Origin: a bacterium
Lineage (GTDB): Bacteria; Patescibacteriota; Microgenomatia; Daviesbacterales; UBA10151
DNA: 64,000 bases
Assembly (NCBI GenBank): GCA_021786315.1
Contig: JAJYNN010000002.1
Span: 204,402 to 268,401 of the forward strand
Reading direction: 5' to 3'
Positions within the stretch are counted from its first letter, which is position 1, and each line of letters opens with the position of its first letter. This document shows positions 1 to 64,000 of the stretch, in pieces. The position numbers were made by a program, and so were the translations under genes. Under the pieces are notes generated by a model, which was given only the letters and a program-made list of their open reading frames with translations, made no database searches and had not been told where the DNA came from.

Positions 1-2097
1 ATCGGTAGTCTCCTCGCTGGCTGTGCCCGTAGCGGAACCCCAAGGGGAAAAACTCCAGCTGGGTGCGCAGTTCCCGGTGTTACAATTGGTGGCACTGTAT
101 GTCCCCTCCATACCGCCGTTGGCAGCTGAGTTGGGGGTCAGGGAGACATTATCCAAATAAAGGGTGCTGGGGTTGCTTCCGGCAATAGACTTTCTAAAGC
201 CCATTTTAACTGTTTGAGCTCCTGTTCCGCTCACTTTAAAAGTGGTTTCAACCCTAGTCCAGGAAGTAGCATTTATATATTGATTAAGGGCAATTTCATC
301 AGCTGAGGAAGTAGTGTTGTAAACACGGGGATAGATATATCCTTCTCCGCTTTGTTTATACCAAAAACTATAAGTGTAGGTAGCCCCACCTGTTAAAGTC
401 ACGCTTTGTCCGTATTCCATGGCGCTGGTACAATCCGAGCAGTAGGTTACTTTTTGGGATCTGGTATCAAATAAAATACTTCCTGCCTCCGCATCGGCTT
501 TGGTAGGGGTGCCCTGAATATCTGTCCAGGAAGTAGCGGCACCTCCTGAAGCAGCTTCCATATCGCCATTGGTGATAATATTTCCATTGGTATTGGTAGA
601 GGAGTTGTAGGCTTTTTGGTCAGAGGTGCCTCCCATGTTGTAGGTCACCGGGGACAAGGTGCCTGTACCATCCATCTTGGCATAGAATTTGAGATCAGAA
701 TCGGCATAAAGCCCGGCTTCTTTGCCGGTGCCGGAGTTGTAAATGTCGGTAATTTCAGTGGAGGATAAAACCCGGTCCCAGATAGCAAAATCATCAATTA
801 AACCACTGGCATTGCCGCCGCCATTACGATGGCCGATATCAAGGTTGCCGTCAGTTGCCATAGCGGTACCACTGGCAGTACCAACTCCGCCATAGGATGT
901 GCCATTGACTTTTAAGGAGATGCTATTTCCGGCATAGTTCCAGGTGCCGACGATGTGATACCAGCTTCCCGCAGTCATTGGGCATTGGTTGGAAAATGCG
1001 CAGCCGGCTTGAATTTGGGAGCCCTGGGCACTGTTGTAGACCTGGAAATACAGTCCTGAGCTGCCGTTTTTATAGATGCTGAAATAGCGGGCGGATCTGG
1101 TGGCGGAGAACAGGTCCCGGGTGCTGGTATCAGATGCACTGCTCCAGTTGGGCTTAAACCAGAAAGAGATTGTTCCCTGGTTGGTATCGATGTGTTCGTA
1201 ATTATTGCCGGAGATTTGGGAGCCGGCAGGGACGGTTAAAGTTGAGGAGTTATAAGTACTGACGGCTTGTCCTGATTTACCGGTATCGTAATATCCGGAG
1301 GGGGTGAAGGTGGAGGAGGCAGTTTCCTCAAGCTCGTAGTTGGCGACCTCGTTGGAGGGGACAATTGATGAAAGGTAGGTCTGTTCTTCACCCATGACTA
1401 CCTGGGCAGAATCTGTCGTATATGACGAATTGGACAAATTGGTCGTATCGCTATAACCAAGACGGGCGGTGTTGACCAGGGGAGAGGCAGTTTTGGCGCG
1501 GAAGCCTAAGGTTTCCGGGCCGGCGGTGGTGGAGACCCCGACATTGGAAACCAGCTTGGCATTAGTTAATGACAAAGCATTGGAAGAAATAGAGGGCGAG
1601 CCTGAGGTGGTCCATCTAGAACCATTAACGGTTGATCCTTGATTAAAGTCATCGAAGAAGTCGAAGACCTTGGAAGGAGCTTGGGCGGAAGGGGCAGAGG
1701 CATTTCCATAATAGGCATATAAGGTTTGGCCGGAGGTAGCAATTGAAGGAACCTTGACCCAGACTTTGGTGGCAGTCTGGTTACAACCCGGATTATTTTC
1801 CTCTATCCAATATGGAAGGATTTTTCCTGAGATATCAGTTACCCTTAAATCGTTACAGGAAGAATTCATCTTTCCCGCAGTAATTAAGGAAGATGTATCT
1901 AGGGTAAAGGAAACCTGAAAATCGGTTTGGGTAGAACCTGAGGAATTGGTAACTTGAATGGGCACCCGGTAAAGCCAGGACTCATCCATCCAGGAGGCTA
2001 CCGCTTTTTGAGGAAAAAAATAACCTACCACTGCAATTAGAACCAGAGCTAGAACTGATGCTCCAAGTACATCTCTTAAAACTCGATGCTTCCTCAA
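1..2097 (-). CDS. Partial (C-terminus beyond window start) secreted/membrane-anchored surface protein: N-terminal signal-anchor, DUF2341-like domain, LamG/concanavalin-like (Laminin_G_3-like) domain, C-terminal CBM4/9-like module. Probable TTG start at 2097.
   Basis: The reverse-complement frame is open from 2097 to 1 (699 codons; I spot-checked 5 segments and found no stops). Translation begins (M)RKHRVLRDVLGASVLALVLIAVVGYFF, a TM/signal stretch. It continues ...SWMDESWLYRVPIQVTNSS (DUF2341-style W..W.YR motif), ...SWYHIVGTWNYAGNSISLKVNG (LamG-like), and ...YLDNVSL (typical end of a CBM_4_9 domain). It is absent from the ORF track only because it is edge-truncated with a TTG start. Confidence 0.55.
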   Translation of the reverse strand, partial: MRKHRVLRDVLGASVLALVLIAVVGYFFPQKAVASWMDESWLYRVPIQVTNSSGSTQTDFQVSFTLDTSSLITAGKMNSSCNDLRVTDISGKILPYWIEENNPGCNQTATKVWVKVPSIATSGQTLYAYYGNASAPSAQAPSKVFDFFDDFNQGSTVNGSRWTTSGSPSISSNALSLTNAKLVSNVGVSTTAGPETLGFRAKTASPLVNTARLGYSDTTNLSNSSYTTDSAQVVMGEEQTYLSSIVPSNEVANYELEETASSTFTPSGYYDTGKSGQAVSTYNSSTLTVPAGSQISGNNYEHIDTNQGTISFWFKPNWSSASDTSTRDLFSATRSARYFSIYKNGSSGLYFQVYNSAQGSQIQAGCAFSNQCPMTAGSWYHIVGTWNYAGNSISLKVNGTSYGGVGTASGTAMATDGNLDIGHRNGGGNASGLIDDFAIWDRVLSSTEITDIYNSGTGKEAGLYADSDLKFYAKMDGTGTLSPVTYNMGGTSDQKAYNSSTNTNGNIITNGDMEAASGGAATSWTDIQGTPTKADAEAGSILFDTRSQKVTYCSDCTSAMEYGQSVTLTGGATYTYSFWYKQSGEGYIYPRVYNTTSSADEIALNQYINATSWTRVETTFKVSGTGAQTVKMGFRKSIAGSNPSTLYLDNVSLTPNSAANGGMEGTYSATNCNTGNCAPSWSFSPWGSATGTASEETTD

Positions 2098-2364
2098 AAA
2101 GGGAATTTTAAATTTTAAATTTCTAATTTTAAATTGATTGAAAATTGCAAATTGGAAATTGTAAATTCTTCCCGAAGGGAAGTACACCGGTTCCTTTAGA
2201 TAATTGATAAGTTTTTTAAGACTATTTTTTAACATACATACCTTATATTATTTAGAAAAAATTCATCTTAGTACAAGAGATCAAATAAGATCAAAAATCA
2301 TATGTTATATTAGTTTATAGTTTGCCCTATTTGTTAATAGAACAAGTAGATTTTGTTCCTCTTT

Positions 2365-5300
2365 CTATTGGCTTGAATCCACTATCCACCAGTTGAACTT
2401 GATATCCGACGCATAGGTATGATCCAGGGAAACGATAAACCCTAGGCCCGCTTCCTGGTAGGAAACTATCAAGGCCTGGCCGCCGGTGGAGGAGGTGGCG
2501 GTCAAAAAGACCTTGGAATTTGCCGTTGTCGCCGTGGTGTTAACCGGAATCTCCGTTGCCCCGGCCGGGATAGTGGCGGTGCCGATGTGCTCGGCGCCGC
2601 TAACAGGGTTGGCAATATTTAACTTTTCCGTGGTTACGGTCTTGGCCACGACTTCGGTGGCCACAATTCTGCCGGTCTTATCGATAGTCACCTGGCCATT
2701 AAAGAAGTCAACCGTATCCGCCAGAGGAGAGGATTGGAGGTACAAAGTCCCTAAGGAGTTAATGGTGTTGCCGGAGGTAATGGAAAGTGTTCCGTCCTGG
2801 GTTAGGTCTCCGGCAATGGTGGTGTTGCCCAAAGTGGTTTCACCAAAGGACTTGAAGGAGTTTTGGATCTCGGTGTCATAAGCCTCAAGCTTGCCGGAGA
2901 TGGTGGCATCGGAGGTGACTTTCAAGTCAACCAGCTGGGCAGAGGTGGTGGCCAGAAGCGTATCCGGCGGAGTGAGTTTGAGTGAATCCACATCGGATTG
3001 GACCTTGGCCAGTTGGGCGGAGGTGGAAGCCAGTTGGGCGGAGTTGGAAGCCAACTGGGCAGAAGTGGAGGCAATTTGGGCGGAAGTTGAAGCTACCTGG
3101 GCAGATAACACATCCGCCTGGGCTGTAACTGAAGCCAGTTGGGCGGATTGGGTAGCCAGCTGGTTGTCAAAAGTCTTTAGTGTGGAGGCCACCTCAATAT
3201 AATTTGGTGTGGCTGAGCTTGCAGCTGCTGGTGTGCCTGAGGAGGTAAGGTCGGAACTATTCAGGGAGCTGTCCGCCACCTGGAGGGAACCGTTAACCGT
3301 AGCCGGACCGTCAATCTCCAAGGTTCCGGCCTTTAACTTGGGAACAATCAATGAGCCGTCCGTATCTAAAGTTAGGTTGGCTAGAATATCAGACGGATCG
3401 GCAAAGGTAACATTGACCAGGACCAAGATTTTACCGATTCCTGTTCCGGAATAATCCTGGAGGGCTTTACCGACAACTTGCCCGGGTCTGGTAGCTTTCA
3501 TACCGACCCCGGAGATAGAGGAGGAGGTAATGTAGTCGCCTGTCTGGATGGGGCCGTTTTCAGTGCTGACTTTTAGGGACACCCTTCCTGCCAGGGACAC
3601 CGGGCGGGGGTTTTCTGAAGGATCAAAGATATCGTCTCCGTAAAGCTGGTTGGGGTTGGTGGAAATGATACCCAAAATATTGCTTTGGTACGGTTGGCTG
3701 GATTTTGCCATATAGGCTTTGGATGTTGGTTTACCCTCGTGGGGGTCGGCGACAACCTTGGCTTGGCCGGTAGCAATCACCAGGTCGCCCGCCTCTATTG
3801 AGGAATCGGTAGTGCCGTAATTTTCTGCCAAGTCGGTGGCGGAGCCGTTACAATCTGTTATTTCTTCCATGGCGGGTCCGTTTGTGGCATGGCAGAGTGC
3901 ATAGGTGTTGGCAGTTGTCCTTAAATTCATGGAAACTGCTCCTGTTGAGGCTATAGAAAGACCAGCGGTGGAATTGCCGTTGTACCTAAAAGTCCAGCTC
4001 TTGCCTTCCATAAACACATCCTGATAATTAGTGTCAGTCCTGTCCCTGAAGCTCATATTGGTAATGTTGTTAGTGTTATTAAACCCAACCTGCAAGCCCA
4101 TGTTGTTAAGCCCATCTCTCCAAAGCCTGAAGTCCCCATTAACTTCCAGTTTCTGAACTGGACTGGTTGTCCCGATACCCACATTACCAGCATTCCCAGC
4201 AAACAAGGTAGCACTGCCTAGGCTAGAGTTAATATTAGCTAGATAAATATTACCTGTTTTATCAATTCTCATGTCTTCATTAGCGGTACTGGAACTACCT
4301 GAGGGGACCACATAGAAACTTAAGTAAGGATCGGCAGCATCAGCAGTGGGGGTGGAAATAGCTGCCTTTCGATAAGTTGACCCTCCAATATTAAGGGTGC
4401 CAGTTCGGGTTTGGATGGGTCCATTAACATCAAGAATAGGGCCAGTAAAAGATAACCCAGAAAAGTTTCCTGGTGCAGTTGTCCCAATACCGACATTACC
4501 TGCAAAGTAGCTAATGTCAGACGCTCCGGCCTGGTAGATGCCGTAACCAGTGGAAACTCCGGTGGCTTTTTGAGCTTCCAGGAATAAGCCGTAAGCATTT
4601 ACCAGAGAACTGCTGTGGGCAGAATCAACATTCGGGCTTTGGACATATAGTCCATAGCCGTTAGTCAAGATGTTGGCGGCGTTACCGGCTCCGGGGTAGC
4701 CTACCCTGACGACTGCTTCCAGCGCCTTGGCTGCGCCTTGGGTAGCCTGCCCCAGGTGGGTTACCTGGAATAACCCCCCGGCGACGTCACCCGAGGTGGA
4801 ATCCGCCAGCTGGTTTGCCCCCAAAATGACCTGGCCATGGGTTCCAAAAACACTGGTGGTGGCGGCGGTGCCCCCGAAATCTGCCCGCGTGTTGCTGAAG
4901 ATGCCGTATTCCGTGCCGCTGGTATTGGAATAAGTATGGTCAACATATAGCTGCTTAGCTGAGTCCGGGGTAGTGGATAGGCCAATAGTGCCGCCATTAA
5001 CATAAAGATTACCATTATTTAAATGTAGCAGTTGAGAAGGATTAGTTGTTCCTATTCCTATGTTCCCGCTTGTAGTTATGGTTAAATAATCAGTCCCGAA
5101 GTCGTCTGAGAGGGTTGAGCTGGAGATTTTGAATTTGTCAGAGTCGCTATTATCGATCCCCATTCTCCAACCTGTCGTTCCGACAATTCTAAAGTTCATG
5201 GCGGCGTCACCGGTACTGTTCTGGTCAAGATAAAGAAGGGAAGTGTTGCTGCTGCTGTTGCCGAAGATGTTGGTGAGAGAAACAGGATTGGTAGTCCCGA

Positions 5301-8300
5301 TACCGACGTTACCCATATTGGTGATGCGCAGATAATCAGGGCCGCTTGTTTTGCCGAAGTTGAAACCGCCGAGGCCGTTGTAAGCTGCGTTGTTGGCGTT
5401 GGTTTCAAAACGGATCAAGCCATAACCGCCGTTTGCGTCACCGCTGTCTTCTACCCGCTTAATGTAGCTTGTGGTGTCCCCATCGGAATACATTCTTAGA
5501 ATATCGGCGTCGGCCCAGGTGGAGATACCGCCAACGGTGATCCCTTTGCCTTCGGTTGAGCCGTAAACTTGAAGGCTTGATTGCGGGCTGGTTGTCCCGA
5601 TACCAACATTACCCTGGATTAAAGCTCCATAAGTGGGCTGGGTAGCTCCCTGATAGGTAGTAGCATCACCAATGATTAAGCTGCCGGGGGTGTACATTCT
5701 GCCTGCTTGCGATAAATCTTCAACTTTCAGGTCGTCATTTATATGAACCTCATAACCTGCTCCACCTGAACCAATATCAAGGAGATATTGCGGGCTAGTT
5801 GTCCCGATACCAACATTACCCGATTGGGAGATAAACATTCGATTAAGATTGTTGGTTTTGAAGGTAAAGTCATAGGCTCTTAAATCTGCATATTGTTCGT
5901 TGTTGGCAGCATCAGTAAAGAATAATAAACCACGATTAATGGTATCTTGGCCAATATAGACATTTGCATTAGTTCCAGCTACAACAGAGAATTTATAAGC
6001 TGGATTGGTAGTCCCGATACCAACATTGCCTCCGGCTCCGTTGAGGATAAGGGGGGTTTGGCCGGTGCCTTGATGGGTGGATTGGATAAAGGAGAATAAG
6101 CCGGTAGTGTCTACGCCAAGGCGCAACTCTTCTGAACCGGAACCGTTGTTGTTGGCAATGCGAACGATTTCGGAAAGGTAAGCGGCACTGGGTTGAACGA
6201 TGCTTAACAGGTCTTCCGGAGCCGTGGTTCCGATACCCACATTGCCGGTGCCTGATTCCGAGACAAAGGCATATTTGTTGGTGACAGTTCCGGCACCTGT
6301 CGGGGCGGCGACGTAGTAGCCATACCAGTTGGTGACCGTGCCGGCGGAAGCAGTCAAGCCCTGGTAATTGTTGTAGAGGGAAGTGACTGTACCGGATGTG
6401 CCGGAAAGGTTAACTGTGGGTACGGAATAAGTTCCGTATTGGGCAGTGTAGGTTAAGGAGTTAGTGGAGGAGGTTAAGTTTGGCAGGACTTGCAAAGCAT
6501 AGGCAGTACCGCTAGCAGTTGGCTGGTTATTTTGAGTGATATTCACCGATCCGGCATTATAAGTATTCAAACTTAAATCAGAGGAGTTGAAGGTTTCCCC
6601 GGCAGTAATACTAAGGGGAGCCTGGGACTTGATATTGGAAGCGGTGGGGTTGGTGAAGTTGAGGTCATAGGCCATAGAGACATCACCGGAGGAGGTGAAG
6701 GAAGTGGGGACATTATAGGTGGCGGAGGTACTATCAACAGTAAAGTAATCCGTAGCCCCGTTTGATACAGAAAGTAGATAGTTTGGAGCAGTGGTACCTA
6801 TTCCCAGGTTACCATTTACGGCTAGAGCTGCGGTGGTTCCGGGGTTAGCATAGCCTACACCTACAGTTCCGCCATTCGGGTTTAAGGCCAGAGGCTTGAA
6901 AGAGTTGGATAATTGGACGGATTGGATAAAGCCAAGAGAGCTTCCGTCGGACCAGATAGCCACATCATGGTTATTGGTGTCTCCGCCCATACCTACCAGC
7001 AAGCCGTTACGGTAATTGGTATATGTAGTTCCGACTCCTTGTTGGGCGATGAGGACCGCATTATTAGTGACATTATCTCCTACAATATGTAATTTGGCGG
7101 AAGCGGCTGTGCCTCCGGGAGTTACTTTATTGATACCTACATTCCCGGAGGATAAAACATTAAACTTGGAATTGATGTCAAATAAGGTAGCTGGTGCAGT
7201 TGTTCCAATACCTACATTGCCATTATCCTGAAGGTTTAAGATATTGGTGGCTGAACCCACATCAAAGGAGAGGGTAGCCACAGTAGGATTGACATTTACT
7301 GTTCTCGGCCTCATCTGGATAACTGCTGTTTTAGTTTCATTCCCAGTGGCTGAGTTCCATTCATTACTACTTAAGTTGAGAGCATAGGAGTTGTAAGCAG
7401 TGGAAGGACTGCCAACCACGGCTGTGCCGCTATAATTTAAGGTCAGATTGCCATTATAAGTACTGGCTCCTCTAAAGGTAGAAGTTCCATTGACATCAAG
7501 AAGGGTAGAAGGTGAGGTTGTCCCAATACCCACATTGCCAGCGGAATTAATCCTCAACTTTTCACTGCCGTTGGTGGTGAAGGCCATCCAGTTATTGGTG
7601 TTGTTGTATTCAATAAAACCAATATCGTCGTTCTCGTTGTCGCCCATAAGTAAATAGGAAGAGGCGGCATTACCAGAAACAATGGAAATTCCGGCGTTGT
7701 TGCTGGTAGAACCGTCGTTTCGGACCCTGAAATTAGTGACACTGCTTGGGCTGGTGAGGGTACCCAAAGAGGAAGCAACCTCCAGTTTCACTCCTGGATT
7801 AGTTGTCCCGATACCCACATTGCCGCCATCCTTAATGGATAGTCTTTCATCAGATCCTTCGTATATTCCTAATCTGTTGTTGTTACTTTCATGGGAAATT
7901 GACCACATGTCCCCATTTGACACGAGATAAAGTTCGGCATATTCGTTGGCTTGGGCTGTTTCAATGCTGGCAATAGCTCCCTGGTTGGGACTGTAGACGT
8001 TCAATAGTTGGCTTGGACTGGTGGTTCCAACCCCTATATTACCGGCAAAGTAGGAATTGGAGGCGGAGGAGGAGTAGAGGGCATATTTGGTAGCCCCGAC
8101 ATCAATGGAATTGTCCATGTAGATACCATAGGAGGTATTGACTGTGCCGGAGTTTGACCAACCGGAAAGGTTTAAGCCATATAAAGTACCGATAGTCCCG
8201 GAGGCGTTGCCAACTTCTCCTGTACCATAGTATAAACTGGCTGAACTAATCGTTCCGCTGGCAGAACTACCGGAGCGAATTTTGCTCCAAATTCCGTAGG

Positions 8301-11300
8301 CCGTTGTAATATTTCCGTTGCTTGTATTGAAGATTGGCAGATATAGGCCATAGGCGGTAGCAATGGTTCCGCTGGAAGTATTCTGAACTCTGATGTCTCC
8401 GCCTAAAGCGCCTGTGATTGTTCCGGCGTCATTGTTATTGGACTGAACTGCTATACCTGGTTGCCAGCTAATAGCTCCTGAAGAAGAATTATTGTTGGCA
8501 ATAAAAGTTCCCGGATAAATATTTTTGGCAGTAGTGGTAGTTAAATTAGCCAAATAACCGTAAGTGACAGCACTGGGAGCAATGGTCAGGTTTAAATTTG
8601 AATAAGTATTGGAATCAATACTTGACCCTCCCAGGGCCAATTTTCCCGATAGACTTTGGTTACCAACTACATCTAAAGCTTGGGAAGGTGCAGTTGTCCC
8701 AATACCTACATTGCCGCTCATTACTGCTAGGCCAGCTTGAGTGGGCATAGTGGAGACCCCAATGCCTAAGTTGCCTTTGACGTACATATTTCCATTAGTA
8801 ATATCGATAGCGGCTCGATCATCAATTCCGGTATTTACAAACCTTAAATTATTGCCTGAGGTGTCTAAAGTAGCCCCAGCATTGCGGAAATCAAGCTGAG
8901 TTAGTTTAGCTGTGCCCATCACATCCAAGAGGGAAGCAGGGCTGGTGGTCCCAATACCTACATTGCCGGATCCGATACCGTTGGTAATAGAAAGGCCGGA
9001 ATTAAGGGTAAACTGCTTGCCGATATCCCAGCCTAAAATGGCATTAGGAGTTTCTGTACCTCTTTCAAAGATCAGGTTCATAGGCTCGGTGTCAGCAGAA
9101 ACGTTATCCGCATTGATAGTCCAGTCAGCTGAATCAGTTTGGCCTCCGACAACCGTACCGACAAGGGAGGTGGCGTTGACAGTATCCGCATAAATTGTGC
9201 CAAACTTGACGCCGGCGGAACCGATGTCTAGCGATCCGGTAGAGGCACTGATAGCACCTGTCACAGTGGTAGCGCCAAGTCTGGCAGTGCCGGCAACATC
9301 AAGTTTATAGGTGGGGGAGGTAGTTCCAATGCCTACATTACCGTTGTTGAAATAGCTGGAGCCGGAGGCGTTAATGTTGATAGTTTTATTGCCGGAAGAG
9401 TAAAGGCCTATCCATCCGGCATCGACGGCATCTACTCCAACATAACCCAGACGGCCAAGTTCGTAGGTGGAATTTCTCCAGCTGACCATGTCCTGGTTAT
9501 CTTTTTGGATGGTCAGTAGGTAGTCAGGACTGGTTGTCCCAATACCCACATTGCCGGCAAGGTAGGAGTTGGAGGCGGAGGAGGAGTAGAGGGCATATTT
9601 GGTAGCCCCGACATCAATGGAATTATCCATATAGATACCGTATGAGGTATTGACTGTGCCGGAATTACTCCAGCCGGAAAGGTCTAAGCCTCTGAGGGTG
9701 GTGATGGTGGAGGCTCCGGAATTGCTAACATTTCCATATAAAGCAGAAGCAGTAGTCCAAGTTCCGCCACTGGAGTTGATCAGGTAACCTTCGACACCAT
9801 AACCGGTTGAGGTGGTGCCGGAATTAATAATGCTACCGTAGGCACCAGCACCGGTAGTAAGTGTTGCTCCGGTGACATTGGAAATTAGGCCAAAGGTTCC
9901 GAAACCGTTGGTGAAAGTGCCGGTGCTTTGGTTGTAGAGAGCTCCGGTAGCGCCGTAAGTATAGGTGATAGTACCGGAGGAAGTGTTATAGACACGGCTG
10001 TCCGATCCCATCATTGTTCTTTGGGTATTGGTGCCAGTAAAGTCCGATTCAAAGTAGCCGCCTTTGGCTGCGGGGTAGGGGCTGCCATTGTAGCCGCTGG
10101 TGACAGTGACTTTACCGTAGATGTTGTAGAGATTGGCAACTGACGGATTGGTATAGGTGGATTCTACATGCAAAGGAGCGATAGGGGAGGTTGTCCCAAT
10201 ACCTACATTTCCTCCTTCTTCAATGGTCATAGAAAATCTGGCAGGACCTCCATTGGGATAGGTCAAAAAGCTGGTTTTTGCCGGGCTTGGTTGGGTGTAG
10301 ATTGCAAATTCTTTTGTACCATCAACAGCATTAACCAGTGCCGTTGCATGGGTGCTTTGGTTATCAAAAAGGATATTTAAATCACCGTCAGGGTTGGTGT
10401 TATTAAATCTAGCTAAGTAGGTGCTACCTGAAACGTTTTTGGAGACATCGAGAGTGTAGGCTGGAGAAGTTGTCCCGATACCCAGATTGCCGGAGGAGTT
10501 GATGGTGATGCCGTTGCCGGCGGTGCCATTGGTGGTGAGGGCAATGGTATTGGCGCTTAAGCGGTAAAGTCCGGAGTCTGGGTCGTTAGTGAAGGTTAGG
10601 GCTGGGGAGGCAGCGGTACCGTCAGGCAGGTTTAAGACACTGCTGACCATTAAGGTAGCGTAGCCTGCAGTGGCTCCAGTGATGTTATTAATATAAGCAT
10701 TCTTCCAGTAGTGGTCGCCGTCGCCTAAAGATTCTACCCCGTTAGCCTCAGGGATGAGGTCGTTTGATAACCTGCCGACTATTTTGACATAGTCATCCCC
10801 GGATTCACCTAAGGTGGTTTGTCCAAGGACTTTTAAGTTACCCCCATTATCAACAGAAAACCTGTGGAGATACAGGCCGTAGTAGGGGTTCGTTGTTGTT
10901 CCGATGGTAGGTTTTACCGGCGGCGCCAATCCGGAGTTGGAAGGATAAACATTGCCGTAGGAGTCGATGATGGTTTTGCCGATAAAATCAACATAGGCGA
11001 TACCTTGGGGAAGGGAAGTGGAGATTTCGGTTAAGTTGGCATTAACGTTATCAATCTTTCTATCGGACTGCTTAATTTGTTGGGCCAGCTCTTTCCTGTT
11101 GGCGATAGTTTTGTCGTCAACCTCGATAATGGCGGTCTCATCCAGGTTAAACCTTTGATCATCCGAATTTTTATGAAATCCCAGGTCTTTGGCCTTGGCC
11201 GGGGCAAAGTTGGTAATAATGCTTTGGGCCAGGTTGTCAAACGGTTGAAGCAGGGAGGCAATAAACGATGGCTTGGAAGTGGAAGCTCCTAGCACTTGTT

Positions 11301-12240
11301 GGTTTTGTCTGATAGCAGCCACTGCTGACATGCTGATTTTCTGATCCTGCTGATTCTTTGATTCTCCGATCTTCTGGCTTTCTGAAGCTTGCCCGAAGAT
11401 CTGTTTGGTGCCTTGGGGGTTGACTGAATATCCGGTAACCAGAAAGGCGGTAATTAGCAGGGTAATGACGGCTAACCCGGCAACGAAGAATCCAGCTTTC
11501 CTGATGTAGTTTGGAATGGTTTGTGATATTTGATAAGTGCCGATAGTGATAATTTCGGGCTCGGAAGAAGAGACTGGAGAGCTGAGCAAGGCGTCACCTT
11601 GCCTGACGTCAAGGTGACGCCTTGCTTCTTCCTCGGGCTTGTTTGAGCTCGTGAATGTTGCCAGATCAACCTCCTTATATACCCTTTCACCGTCCTGGTT
11701 GCGGGAAGCAACGAGCTTACCGGCCTGGTCCCAGCGCCTTAAGGTTTTAGTGGAAACCCCTAAGTTTTTGGCGGCTGCGGAGATAGAGAGGACTTTGTCT
11801 AGGGCAACGGTATGGTTAGTGCTTTTAGAGCCGAATTTGAAAGCTTCCAGGGCTTCTTTGGAATAGAGTCTGGTTCCACCCGGAGTTCTGGTTGGGGTGA
11901 TCTTGCCGGTTTTCTCCCAGCGGCGGAGGGTATCAATGGAAATCTTGAGGTATTTGGCAGCCTCGCCGATGTGCATCAGAGTATCGGAGGATCGATGTGT
12001 CGGTGTATCGGAATTTCGGTGGGTCAGAGTATCAGTGTTTTGGTGTTTTGGTGTTTCGGAAGATTGGGTTTTGATCCAAGAGGGGGTAGAGTCGGAAATC
12101 CAGGGGTCTTGCGGGGCCTCCATGGTTTTGACTTTCTTGGTGGCGGCTTTCTTAGAAGCTTGTTTTTTTGTTGCGGAAACCAGGGGTTTAAAGACCAAAG
12201 AAGTGCTATTTTTTTTGGCAGTTGCAGACGGTTTTTTCAT
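2365..12240 (-). CDS. Giant 3291-aa membrane-anchored fibre/adhesin-like protein: two cytoplasmic MerR/excisionase-type HTH (HTH_17-like) motifs, one TM helix, about 20 'GNVGIGTTxPxxxLxV' beta-helix/tail-fibre-like repeats, C-terminal globular domain plus SAQLAST heptad coiled coil.
   Basis: Uninterrupted ORF in the six-frame track. HTH-like segments: IGEAAKYLKISIDTLRRWEKTGKI and ISAAAKNLGVSTKTLRRWDQAGKL. Hydrophobic segment: FFVAGLAVITLLITAFLVTGY. The repeat motif recurs about 20 times; the C-terminus has the coiled coil QLASTSAQLASNSAQLASTSAQL. Confidence 0.85.
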   Translation of the reverse strand: MKKPSATAKKNSTSLVFKPLVSATKKQASKKAATKKVKTMEAPQDPWISDSTPSWIKTQSSETPKHQNTDTLTHRNSDTPTHRSSDTLMHIGEAAKYLKISIDTLRRWEKTGKITPTRTPGGTRLYSKEALEAFKFGSKSTNHTVALDKVLSISAAAKNLGVSTKTLRRWDQAGKLVASRNQDGERVYKEVDLATFTSSNKPEEEARRHLDVRQGDALLSSPVSSSEPEIITIGTYQISQTIPNYIRKAGFFVAGLAVITLLITAFLVTGYSVNPQGTKQIFGQASESQKIGESKNQQDQKISMSAVAAIRQNQQVLGASTSKPSFIASLLQPFDNLAQSIITNFAPAKAKDLGFHKNSDDQRFNLDETAIIEVDDKTIANRKELAQQIKQSDRKIDNVNANLTEISTSLPQGIAYVDFIGKTIIDSYGNVYPSNSGLAPPVKPTIGTTTNPYYGLYLHRFSVDNGGNLKVLGQTTLGESGDDYVKIVGRLSNDLIPEANGVESLGDGDHYWKNAYINNITGATAGYATLMVSSVLNLPDGTAASPALTFTNDPDSGLYRLSANTIALTTNGTAGNGITINSSGNLGIGTTSPAYTLDVSKNVSGSTYLARFNNTNPDGDLNILFDNQSTHATALVNAVDGTKEFAIYTQPSPAKTSFLTYPNGGPARFSMTIEEGGNVGIGTTSPIAPLHVESTYTNPSVANLYNIYGKVTVTSGYNGSPYPAAKGGYFESDFTGTNTQRTMMGSDSRVYNTSSGTITYTYGATGALYNQSTGTFTNGFGTFGLISNVTGATLTTGAGAYGSIINSGTTSTGYGVEGYLINSSGGTWTTASALYGNVSNSGASTITTLRGLDLSGWSNSGTVNTSYGIYMDNSIDVGATKYALYSSSASNSYLAGNVGIGTTSPDYLLTIQKDNQDMVSWRNSTYELGRLGYVGVDAVDAGWIGLYSSGNKTININASGSSYFNNGNVGIGTTSPTYKLDVAGTARLGATTVTGAISASTGSLDIGSAGVKFGTIYADTVNATSLVGTVVGGQTDSADWTINADNVSADTEPMNLIFERGTETPNAILGWDIGKQFTLNSGLSITNGIGSGNVGIGTTSPASLLDVMGTAKLTQLDFRNAGATLDTSGNNLRFVNTGIDDRAAIDITNGNMYVKGNLGIGVSTMPTQAGLAVMSGNVGIGTTAPSQALDVVGNQSLSGKLALGGSSIDSNTYSNLNLTIAPSAVTYGYLANLTTTTAKNIYPGTFIANNNSSSGAISWQPGIAVQSNNNDAGTITGALGGDIRVQNTSSGTIATAYGLYLPIFNTSNGNITTAYGIWSKIRSGSSASGTISSASLYYGTGEVGNASGTIGTLYGLNLSGWSNSGTVNTSYGIYMDNSIDVGATKYALYSSSASNSYFAGNIGVGTTSPSQLLNVYSPNQGAIASIETAQANEYAELYLVSNGDMWSISHESNNNRLGIYEGSDERLSIKDGGNVGIGTTNPGVKLEVASSLGTLTSPSSVTNFRVRNDGSTSNNAGISIVSGNAASSYLLMGDNENDDIGFIEYNNTNNWMAFTTNGSEKLRINSAGNVGIGTTSPSTLLDVNGTSTFRGASTYNGNLTLNYSGTAVVGSPSTAYNSYALNLSSNEWNSATGNETKTAVIQMRPRTVNVNPTVATLSFDVGSATNILNLQDNGNVGIGTTAPATLFDINSKFNVLSSGNVGINKVTPGGTAASAKLHIVGDNVTNNAVLIAQQGVGTTYTNYRNGLLVGMGGDTNNHDVAIWSDGSSLGFIQSVQLSNSFKPLALNPNGGTVGVGYANPGTTAALAVNGNLGIGTTAPNYLLSVSNGATDYFTVDSTSATYNVPTSFTSSGDVSMAYDLNFTNPTASNIKSQAPLSITAGETFNSSDLSLNTYNAGSVNITQNNQPTASGTAYALQVLPNLTSSTNSLTYTAQYGTYSVPTVNLSGTSGTVTSLYNNYQGLTASAGTVTNWYGYYVAAPTGAGTVTNKYAFVSESGTGNVGIGTTAPEDLLSIVQPSAAYLSEIVRIANNNGSGSEELRLGVDTTGLFSFIQSTHQGTGQTPLILNGAGGNVGIGTTNPAYKFSVVAGTNANVYIGQDTINRGLLFFTDAANNEQYADLRAYDFTFKTNNLNRMFISQSGNVGIGTTSPQYLLDIGSGGAGYEVHINDDLKVEDLSQAGRMYTPGSLIIGDATTYQGATQPTYGALIQGNVGIGTTSPQSSLQVYGSTEGKGITVGGISTWADADILRMYSDGDTTSYIKRVEDSGDANGGYGLIRFETNANNAAYNGLGGFNFGKTSGPDYLRITNMGNVGIGTTNPVSLTNIFGNSSSNTSLLYLDQNSTGDAAMNFRIVGTTGWRMGIDNSDSDKFKISSSTLSDDFGTDYLTITTSGNIGIGTTNPSQLLHLNNGNLYVNGGTIGLSTTPDSAKQLYVDHTYSNTSGTEYGIFSNTRADFGGTAATTSVFGTHGQVILGANQLADSTSGDVAGGLFQVTHLGQATQGAAKALEAVVRVGYPGAGNAANILTNGYGLYVQSPNVDSAHSSSLVNAYGLFLEAQKATGVSTGYGIYQAGASDISYFAGNVGIGTTAPGNFSGLSFTGPILDVNGPIQTRTGTLNIGGSTYRKAAISTPTADAADPYLSFYVVPSGSSSTANEDMRIDKTGNIYLANINSSLGSATLFAGNAGNVGIGTTSPVQKLEVNGDFRLWRDGLNNMGLQVGFNNTNNITNMSFRDRTDTNYQDVFMEGKSWTFRYNGNSTAGLSIASTGAVSMNLRTTANTYALCHATNGPAMEEITDCNGSATDLAENYGTTDSSIEAGDLVIATGQAKVVADPHEGKPTSKAYMAKSSQPYQSNILGIISTNPNQLYGDDIFDPSENPRPVSLAGRVSLKVSTENGPIQTGDYITSSSISGVGMKATRPGQVVGKALQDYSGTGIGKILVLVNVTFADPSDILANLTLDTDGSLIVPKLKAGTLEIDGPATVNGSLQVADSSLNSSDLTSSGTPAAASSATPNYIEVASTLKTFDNQLATQSAQLASVTAQADVLSAQVASTSAQIASTSAQLASNSAQLASTSAQLAKVQSDVDSLKLTPPDTLLATTSAQLVDLKVTSDATISGKLEAYDTEIQNSFKSFGETTLGNTTIAGDLTQDGTLSITSGNTINSLGTLYLQSSPLADTVDFFNGQVTIDKTGRIVATEVVAKTVTTEKLNIANPVSGAEHIGTATIPAGATEIPVNTTATTANSKVFLTATSSTGGQALIVSYQEAGLGFIVSLDHTYASDIKFNWWIVDSSQ
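3000..3125. repeat. Tandem 21-nt repeat (about 5-6 units; ggccagttgggcggaggtgga-like) encoding the SAQLAST heptad coiled coil of the giant protein.
   Basis: Read directly on the plus strand: gccagttgggcggaggtggaagccagttgggcggagttggaagccaactgggcagaagtggaggcaatttgggcggaagttgaagc. Confidence 0.8.
8020..8200. repeat. Intragenic near-identical duplication, copy 1 of 2 (about 160-180 nt; encodes LSGWSNSGTVNTSYGIYMDNSIDVGATKYALYSSSASNSY.AGN.G.GTTSP).
   Basis: The same long nucleotide string (…ggaggcggaggaggagtagagggcatatttggtagccccgacatcaatggaatt.tccat.tagataccgta.gaggtattgactgtgccgga…) recurs at 9535-9700. Confidence 0.8.
9535..9700. repeat. Intragenic near-identical duplication, copy 2 of 2.
   Basis: See copy 1; protein segments ...LSGWSNSGTVNTSYGIYMDNSIDVGATKYALYSSSASNSY... 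occur twice in the giant ORF. Confidence 0.8.
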
Positions 12241-12254
12241 GAAACTTTACCCAG

Positions 12255-12300
12255 ATTTTTTTTGCCTAGATTTGGGTAATCTAGTAGGTTCCGTCTGCCT
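12255..12300. promoter_or_regulatory. Candidate operator/promoter-proximal repeats immediately upstream of the giant gene start: direct repeats 'gcctagattt' x2 and an inverted repeat ctagat...atctag.
   Basis: Sequence ttttgcctagatttgggtaatctagtaggttccgtctgcctagatttatc lies directly 5' of the ATG at 12240 on the minus strand. Confidence 0.3.
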
Positions 12301-12442
12301 AGATTTATCTTAGACAATTATTATTATTGATGTCAATATATTATTTAGACAAGATGGATCTATTTTGTAAGTATTTTGTCCAACTACTTGCTAGGGTTTG
12401 ATATCACTTAAAAATACCCCAAAAGGTGGTGCTTTTTCTTAA

Positions 12443-12478
12443 AAGGCCACTCCCTCGCCGGATGGCAGGGGTGGCCTT
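12443..12478. repeat. Type-2 palindromic hairpin (aaggccac-N-gtggcctt), with covarying arms relative to the other copies.
   Basis: aaggccactccctcgccggatggcaggggtggcctt; the inner part cctcgccggatggcagg is shared with the 33207 copy. Confidence 0.6.
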
Positions 12479-12489
12479 ATGAAATTCTC

Positions 12490-12526
12490 AAGGTGACGCC
12501 TGCCTTGCGGACGAGGCGTCACCTTT
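12490..12526. repeat. Type-1 palindromic element (caaggtgacgcc...ggcgtcacctt).
   Basis: aaggtgacgcctgccttgcggacgaggcgtcacctt. Confidence 0.8.
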
Positions 12527-12887
12527 TAAGGGCTTAACGGCCTTTGATTCTGAGCGAGTAAAGATAAAGCTTCTAAAAGTTGGCAATGGGAAAGGTGGTA
12601 AAAAAAGGGATAAAAAAGTCCTAAGGCAGGAGTATCCGTCTGCTGCTACTCCTACCCTAGGACCAACTAACTGTTCTTAGTGTAAAGAAAAGTGAAAACC
12701 ATGTCAAGAGGTCGTTCTGTATCAAACTCCCTCAAAACTTTTACCGCATGACCATAAATAGCCTCAAAGTTACCCAAAGCTAACAAAGTCACTTGATCAT
12801 AATATATTTACACTATATCAAAATAGGTAAACTCTGAACCCATTTGATCTTGTGAAAACATGTAGTGAAAACTATCTATCCTTGCAA

Positions 12888-13115
12888 AAGGGCACTCCTT
12901 GGCGCAAGTTAAGGGGTGCCCTTGAGAATTGGAAAGCTAAGAATTTGTTTTGCGTCTTTTTTAGAAAAAGACGCCCAAAAATCGCCCACGGGAACGGTCC
13001 CTAAATTCTACGGCTTGCTGGTCGGGGGAAAGCTGCCCCCTCGATCACGGCTTTGCCGGATCGGCATCCCCCTGACAGCTTCGCCTAGAATTCTTAACGG
13101 GCTTACGTTCCAAGT
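12888..13115 (+). ncRNA. Candidate structured RNA/MITE element, copy A: 5' palindromic hairpin, 'gagaattggaaagctaag', stem-loops with covariation, 3' motif ttaacgggcttacgttcca.
   Basis: About 150 nt are virtually identical to copy B (22676-22980). Motifs are conserved, with compensatory stem changes, relative to copies C (33207-33438) and D (29191-29428). Confidence 0.4.
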
Positions 13116-13278
13116 GGGCCAGGAAGAAAGAGGGAAGAAGAGGTTGTAGGTTTATTCCACTTGCACTAGGTATGGTCAAAGCCGTAAAATTGAGACTAAC
13201 AATGAAGAAGTATCAACCAAACCAGATAAGGATCTACTCGCAAGGCTCGCAGACCCTTGTCTTTGAGGGAGGAGTTAA

Positions 13279-15666
13279 ATGAGTATTGGTAAATATATTC
13301 CCTCAAAGATTGAGCCTAAGTGGCAAAAGAGGTGGGAGGAGAGCAACCTTTATTCCACCGACTTGTCCAAGCCAAACAAGTATTACGTTTTAGCTGAGTT
13401 TACCTACCCTTCCGGCGACCTCCATATGGGCCATTGGTTTACCTTTTCCGGGGCAGATATCTTTGCCCGCTATAAGAGGCTAAACAGCTTCAATGTCTTT
13501 TTCCCTAATGGTTTTGATGCTTTTGGCTTGCCGGCCGAAAACGCTGCCATCAAGCGGGGAATTCACCCACAAGATTGGACTTTAGCAAACATCGAACGGA
13601 TGAAACAGCAGTTTGCCACCATGGGTGCTAGTTTTAGCTTTGATCACGAGGTTATCACCTGCTTACCGGAATATTACAAGTGGAACCAGTGGATTTTTTT
13701 GCAGATGCTCAAGCGGGGTTTGGCCTACAAAGGCAAATATTTATCAAACTGGTGCAGTAAGTGCCAGACTGTGTTGGCTAATGAAGCTGTGGAAGCGGGG
13801 GCCTGCTGGAGATGCGGGACGGAAGTTGTGCAAAAGGAGATTGACCAGTGGTTTTTCAAAATCACCGAGTATGCCGACAGGCTCATTTGGCCGGAAAAGC
13901 CGGATGTTGATTGGCCTAAATCATTGCGTGACGCCCAGAACATTTGGATTGGCAGATCCGCCGGGGCGTTAGTAAAGTTTGATGGGCTGGAAGTGTTTAC
14001 GACGCGTCCGGACACGCTTTTCGGGGCTACCTTTGTTGTTGTCAGTCCCGAACACCCGCTGCTAAAACAACTAACTGAGGCTAATGAGCAACAAAAAGTT
14101 GAGGACTATGTAGCGGCCGCCAAAAAGAAAAGTGAATTGGAGAGAAAAGAGAACAAAGACAAGTCGGGGGTATTTACCGGCTCCTTTGTTAAAAACCCAA
14201 TGACCGGAGAAGAGATTCCGGTTTGGGTGGCTGACTATGTTTTACCGGGGTATGGGACGGGAGCCATTATGGCTGTTCCAGCTCACGACCAACGGGACTT
14301 TGAGTTTGCCAAAAAGTTTGGTTTGGAGATAAAACAAGTCATTAAGGCTGGGGGTCCTGCCGCTCTAACCCAAGCTTATGAAGGAGACGGGGTGCTAATT
14401 AATAGTGGGGAGTACGATGGGTTAAGTATCGAAGAAGCGAAGAAAGTTATAACAGACTTTCTGGCAAGTAAGCGCATTGGTTCGCAGATGATTTATTACC
14501 ACTTGCACGATTGGTCAATTTCCCGGCAAAGGTATTGGGGAACTCCGATCCCGGTTATTTACTGTGAGAAGTGCGGCACTGTGCCTGTTCCGGAAGAGGA
14601 CCTGCCGGTCAAGTTGCCTTATGACGTTGATTATGCGCCTTCCGGCAAGCCGCCTTTGGCCACCAACGAAGATTGGCTGAATGTGAAGTGCCCCAAGTGT
14701 GGAGGGGAAGCCAAAAGGGATGCGGAAACTATGGATACTTTTGTGGACTCTTCCTGGTACTTCTTCCGCTACCTGGATCCTAAGTTCGATATCGCCCCTT
14801 TTGATAAAGAGCTGGCTCAAAAAATTATGCCGGTTGATATTTACTTTGGAGGAGCGGAACACAATTTAGGCCACACCCTCTATTCCCGGTTCTTTACCAA
14901 AATTTTCCATGACTTAGGCTTAACTGATATAGAAGAATATGCTTTGAGACGGATCAATCACGGAATTGTCTTGGGTCCGGATGGCCAGAAGATGAGCAAG
15001 TCCCGGGGGAATGTAGTCAATCCGGATGAAGAGGTGAAAAAATACGGTGCTGACGCAGTGAGGATCCATATGGCCTTCTTTATGCCCTATGAAGGTTCAT
15101 CAGGGCCGTGGATTTCCGAGCGGGTTTGGGGACCATACAGGTTTCTGGAACGGGTTTGGAACTTATTTGATAAGGTAACTGGAGACCAACCGCAAGCGAA
15201 AGACCTCTTAATGATGAATCGGGCAATTAAGAAAGTTGGCCAGGATATTGAAGGGATCAGGTTTAACACCGCTGTGGCGGCCTTAATGGAGTGGTTAAAT
15301 TACTTAAGTGGCAGGGAAAAGGTTAGCCGGGAAGAGTACAAGACTTTCCTGCAGCTTTTGGCACCTTTTGCCCCGCATATGACAGAAGAATTGTGGGAGA
15401 TGATGGGGGAGAAATACTCCATTCACGAGCAACCATGGCCAAAATTTGAGGAGAAGCACTTGGAAGAAGAGGAAGCAACCGTTGCGGTTTCAGTTAACGG
15501 CAAGGTCCGGGACCAGCTGGTGATTGGAAAAGATATAGCAAGTGATAGTAAGGTAGTAGAAAATAAGGCCAAAGAGAGCCAAAAAGTGCAAAAGTTTCTG
15601 GAGGGGAAAGAGATTAAGAAAGTCGTGTATATACCTGTGAAAATAATCAACTTCGTTACGGACTAA
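13279..15666 (+). CDS. leuS: Leucyl-tRNA synthetase (795 aa).
   Basis: Class I aaRS with HMGH motif (GDLHMGHWF) and KMSKS motif (QKMSKSRGN). A GGGAGGAG Shine-Dalgarno sequence sits 7 nt upstream of the ATG. Confidence 0.9.
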   Translation: MSIGKYIPSKIEPKWQKRWEESNLYSTDLSKPNKYYVLAEFTYPSGDLHMGHWFTFSGADIFARYKRLNSFNVFFPNGFDAFGLPAENAAIKRGIHPQDWTLANIERMKQQFATMGASFSFDHEVITCLPEYYKWNQWIFLQMLKRGLAYKGKYLSNWCSKCQTVLANEAVEAGACWRCGTEVVQKEIDQWFFKITEYADRLIWPEKPDVDWPKSLRDAQNIWIGRSAGALVKFDGLEVFTTRPDTLFGATFVVVSPEHPLLKQLTEANEQQKVEDYVAAAKKKSELERKENKDKSGVFTGSFVKNPMTGEEIPVWVADYVLPGYGTGAIMAVPAHDQRDFEFAKKFGLEIKQVIKAGGPAALTQAYEGDGVLINSGEYDGLSIEEAKKVITDFLASKRIGSQMIYYHLHDWSISRQRYWGTPIPVIYCEKCGTVPVPEEDLPVKLPYDVDYAPSGKPPLATNEDWLNVKCPKCGGEAKRDAETMDTFVDSSWYFFRYLDPKFDIAPFDKELAQKIMPVDIYFGGAEHNLGHTLYSRFFTKIFHDLGLTDIEEYALRRINHGIVLGPDGQKMSKSRGNVVNPDEEVKKYGADAVRIHMAFFMPYEGSSGPWISERVWGPYRFLERVWNLFDKVTGDQPQAKDLLMMNRAIKKVGQDIEGIRFNTAVAALMEWLNYLSGREKVSREEYKTFLQLLAPFAPHMTEELWEMMGEKYSIHEQPWPKFEEKHLEEEEATVAVSVNGKVRDQLVIGKDIASDSKVVENKAKESQKVQKFLEGKEIKKVVYIPVKIINFVTD

Positions 15667-15748
15667 AAAAGGTTTCTACTTAGCAATCCGCTATTTTTTC
15701 TGCTAGGCTATTAAAGTCCCAGATTAGGTTGTCGCAGAGCACTTTTAT

Positions 15749-15784
15749 AAGGTGACGCCTTGATGTACATCAAGGCGTCACCTT
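15749..15784. repeat. Type-1 palindromic element (perfect 36-nt palindrome).
   Basis: aaggtgacgccttgatgtacatcaaggcgtcacctt, flanked by ttata...gagaac. Confidence 0.85.
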
Positions 15785-15799
15785 GAGAACTCTTCTTGC

Positions 15800-16252
15800 T
15801 TGACGGCCAACCTTCTTCTGACTTACCATGAACCCATGGTGCGTGATGACAAGTGGCTTCTTACCCGTTTAGACTTTATCTGGAATAACCATTTCTCCGA
15901 TGTGCCGCAAATCAATCCTGTTTTTATCCGTTTTGGCAGGTTTGCCCGGCTCCGTTTTGGTTCCATCAGGATGGACCCCCGGTCCAAAAAGACCTTCATT
16001 ACCATTACCGGAATGTTTAAGGACCCGAAAATTTCGGAAGAGATAGTGGACCACACGATTGCCCATGAACTTTGCCACTATACCCATGGCTTTTCCTCGC
16101 CCCACAAAAGGCTGCACAAATTTCCGCACGAGGGGGGAATCATTAAGGCTGAACTACAAAATAGGGGTTTGATATATTTGTATAAGGCATACAGGGAATG
16201 GATTAAGGACTACAGGGAAGAATTAAGGGAATATTACCGGAGGAGAAGATAA
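15800..16252 (+). CDS. DUF45/YgjP-like (M48-family-like) metal-dependent hydrolase; HExxH.
   Basis: The motif IAHELCHYTHGFSSP follows the HEL(C)H consensus of DUF45 proteins. Confidence 0.5.
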   Translation: MTANLLLTYHEPMVRDDKWLLTRLDFIWNNHFSDVPQINPVFIRFGRFARLRFGSIRMDPRSKKTFITITGMFKDPKISEEIVDHTIAHELCHYTHGFSSPHKRLHKFPHEGGIIKAELQNRGLIYLYKAYREWIKDYREELREYYRRRR

Positions 16253-16268
16253 TTGTTGCCTGCTTTAT

Positions 16269-16283
16269 AAGGTGACGCCTTGA
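16269..16283. repeat. Solo half-unit of the type-1 element (ttataaGGTGACGCCTTGAgaac), a single arm with no partner.
   Basis: Its flanks (ttataa...gagaac) are the same as those of the full hairpin at 15749; it sits just 5' of comEA. Confidence 0.7.
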
Positions 16284-16903
16284 GAACTACTATTATGGAA
16301 GACCAAAGCGGAGTGGATTCGTTTATTAATAAATACAAACTACCCTTAGGCATGGGGTTGGTGGGGGTGGTTTTGCTCATTGGCGGGATAGTTTCCTCCG
16401 GGATTATCCCCAAGACCTTTGTAAAGTCCACAAAAAGTTCGGCTGCCGCCACTTCCAATTACTCCAAACAGGAAACGGGAACAAAAGTGGATGTTTCGGG
16501 AGCGGTAGCTAAACCCGGAGTGTATACCTTAAACGGCAACTCCCGGGTGGAGGATGCCCTAAAAGCGGCGGGCGGGGTAACTGAATCGGCTGACCCGGTA
16601 TATTTATCCAAAACTATCAATCTTGCACAAAAGGTATCAGACGGGATGAAGATCTATATCCCCAGGGTTAACGAAGCCGGGCCGTCAGCGGCAGTAGCCG
16701 GGGCTTCGGTGGTGCCGGGGAAGCTGGTGGATGTGAACACCGCAACTTTAGATGATTTGGATAAGCTTCCCGGAGTAGGGCCAACGACAGCCCAAAAAAT
16801 TATTGATAACCGGCCGTATGGGGGAATAGAGGAGCTGCTAACCAAAAAGGCCGTTTCCAGAACGGTTTACGAGAAGATCAAAGAACAAATCTCCACTTGG
16901 TAA
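16280..16903 (+). CDS. comEA: Competence protein ComEA (TM anchor, SLBB domain, C-terminal helix-hairpin-helix DNA-binding domain); real start probably the ATG at 16295.
   Basis: VNTATLDDLDKLPGVGPTTAQKIIDNRPYGGIEEL is a canonical ComEA HhH segment. Confidence 0.8.
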   Translation: MRTTIMEDQSGVDSFINKYKLPLGMGLVGVVLLIGGIVSSGIIPKTFVKSTKSSAAATSNYSKQETGTKVDVSGAVAKPGVYTLNGNSRVEDALKAAGGVTESADPVYLSKTINLAQKVSDGMKIYIPRVNEAGPSAAVAGASVVPGKLVDVNTATLDDLDKLPGVGPTTAQKIIDNRPYGGIEELLTKKAVSRTVYEKIKEQISTW

Positions 16904-17037
16904 GAATAATTCTCAATTTACAATTTTCAGTTTTCAAATAATTTTCAAAATCTAAATTTCCAAACAGCTTGAAAATTCGGTCATTGAAAATTCATTCTAA
17001 ATTGGTACTTGGTAATTAAAAATTTTATACTAGATAT

Positions 17038-18042
17038 GTGGCTAAGCTTTTAGGGGTAGGTGCTGCTCTTTGGCTGGTTGTTTTTGCCTTCAGGGTAATC
17101 TTGATGGGTGGGATTGATCCCACTTATCGTGATCAGGAGGTAAAAATGCTTTCACCTCTCCGCCAGCAATTGGAGGAAGTGATTGATAAAACGCTTCCTT
17201 ACCCTCAATCAGCCCTTTTGTCCGGAATCCTTTTGGGAAGCCAAAACAATCTTCCTTTTAAGCTCAAAAATGACCTGAAAACTACCTCAACTATCCATAT
17301 GGTGGTCGTTTCCGGCCAGAATTTATCCATGGTGGCGGGGTTTGTGATGAGCCTGGTTTATTTTCTGGGCAGGCGGAAAACGATTGTTTTAACCCTATTG
17401 GCGGTAGCTTTTTATAGCCTATTAACCGGTTTCCAGGTTCCGGTGATCCGGGCGGGGATTATGGTCTTTTTGGCTTACCTGGCCCAGCTTTTAGGCAGGG
17501 AACGTCAGGGCCCTTGGGTATTGTTCCTGACGGCGGGTTTGATGCTCCTTTATAACCCCAACTGGCTGCTTTCTATTTCCTTTCAGCTGTCGTTTTTGGC
17601 CACTTTTGGGGTAATCGTGGTGGCGCCGGTGATTGCCAGTAGGCTGAAAAAGGTGCCAAAAGTTTTACGGGAGGATTTAGGGGTTACATTGTCGGCCCAG
17701 TTTTTGGTTTTGCCGGTAATTGCCTATAACTTCGGACAGATATCCTTGATTGGTATATTAGTTAACAGTTTGATACTGTGGAGTATACCTCTGGTGATGA
17801 TCTTTGGGTTCATTGGTTTGGGGTTGGGGATGGTCAATACATTCTTGGGGCAGGTGGCGGGACTGGTTCCGGGGATACTTTTGACCTACTTTATCGATAT
17901 GGTCCAATTTTTTGCCAAAATTCCGGGATCAAGCCTTGTAATAGGGGAAACAGGAATAATTTTATGGTTGGGCTATTATTTAATAATTGGAGCTTTAATT
18001 TGGATTCTCAGAGTGAAGGGAGATGGAGCTCAAGAATTTTAA
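17038..18042 (+). CDS. comEC: ComEC/Rec2-family membrane channel domain only; it lacks the metallo-beta-lactamase domain, as is typical of CPR.
   Basis: Polytopic membrane protein with the ComEC 'competence' domain signature (TIHMVVVSGQNLSMV, resembling HLLAISGLH). Confidence 0.65.
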   Translation: MAKLLGVGAALWLVVFAFRVILMGGIDPTYRDQEVKMLSPLRQQLEEVIDKTLPYPQSALLSGILLGSQNNLPFKLKNDLKTTSTIHMVVVSGQNLSMVAGFVMSLVYFLGRRKTIVLTLLAVAFYSLLTGFQVPVIRAGIMVFLAYLAQLLGRERQGPWVLFLTAGLMLLYNPNWLLSISFQLSFLATFGVIVVAPVIASRLKKVPKVLREDLGVTLSAQFLVLPVIAYNFGQISLIGILVNSLILWSIPLVMIFGFIGLGLGMVNTFLGQVAGLVPGILLTYFIDMVQFFAKIPGSSLVIGETGIILWLGYYLIIGALIWILRVKGDGAQEF

Positions 18043-18157
18043 ATTTACAATTTTAAGTTTTTAAATAATTTTCAATGATAAAATTTTTAAATTTAAGACA
18101 TTCTAATTCGATTTAAAATTTGAGCTTTAGAATTTAAAATTATGGTATGATTATTCT

Positions 18158-19840
18158 ATGGTTAAAGATCAACTTTTAAGGGATCTAAAAAAGGCGGTTA
18201 AGGATTTAGGCTACCAAGCAAATGATATAGTTTGTGCTATTCCTCCGACACCGGCCTTTGGAGACTACTCCTCAAATATCGCGTTACAACTGGCTAAACC
18301 GGAAATAAAAAACGGTAAGCAATCTCCAATAGATATTGCTAATAAAATTAAGGGAAAATTAGACAAGACCAACTACTTGGAAAAGGTGGAAGTTGCCGGC
18401 GGAGGGTTTCTTAACTTTTTTATCAAAGGCGAAGTTTTAGTTAAAAATCTAACCCAGGTTACCCAAATCCCCAAGGATGAAAAACCCCAGAAGCTGATGG
18501 TGGAGTACGGCCATGCCAATATTTTAAAGGAGGTACATTTGGGCCACCTCCGGACATTCATTTTGGGGGAATCTTTAGCCAGGATTTTAGGTGGCGCCGG
18601 CCACAAGGTTTTCCGGGCCAACTACCAGGGGGATATTGGCCTGCATGTGGCCAAGGCTATCTGGGGGATAGAGAAGCTGGGGTTACCCTCCAAAGAGCTC
18701 AATTTTGAGGAAAAGGCCGAGTACTTGGGCAAGGCTTATGCCCAGGGCAGCCTGGACTATGAGGAGAGCTCGGAGGCCAAGCAAAAGATTAACCAGATCA
18801 ACGTTTCCCTATATAGGAAGGAACCCCAATTCCAGGAACTGTATAAGCTGGGGCGGAAGTGGAGCCTGGAATACTACGACGAGGTCTACAAAATTTTGGG
18901 TATTAAATATGACAAGCTTTTTTTTGAAAGCGAAGTCTATTCCCGGGGGGAGCAGCTGGTTTTGGAAAATACCGGTAAGATCTTTGAAAAAAGTGACGGG
19001 GCGGTTATTTTCCCCGGAGAAAAATACGGCCTGCACAACCGGGTCTTTATCAGCTCGGCCGGAGTACCGACTTATGAAGCTAAGGATTTAGGTTTGTCTG
19101 AGAAGCAGTTTGAAACTTTTCCCTTTGACCGGGATATCCATGTTGTCGGCAGTGAGCAGGAAGGCTACTTTAAGGTGGTCATTAAAGCGATTGAGATGGT
19201 ATTGCCCAAGCTTTCCGGCCGCGAATTTCACCTTTCCTACGGCATGGTGGGCTTAAAAGAGGGCAAGATGTCATCCAGAACCGGGGAGGTGGTGACGGTC
19301 AATGAGCTTTTGAATATGGTGGCTGAAAAGGTGCGGGAGGTTGTGAAAGAAAGCAGGCTGGAAGTTAACCGGGAGGTGGTAAGGTCGGTGGCGATGGGGG
19401 CGATTAAGTTTACTTACCTTAAGTTTGCCCCGTCTTCCAATTTGGTTTTTGACCTTCAACAGTCAGTTTCCCTGCAGGGTGACAGTGGCCCGTACTTGCA
19501 ATATACCCACGCCAGGATCCGGTCAGTTTTAAGGGAAGCGGGGGAAGGGGGTTCAGAATTAAGAATGGAGAATTTAGAATTAGAGGTGGAGGAGAGGAAT
19601 TTGGCAAGGAGGTTGGAATACTTTGGGTCTGTTGCCGGACAGGCCGGGAAAGAGTATCGGCCGAACCTGATTTGTGAGTATTTGCTGGATCTGGCGAAAG
19701 ATTTTAACCTTTTTTACCAAAAACATCGTATCATTGCCTCAGAGAAGAAAGATTTAAGGCTTGCCCTAACCCAGGCTACCGGAGAGGTCCTAAAGACCGG
19801 CCTCGAGCTTTTGGGTATTGAGGCCCCAGAAAGGATGTAG
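18158..19840 (+). CDS. argS: Arginyl-tRNA synthetase.
   Basis: HIGH-class motif HLGHLRTF; the length and C-terminal DALR-like region fit ArgS. Confidence 0.85.
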   Translation: MVKDQLLRDLKKAVKDLGYQANDIVCAIPPTPAFGDYSSNIALQLAKPEIKNGKQSPIDIANKIKGKLDKTNYLEKVEVAGGGFLNFFIKGEVLVKNLTQVTQIPKDEKPQKLMVEYGHANILKEVHLGHLRTFILGESLARILGGAGHKVFRANYQGDIGLHVAKAIWGIEKLGLPSKELNFEEKAEYLGKAYAQGSLDYEESSEAKQKINQINVSLYRKEPQFQELYKLGRKWSLEYYDEVYKILGIKYDKLFFESEVYSRGEQLVLENTGKIFEKSDGAVIFPGEKYGLHNRVFISSAGVPTYEAKDLGLSEKQFETFPFDRDIHVVGSEQEGYFKVVIKAIEMVLPKLSGREFHLSYGMVGLKEGKMSSRTGEVVTVNELLNMVAEKVREVVKESRLEVNREVVRSVAMGAIKFTYLKFAPSSNLVFDLQQSVSLQGDSGPYLQYTHARIRSVLREAGEGGSELRMENLELEVEERNLARRLEYFGSVAGQAGKEYRPNLICEYLLDLAKDFNLFYQKHRIIASEKKDLRLALTQATGEVLKTGLELLGIEAPERM

Positions 19841-19922
19841 ACCGGAACATCAGAATATCAGAGTATCAGAAAATCAGATAACTCCGACACTCCGATACTC
19901 TGAAACGCCGACACACTGAAAT

Positions 19923-20990
19923 ATGTTTAAAAAAGAAGAGACCGGCAGAAGAAAACGAGGTGGTTTTTTACCGATTGTTCTATTTAGACTCAGTCTTTCG
20001 ATGTGCATTTTGGCAATTTTTGCTTTGGGAGTCTACCAGGCTTTCCGCTATTTTACCGGCCAGTCCTTAATGGATTTGACCCGGATTAATCCCCGGGAAG
20101 TGGTGGTTTCCCTTTTGACTTCGGATGATATTTCCAAAACCATTTCCGGAATTTTGGGGGTCAGTGTTCCCACTAAAAATCTTCTTCCCGGTTCAGGCAG
20201 CAGCGGGGTCACAAAGCCGGGCTCGCCCCGGCCAACACCTTCCGGATCAATAATCTTAAAATTTGCTGTTATTGCCGACTCCCACTCCGATAATGAAGAC
20301 CTTGGCAAGGCTTTGGCACAAGCCAAAGAAAACGGAGCCAAGTTTGTGATTGGGCTGGGGGATTATTCCGATACCGGGACTTTGGGAGAGCTGGAAAAAG
20401 CCAAGGAGGTATTTTCTGCTTCCGGTTTGCCCACTTATCTTACTGCCGGTGACCATGACCTTTGGGACTCCCGGGATAAAGGTAAAATGGCCACGGCCAA
20501 CTTTTCCGAAGTCTTTGGCTCACCGTACCAAAGTTTCACCGCTTCCAATATCCGCTTTATTTTACTGTTTAACGGGGACAATTATGAGGGAGTGGATTCT
20601 GTCCAGAGGGCCTGGCTGGATGATTTGCTGCACAATACCAGCCAAAAATCAGTCAAGGAAACCCTGGTTTTCCTGCATGAGCCTTTGTACCACCCGACAT
20701 CGGACCGGTTTATGGGGGCAGCGATTAAGACGGATGAAGGCAAGGAAGCAAATAAGGAATTAACCAAGCAGGCAGAAGAACTGCGGGATCTTTTTAAAAG
20801 GGTAGGGGTGGCAGGAGTCTTTGCCGGGGATATCCATGCCTATTCTAACTACGATGACCCGCAATATGGCCTGAGGATGGTGACCGCCGGGGCAGTCACT
20901 TCCAAGCGTAATTCCCAAAAGCCCCGCTATATGATGGTTGACGTTTATGAGGATGGTGGGTACAATATTTCGGATATAGAAATAAAATAA
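19923..20990 (+). CDS. Membrane-anchored calcineurin-like metallophosphoesterase.
   Basis: Motifs GDYSD, AGDHD, FLHEP, GDIHAY; N-terminal TM. Confidence 0.75.
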   Translation: MFKKEETGRRKRGGFLPIVLFRLSLSMCILAIFALGVYQAFRYFTGQSLMDLTRINPREVVVSLLTSDDISKTISGILGVSVPTKNLLPGSGSSGVTKPGSPRPTPSGSIILKFAVIADSHSDNEDLGKALAQAKENGAKFVIGLGDYSDTGTLGELEKAKEVFSASGLPTYLTAGDHDLWDSRDKGKMATANFSEVFGSPYQSFTASNIRFILLFNGDNYEGVDSVQRAWLDDLLHNTSQKSVKETLVFLHEPLYHPTSDRFMGAAIKTDEGKEANKELTKQAEELRDLFKRVGVAGVFAGDIHAYSNYDDPQYGLRMVTAGAVTSKRNSQKPRYMMVDVYEDGGYNISDIEIK

Positions 20991-21070
20991 ATTTTCAAGT
21001 CTCAATTTTAAATTCTCAATGAATTTTTAATGATTTAATCTTGAAAATTGTAAATTGAAAATTAATCAAT

Positions 21071-21622
21071 ATGAATATTAACCCAATGACCCAAAAAACA
21101 TTAGTAATCCTAAAGCCGGACGCGATGCAGCGCGGTTTGGCCGGGGAAATTATCTCCCGCCTGGAAAGGGTGGGTTTGAAGCTCATTCATGCGGAGTTGG
21201 TTAACGCCAGCAAGGAACTGGCCTCCGAGCATTACCCGACAACCCCGGAATGGCTGGAAAAAGTCGGCAACAATACCATCTCTGATTGTGAGAAATACGG
21301 TGTGGATGTTAAAGAGGCCATGGGGACAGATGTGCCTTCAGAGATCGGGGAGTTGGTCCACAAGTGGAATATGGAATATATCTCCTCCGGGCCGGTTTTG
21401 GCGATGGTTTGGGAAGGTATTCATGCTGTGGAAGTAGTTAGGAAGCTTTGCGGCCCGACCCTGCCGCTTTTGGCTCCTGCAGGGACTATCAGAGGGGATT
21501 TCTCATCCAATTCGGCAATCTCGGAGAATGTCGAGCATAAACCTATCAGGAACTTGATTCATGCTTCCGGAACTCCCGATGAAGCAGCCCGCGAAATTGA
21601 ACTCTGGTTTGGCAAAAAATAA
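21071..21622 (+). CDS. ndk: Nucleoside diphosphate kinase with an insertion of about 35-45 aa.
   Basis: LVILKPDA...NLIHASGT...EIELWF. The extra segment lies between HY and SSGPVLAMVWEG. Confidence 0.85.
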   Translation: MNINPMTQKTLVILKPDAMQRGLAGEIISRLERVGLKLIHAELVNASKELASEHYPTTPEWLEKVGNNTISDCEKYGVDVKEAMGTDVPSEIGELVHKWNMEYISSGPVLAMVWEGIHAVEVVRKLCGPTLPLLAPAGTIRGDFSSNSAISENVEHKPIRNLIHASGTPDEAAREIELWFGKK

Positions 21623-21639
21623 CTTCTAATAATGGTCGG

Positions 21640-21700
21640 GGACGAGGGAATAAGGCTACCTTTTGACTTCGTCAAAACGATCTTGATCCCTCTTTAACTG
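21640..21700 (-). other. Duplicated tRNA-Pro 3' fragment (T-arm remnant plus acceptor 3' strand plus CCA) enclosing a hairpin TTTTGACGAAGTCAAAA.
   Basis: The minus strand reads GAGGGA[tcaagatcgttttgacgaagtcaaaaggtagcc]TTATTCCCTCGTCCCCGACCA. The string tcggggacgagggaat is found at both 21646 and 21707. Confidence 0.6.
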
Positions 21701-21707
21701 TGTTCTA

Positions 21708-21780
21708 GTCGGGGACGAGGGAATTGAACCCTCTACTTCTCGAACCCGAATCGAGCGTTCTACCGATGAACTAGTCCCCG
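21708..21780 (-). tRNA. tRNA-Pro (anticodon CGG).
   Basis: Cloverleaf folded by hand: 7-bp acceptor CGGGGAC/GTCCCCG, anticodon loop TTCGGGT, T-loop TTCAATT; CCA not encoded. Confidence 0.75.
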
Positions 21781-21789
21781 AAATTTATG

Positions 21790-21862
21790 TACCCCTGGAG
21801 GGAGTTGCACCCCCGGCCTTTCCCTTAGGACGGGACCGCTCTATCTACTGAGCTACAGGGGC
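21790..21862 (-). tRNA. tRNA-Arg (anticodon CCT); slightly atypical T-loop TGCAACT and a G27-A43 mismatch.
   Basis: GCCCCTG-TA-GCTC-AGTAGATA-GAGC ... loop GTCCTAA ... GGGGGTGCAACTCCCTC-CAGGGGT-A. Confidence 0.55.
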
Positions 21863-21960
21863 CTCAAAATACATCTCATTTTACCAGAATTTAGATAAGA
21901 ATACGATTAGGTCGTGGGAATTCTTATATCCATCTTTTCTTAATACTGTATACTAGAGTT

Positions 21961-22668
21961 ATGGCTGTCCCCAGACACTTTAAAAAGATCTTCGCGATCC
22001 GTTTTCTGGGATATTTCTTAATGCAGGTGGGGCTGTTAACGGTAGTCTTAATCGCTGAGCCGGTGGTGGCGGAAGAAGCCAAATACCGGTTCGACCAGGT
22101 TACCGGAAAGCACTATTCTTTACCCACAGTCATTACCTCCACAGGTCAAACAGCACCCGATAGCAACTCTGACCAGGGAAAATCCTCCTTCGGAAGCTTG
22201 GTTGGTAGGGGTTCGGAAACTATTGTCCCTGTTTCCACGGATTTTGGCATCGTCATTGAGAAAATTAATGCCAATGCCAGGGTAATTGCCAATGTTGATC
22301 CCTCTAATGAAGCAGAGTACACCCAGGCTCTGGGCCAAGGTGTAGCCCATGCTAAAGGTACAGTTTTTCCCGGACAAAAAGGGAATATCTATCTTTTTTC
22401 CCATTCCACAGATGCCCCCTGGAACATTGTCCGCTTTAACGCCATCTTTTATCTTTTGCGGGAGCTTGATCCGGGGGATAGGATAATTATGTTTTACCAG
22501 GGTCGAAGATACGACTATATTGTCTTTGATAAGACCATTGTGAAACCCGAGGATACGGAGTTTTTGACTAACAGTTACGATGAGTCAGTGCTGACACTCC
22601 AGACTTGTGATCCGCCGGGAACACTCTCCAACAGATTAATTGTCCGAGCTAAATTAGTAGGAAACTGA
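21961..22668 (+). CDS. Sortase-family transpeptidase (membrane anchored).
   Basis: Catalytic motifs LFSHS (His) and LTLQTCDP (TLxTC Cys). Confidence 0.75.
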   Translation: MAVPRHFKKIFAIRFLGYFLMQVGLLTVVLIAEPVVAEEAKYRFDQVTGKHYSLPTVITSTGQTAPDSNSDQGKSSFGSLVGRGSETIVPVSTDFGIVIEKINANARVIANVDPSNEAEYTQALGQGVAHAKGTVFPGQKGNIYLFSHSTDAPWNIVRFNAIFYLLRELDPGDRIIMFYQGRRYDYIVFDKTIVKPEDTEFLTNSYDESVLTLQTCDPPGTLSNRLIVRAKLVGN

Positions 22669-22675
22669 TCTTAAA

Positions 22676-22980
22676 AGGGCACTCCTTGGCGTAAGGCAAG
22701 GGGTTACCCCTTCGGTTTGAGCCCTCAGGGTCGAAGACTTATGAATTGGAAAGGTATGGTTTTTCTTTTGCGTCTTTTTTAAGAACTTGCTCTCAAGTTC
22801 GCAAGACCTTGCGACAGCAAGCTGTCTTAAAAAAAGACGCCCAAAAATCGCCCACGGGAACGGTCCCTAAATTCTACGGCTTGCTGGTCGGGGGAAAGCT
22901 GCCCCCTCGATCACGGCTTTGCCGGATCGGCATCCCCCTGACAGCTTCGCCTAGAATTCTTAACGGGCTTGCGTTCCAGT
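22676..22980 (+). ncRNA. Candidate structured RNA/MITE element, copy B. It is identical to A over about 150 nt but carries an extra about 50-nt hairpin inserted in its first stem-loop.
   Basis: ...aagacgcccaaaaatcgcccacgggaacggtccctaaattctacggcttgctggtcgggggaaagctgccccctcgatcacggctttgccggatcggcatccccctgacagcttcgcctagaattcttaacgggcttgcgttcca. Confidence 0.4.
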
Positions 22981-23007
22981 GGGCTAGGGAAAAAGAGGAC
23001 GGAAAAC

Positions 23008-24270
23008 TTATTTCAAATTAATTCCGAAGAGGTTGGGTTGGGAAGCAGTGGTTGTAGCAAAGGATGTTAAGATTACCAGCTTGGAGGAATCCGGCCAGGG
23101 AAAGACGTTCGTCCCTTCAAAGTTGCCGGCAAAGATTTCCGCCACATTGCTTCCGTCAAGCTCTGCAATAGAGATTTTGCCTTCCTGGACCAGGATTACA
23201 TGCCGGGAATCAGGCAGCCAGTAATAGGCGAGGGCATCGGGTAAGGTATACTCTTTGTTTCCGGTTAAAGGTTGGCCCTTTTGGTCGGGTGTGGGGTTCT
23301 TGGAGCCGCTCTTTGCAGCCGAACCGGAAGATAGGTCATAAACCCTGGCTGACAGGGTTGGAGCTTTGTCGGTAGCTTTAGTCGGTTGGCCGCTGATAAC
23401 CATAAACTTGGTTTCATCAGGCGACCACTTGGCAATAGTCGCGGAAGCTGAGGCGGTAGAAGCAGAGGCAATTTGTTTAATCCTTAGGTCCTGGATCACC
23501 GCTACCCGGCTGTCGTCTTTTGCTTTTTGGTCATCAGTCCATTCTTTTAATGTTCCGGCGACCATGGGAGTGATATCTTTTATATCAGACAGTGAACTTT
23601 GTCGATCAACCGGAAGGAGGTAGTTTCTGGTGTTGGCATCTCCCGGCTGGCCATTTTCCTGTAAAGTAACTAAGACTTGGGTGGAATCGGGGGAGAATTT
23701 AATGGAGGCTTTAGAAAAATCCAAATTTTGGGTGGAAGCTATTAGTTGGTGGGGCTCAGCTCCCCGGGCGAAAGCAATTGGCTGGTTAGTCATAGTCCAA
23801 ACCCAGATGCCGCCTTTTTGCCTGACATGGGAATCATTTTGGTAGGGTACCGCATAAGCCAACTTCTGGCCGTCAGGGGAAAGGGTAGGGTTTTGGGCTC
23901 CGTTTACTGTCAAAGGATACAAAGTAGGCAGTGCGGGGAAGAGGGTAGCCTTAATTTCGGTGACCAACCCCTCGGAAACATCCACGTTCTTTTCCCAGGG
24001 GATAAAGCCTTCTTTGACGATCCGAACTTTGTAACTTTGGGGTTTAAGCTGGGAAATGGTGGTATTGGTGGCTGTGGCCAGATGTCCGTCCACATAAACG
24101 GAGGCTCCATCAGGAGCGGAGGAGATGGCAAGTAATCCTGTACCAACAACCCGGCCTTCTTTGGGGGAGAATGTATAGCCTTTAGCAAAAAAAACAGCTG
24201 CGGCTGCCCCTAATCCAATTACCACTAAGGTAATGATGGTGATGATAAATTGCTTGCTCACAAGACTCAT
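23008..24270 (-). CDS. Membrane-anchored PEGA-domain plus TolB-like beta-propeller protein.
   Basis: PEGA-like VRIVKEGFIPWEKNV; repeated WSPD/FSPD blades (SPDGQKLAY, FSPDSTQVLV, WSPDETKFMV). Confidence 0.6.
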   Translation of the reverse strand: MSLVSKQFIITIITLVVIGLGAAAAVFFAKGYTFSPKEGRVVGTGLLAISSAPDGASVYVDGHLATATNTTISQLKPQSYKVRIVKEGFIPWEKNVDVSEGLVTEIKATLFPALPTLYPLTVNGAQNPTLSPDGQKLAYAVPYQNDSHVRQKGGIWVWTMTNQPIAFARGAEPHQLIASTQNLDFSKASIKFSPDSTQVLVTLQENGQPGDANTRNYLLPVDRQSSLSDIKDITPMVAGTLKEWTDDQKAKDDSRVAVIQDLRIKQIASASTASASATIAKWSPDETKFMVISGQPTKATDKAPTLSARVYDLSSGSAAKSGSKNPTPDQKGQPLTGNKEYTLPDALAYYWLPDSRHVILVQEGKISIAELDGSNVAEIFAGNFEGTNVFPWPDSSKLVILTSFATTTASQPNLFGINLK

Positions 24271-24291
24271 TATACTATTTTTAGGGGATAA

Positions 24292-25500
24292 TCAACAGCT
24301 TTCTAACACTTTGAGGGTTTCTCTGGCAGCTTTTTCCCAGGAGAATTTCTTGATTTGGGAAAATCCCTTATTGGAAAGTTCTTTTCGCAGCTTCGGATCG
24401 CTTGTCAGTTTACTGATTCCTTTGCTAATTTCCTCTTCCTGGTAAGGGTTGACGATGATGGCGGCGTTTCCGGCCACTTCCGGACAGCTGGAAGTATTGG
24501 AAGTTAAGACCGGGCAGCCGCAAGCCATGGCTTCCAGGATTGGCAAGCCAAAACCTTCAAACAGGGATGGGTAAAGGAAAGCTAAAGCCCCGGAATACAA
24601 AGCCGGAAGTTCCTCATCTGGAACATATCCTAAAAATTTAACCTGTTTTTCAATGCCTAATTCTTGGGGTAGGGAGTAAATCTCATCTGCCAGCCAGCCT
24701 TTGGAACCAGCCAAAACAAGCTGGAGTTTCTTATAAGGTGACGCCTTGACGTACGTTAAGGCGTCACCTTGAAAACCGGTCGCCCCTTGCTTTATAAATT
24801 TGGCATATGCTTTAATTAACTGTTCCAGGTTTTTTCTGGGTTGGATAGTTCCTACAAACAGGAAATAATTTTGATCTTCTAAGTTATATTTCTTTAGCGT
24901 TTGTCCTAATTGACTGCCCCTTACCGGTTTAAAAAGTTTTTCATTGTAACCCTCGTAAACAACAGTAATTTTATCTGCCGGTATCCCTACCTTATTAATT
25001 AAATCTTCTCTGGTGGACTTGGAAACGGCAATGATATGGGTAGCAGACTTCAATTGCCGGTGAGTCATAAAGTTTAAGTAAAGCCTTTGTTTTAATTGAT
25101 GGGTTCGAGGTAAATATTCCGCTCCCAAATCGTGGACTGTGACCACAGTTTTTAGGCCGGGTTTACGGAAAAGGGGGAGCGTGTGGGCGGGGATGAAAAG
25201 GACATCCAGATCTTTCTCTAAAAATGTTCTTTTCGCCAAGCCATACTGGGTCCAGAGCCTGTGCAAAGGTATGAGATCAGCCTCAAAATTAGCGGCTTCC
25301 GCTATCCCGGACCCGATCCGGGATCTAAATTCCTGGATCCCTGCTTTCGCAGGGACGATCCCGGAAAACGGACTTAAATAAACTTTATATTGATTCCGGT
25401 GGTCAATTTTAGCCAGATGAGAGAGTATCTGGTAGGAATAATTCTCTGTCCCTGTCCTTTTGCCTATAAAAGATCGGGATGCATCGTAGCCAATGATCAT
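24292..25500 (-). CDS. Family 1/4 glycosyltransferase carrying an in-frame palindromic-element insertion.
   Basis: C-terminal GT-B motif FEGFGLPILEAMACGCPV; the hairpin element encodes GFQGDALTYVKASPYK. Confidence 0.8.
   Translation of the reverse strand: MIIGYDASRSFIGKRTGTENYSYQILSHLAKIDHRNQYKVYLSPFSGIVPAKAGIQEFRSRIGSGIAEAANFEADLIPLHRLWTQYGLAKRTFLEKDLDVLFIPAHTLPLFRKPGLKTVVTVHDLGAEYLPRTHQLKQRLYLNFMTHRQLKSATHIIAVSKSTREDLINKVGIPADKITVVYEGYNEKLFKPVRGSQLGQTLKKYNLEDQNYFLFVGTIQPRKNLEQLIKAYAKFIKQGATGFQGDALTYVKASPYKKLQLVLAGSKGWLADEIYSLPQELGIEKQVKFLGYVPDEELPALYSGALAFLYPSLFEGFGLPILEAMACGCPVLTSNTSSCPEVAGNAAIIVNPYQEEEISKGISKLTSDPKLRKELSNKGFSQIKKFSWEKAARETLKVLESC
24735..24770. repeat. Type-1 palindromic element inserted in frame inside the GT4 gene.
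   Basis: aaggtgacgccttgacgtacgttaaggcgtcacctt lies within ORF 24292-25500, and the reading frame is maintained. Confidence 0.85.
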
Positions 25501-25612
25501 AATAATTTCTAATTTTTAATTTACAATTTTTAAATAATATCTAAATGATTAAATGTTTTAAAATCGGAACATTGATAATTTATTTAAAATTTAAAATTTA
25601 TAATTGAAAATT

Positions 25613-26632
25613 TTATCTCTTGCTTACGCTCCTTTTATACAAGTCCAGGTTTTCCAGGGCCATGCCTGTTCCATAGGCCACGCACATCAAGGGGTTCTCG
25701 GCAACATGGCAGGGAACACCGGTGGCCTCGGTCATGAGTTTATCCAGGTTGTTCAGTTGGGAGGTGCCTCCGGAAAAAACAATACCTTTATCGATAATAT
25801 CTGAAGCTAGCTCCGGGGGAGTCTGTTCGAGAACGTTTTTGACCGCAGCCACAATTTTTTGCACTGTTGGTTCAATCATCTCATGGACTTCAGCGGTGGT
25901 AAGCTCAATAGTCCGGGGAAGTCCGGTGATGGCGTCCCGGCCCCGGACAGGCAGGGTTTTATTCTCGCTGGATTTAGGGTTAGTTGCTGAAGCGATCCTG
26001 ATCTTAACCTCTTCGGCCTGGTTTTCCCCGATTATCAGTCCGTATTTCTTTCTGACAGCAGTCTGGATAGCCTCGTCAACCTTATTGCCGCCAACTCTGG
26101 CTGAGTTGTGGACGACCACACCTCCCAGACAGATCACCGCCGCCTCGGTGGTGCCCCCGCCGATATCCACGATCATGTTTCCGGAAGGGTTGGCAATTGG
26201 AATCCGGGCGCCGATGGCTGCAGCCAATGGTTCATCAATCAGATAGGCGGTTTTGGCGCCGGCAGAGAGGGTAGCGTCAAGCACGGCCCGGCGTTCCACC
26301 GAGGTCACTCCGGCAGGGACACAAATCATCACCTCCGGCTTAAAAAGGTGGGAGTGGCCGCAAACCTTATCGATAAAATAACGGAGCATGGCTTCAGTGA
26401 TGACGTAATCGGCGATAACCCCTTCGCGGAGCGGCCGGGAGGCGGTGATATTACCCGGAGTGCGTCCCAGCATCTCTTTAGCTTCGTTTCCGACAGCCAA
26501 TACCCGGTTATCATCAGTGGAAACAGCCACCACAGTCGGCTCATTTAAGACAATTCCTTCGCCGCCCAAATAAACCAGGGAGTTGGCAGTGCCTAAGTCA
26601 ATGCCGATGCGTTTGCCTAAATTAAACATCAT
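25613..26632 (-). CDS. mreB: Actin-like MreB/Mbl paralog 1.
   Basis: IGIDLGTANSLVY...; sugar-kinase/actin fold motifs throughout. Confidence 0.85.
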   Translation of the reverse strand: MMFNLGKRIGIDLGTANSLVYLGGEGIVLNEPTVVAVSTDDNRVLAVGNEAKEMLGRTPGNITASRPLREGVIADYVITEAMLRYFIDKVCGHSHLFKPEVMICVPAGVTSVERRAVLDATLSAGAKTAYLIDEPLAAAIGARIPIANPSGNMIVDIGGGTTEAAVICLGGVVVHNSARVGGNKVDEAIQTAVRKKYGLIIGENQAEEVKIRIASATNPKSSENKTLPVRGRDAITGLPRTIELTTAEVHEMIEPTVQKIVAAVKNVLEQTPPELASDIIDKGIVFSGGTSQLNNLDKLMTEATGVPCHVAENPLMCVAYGTGMALENLDLYKRSVSKR

Positions 26633-26741
26633 CTAAATTTTACTTCCGGGTTAACCCGATCACAAGACCTATTAAATATATAGAAATAGAACAAGAAGTA
26701 AAAGTTGAGAGTTATAAGCAGAGCTTGCGGCTGTTGGCCTA

Positions 26742-26778
26742 AAGGTGACGCCTTGCCTTACGACAAGGCGTCACCTTG
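26742..26778. repeat. Type-1 palindromic element.
   Basis: aaggtgacgccttgccttacgacaaggcgtcacctt. Confidence 0.85.
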
Positions 26779-26803
26779 AGAAAAACATGGTACACTATGA
26801 GAA

Positions 26804-27550
26804 ATGGAAGCTACATTAAGATCTGTAAACATTTTTGGAGTCCGGGTAGACAAAGTGAATATGGAGGAATCTGTGGGTATAGTGGAAGGTTGGTTAGAAG
26901 GAAAAGAAAAACACTATATTGTAACCCCGAATCCCGAATTTATAATGGCTGCACAAAAGGACGAGGAGTTTAAAAAGGTTCTAAATAATGCCGACTTAGC
27001 AGTTCCTGACGGAGTGGGGTTAAAACTGGCAAGTGATATAGAAAGCAATACTCCCGGAGTTTATCTTTTGGAGGGGCTTTGTAGGGAGGTTTCAAAAAAG
27101 GGCTTTACAGTAGGCTTTTTGGGTGGCAGGAATGGGGTAGCAAAGAAAGCCGCCGAGTGCTTACAGAAAAAGTATCCCGGACTAAAAGTGAGTATTGCCG
27201 ATGATGGCGGGAATATTGATTCCGACGGTGAATCGCTCGGGGTCTTGCCACCTAGCGATTTTCCAAAAACCGACATACTATTTGTCGCGTATGGCCAAAT
27301 TAAGCAGGAAAAATGGATTTATAGGAATTTGGAAAAGATTCCGGTTAAAGTAGCCATGGGAGTTGGGGGATCATTTGATGAGATTTCCGGTCGGGTGTTG
27401 CGGGTTCCCCGTTGGGTGCACAACTTGGGCTTAAAATGGTTGGTCAGGCTCATCCTTCAGCCTTGGAGAATCAAAAGACAGCTAGCGCTTATTAAATTTA
27501 TATGGATGGTGATAAGCGCTAAATTTTCAATGATCAATAACCAATTTTAA
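26804..27550 (+). CDS. WecB/TagA/CpsF-family (GT26) glycosyltransferase.
   Basis: VNIFGVRVD...YIVTPNPEF...DLAVPDGVG is a typical GT26 N-terminus. Confidence 0.75.
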   Translation: MEATLRSVNIFGVRVDKVNMEESVGIVEGWLEGKEKHYIVTPNPEFIMAAQKDEEFKKVLNNADLAVPDGVGLKLASDIESNTPGVYLLEGLCREVSKKGFTVGFLGGRNGVAKKAAECLQKKYPGLKVSIADDGGNIDSDGESLGVLPPSDFPKTDILFVAYGQIKQEKWIYRNLEKIPVKVAMGVGGSFDEISGRVLRVPRWVHNLGLKWLVRLILQPWRIKRQLALIKFIWMVISAKFSMINNQF

Positions 27551-27658
27551 AATAAACCTCAATGATTAATGTTCAAAATTTAAACATTCAGAAATTAGAA
27601 ATTCATTGAGACTTGAAAATTGTAAATTGAAAATTTAATTTGTGCTACACTGGAAAAG

Positions 27659-28588
27659 ATGAATGTTTACGTTGGTGTTGATTGCGGAGCCACCAATCTC
27701 CGTGTAGGCGTGGCTGACGAAAGCGGAAGGGTTATTGCCTCCTCAAAAGTCCCATCTCCTTTAAGATCCCATCCGTTAAAGTTTGCCGAAAAGATAAAAG
27801 AGCAGGTTGATTTACTTCTGGAGGGTAAAGAGCATCGGGTTTTGGCTATTGGAGTAGGTATGCCCGGACCCATTGATCTTAAGAAAGGTGTGATCCTGCC
27901 CTCCGCAAACTTAGGGAACCTGGAACCGATTGATTTAACCCGCCAATTTGAAACGGTATTCGGTGTTCCGGCATATTTTGATAGAGATACCAACCTGGCT
28001 TTAATTGGCGAAGTTTGGCGGGGGGCGGCAGTAAATAAAAAAGAAGTGGTGATGTTGACTTTAGGGTCCGGAGTTGGTGGAGCAGTGATGGTGGATGGCA
28101 AGATTGATCGCGGAGCAACCGGTAAAGGTGGGGAGATGGGTCATATAATTTTATGGATGGAAGTTCCCCCAAAACAAGAATTAATCAAGCGTCACTTTTG
28201 TGTAGGAGGCAAGGATTGGGATCCGGCAACTATGGTTCTGACCCATCCTCAGGTATCTTTGAAGAAAGGCCAGATCACTTTCCATTGCGGGTTGGGACAC
28301 GAAAATTGTCTGGAAGCCTTAATTAATTCCGCTAAAAGTGTGGATGAGTTGGGTACCTATCTTGGGTATGGGATAGCCAATCTGGTTGATATTTTTAATC
28401 CTCAGGCAGTGATTATTGGTGGAGGTAAGTTGAATATCGGTGACTTCCTGCCTCAGGCGGTTTGTGTGATGAAGGAAGTAGGGATGAAGCCGGCAGTTGA
28501 CGAGGTGGAAGTCTCTTATGCTAAGCTAAAGGAACTAAGCGGTGTTTACGGCGGAATCAAAATCGCAATAGAAGGCACGTATGATTGA
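27659..28588 (+). CDS. ROK-family sugar kinase (glucokinase-like).
   Basis: VGVDCGATNLRVGV...GVGMPGPID...LALIGE. Confidence 0.75.
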   Translation: MNVYVGVDCGATNLRVGVADESGRVIASSKVPSPLRSHPLKFAEKIKEQVDLLLEGKEHRVLAIGVGMPGPIDLKKGVILPSANLGNLEPIDLTRQFETVFGVPAYFDRDTNLALIGEVWRGAAVNKKEVVMLTLGSGVGGAVMVDGKIDRGATGKGGEMGHIILWMEVPPKQELIKRHFCVGGKDWDPATMVLTHPQVSLKKGQITFHCGLGHENCLEALINSAKSVDELGTYLGYGIANLVDIFNPQAVIIGGGKLNIGDFLPQAVCVMKEVGMKPAVDEVEVSYAKLKELSGVYGGIKIAIEGTYD

Positions 28589-29099
28589 GACAAGAACCAG
28601 ACAGGATTTAAAAGATGTCTTGATGGATCCTAAAGCCCCCGGGGTTAAAGACCCCTATTTTGTGATTCGCGGTGAAGCCGGACAAAATATTACAGTCCTT
28701 ACTCCTGGTCTGAACGGAAATGAATTCAATAAAACCTACGGCCATTTCCACAACTATCAGGGTGTGGAGATTTACCATGTTGTTTATGGCCAGGGAGTTT
28801 TGTTGATGCAAAGAAATGACGAGATGGGAGAGGCCAAAGAGGTCAAAGTGGTAAGTTTACGGCCGGGGATGACTGTGGAGATCCCTTCCGGGTATGGCCA
28901 CGCTCTAATTAATGTGGGGAAAACTTATTTGGTGGTCATTGATAACTCACCAACGGGTAAAAATGTCCATAACTTTGAACCGGTAAAAGAAAAACAAGGC
29001 TTTGCCTATTATGTGGTGGACAAGCGGGGGGAGGTAGGTTTTGAGCCTAATCCCAATTACCGGATGCATCCCCAAATCACTACTGAATCTGAGGGTTGA
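28581..29099 (+). CDS. Cupin-type (archaeal-like) glucose-6-phosphate isomerase.
   Basis: TYGHFHNYQGVEIYHVV ... EIPSGYGHALINVG matches the cPGI metal-binding signature. Confidence 0.6.
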   Translation: MIETRTRQDLKDVLMDPKAPGVKDPYFVIRGEAGQNITVLTPGLNGNEFNKTYGHFHNYQGVEIYHVVYGQGVLLMQRNDEMGEAKEVKVVSLRPGMTVEIPSGYGHALINVGKTYLVVIDNSPTGKNVHNFEPVKEKQGFAYYVVDKRGEVGFEPNPNYRMHPQITTESEG

Positions 29100-29190
29100 T
29101 TTAACGTTTTTGGCTCTGCAAATACCCTAATCTACCTGCACTAGCAAAACTTCCACCTAATTGCCAATTTTCTGTCTTTTGTTCTTAAAG

Positions 29191-29428
29191 AAGGTGACCT
29201 CCTTGACGTTAGGCAAGGGGTCACCTTAAGAATTGAAAAGCTAATGTTTTTTTGCAACTTTGGTGGCAAAGTTGCGCAAAGCCACTTGCAGTGAAAGTCG
29301 ACCTAAAACCTTCATCAGTTGTCTAGCGGGAACTTTACCCTTCGGAAATTCGGCTACTTCGTAGCGTCAGTTTCCGCTTTCCCTGCTGCCAACTGACTTG
29401 GTTTTTTAACGGTCTTTGTTTCAATGCA
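29191..29428 (+). ncRNA. Candidate structured RNA/MITE element, copy D (the most divergent).
   Basis: aaggtgacctccttgacgttaggcaaggggtcacctt + aagaattgaaaagctaat + ttgcaactttggtggcaaagttgcgcaa ... ctagcgggaactttaccc ... ttttttaacggtctttgtttcaatgc. Confidence 0.35.
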
Positions 29429-29467
29429 AGGGAAGATGAAACGGATAAACAATTGGAAGAAAATATC

Positions 29468-29683
29468 TTAAGCGGCAGATGCTGATTTTTGAGTGATACC
29501 GAGTAACCAGAGGACAGCTTCCTTCTTGTAACGGCGGTCACCCCTAGAGTTAATTCTAATTGCCGGTAATTTTCCCCTTTTGCCCCATCTTTTAATGGTT
29601 AGGGGAGAGACACGCAAAACTTCAGCAACTTCTTTGACAGTTAATAAATCAGGAAGATTTTCGAGTGATACTTTGTCCGCCAT
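29468..29683 (-). CDS. Small stand-alone HTH (MerR/excisionase-type, HTH_17-like) DNA-binding protein.
   Basis: LTVKEVAEVLRVSPLTIKRWGKRGKLPAIRINSRGDRRY; resembles the HTH motifs at the N-terminus of the giant protein. Confidence 0.65.
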   Translation of the reverse strand: MADKVSLENLPDLLTVKEVAEVLRVSPLTIKRWGKRGKLPAIRINSRGDRRYKKEAVLWLLGITQKSASAA

Positions 29684-29737
29684 ACTGAATCTTTTCTGTA
29701 ACTTTTTAGATGACCAAACATATCAAAGTCATCGCAA

Positions 29738-29759
29738 AAGTGACACTAGCTGTCACTTT
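29738..29759. promoter_or_regulatory. Perfect palindrome aaagtgacactagctgtcacttt upstream of the small HTH gene; candidate operator.
   Basis: Inverted repeat AGTGACA-ctagc-TGTCACT, 55-75 nt upstream of the start at 29683. Confidence 0.4.
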
Positions 29760-29799
29760 TATATCACAACTCGTCAGATAGTGTCAATACTTTAACACA

Positions 29800-29830
29800 A
29801 AAAAGACCCCGTTTCCGGGGTCCTTTTTGA
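29800..29830. terminator. Rho-independent (bidirectional) terminator downstream of rplL.
   Basis: aaaaagaccccgtttccggggtcctttttg: a GC stem flanked by A and T tracts. Confidence 0.8.
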
Positions 29831-29850
29831 AAAACCGTAGCTTTTTGAAC

Positions 29851-30405
29851 TTACTGTAATTCTACAGTGGCTCCAGCGGCGGTTAATTTAGCTTTAGCTT
29901 CTTCAGCTGTAGCTTTATTGACACCCTCCAAAACTGGTTTTGGAGCAGCTTCGACTAAGTCTTTAGCTTCTTTCAAACCAAGAGTGGGGACGAGTTCCCG
30001 AACAGCTTTAATAGCACCAATTTTGTTGGCACCAGCATTAGCGAGAACTACGTTAAAGGTTGTCTTTTCTTCGGCGGGTTCACCAGCGGCTGCGGGAGCA
30101 GCTCCGGCTGCGGCAACTGCTACAGGAGCAGCAGCTGTGACGCCAAACCTGTCTTCCAAAGCCTTAACCAGCTCAGCGAGCTCGAGCACTGAAAGTGTTT
30201 CGATAGACTCGATGATCTTTTCTAAGGAAGCAGAAACTGGTTTCGCGGCTTTCTTTGGCTCTTCAGCGGGAGCTTCCTCTTTGGGAGCTTCAGCCTCAGG
30301 AGCAGTTTGTTCCTCAACAGGAGCAGCTTGCTCTTCAACTTGAGTTTCCTCAGCTGGAGTTTCAACTTGCTCTTCTGCTTGTACATTTTGATCTTCGTCT
30401 GCCAT
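29851..30405 (-). CDS. rplL: Ribosomal protein L7/L12 with an acidic low-complexity N-terminal extension of about 55 aa.
   Basis: Canonical region [33 protein letters not shown] ... [11 protein letters not shown], preceded by [20 protein letters not shown]... Confidence 0.85.
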
Positions 30406-30479
30406 ATTGCTTTGTCATTCCGGACTTGATCCGAAATCTAATTTATTTAGACCCCTGATCAAGTCAGGGATGACGTACT

Positions 30480-31010
30480 TTATTCACCCCCTTTCTGTAT
30501 TCTAATTTGATCTAAAGCATAAACTAAGTTTCTTAAATTGCCCTGCAAAACATTGAGCATTCCAGTCAAAGGTGCGGCCAATGTGCCCACAACCTGAGCC
30601 CGGAGTTCTTGTTTGCCAGGTAGAGTAGAAAGCCTGGTGATAGCGGCGCTGTCCAAAAATTGGCCATCCAAAATACCACCTTTGATCTTACCAACCTGGT
30701 TATCCTTTAAGGCTTTGACTAAAAGTTTGATCGGGGAGATCTCGTCTTCATAGCTGAATAAGGTAGCAATTGGCCCTTTTTGGGTTTCTTCAGGGAGAGT
30801 AGGGAGGTCAGCATTCTTTAAACCTAAATTCAAAAGGGTGTTTTTGGTAACGGTAAACTCAGCCTGGGCCTCATCCAGCTTCTTTCTTAAATCAGAAAGC
30901 TGGGCCATGGTCATGCCCTGATAATCAGTAAAAACCACAGACCTGGATCTGCTTAGCTTATCACCGTAATTTGTAACTGTTTGCTCTTTTTGAGCCCGAT
31001 TTTTAGCCAT
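30480..31010 (-). CDS. rplJ: Ribosomal protein L10.
   Basis: Position upstream of rplL, length, and an N-terminal region typical of L10. Confidence 0.8.
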   Translation of the reverse strand: MAKNRAQKEQTVTNYGDKLSRSRSVVFTDYQGMTMAQLSDLRKKLDEAQAEFTVTKNTLLNLGLKNADLPTLPEETQKGPIATLFSYEDEISPIKLLVKALKDNQVGKIKGGILDGQFLDSAAITRLSTLPGKQELRAQVVGTLAAPLTGMLNVLQGNLRNLVYALDQIRIQKGGE

Positions 31011-31192
31011 AAAAAAATCCTCGCTTCGAGGATTTTGAATTATGAATTAGGAATAATGAATTAAGAATTAAATTCTCAATTCTGAATTCTACATTCTGAA
31101 TTCGTAATGCCTCGGTGAGACTTGCTTGTGTGCTCACTTTCTTAAGCTTCTGTATTGTACCTAATGTTTTATTAAAAATCAATGGATATGCT

Positions 31193-32176
31193 TTAGAGTG
31201 CGGGGACCCACATCCAATAACCGCCGGAGCGGTTAGAGAAGCCGTTAGGCGAGTCATAGCCCCCACTTTGTTTAGCACTGGAGGTTGATATACCTTCAAT
31301 ATTGCCCTGGGGGCCTCCTCCGGAGCCTGGGGTGGGGGTGGCGGAAGCAGAAGCGGTAGGAGTTGGGGAGTACCAAACGCCGGAATCCCCGGTCTTGCCA
31401 AAGTTTTTGGTGACGTAGGCTAAATCCAGGTTGTTTATCACTCCGTCATTGTTAAAATCTGCCCTTGGGTTCCAGTTGGATGAGGAGGAAGTTGCCCCGT
31501 AAAGGCTTTTGGCAACGGTGTAGTCGGCGGAGTTGATGGTGTTATCTTCGTTTAAGTCCCCAGAGAGCAGGTTTAAAGCCTGGCCTTGGTTTAAATTAGT
31601 TTCAGTGGCTCCCATAGAAAAGGTGGAGGCAGAATCAACTTGTCCCGGTCCCTTGATATAGGCAGTGTAGGTTGATCCGGGGTTGAGCCCGGCCAGGCTC
31701 AGACCGGAAAACGCCCCGGAGTCCGGAACGTCAACGGTAAAAGTTAAGATAAAGGTAGGTTTGGTGGTGACGTTGCCGGAAGCGATCCCGACAAAGACCT
31801 TCGCGGCATTTTTACCTTCCGGCCGGCCTTCCAAAGTGACCTTGAAATTAAGCGTGGGGCCGAAAGCCAGGTTTACGGCAGGTGTTGGGGTAGGCTCAGC
31901 AGTCCCCGGAGCGGTGGAGGATGACCCGGGAGCATCTTCCAGCATCTTTTTTAAGTCGGAAAGTGGGGAATCGGCGGGGACTTCCTGGGTGGCGGTAGCG
32001 GACTTTGTGGCGACTTTGGTAATGTGTTGGTTAATTGTAGCGGGGACTTTCTCGTTGGAAGCCTGAGATTGAAAAATCTGGGAATTTTTCAGCAGGGAGA
32101 ACGATAAAGGAATGCTTATTAAGATGAGTAAAAAGCCCGCAATGATGAGAATTTGCTTAAAACTAAGGTTGGACAT
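31193..32176 (-). CDS. Secreted/anchored protein with a type I dockerin-like repeat pair.
   Basis: N-terminal TM; DLNEDNTINSADYTVAKSLYG ... ADFNNDGVINNLDLAYVTKNFG follows the dockerin Ca-binding repeat pattern. Confidence 0.6.
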   Translation of the reverse strand: MSNLSFKQILIIAGFLLILISIPLSFSLLKNSQIFQSQASNEKVPATINQHITKVATKSATATQEVPADSPLSDLKKMLEDAPGSSSTAPGTAEPTPTPAVNLAFGPTLNFKVTLEGRPEGKNAAKVFVGIASGNVTTKPTFILTFTVDVPDSGAFSGLSLAGLNPGSTYTAYIKGPGQVDSASTFSMGATETNLNQGQALNLLSGDLNEDNTINSADYTVAKSLYGATSSSSNWNPRADFNNDGVINNLDLAYVTKNFGKTGDSGVWYSPTPTASASATPTPGSGGGPQGNIEGISTSSAKQSGGYDSPNGFSNRSGGYWMWVPAL

Positions 32177-33202
32177 GATCTCAGATTATCATATAATGAA
32201 TTGATGTTAAACCGGAAGGTGTTAATTCGGATTCTTTTAAACTCCCTTTTGGGGGTTATTTTAATCTTTGTTTGGAGCCGGTTTGTTAACTTAAATGAGC
32301 TTATAAAGGTTTTAAAGACGGTAGACGCCCGGTTTGCCGTAGTCTTTTTCTTTCTGTTTATCATCTCGGGGGTTTTGAGAAGTCTAAGGCTTAAACTTCT
32401 TTTAAAACACTATAAATTTTCCCTGAAAGATTTAATTATGCTTAACTATTTGAGCCAGTTCTTGTCTTTTTTAATCCCGGTTCGGGCAGGGGAGATTGCC
32501 AAAAGTGTTTACCTTTCCACCCAGATGGAAACTTCCTTATCCAAAACCGTAGTCTGGGTGTTTATTGACCGCTTCCTTGATTTTTGGATTGCGGTAGTTT
32601 TTATTGGCGCCTTGTTACCGTTTATTAAAACCAATCTGCCGGGGGGATTTATCAATATCGTTATTTTGGCGCTGGTCATATTTACCTTGGCCTTTTTTGT
32701 TGCCCTAAAAAGTGAGGATTTAATTAAGAAAATCGCTAATTTTTTGAGTAATTTCTTGGTTGTAAGTAATATTAAGAAATGGTTTGTTACATTTACGCAC
32801 AATATTGCGGAAGGGTTTGAGGTCCTCCGCCGGCCGCCTTTGGGGCTGGCAGCTTTGATTGGTCTTACTGTCCTGGCAACACTTTCTGATTCCATGGTTT
32901 GGATAATTGCTTTTCGGGCGTTTGATTTTAAATTGGATGTTTTAAGAAGTGTTTGGGCGGACGCCTTAACTGCCTTAACCTTTTTAATCCCATCAGCGCC
33001 GGGATATGTCGGGTCGGCGGAGGCAGCGGGGGCAGCTGTATTTACCGGGATTTTAGGTTTGCCGATCAATATAGTTTCCGCAGCTTTGGTCTTCTTCCAT
33101 ATCTTAACATTGCTGACAATCTTGATTCTGGGAATTACCTCGTTGTACCTATTAAAGTTTGATTTAGGTATAGTTTGGAAAAAACTCCGCAGTAAAGACT
33201 AA
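32153..33202 (+). CDS. Lysylphosphatidylglycerol-synthase-TM-like (UPF0104 / flippase-like) membrane protein.
   Basis: Polytopic; LRSLRLKLLLKHYKFSLKDLIMLNYLSQFLSFLIPVRAGE fits the family's conserved region. Confidence 0.6.
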   Translation: MLKTKVGHDLRLSYNELMLNRKVLIRILLNSLLGVILIFVWSRFVNLNELIKVLKTVDARFAVVFFFLFIISGVLRSLRLKLLLKHYKFSLKDLIMLNYLSQFLSFLIPVRAGEIAKSVYLSTQMETSLSKTVVWVFIDRFLDFWIAVVFIGALLPFIKTNLPGGFINIVILALVIFTLAFFVALKSEDLIKKIANFLSNFLVVSNIKKWFVTFTHNIAEGFEVLRRPPLGLAALIGLTVLATLSDSMVWIIAFRAFDFKLDVLRSVWADALTALTFLIPSAPGYVGSAEAAGAAVFTGILGLPINIVSAALVFFHILTLLTILILGITSLYLLKFDLGIVWKKLRSKD

Positions 33203-33206
33203 AAAA

Positions 33207-33438
33207 AGGTGACTGCCTCGCCGGATGGCAGGCGTCACCTTAAGAACTGGAAAGCTAAGGTTATGTTCACGCTTTTGGCCGCAAAAGCGTGGGAAAACTC
33301 TGCTCGCAGAAAGTCGCCCTAAACCTCGTCATTTTCTAGTCGGGGGCTCACCCCCTCGGAAATTCACTGGTTGAGAGTTCAGTTTCCGGTTCCCCCTGAC
33401 AGAAAACTCCTCGGTTTTTAACGGGCTTGCGTTCCAGT
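33207..33438 (+). ncRNA. Candidate structured RNA/MITE element, copy C.
   Basis: aaggtgactgcctcgccggatggcaggcgtcacctt + aagaactggaaagctaag + cacgcttttggccgcaaaagcgtg ... ctagtcgggggctcaccccctcgg ... ccccctgacag ... ttaacgggcttgcgttccagt. Confidence 0.4.
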
Positions 33439-33501
33439 CAAAGAAAAATAGTATTTGGTTTCAAAGCGAGCAAAATAGAATTAAAAGGAGTATTAGAAAA
33501 A

Positions 33502-34296
33502 TTAGATAGAGGCTAAATCAACCTTGACTCCGGGGCCCATACTGGGGGAAAGGGTTAATTTTTTGACCTTTGAACGGCCAATGGTGTTGTACAGGGCCTT
33601 GATATTGGCGCAAATCTCCTCCGGATTTTGGTCAACTTTACCAACCCCCAAGTGAATAACCTGTCCGTTAGGCTCGGTTTTATATTCAGTTTTTCCAGCT
33701 TGTAAATCAGCCACAGCTTTGGCTAAATTATCTGTGATGGTACCGTTTTTAGGGTTAGGCATTAAACCTTTTGGTCCCAAAACCCGGGCCAGTTTAGAAA
33801 GCTTAGGCATCCAGGCCGGGGTGGTAACCAAAACATCAAAATTGATCTTGTTCTTCTCGATTTCAGTGATGACCTCATCGTTGCCTACAATGTCTGCTCC
33901 GGATTTATCTGCGCCTTCTCCAAAAGCCAAAACTGTTAACTTTTTCCCGGCAGCAAAGGGGAGAGTGACCAATCCCCGGACGTTTTTGGCGCTGGTGTTC
34001 AAGTGTGCCTCGACAGTGCCTTTGAACTTGGAATAAGAGACCTCCTGGGCCAGCTTTACTGCCTCGTTTAGGGAGTATCTTTTAACTCTTTCCACCTTTT
34101 CCCGGGCTGACATGTAATTTTTACCATGGGTTTTGGGGGTAGCAGCAGCCTTTTTCTTGGCTCTCTTACTGACTTTCTCCTTGTCTGCTTTAGCCTCTTT
34201 TTTGGCAGGAGCTTCGGTTTCTATTGGTTGTTCTTCCACCTTCTTAGGCTCTTCAACTACACTGTCATCTATAATTTTTGTCTTAGTTTTTCCCAT
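33502..34296 (-). CDS. rplA: Ribosomal protein L1 with a K/E-rich N-terminal extension of about 60 aa.
   Basis: The canonical L1 part starts at MSAREKVERVKRYSLNEAVKL. The long-form ATG abuts the rplK stop (TAAATG), which supports the long form. Confidence 0.85.
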   Translation of the reverse strand: MGKTKTKIIDDSVVEEPKKVEEQPIETEAPAKKEAKADKEKVSKRAKKKAAATPKTHGKNYMSAREKVERVKRYSLNEAVKLAQEVSYSKFKGTVEAHLNTSAKNVRGLVTLPFAAGKKLTVLAFGEGADKSGADIVGNDEVITEIEKNKINFDVLVTTPAWMPKLSKLARVLGPKGLMPNPKNGTITDNLAKAVADLQAGKTEYKTEPNGQVIHLGVGKVDQNPEEICANIKALYNTIGRSKVKKLTLSPSMGPGVKVDLASI

Positions 34297-34725
34297 TTAT
34301 TTGGCCACCTTTACTCCCATGGAACGGGCTGCGCCTTCAACTAATCTCATAGCGGCTTCAATCTTTTTGGTGTTTAAATCAGGCATCTTAGCCTCGGCAA
34401 TCTTTCTGACCTGGTCTTGGGACAAGGTTCCGGCAACCTCTTTACCGACTTTTCCGGCGCCTTTTTCAATTCCTAAAGCCTTTTTGATCATCTCGGCTAC
34501 CGGCGGCTCTTTAGTAATAAAAGAGAAGGTCCGATCTTCGTAAACGGTGATGACAACCGGTAAGATATTGCCCCGTCTATCCTCAGTCTTTTCATTAAAA
34601 GCTTTGACGAATTCCATGATGGGAAGTCCATGCTGACCCAAAGCCGGACCTACAGGGGGAGCAGCGGTTGCCGCGCCCGCAGGAATATTTAATTTGATGT
34701 AAGTCTTAATCTTTTTTGCTGCCAT
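34297..34725 (-). CDS. rplK: Ribosomal protein L11.
   Basis: [44 protein letters not shown] is a canonical L11 N-terminus. Confidence 0.9.
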
Positions 34726-34729
34726 AGTA

Positions 34730-35311
34730 TTAGAGTTTCGCTACTTGTAAGAAGTCAAGCTCAACTGGGGTTTCGCGTCCAAAGATGGAAACCAGGACCT
34801 TAACCTTACCCCGTTCCTTGTCAACGGAATCAACTTTACCAATAAACTCTGCAAAAGGACCGTCAACGATTTTAACGGTGTCACCCTCGGAAAATACAGT
34901 TTTGTAGGTGGGTTGGCCGCCCTGTTGCATGAATTTGACGATTGATTGAACTTCAGATTCAGGAATAGGAGTTGGCTTATTGCTCATACCGATAAAGGAG
35001 GTGACTCCTTGGGTGGTGCGGACTGCCAGCCAGGAAGTGTCATCCAAAACCATCTTTACCAGGATATACCCAGGGAAGATTTTTTCCTTAACATTTTCCT
35101 TTTTGCCTCCACGGATTTCAATTTTTTCCTGGGTGGGGACTAAAACTTCGATGATTTTGTTCTCTAGGTGTTCGGCTTCTACACGCTGCTTTAAGGCGGC
35201 AGCAACCTTGTTCTCGTGGCCGGAGTAGGTGTGAACCACATACCAGCGTGCCCCTTCAACGGGGTTGTCTTTAACTTCTTCCGGTACTTGTATCTTATTG
35301 TCTTCGTCCAT
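34730..35311 (-). CDS. nusG: Transcription antiterminator NusG.
   Basis: [14 protein letters not shown] ... KOW region; position between secE and rplK. Confidence 0.85.
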
Positions 35312-35315
35312 ATCT

Positions 35316-35501
35316 TTACTTGTTAATAACTAAACCTAAGAGGTTCGTCAGTAAATAATCAATTCCGCCAACAAAAAAGCCTACAATAACTGTTACTAAA
35401 ATAACAATTACCGTAAGCCGGATTGTCAAGTCTGGACTAGGCCAAACTACTTTAGACAATTCTACCTTAACTGAGGCTATAAAATCAAGTACTGTGTGCA
35501 T
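35316..35501 (-). CDS. secE: Preprotein translocase SecE.
   Basis: 61 aa, single TM, SecE-like; synteny secE-nusG-rplK-rplA. Confidence 0.8.
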   Translation of the reverse strand: MHTVLDFIASVKVELSKVVWPSPDLTIRLTVIVILVTVIVGFFVGGIDYLLTNLLGLVINK

Positions 35502-35632
35502 ACTGCTAATATTACCATATTGCTAGCTTGGGCTCTAGGGAGTATATTCTGGGTGCAATAGATTTAGGATTTAGGAATTAAGAATAAAAAGCCGAAATCT
35601 TAAATCTGCATTCTTAAATCTTAATTCTCGCT

Positions 35633-36040
35633 ATGAAGAAACATCTTGCCATCATGAACAAACAGACCATTGAAGCAATCCTTGGTGGGGTAAAAACTGT
35701 TGAAACCCGCTTTTCCAAAGCCAAAATTGCCCCTTTTAACCAAATTTCTTCCGGAGATTGGGTGTTTATGAAACCTCCCGGAGAGGAGCCGGTCGGTCAA
35801 TTCCGGGTTAAAAAAGTGTTCAATTTTGAAGGGTTAACTGAGGATGATGTTAAAAAAATATTTAGGGACTATGGAGACCAAATTGCTATAGGCAACAAAG
35901 AGGAAGATGAGCAATACTTAAAACAAAAACTGGGTTCTAGATACGGCACCTTAATTTTTATCTCCGAATCCGAACGTTTTATTATTTCTCCGGTAAAGAT
36001 CAAAAAATCTGATATGCGTGGTTGGATGGTGCTGGAATAG
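35633..36040 (+). CDS. ASCH (PUA-like) domain protein.
   Basis: Size and the pattern ...TIEAILGGVKTVETRF... are typical of ASCH. Confidence 0.5.
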   Translation: MKKHLAIMNKQTIEAILGGVKTVETRFSKAKIAPFNQISSGDWVFMKPPGEEPVGQFRVKKVFNFEGLTEDDVKKIFRDYGDQIAIGNKEEDEQYLKQKLGSRYGTLIFISESERFIISPVKIKKSDMRGWMVLE

Positions 36041-36043
36041 AGA

Positions 36044-36778
36044 TTATTTAATTTCGTAGCTTAAGGTAACGGTTAAATCAACCTGGTTGGAACCCGGTTC
36101 AAGGTTTGTTTCGGTTTTTGCTGAGCCTACTGCCTGCAGCATCGGGATCGGTCGGGGAGAACCCCCGCTGCCTTCTGAGTAATTAACAATCTTTCCTAAG
36201 GAAAAACCGGCAATTTGAGCTGCGTCAGCTGCCTTTTTCTTGGCATCTGCTACGGCCAATCTTCTGGCCTCGTTTAAGGCGGAGGTTTTATCGGTTACAT
36301 CAAAACCCAAATTATTGACGTTGGTCGCCCCGGCGCCGGTCATGGCGTCAATTACCTGGCCGGCCTTGTTTACATCCCGCACTTTGACCGTTAAATTGGT
36401 GCTGCCGGAAAAGCCGGTGGCCTTTTGGCTGCCGCCATTGTAATCATAAGTCGGATTAACGTTGTAGTTGGCTGTCTGGATATCTTTAGCATCAATCCCA
36501 ATCTTTTTTACAGCCTCAGAAATCCTGGAAGCGGTGGAGTTAATTTGGTTCTGAACGGCAGCTTCCGAGGCGCCGGTGGCAGAAACTCCTCCCTGGATAG
36601 TGGCACTGTCAGGCTTGGCTTCAGCTTTGCCTTCCCCGGTGACATCAAAGGTGGTGGATTTGGTGGTTGAGGTGGAACTGACGGAAAAAGGCAGGGGACC
36701 GGCGACTTTGGTATAGGCAAAAAGAAGAACAAAAAAGACAGCTAAGGTAATAATTTGGGCACCGACTTGTCTTAACAC
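36044..36778 (-). CDS. SIMPL/DUF541 periplasmic protein.
   Basis: N-terminal TM plus DUF541-like region (GEGKAEAKPDSATIQGGVSATG...). Confidence 0.55.
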   Translation of the reverse strand: MLRQVGAQIITLAVFFVLLFAYTKVAGPLPFSVSSTSTTKSTTFDVTGEGKAEAKPDSATIQGGVSATGASEAAVQNQINSTASRISEAVKKIGIDAKDIQTANYNVNPTYDYNGGSQKATGFSGSTNLTVKVRDVNKAGQVIDAMTGAGATNVNNLGFDVTDKTSALNEARRLAVADAKKKAADAAQIAGFSLGKIVNYSEGSGGSPRPIPMLQAVGSAKTETNLEPGSNQVDLTVTLSYEIK

Positions 36779-36822
36779 CTTACTTTTAATCTAACAGGAA
36801 GAAGAGATCTTTGCAACTAGAA

Positions 36823-39216
36823 TTACTGGGTTGTTTGGCTGGGGGAAAGGACTGAAAAGAGGTTAGCGGAAGTCATATTACTGGCCTCGACTCCGGTGGT
36901 GGGGCTGACTTTTTGGTAGCCGATGACTGTTTTGGATACCTGCCCGGCAATCCCTAAGTCCCTATTCCCGTCAACCGTGGTTTCAATAATCCCCTCAGGC
37001 TGTTTGAAAGCTATATCCGGTTTGCCCCGAAGTAAATTATCCATTAGATCCCGCCAAATGGGGGTGGCTCCGGTAATTCCGGAAGATAGAGTCGGATCCA
37101 TTGGGGAATAATCGTTATTTCCCACCCAGGCGCCAACGACATATTCCGGGGTATAGCCGAAAGCCCAGTTGTCCCGTTTATCATCTGAAGTTCCGGTCTT
37201 GACAGCGACGGTGTGATCGGGAATATAAAGCTGGGAATTGGCCCCAAAAGCCGGAGTCCGGGCCCGGTTGTCAGATAAGACATTATTTAAAAGGTAGGCC
37301 ACCTCTTCGGTTAAAACTCTTTGTCCGGGATCATTTCGGTGGTCCTCTAAAACATTGCCTGAAGAATCGGTAACTGTCAGAATTGCCTGAGGTGCAAAGT
37401 GGACGCCACCGGAAGCCAAAGTCCCGTACACTCCCATCATCTCGATCATCCGGACAGCTTCACCCCCTAAAGTCAGAGACAATCCATACTCGGAAGTCCG
37501 GTTAAAGGTTGTAATACCCATATCTTTGGCTGTCTGGACCATAGCCGGAATGCCTACAATTGCCAGGGTCCGGACGGCGGGGATATTGTAGGAAGATCCA
37601 AGGGAAGTTCTGATGGGAACTGCGCCGTGGTACCTGCCGTCGTAATTTACCGGGGAATATCCTTGTCCCCAAGGGTTGGTGTAGGTCACGGGGGCATCCA
37701 GGATTACATTTCCCGGGGTCATGCCCTGTTTAAAGGCGGTGGCGTAAGTTACAACTTTGATGGAAGAGCCGGGTTGGCGTAGGGCTAAGGCGACGTTGTA
37801 GTTTCCGCCGGAAGGATCAAAGTAGTTTTTGGAGCCTACCATGGCTAAAATCCTGCCGGTTCTGGCATCGGTGATCATTGCTGCCCCGTTTCCGACTTTT
37901 AAGTCTTTCAGTTTATCAACTTCGGTGGCGACAACATTTTCCGCCATTTCCTGTAAATCAAGATCCAGGGTGGTGACAACCTTCAACCCCCCCTGGGAAA
38001 CGACTTTTTCCCCGTATCTTTGGGCCAGAAGATCCCGGACATACATTACAAAATGGGGGGCTTTGATATTGGTGACCGGGGGCTGGAAGGCAAGCTGGTC
38101 AGAGGATGCCTTGTCTGCATCTTTTTGGGAAATATACCCATCCTCAACCATTCTTCTTAAAACTTCCTGCTGCCTTTCCCGGCCCTTTTCGGGGTGGGTT
38201 CCGTAAGGGGAGTATTCACTGGGGGCAGCGGGTAAACCTGCCAGGTAAGCGCTTTCGGCCAAGCTTAAGTCTTTGGCGTCTTTGCCAAAATACATCTTGG
38301 CGGCAGCCTGCACTCCCCAGGCTGGGCCGCCGTAAGGTGAACTGTTTAAGTACATTTCCAGGATCTGGTCCTTGGAGTAGATCCGTTCTGCCCAAAAAGC
38401 TAAAATGGCTTCCTTAATCTTGCGGGCAAAAGTTTTATCGGGGGTTAAAAGGGAATTTTTAGCCAGTTGCTGGGTTAAGGTCGATCCCCCCTGTAAAGGA
38501 TCAGCTTGATCGGAAACCAATACGCCTTGGGAAGATAAATTATGTTGGAGGGCCCGGGCGACTCCGGCGGGATCAATCCCGGGGTGGGTATAAAAATGCT
38601 TGTCCTCGATGGCAATTGTGGCTTGGATTAAATAAGGGGGAAGGTCGGAAAGTTTTACCGGCTGGCGGTTTCGGCCTTCATAAAGTTGGTACAAGACCCG
38701 GCCCTTGCGGTCTAAAATTGTGGTGGTGGAAGCGGTATTGGCAGTGATTAAAGATTCCGGGGAGGGGAGCTGGCTGGCAATTTTGGCCACACAAACTGAG
38801 TAAAAAATCAGGAGGAGAAAAACGCTCAAAGCAGCAATTCTTAAGCGGGAACGTTTAGGGATAATTTTATCAAAATTTTTCCTGGCCTTTCGCAGATAAA
38901 ATTCCTTAAAAGGTGTGGTCCGGGGACGGCCTCTTCCTTTTTTAAAACCTATTTTTCTCAAGGGCACCCCGTGCCTTGCGACAAGAAGTGCCCTTGCAAG
39001 AGGTCCAACGATGCCTCTTAACAATTGAATTGTCTTGATAAAAAGGAGAAGAGCTAGTAATCCAATGACCTGAAAAGGGATAAGGGGGGAAAATTTGAGC
39101 CACAAGCCCCCTCTTGTCGGATTTCTTTTTCTTTTGCTGGTAGAAGGTTGTGTTTTGCTCATTAACACCAGCTGGAGGGCAGTCCAAGGGGATTTTCCCT
39201 GCTCTCCTAACCTCAT
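36823..39216 (-). CDS. Class A penicillin-binding protein (glycosyltransferase plus transpeptidase), copy 1. The N-terminus may be over-called: a palindromic element is encoded at its 5' end.
   Basis: GT51 motifs (EDKHFYTHPGID, GGSTLTQQL) and TP motifs (SSIK, KTGT). TM LRIAALSVFLLLIFYSVCVA. Confidence 0.8.
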   Translation of the reverse strand: MRLGEQGKSPWTALQLVLMSKTQPSTSKRKRNPTRGGLWLKFSPLIPFQVIGLLALLLFIKTIQLLRGIVGPLARALLVARHGVPLRKIGFKKGRGRPRTTPFKEFYLRKARKNFDKIIPKRSRLRIAALSVFLLLIFYSVCVAKIASQLPSPESLITANTASTTTILDRKGRVLYQLYEGRNRQPVKLSDLPPYLIQATIAIEDKHFYTHPGIDPAGVARALQHNLSSQGVLVSDQADPLQGGSTLTQQLAKNSLLTPDKTFARKIKEAILAFWAERIYSKDQILEMYLNSSPYGGPAWGVQAAAKMYFGKDAKDLSLAESAYLAGLPAAPSEYSPYGTHPEKGRERQQEVLRRMVEDGYISQKDADKASSDQLAFQPPVTNIKAPHFVMYVRDLLAQRYGEKVVSQGGLKVVTTLDLDLQEMAENVVATEVDKLKDLKVGNGAAMITDARTGRILAMVGSKNYFDPSGGNYNVALALRQPGSSIKVVTYATAFKQGMTPGNVILDAPVTYTNPWGQGYSPVNYDGRYHGAVPIRTSLGSSYNIPAVRTLAIVGIPAMVQTAKDMGITTFNRTSEYGLSLTLGGEAVRMIEMMGVYGTLASGGVHFAPQAILTVTDSSGNVLEDHRNDPGQRVLTEEVAYLLNNVLSDNRARTPAFGANSQLYIPDHTVAVKTGTSDDKRDNWAFGYTPEYVVGAWVGNNDYSPMDPTLSSGITGATPIWRDLMDNLLRGKPDIAFKQPEGIIETTVDGNRDLGIAGQVSKTVIGYQKVSPTTGVEASNMTSANLFSVLSPSQTTQ
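38957..38998. repeat. Variant palindromic element (caagggcaccccgtgccttg...gtgcccttg) at the 5' end of the PBP ORF (in frame or 5'-UTR).
   Basis: ctcaagggcaccccgtgccttgcgacaagaagtgcccttgcaag. Confidence 0.6.
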
Positions 39217-39330
39217 TGTAAGTGACTGAAATTAAAAAAGAAGGCTGATTAAAGATATCAAAAAGGGTCAAATAAACTCAAATTTTAAAATCCAAATTTT
39301 AAAATAATTTTAAAATTTAAAATTAAAAAT

Positions 39331-40353
39331 TTAGAATTGGGGCTTAAATAACCCCTTAGCATATTCCCAATATTCTGGATGGCCATGAAGTTTCATATAG
39401 TACCACCATTCAACACCCCAAAAGTATTGGTCCGAAAGCCTGGTCCATTTGGTAAAATCCACCACTTCTTTAAAGTTGTCTAAAGTGAAAAGCTTCATCT
39501 GTTCCGGAATAGGCATATCCAGAACTGATTTGCCGGGAGTCCAGGGTTCTGCTTGAAGCTCACTGACAAACACTCCCCGGGAAGATCCGGCAAAAATTAA
39601 TCTTGTCAGCTGGGCTTTTAAGTCGTAATACAGAGGCGGGAAGGGATAGCGGAAATAGCCAAAAAACGGGTTCCAAACAATACGGTATAAAGAGGTGCCC
39701 ATAATGTTCGAGTTCTGGAGAGCTGTAACCCAGGTTCCCAATTCTCCGGAATCAGTCAGGATAATTGGCCGGGAGTCGAGGGACCTTACTGATCCAACTT
39801 CTTCCTTTAAAAACGGTTCACCAAGCATCCGGCAGATCCCAAAATCCAAAAGCGGCTCGTTTTCTACCTGCCAGGCAACTATTTCCGGGTCATTTTTATA
39901 ATGGGTGACAGTTTCTTTGACCATCCTTAATACTTTTTGCTGCAAAAGGTTATTGTCCAGGCTATTGGCCCAAGGTGGGGTAGAACATTCAGGCCAGCGG
40001 GGAACTTTGTATCCGATTGCCAGAATTACTTGAGCTCCTCTTTCCTTAGACGTTTTTAACAGGTTGTCATATTCCGAAAAGTCAAACTTGCCGTCCTCCT
40101 TTTCAATAGTGTCCCAATAGACAGGCATTCGGACTTTTCTGGATCCTAGATCATCTAAGATTGCCTGGTATGTGGTTTGCAGGTCCAACCCTAAATACTT
40201 GGTATAGCTTACAGAAAAGGTGACCCCATAGGAGGGTTTAGGGGCGGGAATAAAGAGGCGGGTTAAAAAATCAGTGCCCCAAAAAAGGGCGAAAGCAATA
40301 AAGGTGATAAGCGCCAGAGCTATTAAATATTTTAAAACTTTATGCAGGCTCAT
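39331..40353 (-). CDS. Membrane-anchored glycoside hydrolase, GH5-like (cellulase/mannanase superfamily).
   Basis: WQVENEP (acid/base NEP motif); TIM-barrel-like length. Confidence 0.55.
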   Translation of the reverse strand: MSLHKVLKYLIALALITFIAFALFWGTDFLTRLFIPAPKPSYGVTFSVSYTKYLGLDLQTTYQAILDDLGSRKVRMPVYWDTIEKEDGKFDFSEYDNLLKTSKERGAQVILAIGYKVPRWPECSTPPWANSLDNNLLQQKVLRMVKETVTHYKNDPEIVAWQVENEPLLDFGICRMLGEPFLKEEVGSVRSLDSRPIILTDSGELGTWVTALQNSNIMGTSLYRIVWNPFFGYFRYPFPPLYYDLKAQLTRLIFAGSSRGVFVSELQAEPWTPGKSVLDMPIPEQMKLFTLDNFKEVVDFTKWTRLSDQYFWGVEWWYYMKLHGHPEYWEYAKGLFKPQF

Positions 40354-41255
40354 TTGGCAAGAAGATATAACCCAAAGCTAATTACTGCTGCGCCTGTTGC
40401 TTTGCGCGTAACTACTCCTTTAGAGAGGGGCTCGTCCAGTAACCTGGGATTCTTTTTAGCTAAAACTAAGGAAACAAGGAGAATAACTAAATATTGCACC
40501 CCAAATAAGGCATTAACCAGGGCGGGATTGGCCAGTGAAACCCCGAAAGTAATTAAAGTTACCGAAAGTGCCCCCATAATTTGTCCGGCACCCAAAAGGA
40601 TCAGGGTGCTTTTGGAGGTCACGCCCTGGCCGGAACGGTTGACTTTAAAAATTTCCTTTCTTGCCTCGGGCAACAGCAGGAAGAAGAGGGCAAACCCTCC
40701 GGAGGCAAGCCGGCTGATGATAAAACCATTAAGGAAGCTGGTGCCCAAGAATGCCTGGCGGAGAAGGACATAAGAGACGCCAAAAAAGAAGCCGCTGGCA
40801 ACCATCAGCAAAAAGGGACGGCTAAGTTTGACTCCTTTGTCCCAATAATTCCAGGTTAAAATTAAGGTTCCGAACATCAAAATAAAGAAGGCGGTACGCT
40901 GGTCATGGGAAAGGATCTGGTTGAGGAAAAGCCCCCCGACAATCAAAGAGGTGAGTGGATTAAAGGTTCCCACTACCGGCCCGACAATAGAGGCTTCGGC
41001 CTCCCTCAAGCTGGAAAAGTAAGTATAAAAAGCTAGGATCCCTACCAGACCGGAGGCGACGGCAAAATAGGTGGGGGTATCAAGAGTCGGTTTAAAGCCG
41101 AAAGGAATTAAGAAAATAACTAAAAGCTGCAGAAGGTTAACGTAAAAGGTATAAACAACGGGATTGGGCAGACTGGTGCGGAGTAAGATTTTGTCCACCA
41201 AAAGAGCTCCGGCATTAAAAGCGTAAGCTATGATTGAAATCGGCAAGAAGCTCAT
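40350..41255 (-). CDS. EamA/DMT-family transporter.
   Basis: 10-TM pattern with duplicated EamA halves. Confidence 0.55.
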   Translation of the reverse strand: MSFLPISIIAYAFNAGALLVDKILLRTSLPNPVVYTFYVNLLQLLVIFLIPFGFKPTLDTPTYFAVASGLVGILAFYTYFSSLREAEASIVGPVVGTFNPLTSLIVGGLFLNQILSHDQRTAFFILMFGTLILTWNYWDKGVKLSRPFLLMVASGFFFGVSYVLLRQAFLGTSFLNGFIISRLASGGFALFFLLLPEARKEIFKVNRSGQGVTSKSTLILLGAGQIMGALSVTLITFGVSLANPALVNALFGVQYLVILLVSLVLAKKNPRLLDEPLSKGVVTRKATGAAVISFGLYLLAK

Positions 41256-42559
41256 TTCACCACCCCTATTCCGGGTATATCAATCACATCAGTAACATGA
41301 ATCCGGTGACCCAAAAACTTCATTAGCTCATGACGGATGCCATTGTGTTCAATAATATCTTTATAAATATAAGCTGAAGGTCGGGGAGTCCGCTTTTGAG
41401 TTTTGTAATCAACTTCCACTAGGCCGAAACGGGGGCTAAAACCGTCCGCCCATTCGAAGTTGTCCAAAAATGACCAGTAGAAAAAGCCTTTGACCTTAAC
41501 TCCTGCCTGGATTGCCCGGTAAACTTCCTGTAAATATTGCATGACGAACCTGATTCTTCGGTCATCATTGGAAGTGGCTATACCGCATTCGGTAATGTAA
41601 ATCGGCAGGCCGTCTTTCAAATCCGTTAAGACATCAAACATCCCTTCCGGAAAGATCTCCCAGCCAAGGTCAGAAACCTCTTTATTAAAGCTGCTGACGC
41701 TGACCGTAGAAGGGAACAGCCCCTTGTCTACCTGTAACCGGTTGTGGAAGTAATAGTTGATACCCAAAAAGTCGTGATATCCCTTAGTAAAGAAATAAAA
41801 AAGATGGTTAGTGGTCAAATCACTGACGATCACACCCAATTGTTCCCTTAAGGAGTGTTTGTGGAAGGCAGTGAATGATTGGACATTTTGAGCGATGCCT
41901 ACCTTAGCATCGGGAATAATCTGGTGAATAATTTTATATGCTTTTTTGTGGGCTCTGATTAAATTTCGAGTTGTTTTTAAAACTGCCAAATTACTTTTCT
42001 TTTGCGGTGGCCACTTGGCTTCAATGTAACTGCAATAAACCAACACCCCCGGTTCGTTAATGGTAATCCACAGGTTTACCAAATCCTTAATTTCTGGGAC
42101 AACCTTTTTGACAAACCTTTCAAAATATTTTGGGGATTTAAAATTTTCCCAGCCGCCTTTTTTGGCGAGCCATAAAGGCATTGTGAAGTGGTTTAAAGTC
42201 AGCATGACTTTAATATCACGGTCTTTTAATGCCTGAAGAACCTTTTTGTAGTGTTCGATTTCAGTTTCATCAAAGACCCCTTCTTCCGGCTCAATCCTGG
42301 CCCATTCAATCCCTAAACGGTGGGCATTTTGACCCAAGTTTTTGAGTAAATCAAAATCTTCTCCAAAGCGGTTATATTGGTCACAAGCTTCACCTGATTG
42401 GAACTCTTTTGGCTTTTTTTGTTCCCATTCCCACCAGTCAGAATTTTGGTTGTTGCCTTCAACCTGGTGGCCGGAGGTGGCTGATCCCCAGAGGAAACCT
42501 TCCGGGAAGGTGAGGGTAGCGTGGTCGTGCTTGGGAGGTGCTAGAGGTTCATCAGCCAT
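41252..42559 (-). CDS. GH1 beta-glucosidase.
   Basis: LWITINEPGV (acid/base NEP) and YITECGIA (nucleophile I/TENG-like) motifs. Confidence 0.8.
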   Translation of the reverse strand: MADEPLAPPKHDHATLTFPEGFLWGSATSGHQVEGNNQNSDWWEWEQKKPKEFQSGEACDQYNRFGEDFDLLKNLGQNAHRLGIEWARIEPEEGVFDETEIEHYKKVLQALKDRDIKVMLTLNHFTMPLWLAKKGGWENFKSPKYFERFVKKVVPEIKDLVNLWITINEPGVLVYCSYIEAKWPPQKKSNLAVLKTTRNLIRAHKKAYKIIHQIIPDAKVGIAQNVQSFTAFHKHSLREQLGVIVSDLTTNHLFYFFTKGYHDFLGINYYFHNRLQVDKGLFPSTVSVSSFNKEVSDLGWEIFPEGMFDVLTDLKDGLPIYITECGIATSNDDRRIRFVMQYLQEVYRAIQAGVKVKGFFYWSFLDNFEWADGFSPRFGLVEVDYKTQKRTPRPSAYIYKDIIEHNGIRHELMKFLGHRIHVTDVIDIPGIGVVK

Positions 42560-42594
42560 CCTGCTTTTAGCATATCATAATATAAATATAAAAG

Positions 42595-43350
42595 TTGTAT
42601 GATAGAAGTATGGTTAAGCTCCTGCCCCTGGGGTTAGTTGTGGTACTGATGTTGGGTGTACTGGTGTACATCAGGTTTAACCGGCAAATGCCCGCAAGCG
42701 TCAAACAAGCGGTAAGTAACGCCACATCCACCTCAACCGGCACATCCTCGCTTCTTCCCAGCAATACTTCTACGGATGATACTTCCCGAAGGCTGCGGGA
42801 TTTGGAGGAAGCGGTGGCCTTGTTAACCAAAAAAGTGACCTCTATTACCCCGGCTCCCAGCAATAGCGGAGCCAACTATACTTCTTCGTACAGTGACACC
42901 CAGATTAAATCCCTGCAGGATACTGTTGTCAATCTTCAAAAGCAGATTGATGATCTAAAAAGTTCCTCAACTACTACCACTGGTTCCAAGGCTGATATTT
43001 ATATTCCCTTGGGGTCGGGTGGGTCTTCCACTGCTCAGGACTGGTCGACTTTGGAAGGGTACCAGGTTTCCTTGGACCCGGCGGATTATCCCGGGTATAA
43101 AAGCATGCAGCTGGAAGTCAACGCCAAGTTAGCCCAATCCACGGGAACCGGGTATGTGCGTTTATATAATGTAACTGGTGGGTCAGCTGTTTCCTCTTCC
43201 GACGCTTCCACCGGAGCTTCGACTTATACCCTGGCCACCTCCGGCGCCTTCACGCTTCCTGCAGGCAGTAAAACCTACCAGTTACAACTTAAAACCAGCC
43301 AGGGTTTTGAGCTTTATATCCAGTCAGCCCGGATTAAGGTTAACTTTTAG
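42595..43350 (+). CDS. Hypothetical membrane-anchored protein (TM, S/T-rich linker, coiled coil, C-terminal beta-rich domain).
   Basis: ORF only; no family recognised. Confidence 0.4.
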   Translation: MYDRSMVKLLPLGLVVVLMLGVLVYIRFNRQMPASVKQAVSNATSTSTGTSSLLPSNTSTDDTSRRLRDLEEAVALLTKKVTSITPAPSNSGANYTSSYSDTQIKSLQDTVVNLQKQIDDLKSSSTTTTGSKADIYIPLGSGGSSTAQDWSTLEGYQVSLDPADYPGYKSMQLEVNAKLAQSTGTGYVRLYNVTGGSAVSSSDASTGASTYTLATSGAFTLPAGSKTYQLQLKTSQGFELYIQSARIKVNF

Positions 43351-43365
43351 GCAGCAAAAAGCCCC

Positions 43366-43390
43366 TTCGGGTAGACCTCGGGGGCTTGTT
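43366..43390. terminator. Hairpin GCCCC-N15-GGGGC flanked by A and T tracts; candidate bidirectional terminator between convergent genes.
   Basis: aaaaagccccttcgggtagacctcgggggcttgttt. Confidence 0.45.
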
Positions 43391-43440
43391 TGCACTCCAT
43401 ATTCAGTTATTGCGGAAAGCTCTCTTTGGAAGACGGGAAA

Positions 43441-44040
43441 CTACTTGAAGCGGCGTCCTTCGGTCACCGCTTTGACCATGGTTTCGAGGATAACCCCCTC
43501 GTGTTTCACTGTAAGGTTATGCAACCTTTCCAGCTTTCGTCGATGTTTTGTACAGGCACCGATTTTAACCTGAACATAATCAGGTTCGTACTCGCGGTAG
43601 TCGAGGCGTGCTCCTTGGGGGAACATGGCTACGACTCGTTCTCCTGCTTCTTTACACTGAACATATGCGGCGATGTTTCTGTGTAGACCTGTTTCCCCGC
43701 CGCAAACAAAGCATCCGGGGGTATAATCCCAGCCGATGCCCCGGGAGCGGAAGAACTCTCCTCCTAATTCGGGTCTTTTGTCAGGGGTCCCATGTTTGGG
43801 AATGCCCCATCGTGGGTGGTCAGTAAGCTTAGGATAGTAACTCCCAATACCGATGGTGGAACGTTTCACACCCTTGGCGAGTACAGCGTAAGTTTGGTGA
43901 CATTCGCCACAGGTAACAATAGACGTTCCTCCTCCGGAGATGGAAGAACTTCCTGAACGGTAGCCGCAGTAAGGGCAACCAAATTTTTCAACCTCTTCTC
44001 CTGCGACCGCAATGGGCTTGGTTTTTTCCTGTGTCATCAC
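43441..44040 (-). CDS. Island ORF P1: hypothetical 199-aa protein with two zinc-ribbon-like Cys clusters.
   Basis: CPYCGY...CGEC and CFVCGG...C; its N-terminal Zn ribbon resembles P4. Confidence 0.45.
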   Translation of the reverse strand: MMTQEKTKPIAVAGEEVEKFGCPYCGYRSGSSSISGGGTSIVTCGECHQTYAVLAKGVKRSTIGIGSYYPKLTDHPRWGIPKHGTPDKRPELGGEFFRSRGIGWDYTPGCFVCGGETGLHRNIAAYVQCKEAGERVVAMFPQGARLDYREYEPDYVQVKIGACTKHRRKLERLHNLTVKHEGVILETMVKAVTEGRRFK

Positions 44041-44055
44041 TGCTCCTTCTCCTTC

Positions 44056-44301
44056 CTAAACCTTCAGTTGGATAACCTGTTTCAAGGTCTCGAAGTGGTT
44101 GGTACACAACTGGCCAACTGCAGCCATCTCGCTTTCGGCATAGTCGGCCGCGTCCGTGTCCACAAAATGGGCCTGATACCATTCTTCGTCAATCCGGTCA
44201 ACCATGATCAACCCATCCATGTGCAGTCTCGCCTGGTTGATCTGTAATGGGGTAGGGTAAGGTGCATCCGTGAGCTTTACTTGGACTATTAGCTGTGCCA
44301 T
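44056..44301 (-). CDS. Island ORF P2: hypothetical 81-aa protein, paralog of P5.
   Basis: ...HFVDTDAADYAESEMAAVGQLCTNHFETL versus P5 ...SFTGTDCGDYGDTAPEAVRALCENHTSTL, about 39% identity over 36 aa by hand alignment. Confidence 0.4.
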   Translation of the reverse strand: MAQLIVQVKLTDAPYPTPLQINQARLHMDGLIMVDRIDEEWYQAHFVDTDAADYAESEMAAVGQLCTNHFETLKQVIQLKV

Positions 44302-44349
44302 GAGTTTCTCTCCTTTTTCGCTATACAGGATTTGGATGTGCCTATTGGG

Positions 44350-44730
44350 CTAACCCGGTGATTTCTTGTTCATCCAGGGAAGACCGGGCAGAATAGCAGA
44401 ACAACGGACGATGACACTATTGTGAATTCGACTACCGGGGGGATTTGGTTGATAGGGTATCATTGCCCGATTCAGAGCATCCTCAATTGCGTGGGGAAGC
44501 TCTATCCCTAACGGATCCATCCTGAGGTCTAGTTCCGGAACATCGGCAATTACTCGTAATGCGCGGCTTTTAGGATATTGATAATCAGTGGGCACCCACT
44601 GGATTTCAACATCGAAGCCGTGTTCGAACTTGCCTCTCTCCAGAGCACGCCTAAGCGTTTTGGAGATTTCTTCTTTCTTAACATCATCGATGAGTGTACC
44701 TTGGTCTCGGAAAATGGTGATAGTGATCAA
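44350..44730 (-). CDS. Island ORF P3: hypothetical 126-aa protein.
   Basis: Its N-terminus MITITIFRDQG resembles P5 GIITITREEP. Confidence 0.4.
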   Translation of the reverse strand: MITITIFRDQGTLIDDVKKEEISKTLRRALERGKFEHGFDVEIQWVPTDYQYPKSRALRVIADVPELDLRMDPLGIELPHAIEDALNRAMIPYQPNPPGSRIHNSVIVRCSAILPGLPWMNKKSPG

Positions 44731-44748
44731 ATTGACCCTCCTTTTAGG

Positions 44749-44982
44749 TTATTTCTGAGTTACCCGGCCGTTGTAGCGACACCCGCAATATATACCACGA
44801 GTTTCACCAGTACCGTGACAAACCGGACAATTAGGATCTGTCCGGAATGTGGGCATGCCCCTGCCTGCTCGCAGGTGCAACTCCTCTTGTCGGATAACTT
44901 CTGCTCCTTTGCCCCAATCTTTTGGTGGCTGTTCTGGTCCTGGCACCTTTTTCACCTCATACGTAATTTTGGTTTCCTTCAA
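44749..44982 (-). CDS. Island ORF P4: 77-aa zinc-ribbon protein.
   Basis: CPVCHGTGETRGIYCGCRYNG. Confidence 0.4.
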   Translation of the reverse strand: MKETKITYEVKKVPGPEQPPKDWGKGAEVIRQEELHLRAGRGMPTFRTDPNCPVCHGTGETRGIYCGCRYNGRVTQK

Positions 44983-45091
44983 GCATGGCTAGAGAAGTGA
45001 GTTGGTAATTTCCTCCATCTTAGCCTCTAGTATTGGCTCCGAGTGGAATTGGTTGGGTTTGGTACAAGGATTGTAACAATGAGCACTTCAA

Positions 45092-45295
45092 CTACTCCCT
45101 TCGGGCTTCTCGCACCATGATTTCGATTAGCGTGCTGGTGTGATTTTCACACAACGCGCGGACTGCTTCTGGAGCAGTATCTCCGTAATCTCCGCAGTCA
45201 GTTCCGGTAAATGATGCTTCAAAGCAAGGCTCTTCCCGGGTAATCGTGATGATTCCTGAGACGAACAATCTCGTCTCTCCGACCGGCCATTCCAT
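45092..45295 (-). CDS. Island ORF P5: hypothetical 67-aa protein, paralog of P2.
   Basis: See P2. Confidence 0.4.
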   Translation of the reverse strand: MEWPVGETRLFVSGIITITREEPCFEASFTGTDCGDYGDTAPEAVRALCENHTSTLIEIMVREARRE

Positions 45296-45375
45296 AGTAT
45301 CCTCCTCGAATCTTTGTAGCCTTGGTTTTACTTGATATCCTTGCTAAATAGAAGATCTGTAGAGTCCAGCAATGG

Positions 45376-45651
45376 TTAAGATAATAACCGAACCCAGCCG
45401 ATGATTTGGACACTGGAGCCCACAAGTACAGCGGTTGGGGGATACCAACCAGGGGCTCTTCCTTCTCGAGTTGCCCACATCCAGCGGTCGATCCCCGCAA
45501 GGAATACAGCAGTTCCTGCAATGATGGTGAGTACGTAGACTAGCCAGAGCATGTTTTTCTCCTTCCTATTGAAATAACTTTCCGCAAAACTGTTAAAGTG
45601 CCTACCAATTAAGAAATAAGAAGATTCAAAGCCCAAGGGAATAAGCGTCAA
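45376..45651 (-). CDS. Island ORF P6: small membrane protein (91 aa).
   Basis: Hydrophobic segment LWLVYVLTIIAGTAVFLAGI. Confidence 0.35.
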   Translation of the reverse strand: MTLIPLGFESSYFLIGRHFNSFAESYFNRKEKNMLWLVYVLTIIAGTAVFLAGIDRWMWATREGRAPGWYPPTAVLVGSSVQIIGWVRLLS

Positions 45652-45732
45652 ACACCCATATCTTGAACCTTACCTCTCCCGATTCAAATTGATGGGTGTA
45701 TTTTAAAGGAAACGGGGAAGAAAATCAAAAAA

Positions 45733-45990
45733 CTATGAGCCTTGTTTTTTCTTTTCCCCTTCCAGGGTTCTGGTTCCGGGAGGTTCCTTTTGGCCAATGG
45801 TGGTTCGGGGGCCGCTGTGTTTTACCCTGCCTTTTTCATCAATGTAAGTTGGAAATGCTGTGGTCTCGGCTCCGCTGATCGCTTCATCTCCGGCGTTATA
45901 GTCTTGCGGTGGGGTCCCCACCTGATGGGTCCGGGCGGCGCTGTATTGTTTTAGATTCTCCTCCGGCCTTTTCTTTTTGTTTTTCATCAA
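45733..45990 (-). CDS. Island ORF P7: small basic/charged hypothetical protein.
   Basis: ORF only. Confidence 0.3.
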   Translation of the reverse strand: MMKNKKKRPEENLKQYSAARTHQVGTPPQDYNAGDEAISGAETTAFPTYIDEKGRVKHSGPRTTIGQKEPPGTRTLEGEKKKQGS

Positions 45991-46082
45991 GTTAACCTTA
46001 AGGGTTTTAGTTAAGAGGAAGATAAGGTGCGGGTAATAACTTGGTATAACTTGGGAATTGTAGGACTGAACCTGGGAAAATG

Positions 46083-46153
46083 CAGGGGTACTAGGACTCG
46101 AACCTAGAAAAGCAGTTTTGGAGACTGCTGTGATACCATTTCACCATACCCCT
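46083..46153 (-). tRNA. tRNA-Trp (anticodon CCA).
   Basis: AGGGGTA-TG-GTGA-AATGGTA-TCAC-A-GCAGT-CTCCAAA-ACTGC-...-CTAGG-TTCGAGT-CCTAG-TACCCCT-G; synteny with rpmG. Confidence 0.75.
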
Positions 46154-46204
46154 AAACATGCTAAGTATACCAAGTGGGGGTAGGGTTTTCCAGGTGAAGT
46201 AGTG

Positions 46205-46414
46205 CTACTTAATTTTAGTCTCGCTATGGGAAGTGGCTTTGCGGCATTTTTTGCAGTATTTATCCAAGGCTAATTTTTCCTTGGTTTGCAGGGTATTCTT
46301 GGATGTGACGTAGTTTCTGCTTTTGCAAACAGAACACTCTAAATAAAAACTTTGTCTCGCACCTTTTTTGGCCATAGCTAGGGAATTATAACTTGAATGG
46401 GGTTCGAGTTTCAA
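46205..46414 (-). CDS. rpmG: Ribosomal protein L33.
   Basis: 69 aa with the L33 4-Cys zinc ribbon (C..C...C..C); synteny with tRNA-Trp. Confidence 0.7.
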   Translation of the reverse strand: MKLEPHSSYNSLAMAKKGARQSFYLECSVCKSRNYVTSKNTLQTKEKLALDKYCKKCRKATSHSETKIK

Positions 46415-46660
46415 GCTTTAATTGGAGTGAGTTCCCGAACGACAATTATGGCTTATATCCTAGGTTATCCTTTCTGCGCAACCCTTAGGCCAATTTGACA
46501 TGACTCCTATCTTAAGAGATGATGATTTAAGTTAGCTGCAAAAGATCTGTATAACGCAGGGAGTAAGTTTTCTAACAGACAAAAGACAGAGGTCTTGTTA
46601 TACTCTTGAGTTGTCCGCTTCTAAAAGTTTGGAGAGGGTGTTTCGCTTTTATCTATTAAA

Positions 46661-47392
46661 ATGTCTGAAAAAGAGGGGAGCTCTTTCTCTCAGGAGTCCA
46701 CAGAGGGAGAAAGTAGTTATGAAGGACATGTGGCTGTTTTTGAACATGAGGCAAGGAATTGTCTATCACTTGTTTTAGGTAAAGCCCAACTTCTGGAAAT
46801 ATTGATGCGGTCATCACCGACCGTGACACCAACAATGGTGGCAGCGGTACAAACAATTGTCCGTGAATCCAGGAATTTAGGCAGCCTGTTGATGGATTTA
46901 AGGATGGGGGAAGGTGAATTTGTTTTACGCTCCCGTTTTTTGGATATGCGGCCAATTCTTTATGCTACGGCGGAAGCGGCAGCTACCTTTTCCCCGGTTC
47001 ACAATCTCATTGTCGACGCTCCGGAGGATCTCCCGCAAGTTTTTGCTGACGAGGAGCGTATAGACCTGGTTCTCCGTAACTTAGTTTTAAACGCCATTAA
47101 ATATTCTCCCAAAGGGGGAGAGGTAAAGATTTCCGGAGCAGAAGAGGGGGATTTGGTCAAAGTGTCCGTTAAGGATCAGGGTTTAGGGGTTCCTTTAGAG
47201 GAAAGGGAACGGATTTTTGACAGGTTCTACCGGATCCAGACAGGGGAACACTTTGGTATCCGGGGAACCGGGATCGGCCTGAATAATGTTAAAAGGATTA
47301 TTGATGCTCACGGCGGCCGGGCCTGGGTAGAAAGCGCGGGGGTAGATAAAGGGTCTACTTTTTATTTCACTTTGCCCCAAGCGGAGAAATAG
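46661..47392 (+). CDS. Orphan histidine kinase core (HisKA plus HATPase_c) with no sensor domain; the start may lie upstream.
   Basis: H-box FEHEARNCLS; N/G boxes LNAIKYSP, DQGLGVP, GTGIGLNNV. Confidence 0.65.
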   Translation: MSEKEGSSFSQESTEGESSYEGHVAVFEHEARNCLSLVLGKAQLLEILMRSSPTVTPTMVAAVQTIVRESRNLGSLLMDLRMGEGEFVLRSRFLDMRPILYATAEAAATFSPVHNLIVDAPEDLPQVFADEERIDLVLRNLVLNAIKYSPKGGEVKISGAEEGDLVKVSVKDQGLGVPLEERERIFDRFYRIQTGEHFGIRGTGIGLNNVKRIIDAHGGRAWVESAGVDKGSTFYFTLPQAEK

Positions 47393-47393
47393 A

Positions 47394-47468
47394 TGGAGCC
47401 GACTGTCGGGATCGGACCGACGACCTACTGTTTACAAAACAGTTGCTCTACCACTGAGCTAAGTCGGC
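47394..47468 (-). tRNA. tRNA-Thr (anticodon TGT), CCA encoded.
   Basis: GCCGACT-TA-GCTC-AGTGGTA-GAGC ... loop TTTGTAA ... GTCGG-TCCGATC-CCGAC-AGTCGGC-T-CCA. Confidence 0.75.
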
Positions 47469-47554
47469 AAACGTGAGCCGAAGACGGGAATAACACTACT
47501 TTTCGCTGCGCTCAAAGATGTTGTTCTCGTTTCTGGCTCACTCGAAGACTCGTG

Positions 47555-47626
47555 AGCCGACAACGGGAATCGAACCCGTGACCCCGTTCTTACCAAGAAC
47601 GTGCTCTGCCACTGAGCCATGTCGGC
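47555..47626 (-). tRNA. tRNA-Thr (anticodon GGT).
   Basis: GCCGACA-TG-GCTC-AGTGGCA-GAGC ... loop TTGGTAA ... CACGGGTTCGATTCCCGT-TGTCGGC-T. Confidence 0.75.
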
Positions 47627-48080
47627 ACGAGTTCAATTTTACCAAATGAACTACTCCAGAGTAAACTGTGGAGTATCCCTTCGGGCAAGTTCTTCTGTGA
47701 ACCGTTTTTGTTAAATATTCCGGTTCAAGAACAAGATCAGGAAAGGAAACTGTGAGAAGGTTAAAAAAATCCAGTCCCAACGCTTGGGACTGGACAGGAA
47801 TGTTCGAAATAATCTCAGCTGCTTGGCCGTGTTTTGAGAGTTTTTCCCCTTAGGAACAGGTGGGAATCTTACCACATTCAAAAAGATTGTGGACTCCAGA
47901 TCAACCCGTTATAGGTTAACGATGGAGGAAAATACGATCTCAAATTGCGAACGTGCCAAGCAGTATCGGGAAGGATCTTGCGATCTTTAACCCATCTACT
48001 TTGTCACTTTATGTGACATCCTTATCCTAGTAAATCAGGGGGTTTTTGTCAAGCAAAAATGGGGTTGTTGCAAAGGGCTT

Positions 48081-50324
48081 TTAGGGGGTTTTTGATCTTG
48101 AAGGAGTAGGTGTAAAGGTAGGTGTAGGGGTGAGTGTTGGGGTGGGTGTCAATGTAGGTGTAGGCTTCCTGGGAGTTGGGGTTGGAGTTAGGGTAATTGT
48201 GGGCATGGACGTTGGTGTTGGGGTTATTATTGTGGTTCCCGGCCTTGGGGATGGACTGGGTGTGGGTGATTTACTGGGGGTGGGGGTAAGCTGGGCTGCG
48301 GCACACCCGGCAGCCAGAGGCATTCCCCGGACAAAGTATTCCTGATAAGAAGATGACCCGGCTTTGCAGGTGATAGCCAGAACGTTTCTTGGCTGGGTGA
48401 ACTTTTCTACCGGTCCGGTAGAAAAATGCTCAATCAAACCTCGCCAAATAGGGGCAGCGCCCAATGATCCGGCGATATTATCCATGACTGTACCGTCGTT
48501 ATTTCCGACCCAGGCCCCGACTACTAAAGATGGGGTGTAACCCATGGTCCAGGCATCTTTATAATTTTCGGTGGTTCCGGTTTTGACTGCCGCGTTGCGG
48601 TTGTTATCCAAGGCGTTACCAAACTCTTCCCGGCGGGCATTGGAATCAGACAAGATTGAGGAAATGAGGTAGGCTACACCCGGGTCCAGGACCGGCTGGG
48701 GATTTGGTTCGTACGAATAAACCACCCGGTTTTGTTTATCGGTAATCTCTAAAATAGCTGTGGGGTCATTTTTGACCCCGGCATTGGCAAAAACTGCGTA
48801 AACAGTGGCCAAATCAATCAACTTCACTTCACCGGCCCCCAAGACCAACGCCAAACCATAACGGCTGGGATCATCCAAAGTAGTAATCCCTAAACGGTGG
48901 GCCATATCAAGAGCGTTGCCTACTCCTAGTTTTGACATAACCTCGACTGCCGGAACATTTAGGGAGTTGGACAGGGCGCGCCTGACGGTGACGCTGCCGC
49001 GGAATTTACGGTCATAATTTACAGGCGAGTAAGCGGTGTACCCGGTGGAGGCATTCTTGTATGTAGTCGGCTGGTCGTGAAGGATAGTTGCCGGGGTGAT
49101 TAAATTTCTCTCCATGGCGGCGGAATAAACAATGGGCTTAAAAGATGAGCCTGGTTGGCGGGGACTTTCCGGGATATCAACTTTGCCAAATTCGCCGTCA
49201 TACCAGTTTTTAGACCCGACCCAAGCCAAAATTTCTCCTGTTTTTGGGTCCAAAACTACTGCAGCGCCGTTACTAACCCGATTGACGGCCAGCTTTTTGA
49301 CTTGGTCGGCGACAATGGATTCGGCGTAGGTTTGCCAGTCTAAATTGATTGTGGTTTTTACTTTGAAACCGGAACGGGAAACAGTCTCTTCCCCGTATTT
49401 TTGGACCAGCTGGTCGCGGACCATCATGGCAAAATGAATACCAATATTGTTCAGTTTTTCATCCTTCTTTTGGAAGGATAATTTCTCGTTTTCTGCTTGG
49501 TCTTTTTGGTCTTTGGTAATGTACCCCTGGTCCACCATATCCTGCAACACTAACTTTTGTCTTAATTTGGCTTCTTCCAGGCTGCCGGAGATGGGGGAAA
49601 ATTCGGAAGGGGCTTTTAAAATTCCGATCAAAAGAGTACTCTCGGCTAGATCCAAGTCTTTTGTGCTTTTGCCAAAATAAGTCTCGGCTGCGGTTTCGGC
49701 CCCAAACGCCCCTTCGCCAAAATAAACCGAGTTTAAATACATCTCCAAAATTTCCGCTTTGGAATACCTTCTCTCAATTTCATAGGCCAAAACTATTTCC
49801 TGGTATTTCCTTAAAAAGCTTTTTTGGGGTGTTAAAAGGGAATTTTTAACCAGTTGCTGGGTTAAAGTTGAACCTCCGTAGGCCAATTTTCTTTCCTGGA
49901 TGTCGGCAATAATTGACCGGATAATGGCTTTAATAGAGAAGCCCTGGTGTTTATAGAAATCCTTGTCTTCGATGGCAATAGCGGCGTGCTGCATGTCGGG
50001 AGGAATCTCTGAAATGGGTACAAAAGTTTTGTTTTTAGCCTGAAAAAGGGTAAAAAAAGGAGTTCCGTTCCGGTCCAGAAGGGTGACGCCGGTGTCGTTG
50101 CTGTTCATGATGGTATCTTTGCTGGTTAACTGGGCGGCAAAATAGGTATAGGTTACAACGGGAACAGCTAAGGAGAAAATTAAAATGGAGATAAAGGCCG
50201 TAAAGACATCACTCCAGCCGATTGAGAAGACCCGTTTCACTGGTTTGATGATAATTTTTGAGCTTAAGTTGTGAGTGAAAAGTTGGAAAGAGAAATGTAA
50301 GTAGAAAATATTGGTATAATCCAC
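48081..50324 (-). CDS. Class A penicillin-binding protein, copy 2, with a Pro/Thr-rich C-terminal tail. The start may be downstream of the annotated ATG.
   Basis: GT51 motifs (EDKDFYKHQG, GGSTLTQQL) and TP motifs (SSFK, KTGT). C-terminal TPTPTPRKPTPTLTPTPTLTPTPTF. Confidence 0.8.
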   Translation of the reverse strand: MDYTNIFYLHFSFQLFTHNLSSKIIIKPVKRVFSIGWSDVFTAFISILIFSLAVPVVTYTYFAAQLTSKDTIMNSNDTGVTLLDRNGTPFFTLFQAKNKTFVPISEIPPDMQHAAIAIEDKDFYKHQGFSIKAIIRSIIADIQERKLAYGGSTLTQQLVKNSLLTPQKSFLRKYQEIVLAYEIERRYSKAEILEMYLNSVYFGEGAFGAETAAETYFGKSTKDLDLAESTLLIGILKAPSEFSPISGSLEEAKLRQKLVLQDMVDQGYITKDQKDQAENEKLSFQKKDEKLNNIGIHFAMMVRDQLVQKYGEETVSRSGFKVKTTINLDWQTYAESIVADQVKKLAVNRVSNGAAVVLDPKTGEILAWVGSKNWYDGEFGKVDIPESPRQPGSSFKPIVYSAAMERNLITPATILHDQPTTYKNASTGYTAYSPVNYDRKFRGSVTVRRALSNSLNVPAVEVMSKLGVGNALDMAHRLGITTLDDPSRYGLALVLGAGEVKLIDLATVYAVFANAGVKNDPTAILEITDKQNRVVYSYEPNPQPVLDPGVAYLISSILSDSNARREEFGNALDNNRNAAVKTGTTENYKDAWTMGYTPSLVVGAWVGNNDGTVMDNIAGSLGAAPIWRGLIEHFSTGPVEKFTQPRNVLAITCKAGSSSYQEYFVRGMPLAAGCAAAQLTPTPSKSPTPSPSPRPGTTIITPTPTSMPTITLTPTPTPRKPTPTLTPTPTLTPTPTFTPTPSRSKTP

Positions 50325-50326
50325 CC

Positions 50327-51144
50327 ATGACTGAGTTTGATTTTCCTTTAAGTTCAGACGACATTTTTGCCGCGGAAAATATGCGAGTTCCTAATCCTCG
50401 AGGTTCAGCGGAAGCTACCAGAGCGGTAATGGAGTTTCCTATGGAAAGATTCGACAGGCTTTCCGATGATGGCAGAAAGCGGGTATTAATGGCTGCCAGA
50501 ATTTATGAAGTGTCGCTCCGGATGTTAGCTAAAGCTGCTAATGAGGCTCCCACTGTAGCCCATTATTTGTTTGGTATGAGAAGAGCAATCACCAATGTTT
50601 ATTATCATTCGGATGTAAGGCTTGCAGCTGCTGCCCTTCACACAGACACCAAAGATAACCCTTACGATTTTGATATGGAGATGCTTGATGACGAAGTTGA
50701 ATACGGTATGTTGGTGGCAGCTTTAACCGGTAGGACTGATCTATTGGCCTCGGCAGTGCGGATTTTGGACAAGGCAGTAGTTTTACCTTCCGAACCCACA
50801 AGACAAACAGTTAATGCATTCAAAAGAAGAAGGTTGGCTTACCGCAATCATCCCTCAAAAGACAATTTTCTCTCGTTAAGAGACGCATACCGGAATGCCG
50901 TCCAGTCATCCGGGGCAATTGGACGATATGAGAGGTCATCGACAATTGCTGCCCGGTTCGCCTTTGACGCCTTTGGGTCGCATCATTTTCTGGATGCCTT
51001 GGGTGGTATGGCGGTTTGTGCGGAAGATGCCTTAAGACAAAGGTCAACACTAAAAATCTTACCCAGGGAAATTGGTAAAGAATTAACTCAAGCTAAACGG
51101 GAGGCTACCTGGAGAAAAACAACTCCGCCTTTTACGGATTATTC

Positions 51145-51163
<19 letters not shown>
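50327..51163 (+). CDS. Hypothetical protein (278 aa).
   Basis: ORF only; no motif recognised. Confidence 0.4.
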
Positions 51164-52823
<1,660 letters not shown>

Positions 52824-53151
52824 TTTGCAATCTAGAAATGGTTGTGCTACAACTAGGCCAAGAGGGGTAAGTTTAAAAGACAATCGCGTCTTAAAAAGCT
52901 TTACCGCTCCTTTTTCTTTTCGCACGTTGACAATTTGCGGAAAGTTTTTTACTTTACGAAGCTAACTTCTGACATTTCATTGTGGTCCCGAAGGTGGGCC
53001 TAAAAAGCGGGTAATCCATAATTATTCACTTTTTAGGCCTATCTTCGCTGTCACTTAGAAACTAGGGTGTACGGATGCCTTAGCAAAAAGTGACCTTGGG
53101 ACGGAGTGTTAGATAGGATGGTTGATCCGAAAAATAAAAAGGGGGAGATAA

Positions 53152-53670
53152 ATGACTCCTGGTCACAAATTCCTGGTGTCTGTCTCAATTGTCTTTGCCC
53201 TCGCCGTCGGCGCGGTACCATTGATTTCATCCCGCCTCTCGCCAGAGGCGGCCATGCTGACAGCGTTCCTTGTTGTCCCATTCATCCTTGGTGTCCTGGT
53301 CAAAGAAGGTTCTTGGACCAACGGCGCCAACTGGGCTGTATACTTGCCTTCAGCATGTCTTATGTTACTCGTCTATAGCGTCCTGGCTGCATTGAACATC
53401 TCGCAATTGCCTCCGCTTTTGGATGTGGCTATCGCCGCTGGGGTAACTCTCCTTGCTCAAAACCTAAACAGTAACGAAGGTGTGCAAGGGGCGATCTACC
53501 TCGTTGTGTTGATTGCGACCGGATTAATTGCAGTTGATGTTCAGACGCCGCTGTTGCCTGCGGTAATTGTAGCCCTCGGTTACGTCGTTGCTTTGGCCGT
53601 CAATTCCCTGACCGCTAATAACCAAACATCATCCACAGCAACAGCCGGCCGTACAGCCAGACCAGTCTAA
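53152..53670 (+). CDS. Hypothetical polytopic membrane protein with GC-rich codon usage.
   Basis: ORF with 4-5 hydrophobic helices; C/G-ending codons are prominent compared with neighbouring genes. Confidence 0.4.
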   Translation: MTPGHKFLVSVSIVFALAVGAVPLISSRLSPEAAMLTAFLVVPFILGVLVKEGSWTNGANWAVYLPSACLMLLVYSVLAALNISQLPPLLDVAIAAGVTLLAQNLNSNEGVQGAIYLVVLIATGLIAVDVQTPLLPAVIVALGYVVALAVNSLTANNQTSSTATAGRTARPV

Positions 53671-53813
53671 GTACTCTCGTTGTCATAAGTGTAATGTCCT
53701 AAGTTCTTGCGGGAAAAGGCCGTCCCTTTCTCCCGCTCCAGGCTCAAAAAGTCTAAACAATCCGCAGAAAAATCAACTTGTTAACGCCAAAGAAGGCCTA
53801 TCTGAGCCCGCTT

Positions 53814-53838
53814 AGAAAACGCCGACTTTGGCGTTTTT
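53814..53838. terminator. Rho-independent bidirectional terminator.
   Basis: gaaaacgccgactttggcgtttttcg. Confidence 0.75.
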
Positions 53839-53843
53839 CGTGG

Positions 53844-54476
53844 TTACTGAATTCCTAAAACTAAGTGGGCGAATTGGAGAACTTGACCCAATAAAAAGCC
53901 GATGATGGTGGTTCTGCCCACTGGAATTAAGAGTAAAAAGAGCAGGATAAACAATCCGTACCTTTCAATTTGCTGGAACTGGATAGCCAGCTTTGGCGGC
54001 AGGAATGATAATACAATCTTTGATCCGTCAAGCGGGGGAATCGGGATTAGGTTAAAAACTGCCAGGATTAAGTTAATATCCACGGCAAACCCCAGGGCGT
54101 TAAGGATTAAGGAGTTGTCTGAAGGCAGCGCCAGGTGAAAAAGCAAAGCTGCCAGGAGCGCTAAACCTAAATTGGCCAAAATCCCGGCAATGGAGACAAA
54201 AAACTCACCTTTGCGAAGATCCCTAAAATTGTAAGGGTTAACCGGAACCGGTTTGGCCCAGCCAAAAAGGACAGGGGAGCCGGTAATAATTAAAAGCAAA
54301 GGCAAAAGGACGGTTCCGATGGGGTCGATGTGTGGCAGAGGGTTTAAGGTTAACCTTCCCGCATATTCAGCCGTGTGGTCCCCAAACCTTAAGGCCATAT
54401 ATCCGTGCATGACTTCGTGGAGAATTACTGAAAAAAGGATTATTACGATAATGAGGGCAAAAAGAGCCGGTACCAT
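53844..54476 (-). CDS. Site-2 protease-family (M50) membrane metalloprotease.
   Basis: HEVMHG in TM1 and a polytopic layout. Confidence 0.65.
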   Translation of the reverse strand: MVPALFALIIVIILFSVILHEVMHGYMALRFGDHTAEYAGRLTLNPLPHIDPIGTVLLPLLLIITGSPVLFGWAKPVPVNPYNFRDLRKGEFFVSIAGILANLGLALLAALLFHLALPSDNSLILNALGFAVDINLILAVFNLIPIPPLDGSKIVLSFLPPKLAIQFQQIERYGLFILLFLLLIPVGRTTIIGFLLGQVLQFAHLVLGIQ

Positions 54477-54548
54477 ACCAAGATTATATTTGTTTCAGTC
54501 CAAAAAAGATATGTCCTTCTTCACTCCTGTTGCATCAGAAGCTAATAG

Positions 54549-54809
54549 ATGTTAAACTTAGCCGTTATGTTAGTTTGTAATCTTTGTCAAAAAGGTGTTC
54601 ATAAAGTTGCCTATTCCCGGCACAAAAAAGGTTCATCTGGTGCATCCCAGTGGCCTCTCCGTGCTCAAATTTACAAGAAAACCCAAAGACCAAACCTTCA
54701 TTCCTATAAAGGATTAAAGCTTTGTACCAAGTGTTTAAGAATGGTCAAGGCTGCTGAAAAAGCCAACAGACCTGTAGCCCCTAAAGCCCAGCCTCAAGCC
54801 GCCGCTTAA
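54549..54809 (+). CDS. rpmB: Probable ribosomal protein L28.
   Basis: C..C...(N/S)xSH...RPNLHS resembles the L28 core; weak. Confidence 0.4.
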   Translation: MLNLAVMLVCNLCQKGVHKVAYSRHKKGSSGASQWPLRAQIYKKTQRPNLHSYKGLKLCTKCLRMVKAAEKANRPVAPKAQPQAAA

Positions 54810-54839
54810 TTTTTTCTCTTTTTAAGATATAATACTCCC

Positions 54840-55400
54840 ATGATTGAAGCAGTTTTGCTTGATTTTGGTGGTGTTGTTTTTCGTAATAAAGAAGAGTATG
54901 AAGGGCCTAAGGGTCAACTACAAATTGATCCGGAGCTTTGGTACCAGGCTCGTTTGGGTCAAATTGACGATGATGTAGCCTTTACTTCTATTGGTAAAAA
55001 CTATGGCGTAGATTCTGCAACAGTTTTAAACTGGCTTCTTTCTAAAAGAGAACCAAACCAAGAGCTTTTGGATTTACTTGTTCAGCTTAGACCAGGTATT
55101 AAAACAGCAGTAATCAATAACGGGCTCAAATCTCTATTTCACGGTTTATTAGATAAATATAATCTTAAGAATCGATTTAATGTATTGGTTAATTCAGCTG
55201 AAGAAGGCGTTGAAAAGCCAAATCCAGAAATATTCTTAAGAACTTGTCGTAAGCTAGAAGTTGCACCAGAAGCATGCTTAATGGCTGATGATGACCAAAA
55301 ACTTTTGGAAGGTGTAGAAAACCTAGGGATTAAAACCATATTGTTTAGCGGCGTGTCGGACTTAAGAAAAATGTTTGAAGATTTAAACTTATTAGTTTAA
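54840..55400 (+). CDS. HAD-superfamily hydrolase.
   Basis: N-terminal LLDFGGV (DxG motif); C-terminal ADD motif. Confidence 0.6.
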   Translation: MIEAVLLDFGGVVFRNKEEYEGPKGQLQIDPELWYQARLGQIDDDVAFTSIGKNYGVDSATVLNWLLSKREPNQELLDLLVQLRPGIKTAVINNGLKSLFHGLLDKYNLKNRFNVLVNSAEEGVEKPNPEIFLRTCRKLEVAPEACLMADDDQKLLEGVENLGIKTILFSGVSDLRKMFEDLNLLV

Positions 55401-56255
55401 ATTCTTAATAGGAAAATCAGGGTAACCCCGAAGAAAATCTGCTAACTTTGCAGGGTTTTTGCCTTCCATTTGGACCAATTCACCCGGGAAAAATTTTACA
55501 ATTTTTCCATTCCATTTGGTCCAGGCATTGGGCCAGGGATAATAGGCCCGGATCATCCGGTCCAATTTTTCCGGAGTTGGGGGATTCCCAATATCGAAAT
55601 ACCCGTCCTCTTTATTAATAATTTTTGTAAAAGTTGCCTCTTCTTCATTTTGGGGTTTTAAATCCACTTTCCCTGCAATAAACTGGGGAATAATATCAAC
55701 CAAAAGGGGAATTGTTTCCTGAGTCATTTTTGTGTTCAAAGATTCAAAAGTATCTGTATTTGATAAGCTAATCTCCTTTGTTGCAAGGACTGGACCGTGA
55801 TCTAGTTTGATATCCATTTGCATGATGGAGGTACCGGAGGTTTTATCACCGTTTAAAATGGCTGCCTGGATGGGAGAAGCCCCGCGGTACTTAGGTAAAA
55901 GTGAATAATGGATATTTATAACTCCAAATTTAGGAATATCTAAAACATTTTGGGGAATAATTTTCCCATAAGCCGCCACAATAAATAAATCAGCATTGAG
56001 CTTTTTTAGCTCCAGAGCAGCCTCATTGTCCAGTCTCTCAGGCTTGTGCAAGGTGACGCCTTGCGCCGCAAGGGGACGCCTTGCGTTCGTGGCGACGGCG
56101 GAGGGAGTTAATATTTGTTTACGGCCAATCTTTTGGTCGGGTCCCGTAACTATCCCAACAACCTGAAAATTTTCCTCCAAAGCTTCTAAAATGGGAACCA
56201 CGAAGGCTGGAGTTCCAAAAAACACGATTTTGATAGACTTATCCATAATTTTCAA
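55392..56255 (-). CDS. fmt: Methionyl-tRNA formyltransferase containing a direct repeat of the palindrome unit in frame.
   Basis: IVFFGTP ... NIHYSLLPKYRGASPIQ. The segment ATNARRPLAAQGVTLHKP is encoded by caaggtgacgccttgcgccgcaaggggacgccttg. Confidence 0.85.
   Translation of the reverse strand: MKIMDKSIKIVFFGTPAFVVPILEALEENFQVVGIVTGPDQKIGRKQILTPSAVATNARRPLAAQGVTLHKPERLDNEAALELKKLNADLFIVAAYGKIIPQNVLDIPKFGVINIHYSLLPKYRGASPIQAAILNGDKTSGTSIMQMDIKLDHGPVLATKEISLSNTDTFESLNTKMTQETIPLLVDIIPQFIAGKVDLKPQNEEEATFTKIINKEDGYFDIGNPPTPEKLDRMIRAYYPWPNAWTKWNGKIVKFFPGELVQMEGKNPAKLADFLRGYPDFPIKNLN
56049..56083. repeat. Two direct copies of the 15-nt unit CAAGG(T/G)GACGCCTTG inside fmt.
   Basis: caaggtgacgccttg cgccg caaggggacgccttg. 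Confidence 0.7.
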
Positions 56256-56257
56256 TT

Positions 56258-56350
56258 ACCAAGTACCAATTTACAATTAATTTTTAATGATCCAATTTTC
56301 GAAATTTGAAAATTGTAAATTGACTAAAAATTGAAAATTGTAAATTGAAA
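56258..56350. repeat. AT-rich intergenic low-complexity repeat (gaaaattgtaaattgaaaatt-like units).
   Basis: Similar units occur at about 2100-2170, 16910-17035, 18045-18150, 20995-21068, 25505-25612, 27555-27655, 39240-39330 and 63910-64000. Confidence 0.6.
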
Positions 56351-56354
56351 ATTG

Positions 56355-56873
56355 TTATACTACCCTGACTTCCTCTAAAACATCTGCTCCGGCTTGGTCT
56401 TTCCCTGTAACCTTATACATCTTGCCTTTTTGTTGTAAAACGTGGTCCACGAACAAGGTTCCGTTTAAATGATCCACTTCGTGTTGGAATATCCAGGCCG
56501 TGGTTCCGGTTAAGGTTTTTTTAATGTAACGGCCTTGTTCATCTAAATATGAGGCTACAATGCTGGTTGACCTATTGGTTTCACCCCAAAATTGCGGGAT
56601 GGAAAGGCAGCCCTCAAAATACCTCTTCTGAATTTTAGATCTGGAGTGGATTTGGGGGTTAAAAAAAGCTTTAAATTTTTTCCCAACTTTGGCGATAAAA
56701 AACCTCTCGTTTCTGCCAATTTGGGTTGAGGCCAAACCGACACCCTCCGGGTCTTCAAAGGTTTTTGTCAGCTCGATCATTTCCTGGGCAATTTTTAACA
56801 GCTCAGGGGTAACCTTTTTTACAGGTTTGGTTTTGATACGTAATTTATTATCCGGCGCCTTCACTACTTGCAT
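56355..56873 (-). CDS. def: Peptide deformylase.
   Basis: Motifs EGCLSIP and HEVDHLNG. Confidence 0.9.
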   Translation of the reverse strand: MQVVKAPDNKLRIKTKPVKKVTPELLKIAQEMIELTKTFEDPEGVGLASTQIGRNERFFIAKVGKKFKAFFNPQIHSRSKIQKRYFEGCLSIPQFWGETNRSTSIVASYLDEQGRYIKKTLTGTTAWIFQHEVDHLNGTLFVDHVLQQKGKMYKVTGKDQAGADVLEEVRVV

Positions 56874-56917
56874 GCCTAAATTTTAACATAAATGATCTTA
56901 AAGGGAGTCTTTTTTAA

Positions 56918-57045
56918 GCTGGGTAAGTCGCCGCATAGGGCTACTTGGCTTCGCCAAGATCCTGTGTGGCATCTTTCTTGAGTTGACTGAGACGCCACAT
57001 AAGTCTACTTTGACTTCGTCAAAGATCTTGTGTGGAGGTTTCTCT
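56918..57045. repeat. Two tandem hairpin-containing repeats of about 45 nt (cttggcttcgccaagatcctgtgtgg / ctttgacttcgtcaaagatcttgtgtgg), related to the hairpin at 21663.
   Basis: Direct visual comparison; shared core ttgacttcgtcaaa..gatcttg. Confidence 0.55.
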
Positions 57046-57294
57046 GAGTTGTTTTAACCTCCACATGAACACTTTGGCCTTGGATTTGGCTGAGGTATAG
57101 CCTTTGGCATATGTTAGGGCCTGGTCCAAAAGGCCCCGGCTATATTGTTTAGCCAGCTTGATATAGAGGGAATAATGTTTGGTGTCACCTAATTCTTCCG
57201 CTAAATAAACTCCGTAAACCTGGAACTCCTGGGATAAATTCTTGGGGCGGTCAGGGTGTTTTTGCTGGTCGATGATCTGGCCTATACTCTTCAT
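57019..57294 (-). CDS. Hypothetical small protein (91 aa).
   Basis: ORF only. Confidence 0.3.
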   Translation of the reverse strand: MKSIGQIIDQQKHPDRPKNLSQEFQVYGVYLAEELGDTKHYSLYIKLAKQYSRGLLDQALTYAKGYTSAKSKAKVFMWRLKQLRETSTQDL

Positions 57295-57323
57295 GTTTTT
57301 TCAAGGTGTCACCTTATGAATTG

Positions 57324-59495
57324 CTATTTATTTTCCCATTCTTTAATCTTGCTCAAGGCATCAGGATCGTTCGGAATGAATTTTAAGATTCCCTGCATGG
57401 CCTCTATAGCCTTATCATATTGCTTATCCGAAGCATAGATGAGCCCCAAAGAATAATAGGCCTCTTTATAATTTGGCTTCAATTTAATTGTCCTTTCCAT
57501 TTCAGCTATGGCTTCCTGGTTTTTGCCCATTTGGCTCAAAATTATGGCTTTATTGTAAGTCAATTTGGGATCTGTGGGAGCCAGAAGGATAGCCAAATCC
57601 AAAGCATCCAGGGTTTTTTGGGTGTAAGCCTTGTCTATTGTCGCAAGCATGTAATAGGTTCTGACGGCGCTTCTGACATAAGAAACATTCCTGGGGCTAT
57701 CCTTTAAGGCTAGATTGGTTTCGAATACCGCTTCTTCTTTAAGGAGCGCAGAACGGGTAGCATCCTCACTTTCCAGTGCCGCGGCTGCCCCGGCCGCCGC
57801 ATAGCCCAATTCACTGTGGTAATAAGGCTCACCGGGGTTTAATGAGACCGCCGCAATCAACTCGTTGTATGCCTTTCCGGGGTTGGTGTCGGAATACTTT
57901 TGGCTGGTGGCAAAGTCGGTATCGGCTAGGTAGTAACGTCCTAAAGTGATAAGTATTAATCCTGCCATAATTCCTACAACCCAGGAGGCGAATTTGGGAT
58001 AAAAGGGTCTTTTGTAGAGATTTAAGAATATGGATTGGAGCGAAGCTCGCGCTGACGCACTAGGATTTAGGAGCTTAGGAAAAGCGAGAGGTTTTGTTGA
58101 ATCGGTGGCGGTAAAGGCAATGGCTGGAAAAAGATAGAAAAAGAGGGCAATGATTACCACAGAAAAGCCAAAAATATTTTGGATGAGGTAGGAAATGTAG
58201 GAAGCAAGAAGTGCCGGGATAAGTAGTATGTAGTATGTAGTATGGGTATTTTTGTTTTTCCCCTTAATACTTAATACATATCCCTTAATACACCATATTA
58301 CGAATGTAATAATGATGGCCATGTAACTGGTAAAGCCAATTATTCCGGTTGTTGCTAGGTAATTAAGGAATTCATTGTGGGCTTTGTTATAAAGAAAATC
58401 CCATTCAGAGACTAGGTTGTGTTCAACCGGCCTGAAGTTGTAGTAGGAATAGGCAAAGGTTTCAACTCCGGAGCCAAAAATTGGGTAATGTTTAAAGATA
58501 TCAATTGCCCCTTTCCAGACAATCAGCCTGATGGTTCCCGATTCGGTGCCGCCGTTTTCCAGCTGGGTTCCGGAGGGTTTGGGGGCATTGATCACTGAAG
58601 CCAAAGATGGCCGGGAAGCCGGGGCAAATTTGGACAACAGTTTAAAGTCGGTTAAAGCAGAGCCAAAGATTAAATTGACACCAATAATGATACCTAAAAT
58701 TGTCATCCCTGGCTTGACCAGGGACCCAGCTAATTTGGATCCCTGTTTGCGCAGGAATGATAGGAAATAAGTGAGTCCTACGATAGCCAACCCCCCCAAA
58801 AGTCCTAGTGTGGCCCCCCGGGAATAGGTAAAGGTGAAGGCGAGGTAAAAAAGAATTAAGAATGTAGAATTAAGAATCATGAATGATCTTTTGGTGGAAG
58901 AAAGAAGGAAATAGATGGCGGGAAAGATTAACATTGCCAAATAGGCTGCCAGCCAGTTGGGCTGGCCTAACGTGGCAAAGACCCTAGCCTGGACATCCTG
59001 CACCCAGCAGGCATCATTGAAAGATCCGGTTAAGAATAAACAGGAAGGGGAGGCGCCAAAGTGTTCTGGGATGGCATATAAAGCTACAACTACCCCGCCG
59101 TAAACTGCCCATTTCAGGAAACTTAAAACCTGTCCCTTGGTAAAGTTGGAAACTAGCGCGTAGTACAAAAGGATGTAGGAAATAGTAGATAAAAGCCCGC
59201 CATTTGACCTGGAATAATAACCCCAAATGGAGGTATGGCGGTCAATGGAAAAAATGGTGGAAAGAATATTGGCCAGAAGGAAAAGCATTAAAGGAATATC
59301 CAAAGGCGTGCCCTGGAGGTTAAATTTTTTGGTTTGGATCATTTTGATAAGCCAGGAGGCGGTAATAATGATGGTGAGGAAATAAACCAGCATCATCTTG
59401 TTGTATTCAAAAAGTTCAAAGTTCCACGGAGCCCAAACAAGCGGGGTCAGGAAAAATAATATATAGAAGGAGTAAACAAGAATTGTATTAAGCAT
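57324..59495 (-). CDS. O-antigen ligase-like polytopic membrane protein with C-terminal TPR repeats.
   Basis: Wzy_C-like hydrophobic core plus C-terminal TPR-like repeats (AYYSLGLIYASDKQYDKAIEAMQ...). Confidence 0.6.
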   Translation of the reverse strand: MLNTILVYSFYILFFLTPLVWAPWNFELFEYNKMMLVYFLTIIITASWLIKMIQTKKFNLQGTPLDIPLMLFLLANILSTIFSIDRHTSIWGYYSRSNGGLLSTISYILLYYALVSNFTKGQVLSFLKWAVYGGVVVALYAIPEHFGASPSCLFLTGSFNDACWVQDVQARVFATLGQPNWLAAYLAMLIFPAIYFLLSSTKRSFMILNSTFLILFYLAFTFTYSRGATLGLLGGLAIVGLTYFLSFLRKQGSKLAGSLVKPGMTILGIIIGVNLIFGSALTDFKLLSKFAPASRPSLASVINAPKPSGTQLENGGTESGTIRLIVWKGAIDIFKHYPIFGSGVETFAYSYYNFRPVEHNLVSEWDFLYNKAHNEFLNYLATTGIIGFTSYMAIIITFVIWCIKGYVLSIKGKNKNTHTTYYILLIPALLASYISYLIQNIFGFSVVIIALFFYLFPAIAFTATDSTKPLAFPKLLNPSASARASLQSIFLNLYKRPFYPKFASWVVGIMAGLILITLGRYYLADTDFATSQKYSDTNPGKAYNELIAAVSLNPGEPYYHSELGYAAAGAAAALESEDATRSALLKEEAVFETNLALKDSPRNVSYVRSAVRTYYMLATIDKAYTQKTLDALDLAILLAPTDPKLTYNKAIILSQMGKNQEAIAEMERTIKLKPNYKEAYYSLGLIYASDKQYDKAIEAMQGILKFIPNDPDALSKIKEWENK

Positions 59496-59502
59496 TTTTT
59501 AC

Positions 59503-59538
59503 AAGGTGACGCCTTGACGTACGTTAAGGCGTCACCTT
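59503..59538. repeat. Type-1 palindromic element.
   Basis: aaggtgacgccttgacgtacgttaaggcgtcacctt, identical to the intragenic GT4 copy. Confidence 0.85.
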
Positions 59539-59614
59539 AAGAAACGCCAACGACTGTCAACATACTACCAAAACTCCTTGTGAATTAGAAGCCTCTCTGG
59601 TACACTCAACTCAC

Positions 59615-60682
59615 ATGTTTGACAAGTTCTGGGGCCTCCTCTCACACGATATTGGTATAGATTTGGGTACAGTAAATACTCTGGTTTTAGTCAAGGGCAA
59701 AGGGATTGCTATCCGTGAACCGTCAGTGGTGGCAATACATAAAAAAAGTAAACAAGTTTTGGCTATCGGCACCGAGGCCAAAAGGATGTTGGGCCGGACA
59801 CCGCTCGCGATTGAGGCAGTGAGGCCTTTGCGTGATGGGGTAATCTCCGATTTTGATACTACTGAAGCGATGCTCCGCCACTTCATCCAAAAGATCCACC
59901 AAACCCCTTCAAATGGCCTTAAGGGCGGATTTAAGTTGCCCAAACTTCCCCGCCCAAGGGTGGTGGTGGGAATTCCTTCCGGAGTGACGGAAGTGGAAAG
60001 GCGGGCGGTGCAGGATGCGGCTTTGACCGCAGGCGCCCGGGCCTGTTACTTAATTGAGGAACCGATGGCGGCGGCAATTGGGGCGGGGCTCCCGATTGAG
60101 GAACCGGAGGGAAACATGATTGTGGATATTGGCGGGGGAACCACGGAGATTGCCGTTATCTCCTTGGGCGGGGCAGTTATTATCCGCTCGCTCCGGGTTG
60201 CCGGTGATGAGTTGGACCAGGACATTATTAATTACTTAAAAATGCGCTACGGCTTATTGATTGGGGAAAAAACTGCTGAAAATATCAAGATTGAAATTGG
60301 CTCGGCTTCCCCTTTAAAAACGGAAAAAGAAACTGTTGTCCGCGGACGTGACCTTTCTACAGGCTTACCGAAGTCCATTAAAATTTCCTCAGAGGAAATC
60401 CGGGAAGCCTTAATGGGGACAATCAACCAGATTATTTCGGCCATTGCCGAGGTCTTGGAGGAAACCCCGCCGGAACTTTTGTCCGATATTTTGGAAAGAG
60501 GAATTGTCATTACTGGCGGCGGGTCTTTAATCCGGGGTTTGGATAAAAAGATTGCCGAAGAAACAAAGATGCCGGTTTATGTGGCGGATGACCCTTTAAC
60601 TACAGTTGTCCGCGGCTGCGGCCGGGTTTTGGAAGACCTTGATCTTCTCTCCAAAGTTAAAGTTACAGGTGGACTTCGCTAA
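59615..60682 (+). CDS. mreB: Actin-like MreB, paralog 2.
   Basis: IGIDLGTVNTLVLV..., full actin-fold motifs. Confidence 0.85.
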   Translation: MFDKFWGLLSHDIGIDLGTVNTLVLVKGKGIAIREPSVVAIHKKSKQVLAIGTEAKRMLGRTPLAIEAVRPLRDGVISDFDTTEAMLRHFIQKIHQTPSNGLKGGFKLPKLPRPRVVVGIPSGVTEVERRAVQDAALTAGARACYLIEEPMAAAIGAGLPIEEPEGNMIVDIGGGTTEIAVISLGGAVIIRSLRVAGDELDQDIINYLKMRYGLLIGEKTAENIKIEIGSASPLKTEKETVVRGRDLSTGLPKSIKISSEEIREALMGTINQIISAIAEVLEETPPELLSDILERGIVITGGGSLIRGLDKKIAEETKMPVYVADDPLTTVVRGCGRVLEDLDLLSKVKVTGGLR

Positions 60683-60688
60683 GGTATA

Positions 60689-61465
60689 TTATCCGGAGAA
60701 CTGGTCCTGGCGTAGGGATTCTAATGCACTATCGTATTGTTCCTGGGAAATGCAAATTTCTTGTGGAGCTTGGTTCAGATAATAATCCAGAGCTTCTTCA
60801 ACATTACACCAGGCAAAAACCTTGTAGCCAGCTTTGGCTAACCGGGCGACTCCTCCCTGTTGCCTGTCAATGACTACCAGCAGCCGGGGTTCAAATCCCA
60901 AGCGTTTAGCGGCTCCAAAAGCTGGTAAAGCACTAGTACCTTTGGAGAGAACATCATCAATTAGAACTAAGGGTTCCCCGTGGCCTTGGGGAGCATTGTC
61001 TGCCTCTACGATGGTCGTGCCACCGTCCTTCTCGATTTTTTGGAAGAGATCAAGATAAGTGACCCCAGGAGCGTATTCAGCATAAACGGAAGCAATTTTA
61101 CCTCCGGTGGTAGGAATCCCGGCACAATATTGGGGTTGAACATCTAAAGGCACCCTAGCTAAAACTATCCCCATAGCCTTAAGGAGATTATCATTGGGGC
61201 TGCGGAAGTCCCAGTAAATCCCTGAAGGGGGTTTTAACTCCCTTCCTTCCCTCCAGTCCACCTCATGGCTGACCAGATAAAACTCGTTTGGTTCCTTTGG
61301 AAAATTTAAAACAGCGCCGTCTCTGTGAGCAATATAAAAAGGATTTTCGCTTCTGGGAGTTGTGGCAGGGTCTTTAACTAATTGCCGCGACTTAATTTCT
61401 TTGGGCTCAGTACGCAGAACCCGGAATAGGTTAGCTTCGTCTGGACTAAATTTTCTTTCTGCCAT
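60689..61465 (-). CDS. pyrE: Type I phosphoribosyltransferase, probably an orotate PRTase with an N-terminal extension.
   Basis: PRPP-binding motif PLVLIDDVLSKGTS; adjacent to pyrF. Confidence 0.55.
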   Translation of the reverse strand: MAERKFSPDEANLFRVLRTEPKEIKSRQLVKDPATTPRSENPFYIAHRDGAVLNFPKEPNEFYLVSHEVDWREGRELKPPSGIYWDFRSPNDNLLKAMGIVLARVPLDVQPQYCAGIPTTGGKIASVYAEYAPGVTYLDLFQKIEKDGGTTIVEADNAPQGHGEPLVLIDDVLSKGTSALPAFGAAKRLGFEPRLLVVIDRQQGGVARLAKAGYKVFAWCNVEEALDYYLNQAPQEICISQEQYDSALESLRQDQFSG

Positions 61466-61467
61466 GT

Positions 61468-62529
61468 TTATGCTGCCTTTAATGATCGTATTTGTTCGTG
61501 TAATTTCATCGCCTCTCTTTGCGCTGCTAGTGCGAAGTCGATTCCTTTGGAAGCAAATATGATTCCACTGGAACTGTTAATCACAATATTGTCACCAGCA
61601 AACTTTAAAGTAGCCTCCAAATCTCCACCTTGTTTGCCGATTCCTGGAATCAGGAACAGTAAATTGGGGGCGAGTAATCGAACGGGTTTGAAGGCTTCTG
61701 GATGGGTGGCTCCAACAACCAGGCCAAAGGTCATCTCTGGATGTTTAGCTGCTAATGTAGCGGTTCTTAAAGCTATAACCTGATACATTGGCAATAACTT
61801 GCTGTCCGGCCGATGTTTTTCTAAGAACTGCTTTTGATCGTCAGTTAACTTCTCTTCCTTATTCATCTCTTCAACTAATGTTTCGGAGTAGTGTTCTCTG
61901 GCTGCCATCTGAGCTAAGTCCATCTCGTCATTGGTCATTGGAGAACCTTTTAAGATTTGTTCCCGTTGATACTGATAGATGTCTATTGGGGCATCCTGGT
62001 ATAAAGCGGCACCGGGGTTAGTTGTTTTACAAAGCACGATAATTCCTTTTCCGGGATACTTATAAAACGGGTCATAGGTATCATGCCCGAAGTAAGGATT
62101 TACTGTGATAGCATCAAACCCATATCTGTCGAAAGCCATCTCTGCATACCCTTTGTTTGTATTTCCAATATCCGCTCGCTTGACATCTCCAATAATTGGA
62201 ATGTGGGGGTATTCGTTATTCACATACCAGATGGTATTACTTAACGCTTCCTCTCCCGCATCGCTATGTTCATAAAAAGCGATGTTAGGTTTAATAGCGC
62301 AGGCGTAATGATGAGTGGTGTCGGTAATTGGCTTTAAAAAGTCGTAATAAACACAAGTTCGCTGATAGTGTGCTTCGGGGTCTAGTTGGCGAGGGTTATC
62401 GGGAACTGTTCCCCGAACATGGGTAAATCTTTCAGGAAGTTTATCAAGGTCAGGATCATAACCAATACAAACTAGTTTCCCATCTGCTTGATTTCTACTA
62501 ATTAACTCGCCAAAGATTCTTTCAGCCAT
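61468..62529 (-). CDS. pyrF: Orotidine-5'-phosphate decarboxylase (type 2).
   Basis: Signature IIGDVKRADIGNT (DxKxxDIGNT). Confidence 0.75.
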   Translation of the reverse strand: MAERIFGELISRNQADGKLVCIGYDPDLDKLPERFTHVRGTVPDNPRQLDPEAHYQRTCVYYDFLKPITDTTHHYACAIKPNIAFYEHSDAGEEALSNTIWYVNNEYPHIPIIGDVKRADIGNTNKGYAEMAFDRYGFDAITVNPYFGHDTYDPFYKYPGKGIIVLCKTTNPGAALYQDAPIDIYQYQREQILKGSPMTNDEMDLAQMAAREHYSETLVEEMNKEEKLTDDQKQFLEKHRPDSKLLPMYQVIALRTATLAAKHPEMTFGLVVGATHPEAFKPVRLLAPNLLFLIPGIGKQGGDLEATLKFAGDNIVINSSSGIIFASKGIDFALAAQREAMKLHEQIRSLKAA

Positions 62530-62670
62530 ATACTAAAGGACAGATTGTTATGACAATAAACTAAGTTATTGACCACTGTCAATACCCTCATTTATAACTA
62601 TTGGGATATCTTGCCAAAAGAATGTAATTTAGCCTGTGATGTAGCCTGCTAATATGATATATTAGCCCTT

Positions 62671-63462
62671 GTGAAAGACCTCTTTTTGGAACTTCGTATT
62701 CTCCTGGTTTTAAGTTTTATTTCCTTGTTTTTAGTTTTTATAGATGGCTTGGGATTTTTAAAATTGCCCAAAATAATTTTACAAACCGTGACTATTCCTA
62801 TCCAGTATGGGGTTTATAAATCGGGAGAGACTTTGGGTTCTCAAGTTGGGTTTATCTTTTTGGCCAGGAAAGCTTCTTTGGAAAATAAGGCCTTAAGGTT
62901 ACAAATGGGACAAATCCTTTCCGAAAATTCAGAGCTGCAAAAAAAGCTAAAAGAGACTGAAGGGATTGTTGATACCTACAATAAACTAAGCCCGCAAACT
63001 TATGACATGCAACCGGCCAGGATTTTGGGGGAAAACAGGTATCTATTAATTGATAAAGGGGATTCAGACGGAATAAAGGTTGGCCAAGCCGTGGTTTACA
63101 AAGACAGCTACGTTGGTCAAATTAAATCCGTCAGTGCCAAAACTTCCCAAATCTTATTGTCCACGGACCCCGATTCAAAAATTGCCGTTTTTTCCCAGCG
63201 AGAGGACGGCAAGGCCAAGGGAATTTTAGAAGGTCAATTTGGTTCCAAACTTTTGATGGATAAAATCCTGCACCAAGAAACTATCAGTGTCGGGGATTTG
63301 GTTTATTCCGAAGGAACTGAGGGAAAACTGCCCCGGGGGCTGTTGATGGGAAAAGTTGCCCAGGTTGATGAAAGACAAAATGAAGTTTTTAAACAAGCCA
63401 AAGTCGAACCGCTATTTTTATTTAGTGATTTGGATATAGTTTTCGTTATCAGGAGCTCATAA
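62671..63462 (+). CDS. mreC: Rod shape-determining protein MreC.
   Basis: N-terminal TM, coiled coil, beta domain; position downstream of mreB. Confidence 0.7.
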   Translation: MKDLFLELRILLVLSFISLFLVFIDGLGFLKLPKIILQTVTIPIQYGVYKSGETLGSQVGFIFLARKASLENKALRLQMGQILSENSELQKKLKETEGIVDTYNKLSPQTYDMQPARILGENRYLLIDKGDSDGIKVGQAVVYKDSYVGQIKSVSAKTSQILLSTDPDSKIAVFSQREDGKAKGILEGQFGSKLLMDKILHQETISVGDLVYSEGTEGKLPRGLLMGKVAQVDERQNEVFKQAKVEPLFLFSDLDIVFVIRSS

Positions 63463-63464
63463 AG

Positions 63465-63908
63465 ATGATACTCTTTGTTTTAATTTTGGCCACATTTATA
63501 CAAGCTTCGTTTTTACCGATTAATATTTTACTGCTGGTGTTAATTGCCAGAAGTTTTATCACCCATGACCAAAAGAATTTCTATTTGGCTTTTTCCTTCG
63601 GCCTTTTGCTTTCATTATTATTAGGCAAGCCTTTGGGAAGCCTAAGTTTTATTTATTTGATACTTCTCACTTCAGTCCGTTTTATTAAAAGGACACCGCT
63701 TGCCTCCCGGTGGATTGTCATTTTACCCTTGGGGTTTATTCTGCTTTTGGCTGACCGTTTGATTGAGGGGTTAATTTTTAAATCAAGTTTAAACACCGGG
63801 GCCCTAATTGTTGAAACAGTATTAATTTTGCCTGTCTATTTTGTGGTTAGGTTTTGGGAAGAACGGTTTGTGCCAAGGAAAGAAATAAGATTGAAGATAG
63901 GAAAGTAA
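63465..63908 (+). CDS. mreD: MreD-like membrane protein.
   Basis: Small polytopic membrane protein immediately after mreC. Confidence 0.5.
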   Translation: MILFVLILATFIQASFLPINILLLVLIARSFITHDQKNFYLAFSFGLLLSLLLGKPLGSLSFIYLILLTSVRFIKRTPLASRWIVILPLGFILLLADRLIEGLIFKSSLNTGALIVETVLILPVYFVVRFWEERFVPRKEIRLKIGK

Positions 63909-64000
63909 ATTTTTAATTACCAATTTTTAATTTTCAATCAAATCTAAATGTTCCAATTTTTAAACATTAAGACATTGAAAATTCATTGGAAATTTAAAAT

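Follow-up and report, generated by a model that had tools for sequence, protein, structure and literature searches.

A dispersed, REP-like stem-loop probably inserted in frame into a GT4 glycosyltransferase gene of a Daviesbacteria genome

The DNA analyzed here is a stretch of 64,000 nucleotides, referred to throughout as the window. As the first-pass annotation had supposed, it belongs to a CPR genome, with homologs in Candidatus Daviesbacteria, within the Microgenomates. The subject of this analysis is a palindrome contained within a glycosyltransferase gene, where the following features are found:

24292–25500, minus strand: intact gene for a GT4 (GT-B) glycosyltransferase of 402 aa, recognized by Pfam, ortholog alignment, structure model and conserved neighborhood
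24735–24770, no strand assigned: near-perfect 36-nt palindrome within this gene, a member of the repeat family denoted family A below, with one plus-strand G:T pair, supported by DNA folding
24733–24780, minus strand: 48 nt coding for the extra peptide T241–Y256 (TGFQGDALTYVKASPY), that is, the palindrome with family-type flanks, as delimited by ortholog alignment and the shared flank motif; boundaries approximate
25291–25365, minus strand: second hairpin inserted in frame in this gene (HVR1, ~S46–A70, 'SGIVPAKAGIQEFRSRIGSGIAEA', GIVPAKAGIQ..), from another repeat family; fold z = −5.4

The glycosyltransferase ORF is uninterrupted and the insert preserves its reading frame, as had been proposed, with Pfam domains on both sides, namely, Glyco_transf_4 (residues 17–186) and Glycos_transf_1 (residues 204–379). 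The EX7E motif is retained, E315 and E323 being invariant in the ortholog alignment. The 36-mer itself, AAGGTGACGCCTTGACGTACGTTAAGGCGTCACCTT, recurs at 59503–59538 on the same strand with 36/36 identity, exactly as previously claimed, whereas dinucleotide-preserving shuffles gave no match, so that the number expected by chance is zero. The earlier description of a perfect palindrome needs a small correction: the palindrome is real, but 17 of its 18 pairs are Watson-Crick and the remaining one, position 14 (G) against position 23 (T), is G:T in the plus strand and becomes C:A in the minus strand, which is the coding one. Folded as single-stranded DNA, the 52-nt unit of this copy reaches −16.3 kcal/mol (z = −6.4).

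Read directly from the sequence, the 36-mer has a single open frame, which spells GDALTYVKASP in both orientations, and the other two frames carry TGA or TAA on either strand. Hence any surviving intragenic copy must use the GDALTYVKASP frame, and the copy in the GT4 gene does so, with the peptide QGDALTYVKASP. The palindrome spans codons Q244–Y256, and the extra peptide extends over about 16 residues, approximately T241–Y256, which is the size originally estimated and is borne out by the ortholog alignment.

The closest database proteins, with 55–70% identity, are glycosyltransferases from Candidatus Daviesbacteria and from other Microgenomates. The gene order WecG, MreB, GT4, PEGA-domain protein, sortase is kept in four other Daviesbacteria loci, which identifies these GT4 proteins as true orthologs. 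With loop length measured as the spacing from the invariant PRKN motif to the xGW motif, the protein studied here has 41 residues, compared to 19–29 in distant GT4s. Among the six most similar orthologs, the five that could be measured have 20, 21, 28, 31 and 35 residues, and the sixth (P0058), missed by the pattern match, is nevertheless short in the alignment; four of the six fall within 20–31. Thus, the statement that related GT-B enzymes are short at this site holds. Deletion of T241–Y256 leaves LEQLIKAYAKFIKQGA-KKLQLVLAG, a loop of canonical length (25 residues), and a peptide resembling GFQGDALTYVKASPYK is present in 0 of 120 orthologs. Given that the closest orthologs are mostly short at this position and that a similar peptide is lacking throughout, the insert, of about 16 codons, appears to be derived in this lineage, although with the nearest ortholog only ~70% identical, "lineage-specific" has a coarse meaning here. 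The insert is reproducible across three assemblies: NCBI and ENA assemblies contain an identical GT4 protein and a 400/402 variant, and two further loci of the same strain (GCA_027372145.1, a 942,606-bp contig, and one ENA contig), both with the insert, show 99.98% identity to the window.

An AlphaFold2 model of the enzyme, built on 32 orthologs (mean pLDDT 84.8, pTM 0.84), matches the fold of the solved retaining GT4 transferases MshA, PimB′, BshA and WaaG. The insert is located between helix 222–238 and strand 260–264, where the C-terminal Rossmann domain begins, and its modeled confidence is low, with a pLDDT of 49 for residues 241–250 and values from below 50 to 69 along T241–Y256. Accordingly, the suggested check with a structure model supports a surface position, in the sense that the insert is a predicted disordered loop at the surface. 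Connections from a helix to the next strand in Rossmann domains lie on the side opposite to the ligand-binding strand ends. Judging from this knowledge of the fold, the loop would be on the far side of the domain from the substrate cleft and the EX7E motif, at a distance from the active site. Because the insert occupies such a loop and E315 and E323 are invariant, the enzyme is probably still functional, with an added floppy loop of ~16 residues.

The two identical copies are not an isolated pair, as the original description implied, although the pair as such is real. The stem GGTGACGCC/GGCGTCACC and its variants (GGGCACTCC, GGCCACTCCC, GGTGACCTCC) recur across the window, and a covariance model built from 11 copies detects 12 strong copies (48 bits or more), of which 9 are intergenic, along with one degenerate copy at 22666–22720 (30 bits) and weaker remnants. 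Apart from the copy in the GT4 gene, the members and derivatives of family A that bear on the argument are:

59503–59538, no strand assigned: intergenic copy identical to that in the GT4 gene, between the start of a Wzy_C/TPR gene (minus) and the start of mreB2 (plus)
15749–15784, no strand assigned: intergenic copy downstream of leuS, with 3 differences from the 36-mer, all pair-preserving
26742–26777, no strand assigned: intergenic copy between mreB and wecG
12443–12525, no strand assigned: two adjacent intergenic stem-loops, 12443–12478 and 12490–12525
11585–11626, minus strand: variant with swapped arms, in frame in a 3291-aa ORF ('EARRHLDVRQGDALL', ..RQGDALL)
38960–38995, minus strand: variant with a GGGCAC stem in the variable N-terminal region of the PBP1 ORF ('GPLARALLVARHGVPLRK')
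12888–12923, no strand assigned: stem-loop at one end of the ~240-nt composite element that spans 12886–13115
16269–16281, no strand assigned: solo half-copy consisting of one arm and the family flank
57303–57315, no strand assigned: collapsed mini-copy, AAGGTG-T-CACCTT, directly after the stop codon of wzy

In the alignment of the 11 copies, the palindrome is bordered by common flanks, approximately TTCTTAWA before AAGG and TRAGAA after CCTT, so that the unit comprises ~46–50 nt, i.e., the 36-nt palindrome with about 5–6 nt of conserved flank on each side; the flanks of the copy in the GT4 gene match this motif. Stem pairing is kept in 92.9% of the cells of the alignment, with two-sided changes at 5 of the 14 pairs, one of which is the whole-arm swap of the 11585 copy and might represent a single event, and the pairing score lies above all 500 shuffles and well above the slid controls. 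About half of the intergenic copies directly follow stop codons, three are located in divergent promoter regions, and two lie upstream of the two mreB paralogs. The copies are irregularly spaced, kilobases apart, with a single adjacent pair, which led us to reject a CRISPR or tandem array. Taken together, the family copies and the orthologs lacking the insert suggest that a dispersed repeat has been inserted into the GT4 gene.

No T-run follows the copies in the GT4 gene and at 59503, 15749 and 26742 on either strand, and only the composite-linked copies have 4–7 T on the minus strand. A simple scan for promoters and terminators performed at chance level and did not flag family A. An intrinsic terminator or a SPRITE-type element was therefore discarded for the GT4 and solo copies. 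When the copies are oriented by the flank motif, their relation to GC skew, which is positive over the whole window, is 7:2, not significant, with the flanks being near-palindromic and hence partly ambiguous. The sole classical bidirectional terminator in the window, at 29798–29829, looks quite unlike family A.

Outside the window, family A is conspicuously scarce. There is no copy of 26 bits or more in 558 kb of related metagenome contigs and none in a syntenic locus of 21 kb from a further Daviesbacteria genome (L106), and the orthologous wecG–mreB spacers of three relatives (L022, L023 and L024) do not contain the copy found here at 26742–26777 or any other. A scan of 185,579 species genomes, the representatives of which do not include the source genome, yielded 19 single matches to the exact stem pattern in unrelated taxa and not one genome with multiple copies. 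The palindrome has no match in viral contigs, and the four viral matches to an 18-mer of the composite element all come from one unrelated phage sequence and were dismissed as chance. By these comparisons, family A appears to be a lineage-specific, species-level repeat family.

At four places in the window, the family A hairpin is part of a larger structure:

12886–13115, 22673–22985, 29191–29430 and 33204–33440: four ~240-nt paralogous non-coding composites with a family A hairpin at one end

The four composites share conserved blocks and covarying helices. A search for a conserved small ORF found none in them, and Rfam, at the gathering threshold and at E ≤ 1, recovered only tRNAs and left the composites unmatched. 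Their one remote homolog lies beside the GT4 ortholog on another Daviesbacteria contig (L032). In nhmmer, the composite seemed to continue into the coding region of PBP1, which was judged to be alignment run-on from the hairpin. The composites may be the source of the solo hairpins.

Insertion of palindromes into coding sequences is not confined to the GT4 gene. In the 3291-aa ORF, the family A copy at 11585–11626 is found in the linker that joins two MerR-type HTH domains to a membrane helix, a linker that differs considerably in length in a homolog. The copy at 38960–38995 falls in the N-terminal part of a class A PBP, a part that is present in the closest homologs but is highly variable; it is probably an in-frame coding copy, for which insertion is a candidate reading. 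A clean 50-residue insertion with an RQDPE-type peptide is found in the tRNA-guanine transglycosylase (TGT), at a site where solved TGTs are contiguous, and the Wzy-like membrane protein also contains a coding palindromic insert. Altogether, at least 6 in-frame coding palindromes from three or more repeat families reside in about 44 genes of the window.

The GT4 orthologs tell a similar story. Their alignment has two hypervariable sites, HVR1 and HVR2. Across 107 orthologs, the loop at the site of the palindrome ranges from 20 to 79 residues, with 28 or fewer in only 25. For the 14 orthologs with readable DNA, the extra loop DNA has a mean fold z of −4.24, versus −0.21 for 42 same-length control segments from the same genes (Mann-Whitney p = 1.9e-7), and is nearly always a palindrome different from family A. 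The corresponding peptides fall into the families ..RTSDG..RQDPE, VIARS..ARNDN, CHSERSEES..SAQNDK and VIPAKAGIQ... A single repeat-peptide family can be found at differing sites in differing orthologs, as with the HVR1 peptide family, which also occurs at other sites in P0034, P0061, P0043 and L038, and this distribution points to repeated, independent insertion. These data also bear on the possible objection that orthologs without any palindrome might already contain a segment of equal length at this site: many orthologs are indeed as long or longer, so the objection is formally touched upon, but those that can be read have different palindromic inserts. The suggested comparison with orthologs thus came out in favor of an insertion, the closest ones lacking it, at the coarse resolution that ~70% identity affords.

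How does this family relate to known repeats? The first-pass annotation likened the insert to the Rickettsia palindromic elements, RPE-1 to RPE-10, which are about 100–150 bp long and restricted to Rickettsia (Alphaproteobacteria) (Ogata et al. 2000 and 2002, as summarized in PMC10969869). With respect to behavior, the comparison is apt: in both cases, dispersed hairpin-forming palindromes occupy a small genome, many of them in frame in unrelated housekeeping genes, where they add peptides at fold-compatible positions, the in-frame copies yielding a family-typical peptide, and RPEs likewise have no known dedicated transposase. Membership among the RPEs, by contrast, is ruled out by length and host, given that the family A palindrome has 36 nt and its unit 36–50 nt, and that the host is a single lineage of Daviesbacteria rather than Rickettsia; nor would one expect the two to be related in sequence. 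Furthermore, several palindrome families that are unrelated to one another occur side by side here, and coding copies appear to be denser than those of RPEs.

In anatomy, family A is closer to REPs, 20–40-bp imperfect palindromes that include the GTAG- and CGTC-tagged super-families (Di Nocera et al. 2013, PMC3733652). Like REPs, it consists of imperfect palindromes that are G+C-richer than their surroundings, multi-copy, species-specific and mostly intergenic, often after stop codons, with G:T pairs in the stems and with occasional copies that lie wholly inside ORFs and add residues. Unlike tagged REPs, the 11 aligned copies have no terminal unpaired GTAG or CGTC (CGTC occurs only inside the stem), and no RAYT gene is found within the 64-kb window. 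Intragenic REPs that add residues to proteins have been documented in several phyla, CPR not being among the eight reported (PMC3733652). MITEs are also non-autonomous repeats able to sit in genes and add coding sequence, as in the in-frame fusions made by QMITE1 of Coxiella burnetii (PMC5896051), with ERIC and BOX reviewed in PMC10969869; however, MITEs are usually 100–400 bp long, with terminal inverted repeats and target-site duplications, whereas the family A unit is a single hairpin, the arms of which are inverted repeats by construction. No target-site duplication is evident at any family A copy, as judged from the filled sites. In-frame inverted repeats in conserved genes are known as well from the mitochondria of Nematomorpha, where both arms code for conserved parts of the proteins (PMC6649704), a similarity that implies no homology given the difference in genome and scale. 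The searchable literature contains no report linking CPR with REPs, MITEs or coding palindromes, an absence that is no proof of novelty, and a search on repeat-encoded peptides found nothing relevant. Palindromic coding repeats also occur in Methanocaldococcus jannaschii. The comparisons support a description of family A as a REP-like stem-loop in anatomy and RPE-like in behavior that is neither an RPE nor a tagged REP.

We consider it likely that the extra segment of the GT4 enzyme is a copy of this multiplied REP-like stem-loop family that landed in frame and was tolerated in a loop. Under this scenario, family A multiplied in this Daviesbacteria genome and one of its copies ended up in the GT4 gene, where it would have survived thanks to the added length of ~48 nt, which keeps the reading frame, the use of the single open frame of the palindrome, and the permissive nature of the loop that leads from the first helix to the second strand of the C-terminal Rossmann domain. 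The insert would most likely be selfish or neutral, neutrality being our inference. As for the route of spread, our best guess is that the hairpin is mobilized as single-stranded DNA by a trans-acting enzyme, in the manner of REP/RAYT systems and the ends of IS200/IS605 elements. The conserved hairpin, the compensatory changes and the tolerance of G:T pairs fit recognition of single-stranded DNA or RNA; no transposase of any kind, RAYT and IS200/IS605-type included, is found among the ORFs of the window. Single-strand transposition is the foremost candidate among the possible routes, but we advance it tentatively.

The same conserved stems with compensatory changes could also mean that the hairpins have a cellular function. 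They would then be elements maintained by the host, for RNA stability or processing, pausing or attenuation, or as operators, and the copy in the GT4 gene would exert its effect through the mRNA or DNA, for instance by making ribosomes slow down close to the domain boundary. Such a role would accommodate the tolerance of G:T pairs rather than random mismatches, the position of about half of the intergenic copies directly after stop codons, the two copies upstream of the mreB paralogs and the identity of two copies 35 kb apart. It is harder to reconcile with the mixed contexts of the family, which comprise 3′ ends, divergent promoter regions and coding loops, with the lack of a T-run on either strand of the GT4 copy and the silence of the terminator scan, and with the wobble pair that becomes a C:A mismatch on the GT4 mRNA strand. 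Moreover, the spacers and the syntenic locus of the relatives do without the family, so that no conserved function needs it, and unrelated palindromes fill the same loop in orthologs. Overall, we regard a functional role as distinctly improbable.

Another possibility is that the 36–50-nt units do not move by themselves but are the end module of the ~240-nt composites, from which the solo copies would have arisen by internal deletion, gene conversion or template switching, with the GT4 copy being copied from that at 59503 onto an existing loop. The 5–8 nt of flank shared by solo copies and the hairpin module of the composites, the existence of half-copies and collapsed copies, and the exact match of the GT4 and 59503 copies, from which all others differ by 3 nt or more, are what one would expect. 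Nevertheless, this origin appears rather unlikely to us: direct insertion of a small unit is more parsimonious than a 240-nt insertion that was later trimmed in frame to 48 nt, solo copies outnumber composites, and the loop without the insert has the canonical ~25 aa, leaving no prior segment to convert. That there was no insertion at all, the segment being either an assembly artifact or a variable loop of long standing with a fortuitous likeness to the repeat, could draw on the hypervariable length of the loop across orthologs, but is close to refuted by the identity of all 36 nucleotides to another locus against a chance expectation of zero, by the agreement of three assemblies, by the flank motif that matches the family and by the lack of a similar peptide in any of the 120 orthologs. 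Thus, insertion of a member of a multiplied stem-loop family is the reading we prefer. A bolder reading, which we offer as a doubtful but conceivable hypothesis, treats the palindromes as the mobile hairpin end of a hitherto undescribed non-coding element of ~240 nt, either a new non-autonomous mobile element of the single-strand type or an RNA gene family in CPR. The solo copies of this element, along with other palindrome families, would reshape the same permissive loops in core enzymes again and again across Microgenomates, more densely than RPEs do in Rickettsia.

Palindromes in protein-coding sequence were portrayed as peculiar to Rickettsia, with sporadic notice of them in REPs following later. 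The same process now seems to operate in a candidate-phylum bacterium with a ~1 Mb genome, where it appears far denser. Should this hold generally, it would help to account for the unusual insertions in CPR proteins and for their variable lengths, would matter for annotation and structure prediction, and would provide a natural catalogue of permissive loops. It also raises the question of what mobilizes hairpins in genomes that seemingly lack the usual transposases. What stands out in these observations is how densely and how recurrently palindromes occupy coding sequences in this CPR lineage, rather than the individual insert: the affected genes include those for textbook enzymes, namely, TGT, the GT4 transferase and a PBP, and, within a single ortholog group, about three quarters of 107 relatives have one and the same loop expanded.

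Beyond the family A palindrome, the REP-like stem-loop repeat lodged in the GT4 glycosyltransferase gene, inserts and copies of the repeat arm were found in this and other genes of the window:

25291-25365, minus strand: second hairpin insert of the GT4 gene, in frame, SGIVPAKAGIQEFRSRIGSGIAEA
51789-51938, plus strand: 50-residue insertion in tRNA-guanine transglycosylase (TGT), identified by comparison with solved TGTs
58701-58760, minus strand: palindromic insert in a Wzy_C/TPR membrane protein, encoding SFLRKQGSKLAGSLVKPGMT
56050-56085, minus strand: two direct copies of the family A arm, CAAGGTGACGCCTTGCG and CAAGGGGACGCCTTGCG, in fmt

The second GT4 insert belongs to a widespread repeat family that differs from family A, and related peptides occupy 3 different sites among the orthologs. 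The TGT insertion is clean, solved TGTs being contiguous at the corresponding position, and its peptide family also occurs in other Daviesbacteria, within the loop of their GT4 proteins. The Wzy_C/TPR insert, in turn, is DNA of the VIPAKAGIQ type, a repeat-peptide family known from GT4 ortholog inserts, read in another frame. Both arm copies in fmt fall within the conserved formyltransferase N domain, and the second 17-mer, CAAGGGGACGCCTTGCG, has an exact match in the first variable site (HVR1) of the GT4 ortholog at L105, a locus of a different genome.

Family A is also a component of a composite non-coding element of ~240 nt, represented by 4 paralogs in the window and one remote homolog on another Daviesbacteria contig:

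12886-13115, 22673-22985, 29191-29430 and 33204-33440: window paralogs
L032:1192-1366: remote homolog

On the plus strand, each window paralog begins with the family A hairpin, after which come TAAGAATTGGAAAGCTAAG, another hairpin that covaries, and a stretch of ~150 nt containing conserved blocks; 2 of the 4 window copies are 97% identical across 157 nt. The elements have no Rfam match and contain no conserved ORF, and may represent an unknown structured RNA or a non-autonomous mobile element.

Palindromes were likewise detected in other CPR genomes:

L106:10135-10163 (also L105 and L022): CAAGG..CCTTG palindrome, first variable site of GT4 orthologs
L040:1468-1499, 1741-1777 and 6859-6892: near-perfect palindromes, AGAGGTCTCTCCTCT..AGAGGAGAGACCTCT

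The small CAAGG..CCTTG palindrome encodes a semi-conserved stretch, 'QGxALQGWP', in HVR1 of many GT4 orthologs, and might be the leftover of an older insertion common to the clade. The L040 contig has an unrelated family of its own, with 3 copies in 11 kb; thus, lineage-specific palindrome families may be common in this group.

Internal repeats are also a feature of a giant ORF of 3291 aa:

2365-12240, minus strand: giant ORF

Its N-terminal part carries 2 HTH domains of the MerR type; it also has a membrane helix, and its internal repeats, at least 13 of them, share a conserved core of ~30 nt, GGTTGTCCCGATACCCACATTGCC. Other Daviesbacteria loci have similar giant proteins next to GT4.

Every 4-kb block of the window (1-64000) shows positive GC skew, whichever way the genes point, and therefore the window lies within a single replichore, with the plus strand leading. 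Upstream of many window genes, on both strands, there are AT-rich intergenic repeats of TTGAAAATTGTAAATTGAAAATT-like units, which may be promoter or UP-like regions:

16905-17025, 18032-18145, 25501-25625, 27519-27641, 56243-56356 and 63905-64000: examples of TTGAAAATTGTAAATTGAAAATT-like repeats

Follow-up and report, generated by a model that had tools for sequence, protein, structure and literature searches.

A BldC-like, free-standing winged helix-turn-helix gene beside rplJ-rplL in Microgenomates, and a lineage-specific inverted repeat at its promoter

The 71-aa protein described here is probably a housekeeping, BldC-like, free-standing winged helix-turn-helix (HTH) protein of Microgenomates that would serve as an abundant global regulator or architectural protein, with the inverted repeat at its promoter confined to a single lineage. 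Its gene (hereafter the HTH gene) lies in a stretch of 64,000 nucleotides, referred to throughout as the window; the features discussed are listed in Table 1. To our knowledge, Patescibacteria possess few recognisable regulators, almost nothing is known of how they organise their DNA or control its expression, and the BldC family is known only from the developmental regulator of Streptomyces. A full-text literature search found no paper linking BldC to Patescibacteria. A protein of about 70 aa that is 80–97% identical over several candidate phyla, and which is encoded at a fixed position next to the genes of ribosomal proteins, makes a promising candidate for a central factor of chromatin or transcription in this group; were this role true, the BldC family would gain a housekeeping function in bacteria without development. 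The protein is also short enough for synthesis and in vitro work. For the palindrome itself the outcome was deflationary, since it proved to be a local peculiarity, and a partnership with the giant surface protein encoded elsewhere in the window was unsupported.

Table 1. Features of the window discussed in the text, with the strand on which each is read and the basis for each assignment
Feature	Position	Strand	Basis
Giant 3291-aa protein gene	2365-12240	minus	ORF
Two MerR-type HTHs of the giant protein (aa 89-135, 148-195)	11656..11976	minus	Profile matches, BLASTP
HTH gene (71-aa product, ATG start)	29468..29683	minus	ORF call; Pfam HTH_17, MerR_1 and MerR
Third arm copy AAAAGTTACAG, in the leader; 10/11 identical to the promoter-proximal arm, direct orientation	29696..29706	minus
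Leader stem-loop GATGAC-N13-GTCATC (predicted)	29709..29733	minus	RNA folds; weakly supported, z = -1.5 from predicted start
Inverted repeat AAAAGTGACA-CTAGC-TGTCACTTTT (10+5+10)	29736..29760	no strand	Sequence read and pattern search
Extended -10 TG-a-TATAAA, 18-nt spacer from -35	29758..29766	minus	Read from sequence; kept in orthologues
-35 hexamer TTGACA	29782..29787	minus	Read from sequence; kept in orthologues
rplL terminator, GC-rich hairpin with T-runs on both sides	29805..29822	minus	Hairpin found on plus strand; symmetric sequence, minus strand also with T-run
rplL	29851-30405	minus	Pfam Ribosomal_L12 on identical contig
rplJ	30480-31010	minus	Pfam Ribosomal_L10 on identical contig

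The reading frame was accepted as a real gene because an independent public contig derived from SRR13201255 encodes exactly this protein among matching neighbours, and because its N-terminus, MADK(V/I/L)SLENLPDLLT, was kept in relatives from residue 1. The product passed the gathering thresholds of three Pfam models, HTH_17 (PF12728; 43.5 bits against a cutoff of 27, E = 3.7e-11), MerR_1 (40.7 bits against 21.6) and MerR (31.6 bits against 28.2). This placed it in the HTH_17/MerR clan and not in an unrelated HTH class, in agreement with the original prediction. The best NCBIfam model was HTH_BldC (NF033787), at 45.7 bits and therefore below its cutoff of 77, while the TIGR01764 'excisionase family DNA-binding' domain scored 37.3 bits, above its cutoff of 28.8. 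Among solved structures in the PDB, the best relative by sequence was Streptomyces BldC (6AMK/6AMA, E = 3e-9), with 48% identity over 64 aa. An AlphaFold2 model of the protein (mean pLDDT 78) showed, in order, a strand, two helices, a two-strand wing, a third helix and a disordered tail; strands were assigned to residues 13-15 and 50-53, and helices to residues 16-23, 27-36 and 54-60. When this model was compared with the PDB using Foldseek, the top seven matches were all BldC chains (target-normalised TM-score 0.75–0.86); RacA, HiNmlR, Pukovnik Xis and MtaN came next, and RdfS was also among the fold matches. Taken together, the domain models, the match to BldC and the predicted structure point to a single-domain, MerR-type winged HTH with the architecture of BldC, lacking both a coiled coil and an effector domain.

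The distribution of the protein identified its gene as a core, syntenic housekeeping gene of Microgenomates rather than an accessory regulator. A word-indexed protein search returned 6639 homologous clusters; the best 120 of these were 89–99% identical to the 71-aa protein and included Daviesbacteria entries (>90%). In a collection with one genome per species, relatives were found at no fewer than 426 places, with identities of 78–97%, and the lineage-named records among the best 80 of these places belonged to Daviesbacteria, Levybacteria, Woesebacteria, Beckwithbacteria, Shapirobacteria, Pacebacteria and Microgenomates. A core of 66 residues was near-invariant among the relatives, variation being confined to the Ser-rich tail. 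In about 50 of 82 loci rplJ-rplL lay directly upstream on the same strand; the remaining neighbours of the HTH gene included a GPI-family isomerase, a ROK kinase and glycosyltransferases, and no integrase or recombinase was found near it, either in the window or at the related loci.

The HTH gene was also shown to evolve more slowly than the ribosomal protein genes beside it. Across the same 36 genomes, median identity to the proteins of the window was 91% for the 71-aa protein, 70% for L7/L12 and 54% for L10, a contrast that is biased upward since the loci were chosen as best matches to the 71-aa protein. This choice inflates the contrast and yet leaves the gap within single genomes unexplained: in those genomes where L10 was only 33–40% identical, the 71-aa protein was still 80–90% identical.

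Comparison with BldC was made residue by residue, using a profile of the subfamily built from 107 cluster representatives. On direct repeats, BldC assembles into head-to-tail multimers (PMC5859096, Schumacher et al. 2018); R30 enters the major groove and reads a YpG step, while H46 lies in an AT-rich minor groove, and the head-to-tail interface consists of an E16-R22 salt bridge together with the hydrophobic packing of F21, V23 and W31 on L11, I40, T42, L43 and G44 (PMC5859096). Binding is abolished in the mutants G44E, H46E and R30A, and a polar residue at position 43 has been argued to prevent the dimer (PMC5859096). The equivalents of E16, R22, V23, R30, W31, K36 and I40 were near-invariant among the 107 representatives. 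R32 of the 71-aa protein aligned with R30 of BldC and was arginine in 102 of them, and the interface positions E18, R24, L23, V25, W33, L13, I42 and I44 also fitted BldC. Other positions departed from it. The place of H46 was taken by D49 (aspartate in 98 of the 107), so that the wing histidine was not found; the equivalent of K26 was leucine; and L43 and G44 corresponded to N45 and S46, next to an insertion of one residue, where the loop alignment is uncertain. The wing of the subfamily, RINSRGDRRY, is one residue longer than that of BldC and carries an extra arginine, R47. Because of the replacements L43 to N, G44 to S and H46 to D, at positions on which the head-to-tail, minor-groove binding of BldC depends, and of the insertion of R47, the BldC binding mode is not simply transferable, and R47 might take over the role of H46.

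Judged by their residues, the RINSRGDRRY proteins form a distinct and tightly defined sister subfamily of BldC, and the 71-aa protein is a new variant among BldC/Xis-like single-domain winged-HTH proteins. Both it and BldC are about 70 aa long, comprise one MerR-type winged HTH and neither a dimerisation nor an effector domain, and are chromosomal, vertically inherited and strongly conserved inside their own clade. They differ in that the host of the 71-aa protein is a non-developmental, ultra-small bacterium in which the gene is linked to rplJ-rplL, in addition to the longer wing and the sub-threshold HTH_BldC score already mentioned. Relatives with the same RGDRR wing were found as tandem arrays of 2–8 domains in one polypeptide, an arrangement that hints at modules lined up next to one another on DNA.

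Two further groups of winged-HTH proteins were compared. Xis-type proteins multimerise on DNA, while classical MerR regulators bind palindromes inside promoters, with the operator in a 19–20-nt spacer. The former (TIGR01764; Pukovnik Xis, 4J2N; RdfS, 8DGL) have the small winged-HTH fold in common with the 71-aa protein, whose gene, however, has neither a partner recombinase nor a mobile-element context and instead combines a housekeeping position with extreme conservation. The latter (MerR, CueR, BmrR, MtaN and HiNmlR) possess an N-terminal winged HTH homologous to the 71-aa protein. However, the 71-aa protein ends after the third helix, without the coiled-coil dimerisation helix or effector domain, and the repeat overlaps the -10 box and +1 of a well-formed promoter with a spacer of 18 nt; thus, neither the coiled coil, nor the effector, nor the operator within a 19–20-nt spacer of a classical MerR transcription factor was found here.

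A terminator hairpin separates rplL from the promoter of the HTH gene. The arrangement TTGACA-N17/18-TGnTAnnnn preceded nearly all of the roughly 79 orthologues compared, and so the promoter is no chance match to a consensus. From standard sigma-70 geometry, transcription would start near position 29751, the base at which the promoter-proximal arm of the repeat ends. Leader length varied between loci. The start codon lay only 7–10 nt past the -10 hexamer in 19 of the 78 loci where a promoter could be recognised, as it did in L202 and L204-L206. In L202, where the protein is 99% identical, the sequence ran TATAAA-AAACACCAGT-ATG with a leader of 10 nt, whereas the leader of the window (TATAAA-A...TTCAGT-ATG) was longer by about 64 nt; since L202 is without this segment, the repeat most likely lies in lineage-specific inserted sequence. 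Inspection of the near-leaderless promoters by eye revealed no consistent complementarity between the TCTG of the spacer and the CAGA or TAGA that precedes the ATG.

By analogy with BldC, which has been discussed as an activator and repressor with nucleoid-protein-like traits (PMC6428758, Bush et al. 2019), the 71-aa protein would be abundant and act on DNA globally, either as a regulator or in an architectural role. Its expression would come from a strong promoter of its own, with an extended -10 box, behind rplJ-rplL; the recognition-helix arginine R32 would contact the major groove, as its equivalent R30 does in BldC, the minor groove would be touched by the arginine-rich RINSRGDRRY wing, and several copies would probably bind side by side. 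A bolder version of this proposal would have the RINSRGDRRY protein serve Microgenomates as their main nucleoid-associated protein or global transcription factor, essential, under tighter constraint than L10 and L7/L12, translated from a near-leaderless message and, in some lineages, tuned in dosage by newly acquired palindromic operators; as a whole, this is an unlikely conjunction.

The original prediction had described a perfect palindrome of 22 nt in the promoter. Its position was correct, as the repeat takes in the final three bases of the -10 hexamer as well as the predicted +1; its dimensions were not, as the quoted string was 23 nt long and the CTAGC spacer is not self-complementary. 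It is the arms that are perfect, and these extend to 10 nt each. The exact repeat pattern occurred once in the 64-kb window, against an expectation of 0.04, even allowing three mismatches. The original prediction had set further occurrences of the palindrome as its own test, and no second copy was present in the window; an everted form occurred at 48002-48018. Inverted repeats in general were nevertheless abundant: 17 with arms of 9 nt or more and short loops were counted in the window, against about 2.5 expected from Markov simulations, and most were intergenic, such hairpins being a common intergenic feature of this genome. The third copy of the arm lay about 40–54 nt downstream of the repeat, or roughly four to five helical turns, and three of the six sites in the 64-kb window matching AAAGTKACA fell inside a single 65-nt stretch comprising the repeat and this third arm. 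The 11-nt direct repeats AAAAGTGACAG and AAAAGTTACAG flanked a segment of 43 nt. A MITE-like insertion at these direct repeats is just a possibility; clear terminal inverted repeats were not found.

The repeat was absent from about 85 orthologous promoters, with the exception of one contig that was identical over the whole compared upstream stretch. Even loci with proteins 97–99% identical to the 71-aa protein were without it. Long leaders in other lineages were not homologous to that of the window, and where they contained palindromes these were unrelated: so in L008, L009, L203 and L207; as GAAGATC-type palindromes in L005, L009, L017, L027 and L203; as TAATCA-N3-6-TGATTA in Levybacteria-type loci; and as a repeat with 15-nt arms, ATATAACAATTATAA, in L079. 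Of 59 long leaders, 13 contained an inverted repeat that beat 95% of shuffles. The occurrence of unrelated palindromes in separate lineages indicated that the leader of the HTH gene is a recurrent site of palindrome gain. There was no recognition sequence common to HTH gene promoters across lineages; W4-N4-CA units gave nothing convincing in the conserved orthologous promoters, this pattern being too loose for significance. In a metagenome collection, AAAGTGACA-N5-TGTCACTTT was found on at least 120 contigs from unrelated organisms (GC 0.23–0.66), mostly with A/T spacers; among the matches listed, none had a CTAGC or GCTAG spacer or a BldC-like gene. The inverted repeat is real and operator-like in position, and specific to this lineage. 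It may bring about local repression, through the 71-aa protein or another protein, or be a by-product of the insertion in the leader.

Among the alternatives, it is conceivable, if doubtful, that the repeat is an RNA-level element or a passive by-product: a back-up terminator for rplL read-through (GUGACA/UGUCAC followed by UUUU), part of a structured 5' leader, or a functionless leftover of insertion or duplication might each account for it. The leaders of the HTH gene are a hot spot of lineage-specific insertions, as the 13 leaders that beat most shuffles illustrate; the 11-nt direct repeats on either side of the 43-nt segment are what a duplication would leave; and the window contains 17 such repeats where about 2.5 would be expected. 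An RNA fold that included both arms reached -23.1 kcal/mol (z = -2.8), and in the RNA the distal palindrome arm could conceivably pair with the third arm copy and so close off the predicted leader stem-loop. However, the predicted start lies inside the repeat, so that the gene's own mRNA would be without the left arm, and the fold from that start was no better than shuffles (z only -1.5). On these grounds an RNA hairpin was tried and rejected as an explanation of the repeat, which would act on DNA, if at all. Its AT-rich stem would make a weak terminator, and a strong one already stands 45 nt upstream. Searches of Rfam with the promoter and leader and with the neighbouring structured element, at the gathering threshold and with E up to 10, gave chance-level matches only.

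It is improbable that the repeat is an operator for autorepression by the 71-aa protein, possibly in a regulon common with the membrane-anchored giant protein. Any protein bound across the -10 box and the predicted start, where the repeat lies, would repress the HTH gene. The 10-nt arms are perfect and a third copy stands about 40–54 nt away. The binding unit of BldC is a loose AATTNNNNC followed by A, and units in direct repeat are bound cooperatively (PMC5859096). The arm AAAAGTGACA fits this unit in its A/T tract, the four bases that follow and the C-G pair with a TpG step, and the arginine that contacts the unit in BldC is conserved in the 71-aa protein. Both arms fit the loose unit plus A, but they are inverted, whereas BldC binds direct repeats and not inverted ones (PMC5859096), and about two matches would be expected by chance, from base composition, in a region of this extent. 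A specific operator should be conserved, because the recognition helix and wing are near-invariant; yet the repeat and its half-site were kept in no orthologue, and other lineages were either leaderless or possessed unrelated half-sites (GAAGATC, TAATCA or ATATAACAATTATAA). Inverted repeats are, moreover, common in the spacers of this genome. No conserved palindromic operator, such as an autoregulated HTH gene would have, was found among the orthologous promoters, in the window or upstream of the giant gene; the latter region contained no copy of the repeat, and a search there for the half-site, suggested by the original prediction, returned a single, isolated 9-mer, mismatched at one position and some 450 nt away from the ATG.

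A link between the HTH gene and the giant protein was likewise sought in the proteins themselves. The giant protein consists of a basic N-terminal region, two MerR-type HTHs, a hydrophobic segment (approximately aa 245-268) and a very long, repeat-rich remainder. When the profile of the 71-aa family was applied to the 64-kb window, its only other matches were aa 90-133 and 149-192 of this protein; identity was 40% and 42% over 45 aa by BLASTP, and 34% and 32% over the whole domain. The paralogy that had been proposed from a common HTH-RRWxxxGKL signature was thus upheld as homology at the level of the superfamily and did not extend to closer kinship. Aligning the three HTH segments showed that the T-x-RRW-x3-GK motif is common to all of them, the RRWxxxGKL signature being generic to the MerR/HTH_17 clan; it also showed that the giant HTHs lack the wing which defines the subfamily of the 71-aa protein, their own wings being of classical MerR type (TPGGTRLY and NQDGERVY) in place of RINSRGDRRY. 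The best models for the giant HTHs were excise, HspR and RacA, not BldC. They differ further in that a membrane segment and a huge extracellular region rich in repeats are fused to them. They are distant homologues, and were not counted in the same system as the 71-aa protein. Pairing of a soluble regulator with a membrane-tethered counterpart, as originally envisaged, was not borne out: there is no pointer to a dedicated partnership because the HTH gene belongs to the universal, syntenic core of the group, and the proposal that the inverted repeat links the two genes is unsupported.

That the 71-aa protein is an excisionase or recombination directionality factor that serves an integrated mobile element is very unlikely, because no cognate integrase lies nearby (the neighbours being rplJ, rplL, the isomerase, the kinase and the glycosyltransferases) and the position behind rplJ-rplL is kept in about 50 of 82 loci from different candidate phyla, among hosts in which the protein is 78–97% identical and L10 only 33–62% identical; against this stand the TIGR01764 score, which describes a fold and not a function, matches to PHROG excisionase families (E = 1e-8 to 1e-10) and the presence of Pukovnik Xis and RdfS among the fold matches. 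Of the earlier description 'excisionase- or MerR-like' only the second half, carried by the Pfam scores, was retained. On its other side, the HTH gene adjoins one copy (29170-29450) of a four-copy structured element, an adjacency that the original prediction had noted correctly.

The upstream regions of HTH-gene orthologues in other genomes (locus numbers prefixed L) differed in type. In many Daviesbacteria orthologues (L002-L032, L202 and L204-L206), the -10 hexamer was separated from the start codon by exactly 10 nt; the consensus was ..AGA-ATG, with GTG as the start codon in L204-L206. This distance implies that the mRNA of many Daviesbacteria orthologues would be nearly leaderless. In L005, L017, L027 and L203, the old ATG was retained ahead of an inserted palindrome, and could be the start of a tiny upstream ORF. 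The Levybacteria-type promoters (L033-L075) carried a direct repeat, TTGTTAy-N4-TTGTTAC, with a 10-bp period, which extended across the promoter spacer into the extended -10. Downstream, the leaders of this group contained palindromes of the form TAATCA-N3-6-TGATTA or ATTGAT-N3-4-ATCAAT; those of L041 and L045 included a T·G-type difference, which would leave pairing in RNA intact.

Of 24 TGTCAC or GTGACA hexamers in the window, close pairs occurred only twice: in the inverted repeat of the HTH promoter, and at a second site reading TGTCAC-TTTAT-GTGACA, where both hexamers of that repeat were present in everted order and the 5-nt spacing was kept. The everted site lies inside a 450-nt spacer, between a gene for a 747-aa protein and tRNA-Thr. 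Within the coding region of the 3291-aa protein, which has two N-terminal HTHs, there were three exact AGTGACA heptamers, none of them in an operator-like arrangement. This protein also contained at least 13 repeats of a GNVGIGTTSP motif (DNA repeat family D1), and a Ser/Ala/Gln-rich, heptad-like stretch near its C-terminus.

In public protein data, six proteins (P0144, P0145, P0152, P0160, P0183 and P0190) consisted of between two and eight tandem HTH domains with the RGDRR wing. In effect, these proteins join covalently, in an array, several copies of the module present singly in the 71-aa HTH protein.

The four-copy structured element comprised, in order within each copy, a GC-rich hairpin, GAATTGGAAAGCTAAG, a second hairpin, and a core of ~130 nt. 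For the cores, RNAalifold gave 27 pairs, 11 of which showed compensatory double changes; Rfam searches at the gathering threshold, and with E relaxed to 10, matched no family. The 3' ends of plus-strand genes directly preceded three of the four copies, which were situated in convergent spacers.

Positions of features in the window
Feature	Position	Strand or orientation	Location
Four-copy structured element	12870-13140, 22660-23000, 29170-29450, 33195-33500	all +	three copies in convergent spacers
Short hairpin family	11585-11623, 12487-12525, 15741-15792, 24727-24778, 26734-26785, 38957-38995, 59495-59546 and others		intergenic spacers and one coding region
AT-rich repeats	16905-17024, 18032-18145, 20978-21063, 25501-25624, 27519-27641, 39270-39340, 56243-56356, 63905-64000	both	intergenic
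Everted site	48002-48018		
3291-aa protein	2365-12240	-	
L7/L12 protein	29851-30405	-	

Each copy of the element begins with the same hairpin, AAGGTGACGCCTTG-loop-CAAGGCGTCACCTT, that defines the short hairpin family. These short hairpins were found across intergenic spacers and also inside one coding region, and resemble REP elements or terminators. AT-rich repeats of ~60-115 nt, with AATTTTCAATT/AAATTGTAAATTGAAAATT motifs, lay between many genes.

The L7/L12 protein encoded upstream of the HTH gene was 184 aa long, compared with a median of 145 aa in the related-locus cluster; an acidic, Pro/Glu/Ala-rich N-terminal extension of ~55 residues preceded the usual domain.

What the first reader, a model, noticed from the sequence alone, without database searches (positions are those of the whole stretch)
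56049..56083. fmt contains two direct copies of the repeat unit in frame
caaggtgacgccttg-cgccg-caaggggacgccttg encodes ATNARRPLAAQGVTLHKP in Fmt, roughly replacing the segment E. coli has as VKVLAEEKGLPVFQP, and adds about 3 aa. This is a second example of the repeat family residing in coding sequence, here as direct rather than inverted units.
Basis: seen in the sequence. Interest (0 to 1): 0.5.

Follow-up and report, generated by a model that had tools for sequence, protein, structure and literature searches.

The report
Palindromic repeat embedded in-frame in fmt
A short hairpin-forming repeat that is scattered between genes in this Daviesbacteria (CPR) genome has become a translated part of the essential enzyme Fmt, and related species carry other versions of the same repeat at the same spot, much like the palindromic elements known from Rickettsia genes.

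Summary
Window 56049-56063 matches the 15-nt unit CAAGGTGACGCCTTG 15/15, and 56069-56083 matches 14/15. They score 27.6 and 21.9 bits on a matrix built from the other copies; random windows reach about 13 bits.

The units lie inside an intact fmt gene (55392-56246, minus strand) and encode ARRPL-AA-QGVTL. The net gain is 4 aa at the helix alpha2/strand beta3 junction, and the second unit now supplies strand beta3.

The usual form of the family is a 38-nt palindrome of two inverted units. It sits in every kind of intergenic context. It also sits in frame in a glycosyltransferase, in a giant surface protein and probably in a PBP1.

The closest Fmt relative (74% nt identity) carries the perfect 38-mer at the same fmt site. 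Other Daviesbacteria carry other subfamilies of CAAGG-N5-CCTTG hairpins there, interspersed in the Fmt tree with canonical GIPV forms.

My reading is a REPIN-like or RPE-like mobile hairpin element that has been absorbed into coding sequence at a permissive surface loop that is repeatedly remodelled. The mobilising enzyme and the origin of the direct arrangement are unresolved.

This is a new variant of a known kind, of moderate interest.

The parts
55392..56246 (-). fmt (methionyl-tRNA formyltransferase) CDS, 284 aa, intact
   Evidence: Pfam Formyl_trans_N and Formyl_trans_C. Exact protein is on record in NCBI/ENA. The invariant N111, H113, D145 and D149 columns are conserved in the 40-sequence alignment. 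AF2 mean pLDDT 95.9.
56069..56083 (-). Repeat unit, first in the coding direction (coding strand CAAGGCGTCCCCTTG). 14/15 to consensus. Read in codon phase 2 as (A55)-R56-R57-P58-L59. Forms the end of helix alpha2 plus the inserted kink.
   Evidence: PWM 21.9 bits. Same variant, orientation and frame (ARRP) as the first unit in the Fmt of L084.
56064..56068 (-). 5-nt spacer (coding strand CGGCG) between the two direct units. Canonical pairs have an 8-nt spacer.
56049..56063 (-). Repeat unit, second in the coding direction (coding strand CAAGGCGTCACCTTG). 15/15 to consensus. Read in phase 0 as Q62-G63-V64-T65-L66. Takes the place of the conserved xGIPV turn and strand beta3.
   Evidence: PWM 27.6 bits. 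HMMER alignment to 4iqf and 5uai. DSSP strand at residues 65-67 in the AF2 model.
56057..56057 (.). The only difference in 18,609 nt between the window and the sibling assembly L092. G here versus A there on the coding strand, in the loop of the second unit; changes V64 to I64.
   Evidence: P0001 versus P0361.
24734..24771 (-). Canonical 38-nt palindrome in frame in a GT4 glycosyltransferase (24292-25500, minus strand). Encodes QGDALTYVKASPY in a helix-to-strand loop.
   Evidence: The Pfam Glycos_transf_1 match spans residues 204-379, across the insert. The loop is hypervariable in 119 homologues. RNA fold z = -6.7.
11587..11624 (-). Inverted pair in the opposite arrangement, in frame in the 3291-aa ORF. 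Encodes ARRHLDVRQGDAL in the linker between two MerR/HTH domains and the membrane segment.
38957..38995 (-). Subfamily-2 pair (GGGCAC loops), probably in frame in the N-terminal tail of a PBP1 ORF (36823-39216, minus strand). Encodes ARALLVARHGVPLR.
   Evidence: (D11). The start codon is not verified.
59502..59539 (.). Canonical intergenic 38-nt palindrome between the divergent Wzy-like gene and mreB. Identical 38/38 to the copy inside the fmt of L081. Absent from the orthologous spacer in L082.
   Evidence: (z = -7.8).
57302..57316 (.). Single degenerate unit in the 29-nt spacer between two co-directional genes.
15748..15785 (.). Intergenic inverted pair between tandem genes.
16268..16282 (.). 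Single intergenic unit.
26741..26778 (.). Intergenic inverted pair between divergent genes.
12489..12526 (.). Intergenic inverted pair, slightly degenerate.
29190..29228 (.). Degenerate intergenic pair between convergent genes.
   Evidence: D16, D20.
33204..33246 (.). Variant hairpin with the same outer arms (AAGGTGAC...GTCACCTT) between convergent genes.
   Evidence: D19.
12886..12928 (.). Subfamily-2 pair (AAGGGCACTCCTT / AAGGGGTGCCCTT). Related copies lie at 12441-12483 and 22673-22715.
   Evidence: D10, D19.

Best explanation
The 35-nt segment is a rearranged copy of this genome's hairpin repeat. The repeat is a 15-nt unit, CAAGG-TGACG-CCTTG, normally found as two inverted units 8 nt apart, giving a 38-nt palindrome. 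The copy has become translated sequence of a functional Fmt.

Shown:
- Sequence identity to the family.
- An intact fmt gene.
- The location of the change, at the alpha2/beta3 junction.
- Homologous or analogous copies at the same site in relatives.
- Other in-frame copies in unrelated genes.
- Gain and loss of intergenic copies between relatives.

Inferred:
- The family behaves as a non-autonomous mobile hairpin element of the REP/REPIN kind. It lands anywhere and survives in genes only under three conditions: the added length keeps the frame, the frame read has no stop, and the site is a permissive helix-to-strand surface loop on the side of the Rossmann fold away from the catalytic crevice.
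- In the lineage of the window and L081, an inverted pair was present at this fmt site.
- In the window it was later remodelled. The loop of one unit was inverted, the spacer was shortened by 3 nt, and compensating flanking indels changed the reading frame. This destroyed the long hairpin and recruited unit 2 as the G-V-T-L turn and strand beta3. From then on it evolves as protein sequence, as the V64I polymorphism suggests.

Not established: whether copies arrive by transposition (for example by a RAYT-like Y1 transposase, which exists in related genomes) or by gene conversion from other copies.
For: - Family membership. The units match 15/15 and 14/15 and score 27.6 and 21.9 bits, against a mean random-window maximum of about 13 bits. 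GC is 0.69 in the segment versus 0.42 for the gene.
- Family anatomy and contexts. There are 20 AAGG-N5-CCTT motifs versus 2.9 expected. Pairs occur in divergent, tandem and convergent spacers.
- Same site in relatives.
  - L081 fmt has the perfect 38-mer, 38/38 identical to window 59502-59539, although fmt overall is 73.9% identical.
  - L084 has an inverted pair whose first unit shares the variant and frame (ARRP) of the window's first unit.
  - L089, L002, L090, L093, L094, L095 and L096 have other loop subfamilies there. Each matches copies found elsewhere in Daviesbacteria loci.
- The site aligns collinearly, unit-spacer-unit, between the window and L081.
- The Fmt tree interleaves insert-bearing and canonical forms with support. 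{P17, P31, P77} has 97/97 and P31+P77 has 88/97; {P9, P20, P35, P41} has 87/97; {P24, P29} has 95/97.
- In-frame copies in other genes. In the window: GT, the giant ORF, and PBP1 (probable). In relatives: L084 TGT and a second site in L089 Fmt.
- Only one open frame per strand exists in the 38-mer. This explains why the identical peptide QGDALTYVKASPY appears in the window GT and in L081 Fmt.
- The long hairpin is lost in the window's fmt copy (z = -1.5). It is kept in the GT copy, the intergenic copy, and the L081 and L084 fmt copies (z = -4.4 to -7.8).
- The protein looks functional. pLDDT is 95.9, dipping to 85 at residues 51-60, and residues 65-67 form a strand.
- Intergenic copies are present or absent at orthologous spacers.
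Against: - No transposase, target-site duplication or empty-site/filled-site pair at close range was found, so mobility is inferred only from distribution.
- No Y1_Tnp homologue is in the window.
- The RAYT-like genes seen in relatives are flanked by a different hairpin, CCACC...GGTGG.
- The segment is not a simple insertion. It replaces about 8 canonical residues as well as adding residues. A gene-conversion or replacement route is therefore as plausible as transposition.
- The same KLASQG... prefix in many lineages could reflect one old event plus allelic recombination, rather than many insertions.
- A single-protein NJ tree is weak evidence for the number of events.
Confidence: 0.8

Rival explanations
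1. The hairpins are functional cis-elements kept by selection at the DNA or RNA level. Candidates are a binding site for a conserved protein, a DNA-uptake-type signal, or an mRNA stability or termination hairpin. On this view the fmt copy is maintained because that signal is needed inside the def-fmt region, not because a selfish element landed there.
For: - The 38-mer is 38/38 identical between genomes whose fmt is only 74% identical.
- The same fmt site carries hairpins in many species, and the CAA codon is used 11/11 times there.
- Pairs are strongly folding (z down to -7.8).
- Relatives encode type IV pilus and competence-like genes near fmt.
Against: - The window's own fmt copy has lost the long hairpin (z = -1.5), and a sibling strain carries a loop substitution.
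- Loops differ freely between species at this site.
- Many Daviesbacteria Fmt have the canonical GIPV sequence and no hairpin.
- Copies occur in divergent, tandem and convergent spacers alike. No single promoter or terminator role fits.
- Unit density is only about 1 per 3.8 kb.
- No Rfam family matches.
Confidence: 0.12
2. The elements do not transpose. Short palindromes arise and spread by gene conversion or template switching between quasi-palindromes. The fmt site is a recombination hot spot that repeatedly copies sequence from other hairpins, because a resident CAAGG...CCTTG stem provides homology.
For: - The window copy looks like a chimera. Its left unit resembles L084's and its right unit resembles L081's. 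One loop is exactly inverted apart from one base.
- The single SNP in 18.6 kb between sibling assemblies falls inside the unit. The chance of that is about 35/18609.
- Different loop subfamilies share the same stems at the site.
Against: - Conversion cannot explain the first arrival at sites with no prior stem, such as window 59502-59539, which is absent in L082.
- The 5-bp stems are very short substrates for homologous recombination.
Confidence: 0.25
3. The resemblance is coincidental or convergent: ordinary coding evolution of a variable Fmt loop happened to produce repeat-like sequence.
For: The region is length-variable in Fmt generally. NCC, TTR and CAA codons are common in this genome.
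Against: - The expected number of chance matches is far below 1, yet two adjacent copies are present.
- The perfect 38-mer is present at the same site in L081.
- The identical 13-aa peptide occurs in an unrelated glycosyltransferase.
Confidence: 0.01

Closest known systems
Rickettsia palindromic elements (RPEs; review PMC10969869)
   Same: Palindromic repeats found both between genes and inserted in frame into unrelated housekeeping genes. The added peptide sits where the fold tolerates it, and the same element yields the same peptide in different proteins.
   Different: - RPEs are about 100-150 bp and add tens of residues. Here the element is 35-38 nt and adds 12-13 residues, for a net gain of 4-8.
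- The host is a CPR bacterium, not an alphaproteobacterium.
- Here the same orthologous site is occupied by different subfamilies in different species, and part of the element replaces a conserved strand rather than only adding a loop.
REP sequences / REPINs mobilised by RAYT transposases (PMC3116915, PMC3337134)
   Same: Short hairpin units occur mostly as inverted doublets separated by a short spacer, forming one long hairpin. Singlets also occur. Copies are scattered in intergenic spacers. The sequence is conserved across related genomes while individual insertions differ. RAYT-like Y1_Tnp genes exist in related Daviesbacteria.
   Different: - Units are shorter (15 nt) and lack the conserved GTAG head.
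- A substantial fraction of loci are inside genes.
- No cognate RAYT flanked by this unit was found. The Y1_Tnp in L089 is below the NCBIfam RAYT cut-off (45.7 vs 80 bits) and is flanked by a different hairpin.
Prokaryotic MITEs that make in-frame fusions (for example Coxiella QMITE1, PMC5896051; intragenic ERIC and BOX elements, PMC10969869)
   Same: Small non-autonomous repeats that can be read through as part of host ORFs.
   Different: No terminal inverted repeats plus target-site duplication could be defined here, and no parent IS is known. The element is essentially just the hairpin.

Membership tests
Methionyl-tRNA formyltransferase (host gene) | Formyl_trans_N and Formyl_trans_C domains, with the conserved N/H/D catalytic columns. 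| tested here: met
   Pfam 1.1e-38 and 5.6e-08. Best PDB hits are all Fmt, with E down to 6e-52. N111, H113, D145 and D149 are invariant columns.
REP/REPIN | Short hairpin-forming units arranged as inverted doublets with a short spacer, able to fold as one long hairpin. | tested here: met
   Six pairs with 15+8+15 architecture. Fold z = -6.7 to -7.8.
REP/REPIN | Predominantly extragenic, many copies per genome. | tested here: inconclusive
   About 10 of 14 loci in the 64-kb window are intergenic and 3-4 are genic. The genome-wide count is not available.
REP/REPIN | A cognate single-copy RAYT (Y1 HUH transposase) gene flanked by the same REP units. | tested here: inconclusive
   No Y1_Tnp is in the window (tblastn). 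None of the top 120 homologues lies on a contig of the window's size. The RAYT-like genes in L089 and L002 are flanked by other hairpins.
REP/REPIN | Conserved GTAG tetranucleotide at the unit's 5' end. | tested here: not met
   Units read [CT]AAGGTGACGCCTT[GA], with no GTAG.
Rickettsia palindromic elements | A palindromic repeat inserted in frame in several unrelated protein-coding genes, giving a conserved peptide. | tested here: met
   Fmt, GT, the giant ORF, and PBP1 (probable). QGDALTYVKASPY occurs in both the window GT and L081 Fmt.
Rickettsia palindromic elements | Element length of about 100-150 bp, sequence homology to RPE families, Rickettsia host. | tested here: not met
   Element length is 35-38 nt. 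The host is Daviesbacteria, judged from the Fmt and GT hits.
MITE | Terminal inverted repeats plus target-site duplication. | tested here: inconclusive
   The flanks show a loose TTTA...AGAA pattern but no clear duplication. No close empty site was available.
DNA uptake sequence (DUS/USS-like) | A very high density (about 1 per kb) of one short motif, in genes and spacers, largely as single copies. | tested here: not met
   17 units in 64 kb, mostly as pairs. Several subfamilies coexist.

The most novel reading that the evidence does not exclude
In Daviesbacteria, and perhaps more widely in CPR bacteria, tiny hairpin repeats of the CAAGG-N5-CCTTG superfamily may be a pervasive and recurrent source of lineage-specific loops in essential proteins (Fmt, TGT, glycosyltransferases, PBPs). 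Particular helix-to-strand loops would be re-used again and again by different subfamilies. This would require either true site preference of the insertion machinery or repeated conversion. The elements would sometimes be read in different frames in sister species and even be recruited as core secondary structure.
Probability: 0.35. Interest if true: 0.7.

Novelty: new variant of a known kind. Interest (0 to 1): 0.55.

Why it matters
In-frame palindromic elements are textbook for Rickettsia but are otherwise treated as curiosities. Here the same phenomenon appears in a CPR lineage, with far smaller REPIN-like elements.

Three features stand out:
- It hits an essential translation enzyme.
- It recurs at the same structural position in many species.
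- Part of the repeat now encodes a core beta strand.

If this is general, it would explain part of the unusual length variation of CPR housekeeping proteins. It would also give a tractable natural system for asking how selfish hairpin DNA is turned into protein sequence, and whether RAYT-like transposases drive it.

There is a practical consequence. Such segments can mislead gene callers, alignments and phylogenies of marker proteins from these genomes.

Tried and rejected
Only 2 Daviesbacteria loci came back. I switched to exact-protein look-ups.
- The metagenome scan for the canonical pair gave only 4 loci. Two look like ordinary T-tailed terminators in unrelated DNA. The exact family is therefore lineage-restricted, and nothing more was learned about mobility.
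- Viral contigs gave no match for either arrangement.
- Rfam gave only 5 tRNAs in the window and no family for the hairpins.
- The RAYT link was not established.
  - tblastn with the L089 Y1_Tnp found no homologue in the window.
  - The third homologue search found a large Microgenomates family, but no member on a contig of the window's length.
  - The flanking hairpins in L089 and L002 are of another type.
- I considered using NCC codon choice as evidence for DNA-level stem conservation. I dropped it because NCC codons are the preferred ones in this genome, at 44-52%. Only the CAA 11/11 count remains as weak support.
- I tried to define the exact insertion boundaries and a target-site duplication from glycosyltransferase homologues. 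The loop is hypervariable in all of them, and no close insert-free relative exists.
- The promoter/operator idea was set aside. A TTGACG in the spacer looks like a -35 box, but there is no convincing -10 box and copies also lie between convergent genes.

Full report
**1. The observation**

Window 56049-56083 reads caaggtgacgccttg-cgccg-caaggggacgccttg. It lies in the ORF 55392-56246 on the minus strand. That ORF has Formyl_trans_N (1.1e-38) and Formyl_trans_C (5.6e-08), and its best solved relatives are all methionyl-tRNA formyltransferases.

The coding strand reads gCA AGG CGT CCC CTT Gcg gcg CAA GGC GTC ACC TTG, which translates to A-R-R-P-L-A-A-Q-G-V-T-L. The two units start 20 nt apart, so they are read in different codon phases.

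Significance of the match:
- The unit CAAGGKGACGCCTTG occurs 17 times at <=2 mismatches, against 0.24 expected.
- A weight matrix built from the 15 non-fmt units scores the fmt units at 27.6 and 21.9 bits. This is inside the training range of 21.1-27.6. The best score per random window averaged 12.8 bits.
- The segment has 69% G+C in a 42% G+C gene.

An independent ENA assembly (L092) is identical to the window over 18,609 nt except for one base. The segment is therefore real, not an assembly artefact.

**2. The repeat family**

The typical form is an inverted pair of units 8 nt apart, for example TAAGGTGACGCCTTG-ACGTACGT-TAAGGCGTCACCTTG. This is a 38-nt palindrome that folds as one long hairpin, with z = -6.7 to -7.8. 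Each unit is itself a 5-bp stem (CAAGG/CCTTG) with a 5-nt loop. 'Direct' versus 'inverted' is therefore decided by the loop alone.

The motif AAGG-N5-CCTT occurs 20 times in the window, against 2.9 expected. A second subfamily with GGGCAC-type loops is also present.

Copies lie between divergent, tandem and convergent genes. This argues against a single promoter or terminator role. No Rfam family matches them.

Copies are gained or lost at orthologous spacers:
- The pair at 59502-59539, just upstream of the Wzy-like gene, is absent from the alignable spacer in L082.
- The unit at 57302-57316 is absent in L082 and L084.

**3. Other in-frame copies**

The fmt copy is not the second genic copy but at least the third.

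- *Glycosyltransferase.* The palindrome at 24734-24771 is read through in a GT4 glycosyltransferase as QGDALTYVKASPY. The Glycos_transf_1 match spans the insert.
- *Giant ORF.* The pair at 11587-11624 is read as ARRHLDVRQGDAL in the 3291-aa ORF, between two MerR/HTH domains and the membrane segment.
- *PBP1 (probable).* A subfamily-2 pair at 38957-38995 is probably read as ARALLVARHGVPLR in the N-terminal tail of a PBP1.
- *Related loci.* The same happens in a TGT gene (L084) and at a second site of Fmt (L089).

The 38-mer has only one stop-free frame per strand. This explains why unrelated proteins receive the same peptide.

**4. What it replaces in Fmt**

HMMER alignment to solved Fmt sequences gives ...AVATNARRPLAAQGVTLHKPERL versus ...PVKVEAEK----HGIPVLQPLRI. 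The first unit encodes the end of helix alpha2 plus a 4-residue insert. The second unit (QGVTL) occupies the position of the conserved xGIPV turn and strand beta3.

An AlphaFold2 model built on 40 homologues is confident overall (pLDDT 95.9). Its lowest internal block is residues 51-60, at 85. It places a strand at residues 65-67 (T-L-H), which is sequence encoded by the repeat. The catalytic columns are conserved, so the gene looks functional.

Both the Fmt site and the glycosyltransferase site are helix-to-strand connections of Rossmann-type folds. From general knowledge of that fold, such connections lie on the face opposite the ligand-binding crevice. This is an inference; I did not measure it.

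**5. The same site in relatives**

Fmt hits identify the organism as a Candidatus Daviesbacteria relative. In a 40-sequence alignment this spot is the most length-variable part of the N-terminal domain. DNA of the homologues shows why.

| Locus (protein) | Sequence at the fmt site | Note |
|---|---|---|
| L081 (P0002) | Perfect canonical 38-mer, read as QGDALTYVKASPY | Closest relative: 73.9% nt identity in fmt. Copy is 38/38 identical to window 59502-59539. |
| L084 | CAAGGCGTCCCCGTG-TAGCCTTG-CAAGGGGATGCCTTA, read as ARRPRVALQGDAL | First unit shares variant, orientation and frame with the window's first unit. |
| L089 | CCAAGGGGACGCCTTGG | |
| L002 | CAAGGGGACGTCTTA plus a second hairpin | |
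| L090, L094 | CAAGGCCAGGCCTTA | In L090 it is followed by AGGGGTGTCCC. That composite also occurs intergenically in L001. |
| L096 | 29-nt perfect hairpin AGCTTCGCAAGGATACACCTTGCGAAGCT | Loop equals that of the copy at the other Fmt site of L089. |
| L095 | CAAGGAGAGTCCTTG | Unit also occurs elsewhere in L089. |
| L001 and many others | Canonical AQKYGIPVLKPEKL | No hairpin. |

I built a neighbour-joining tree of 120 Fmt sequences with the variable site masked. Insert-bearing and canonical forms interleave in it, with bootstrap support (97 replicates) for mixed clades:
- {P0017, P0031, P0077}: 97/97, with P0031+P0077 at 88/97
- {P0009, P0020, P0035, P0041}: 87/97
- {P0024, P0029}: 95/97
- {P0012, P0015, P0045, P0067}: 80/97

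A canonical GIPV segment cannot plausibly be regenerated from an insert. The pattern therefore implies repeated events at this site: insertions, conversions or allelic exchange. A single-gene tree is limited evidence for how many.

**6. Origin of the direct arrangement**

The window and L081 are sisters (88/97). Their sites align collinearly, unit-spacer-unit. They differ in four ways:
- Unit 1 has its loop inverted. CGTCC differs by one base from the reverse complement of TGACG.
- The spacer is 3 nt shorter.
- Flanking gaps of 2 and 7 nt shift the element into another reading frame.
- The long hairpin is lost (z = -1.5, against -7.2 in L081).

The window's left unit looks like L084's and its right unit like L081's. 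Two routes are plausible:
- loop inversion by template switching within the small hairpin;
- deletion from an alternating array of units.

I cannot decide between them.

The only difference between the window and its sibling assembly in 18.6 kb falls in the loop of unit 2 and gives the conservative change V64I in strand beta3. One SNP is only an anecdote. It is compatible either with protein-level evolution of an absorbed element or with an elevated mutation or conversion rate at the repeat.

**7. Mechanism of spread**

The architecture is that of REP doublets, or REPINs (PMC3116915, PMC3337134). A 222-aa Y1_Tnp gene sits next to mreB in L089 and has a homologue in L002.
- It hits the NCBIfam RAYT model only below the cut-off (45.7 vs 80 bits).
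- It belongs to a large Microgenomates family.
- It is flanked by a different hairpin.
- No homologue is in the window.

A RAYT-type mobilisation is therefore a reasonable hypothesis, not a finding. The exact palindrome is rare outside this lineage: 4 metagenome loci, 2 of them ordinary terminators, and no viral contigs.

**8. Comparison with what is known, and verdict**

In effect, the closest known system is the Rickettsia palindromic element, which inserts in frame into many unrelated genes (PMC10969869). In anatomy, the closest is the REPIN.

The elements here differ in these respects:
- They are far smaller, at 35-38 nt.
- They lack the GTAG head of REPs.
- They are in a CPR lineage. The held literature returned no report of such elements there.
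- Different subfamilies occupy the same orthologous site in different species.
- In the window, one unit has replaced a conserved strand.

I rate this a new variant of a known kind, with moderate interest.

Noticed in passing
window 56057: The single base difference in 18,609 nt between the window and the sibling ENA assembly (L092) falls inside the loop of a repeat unit in fmt. It changes V64 to I64. The chance of that placement is about 0.2%.
   Followed up: partly
L089 4244-4912 (minus strand); L002 3-569: A 222-aa Y1_Tnp (RAYT-like) gene lies next to mreB. It is flanked on both sides by CCACCTGGAAGGTGG hairpins with GTAGC/GCTAC nearby. It belongs to a large, well-conserved Microgenomates family, and no copy is in the window.
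   Followed up: partly
window 24292-25500 and homologues P0122-P0240: The helix-to-strand loop of this glycosyltransferase is hypervariable across Daviesbacteria, with 0 to about 50 extra residues. Many inserts carry recurring peptides (RQDP, ARTSDG, APRRVPA, PSAPRND) that look like translations of other repeat families.
   Followed up: partly
L084 11213-11254; L089 10797-10826: Further in-frame hairpin repeats in housekeeping genes of relatives. One is a pair in TGT (LQGETLRGTARSPLA). The other is a 12-bp-stem hairpin at a second site of Fmt (NPSQLHKDTPCEA).
   Followed up: yes
window 12956-13112 and 22822-22978: Two 157-nt copies at 97% identity, each just downstream of a subfamily-2 hairpin and a shared AGAAYTGGAAAGCTAAG motif. 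They are G+C-rich and look structured. There is no Rfam match and their nature is unknown.
   Followed up: no
window 56247-56353 (def-fmt spacer); also 2110, 16905, 18032, 20987, 25501, 27519, 39270, 63905: An A+T-rich repeat of the type AAATTGTAAATTGAAAATT recurs in many spacers next to gene starts. It may be a promoter or UP-like region.
   Followed up: no
window 56929-57051: A 66-nt tandem repeat (1.9 copies, 80% match) between def and the upstream small gene. Each copy contains a small CTTGG/CTTTGA...CCAAG/TCAAAG hairpin.
   Followed up: no
window 2365-12240 (minus strand): A giant 3291-aa ORF with two N-terminal MerR/HTH domains, a membrane segment and more than 13 internal repeats sharing a conserved core of about 30 nt (GTTGTCCCGATACCCACATTGCC on the plus strand).
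   Followed up: no
Fmt homologues P0002, P0003, P0013, P0029, P0024, P0070 (alignment A1 columns about 320-370): Two further variable-length sites in the Fmt C-terminal half, after WTKW and before LVQMEGK. They carry lineage-specific inserts, some with repeat-like peptides such as ...RQNDK.
   Followed up: no
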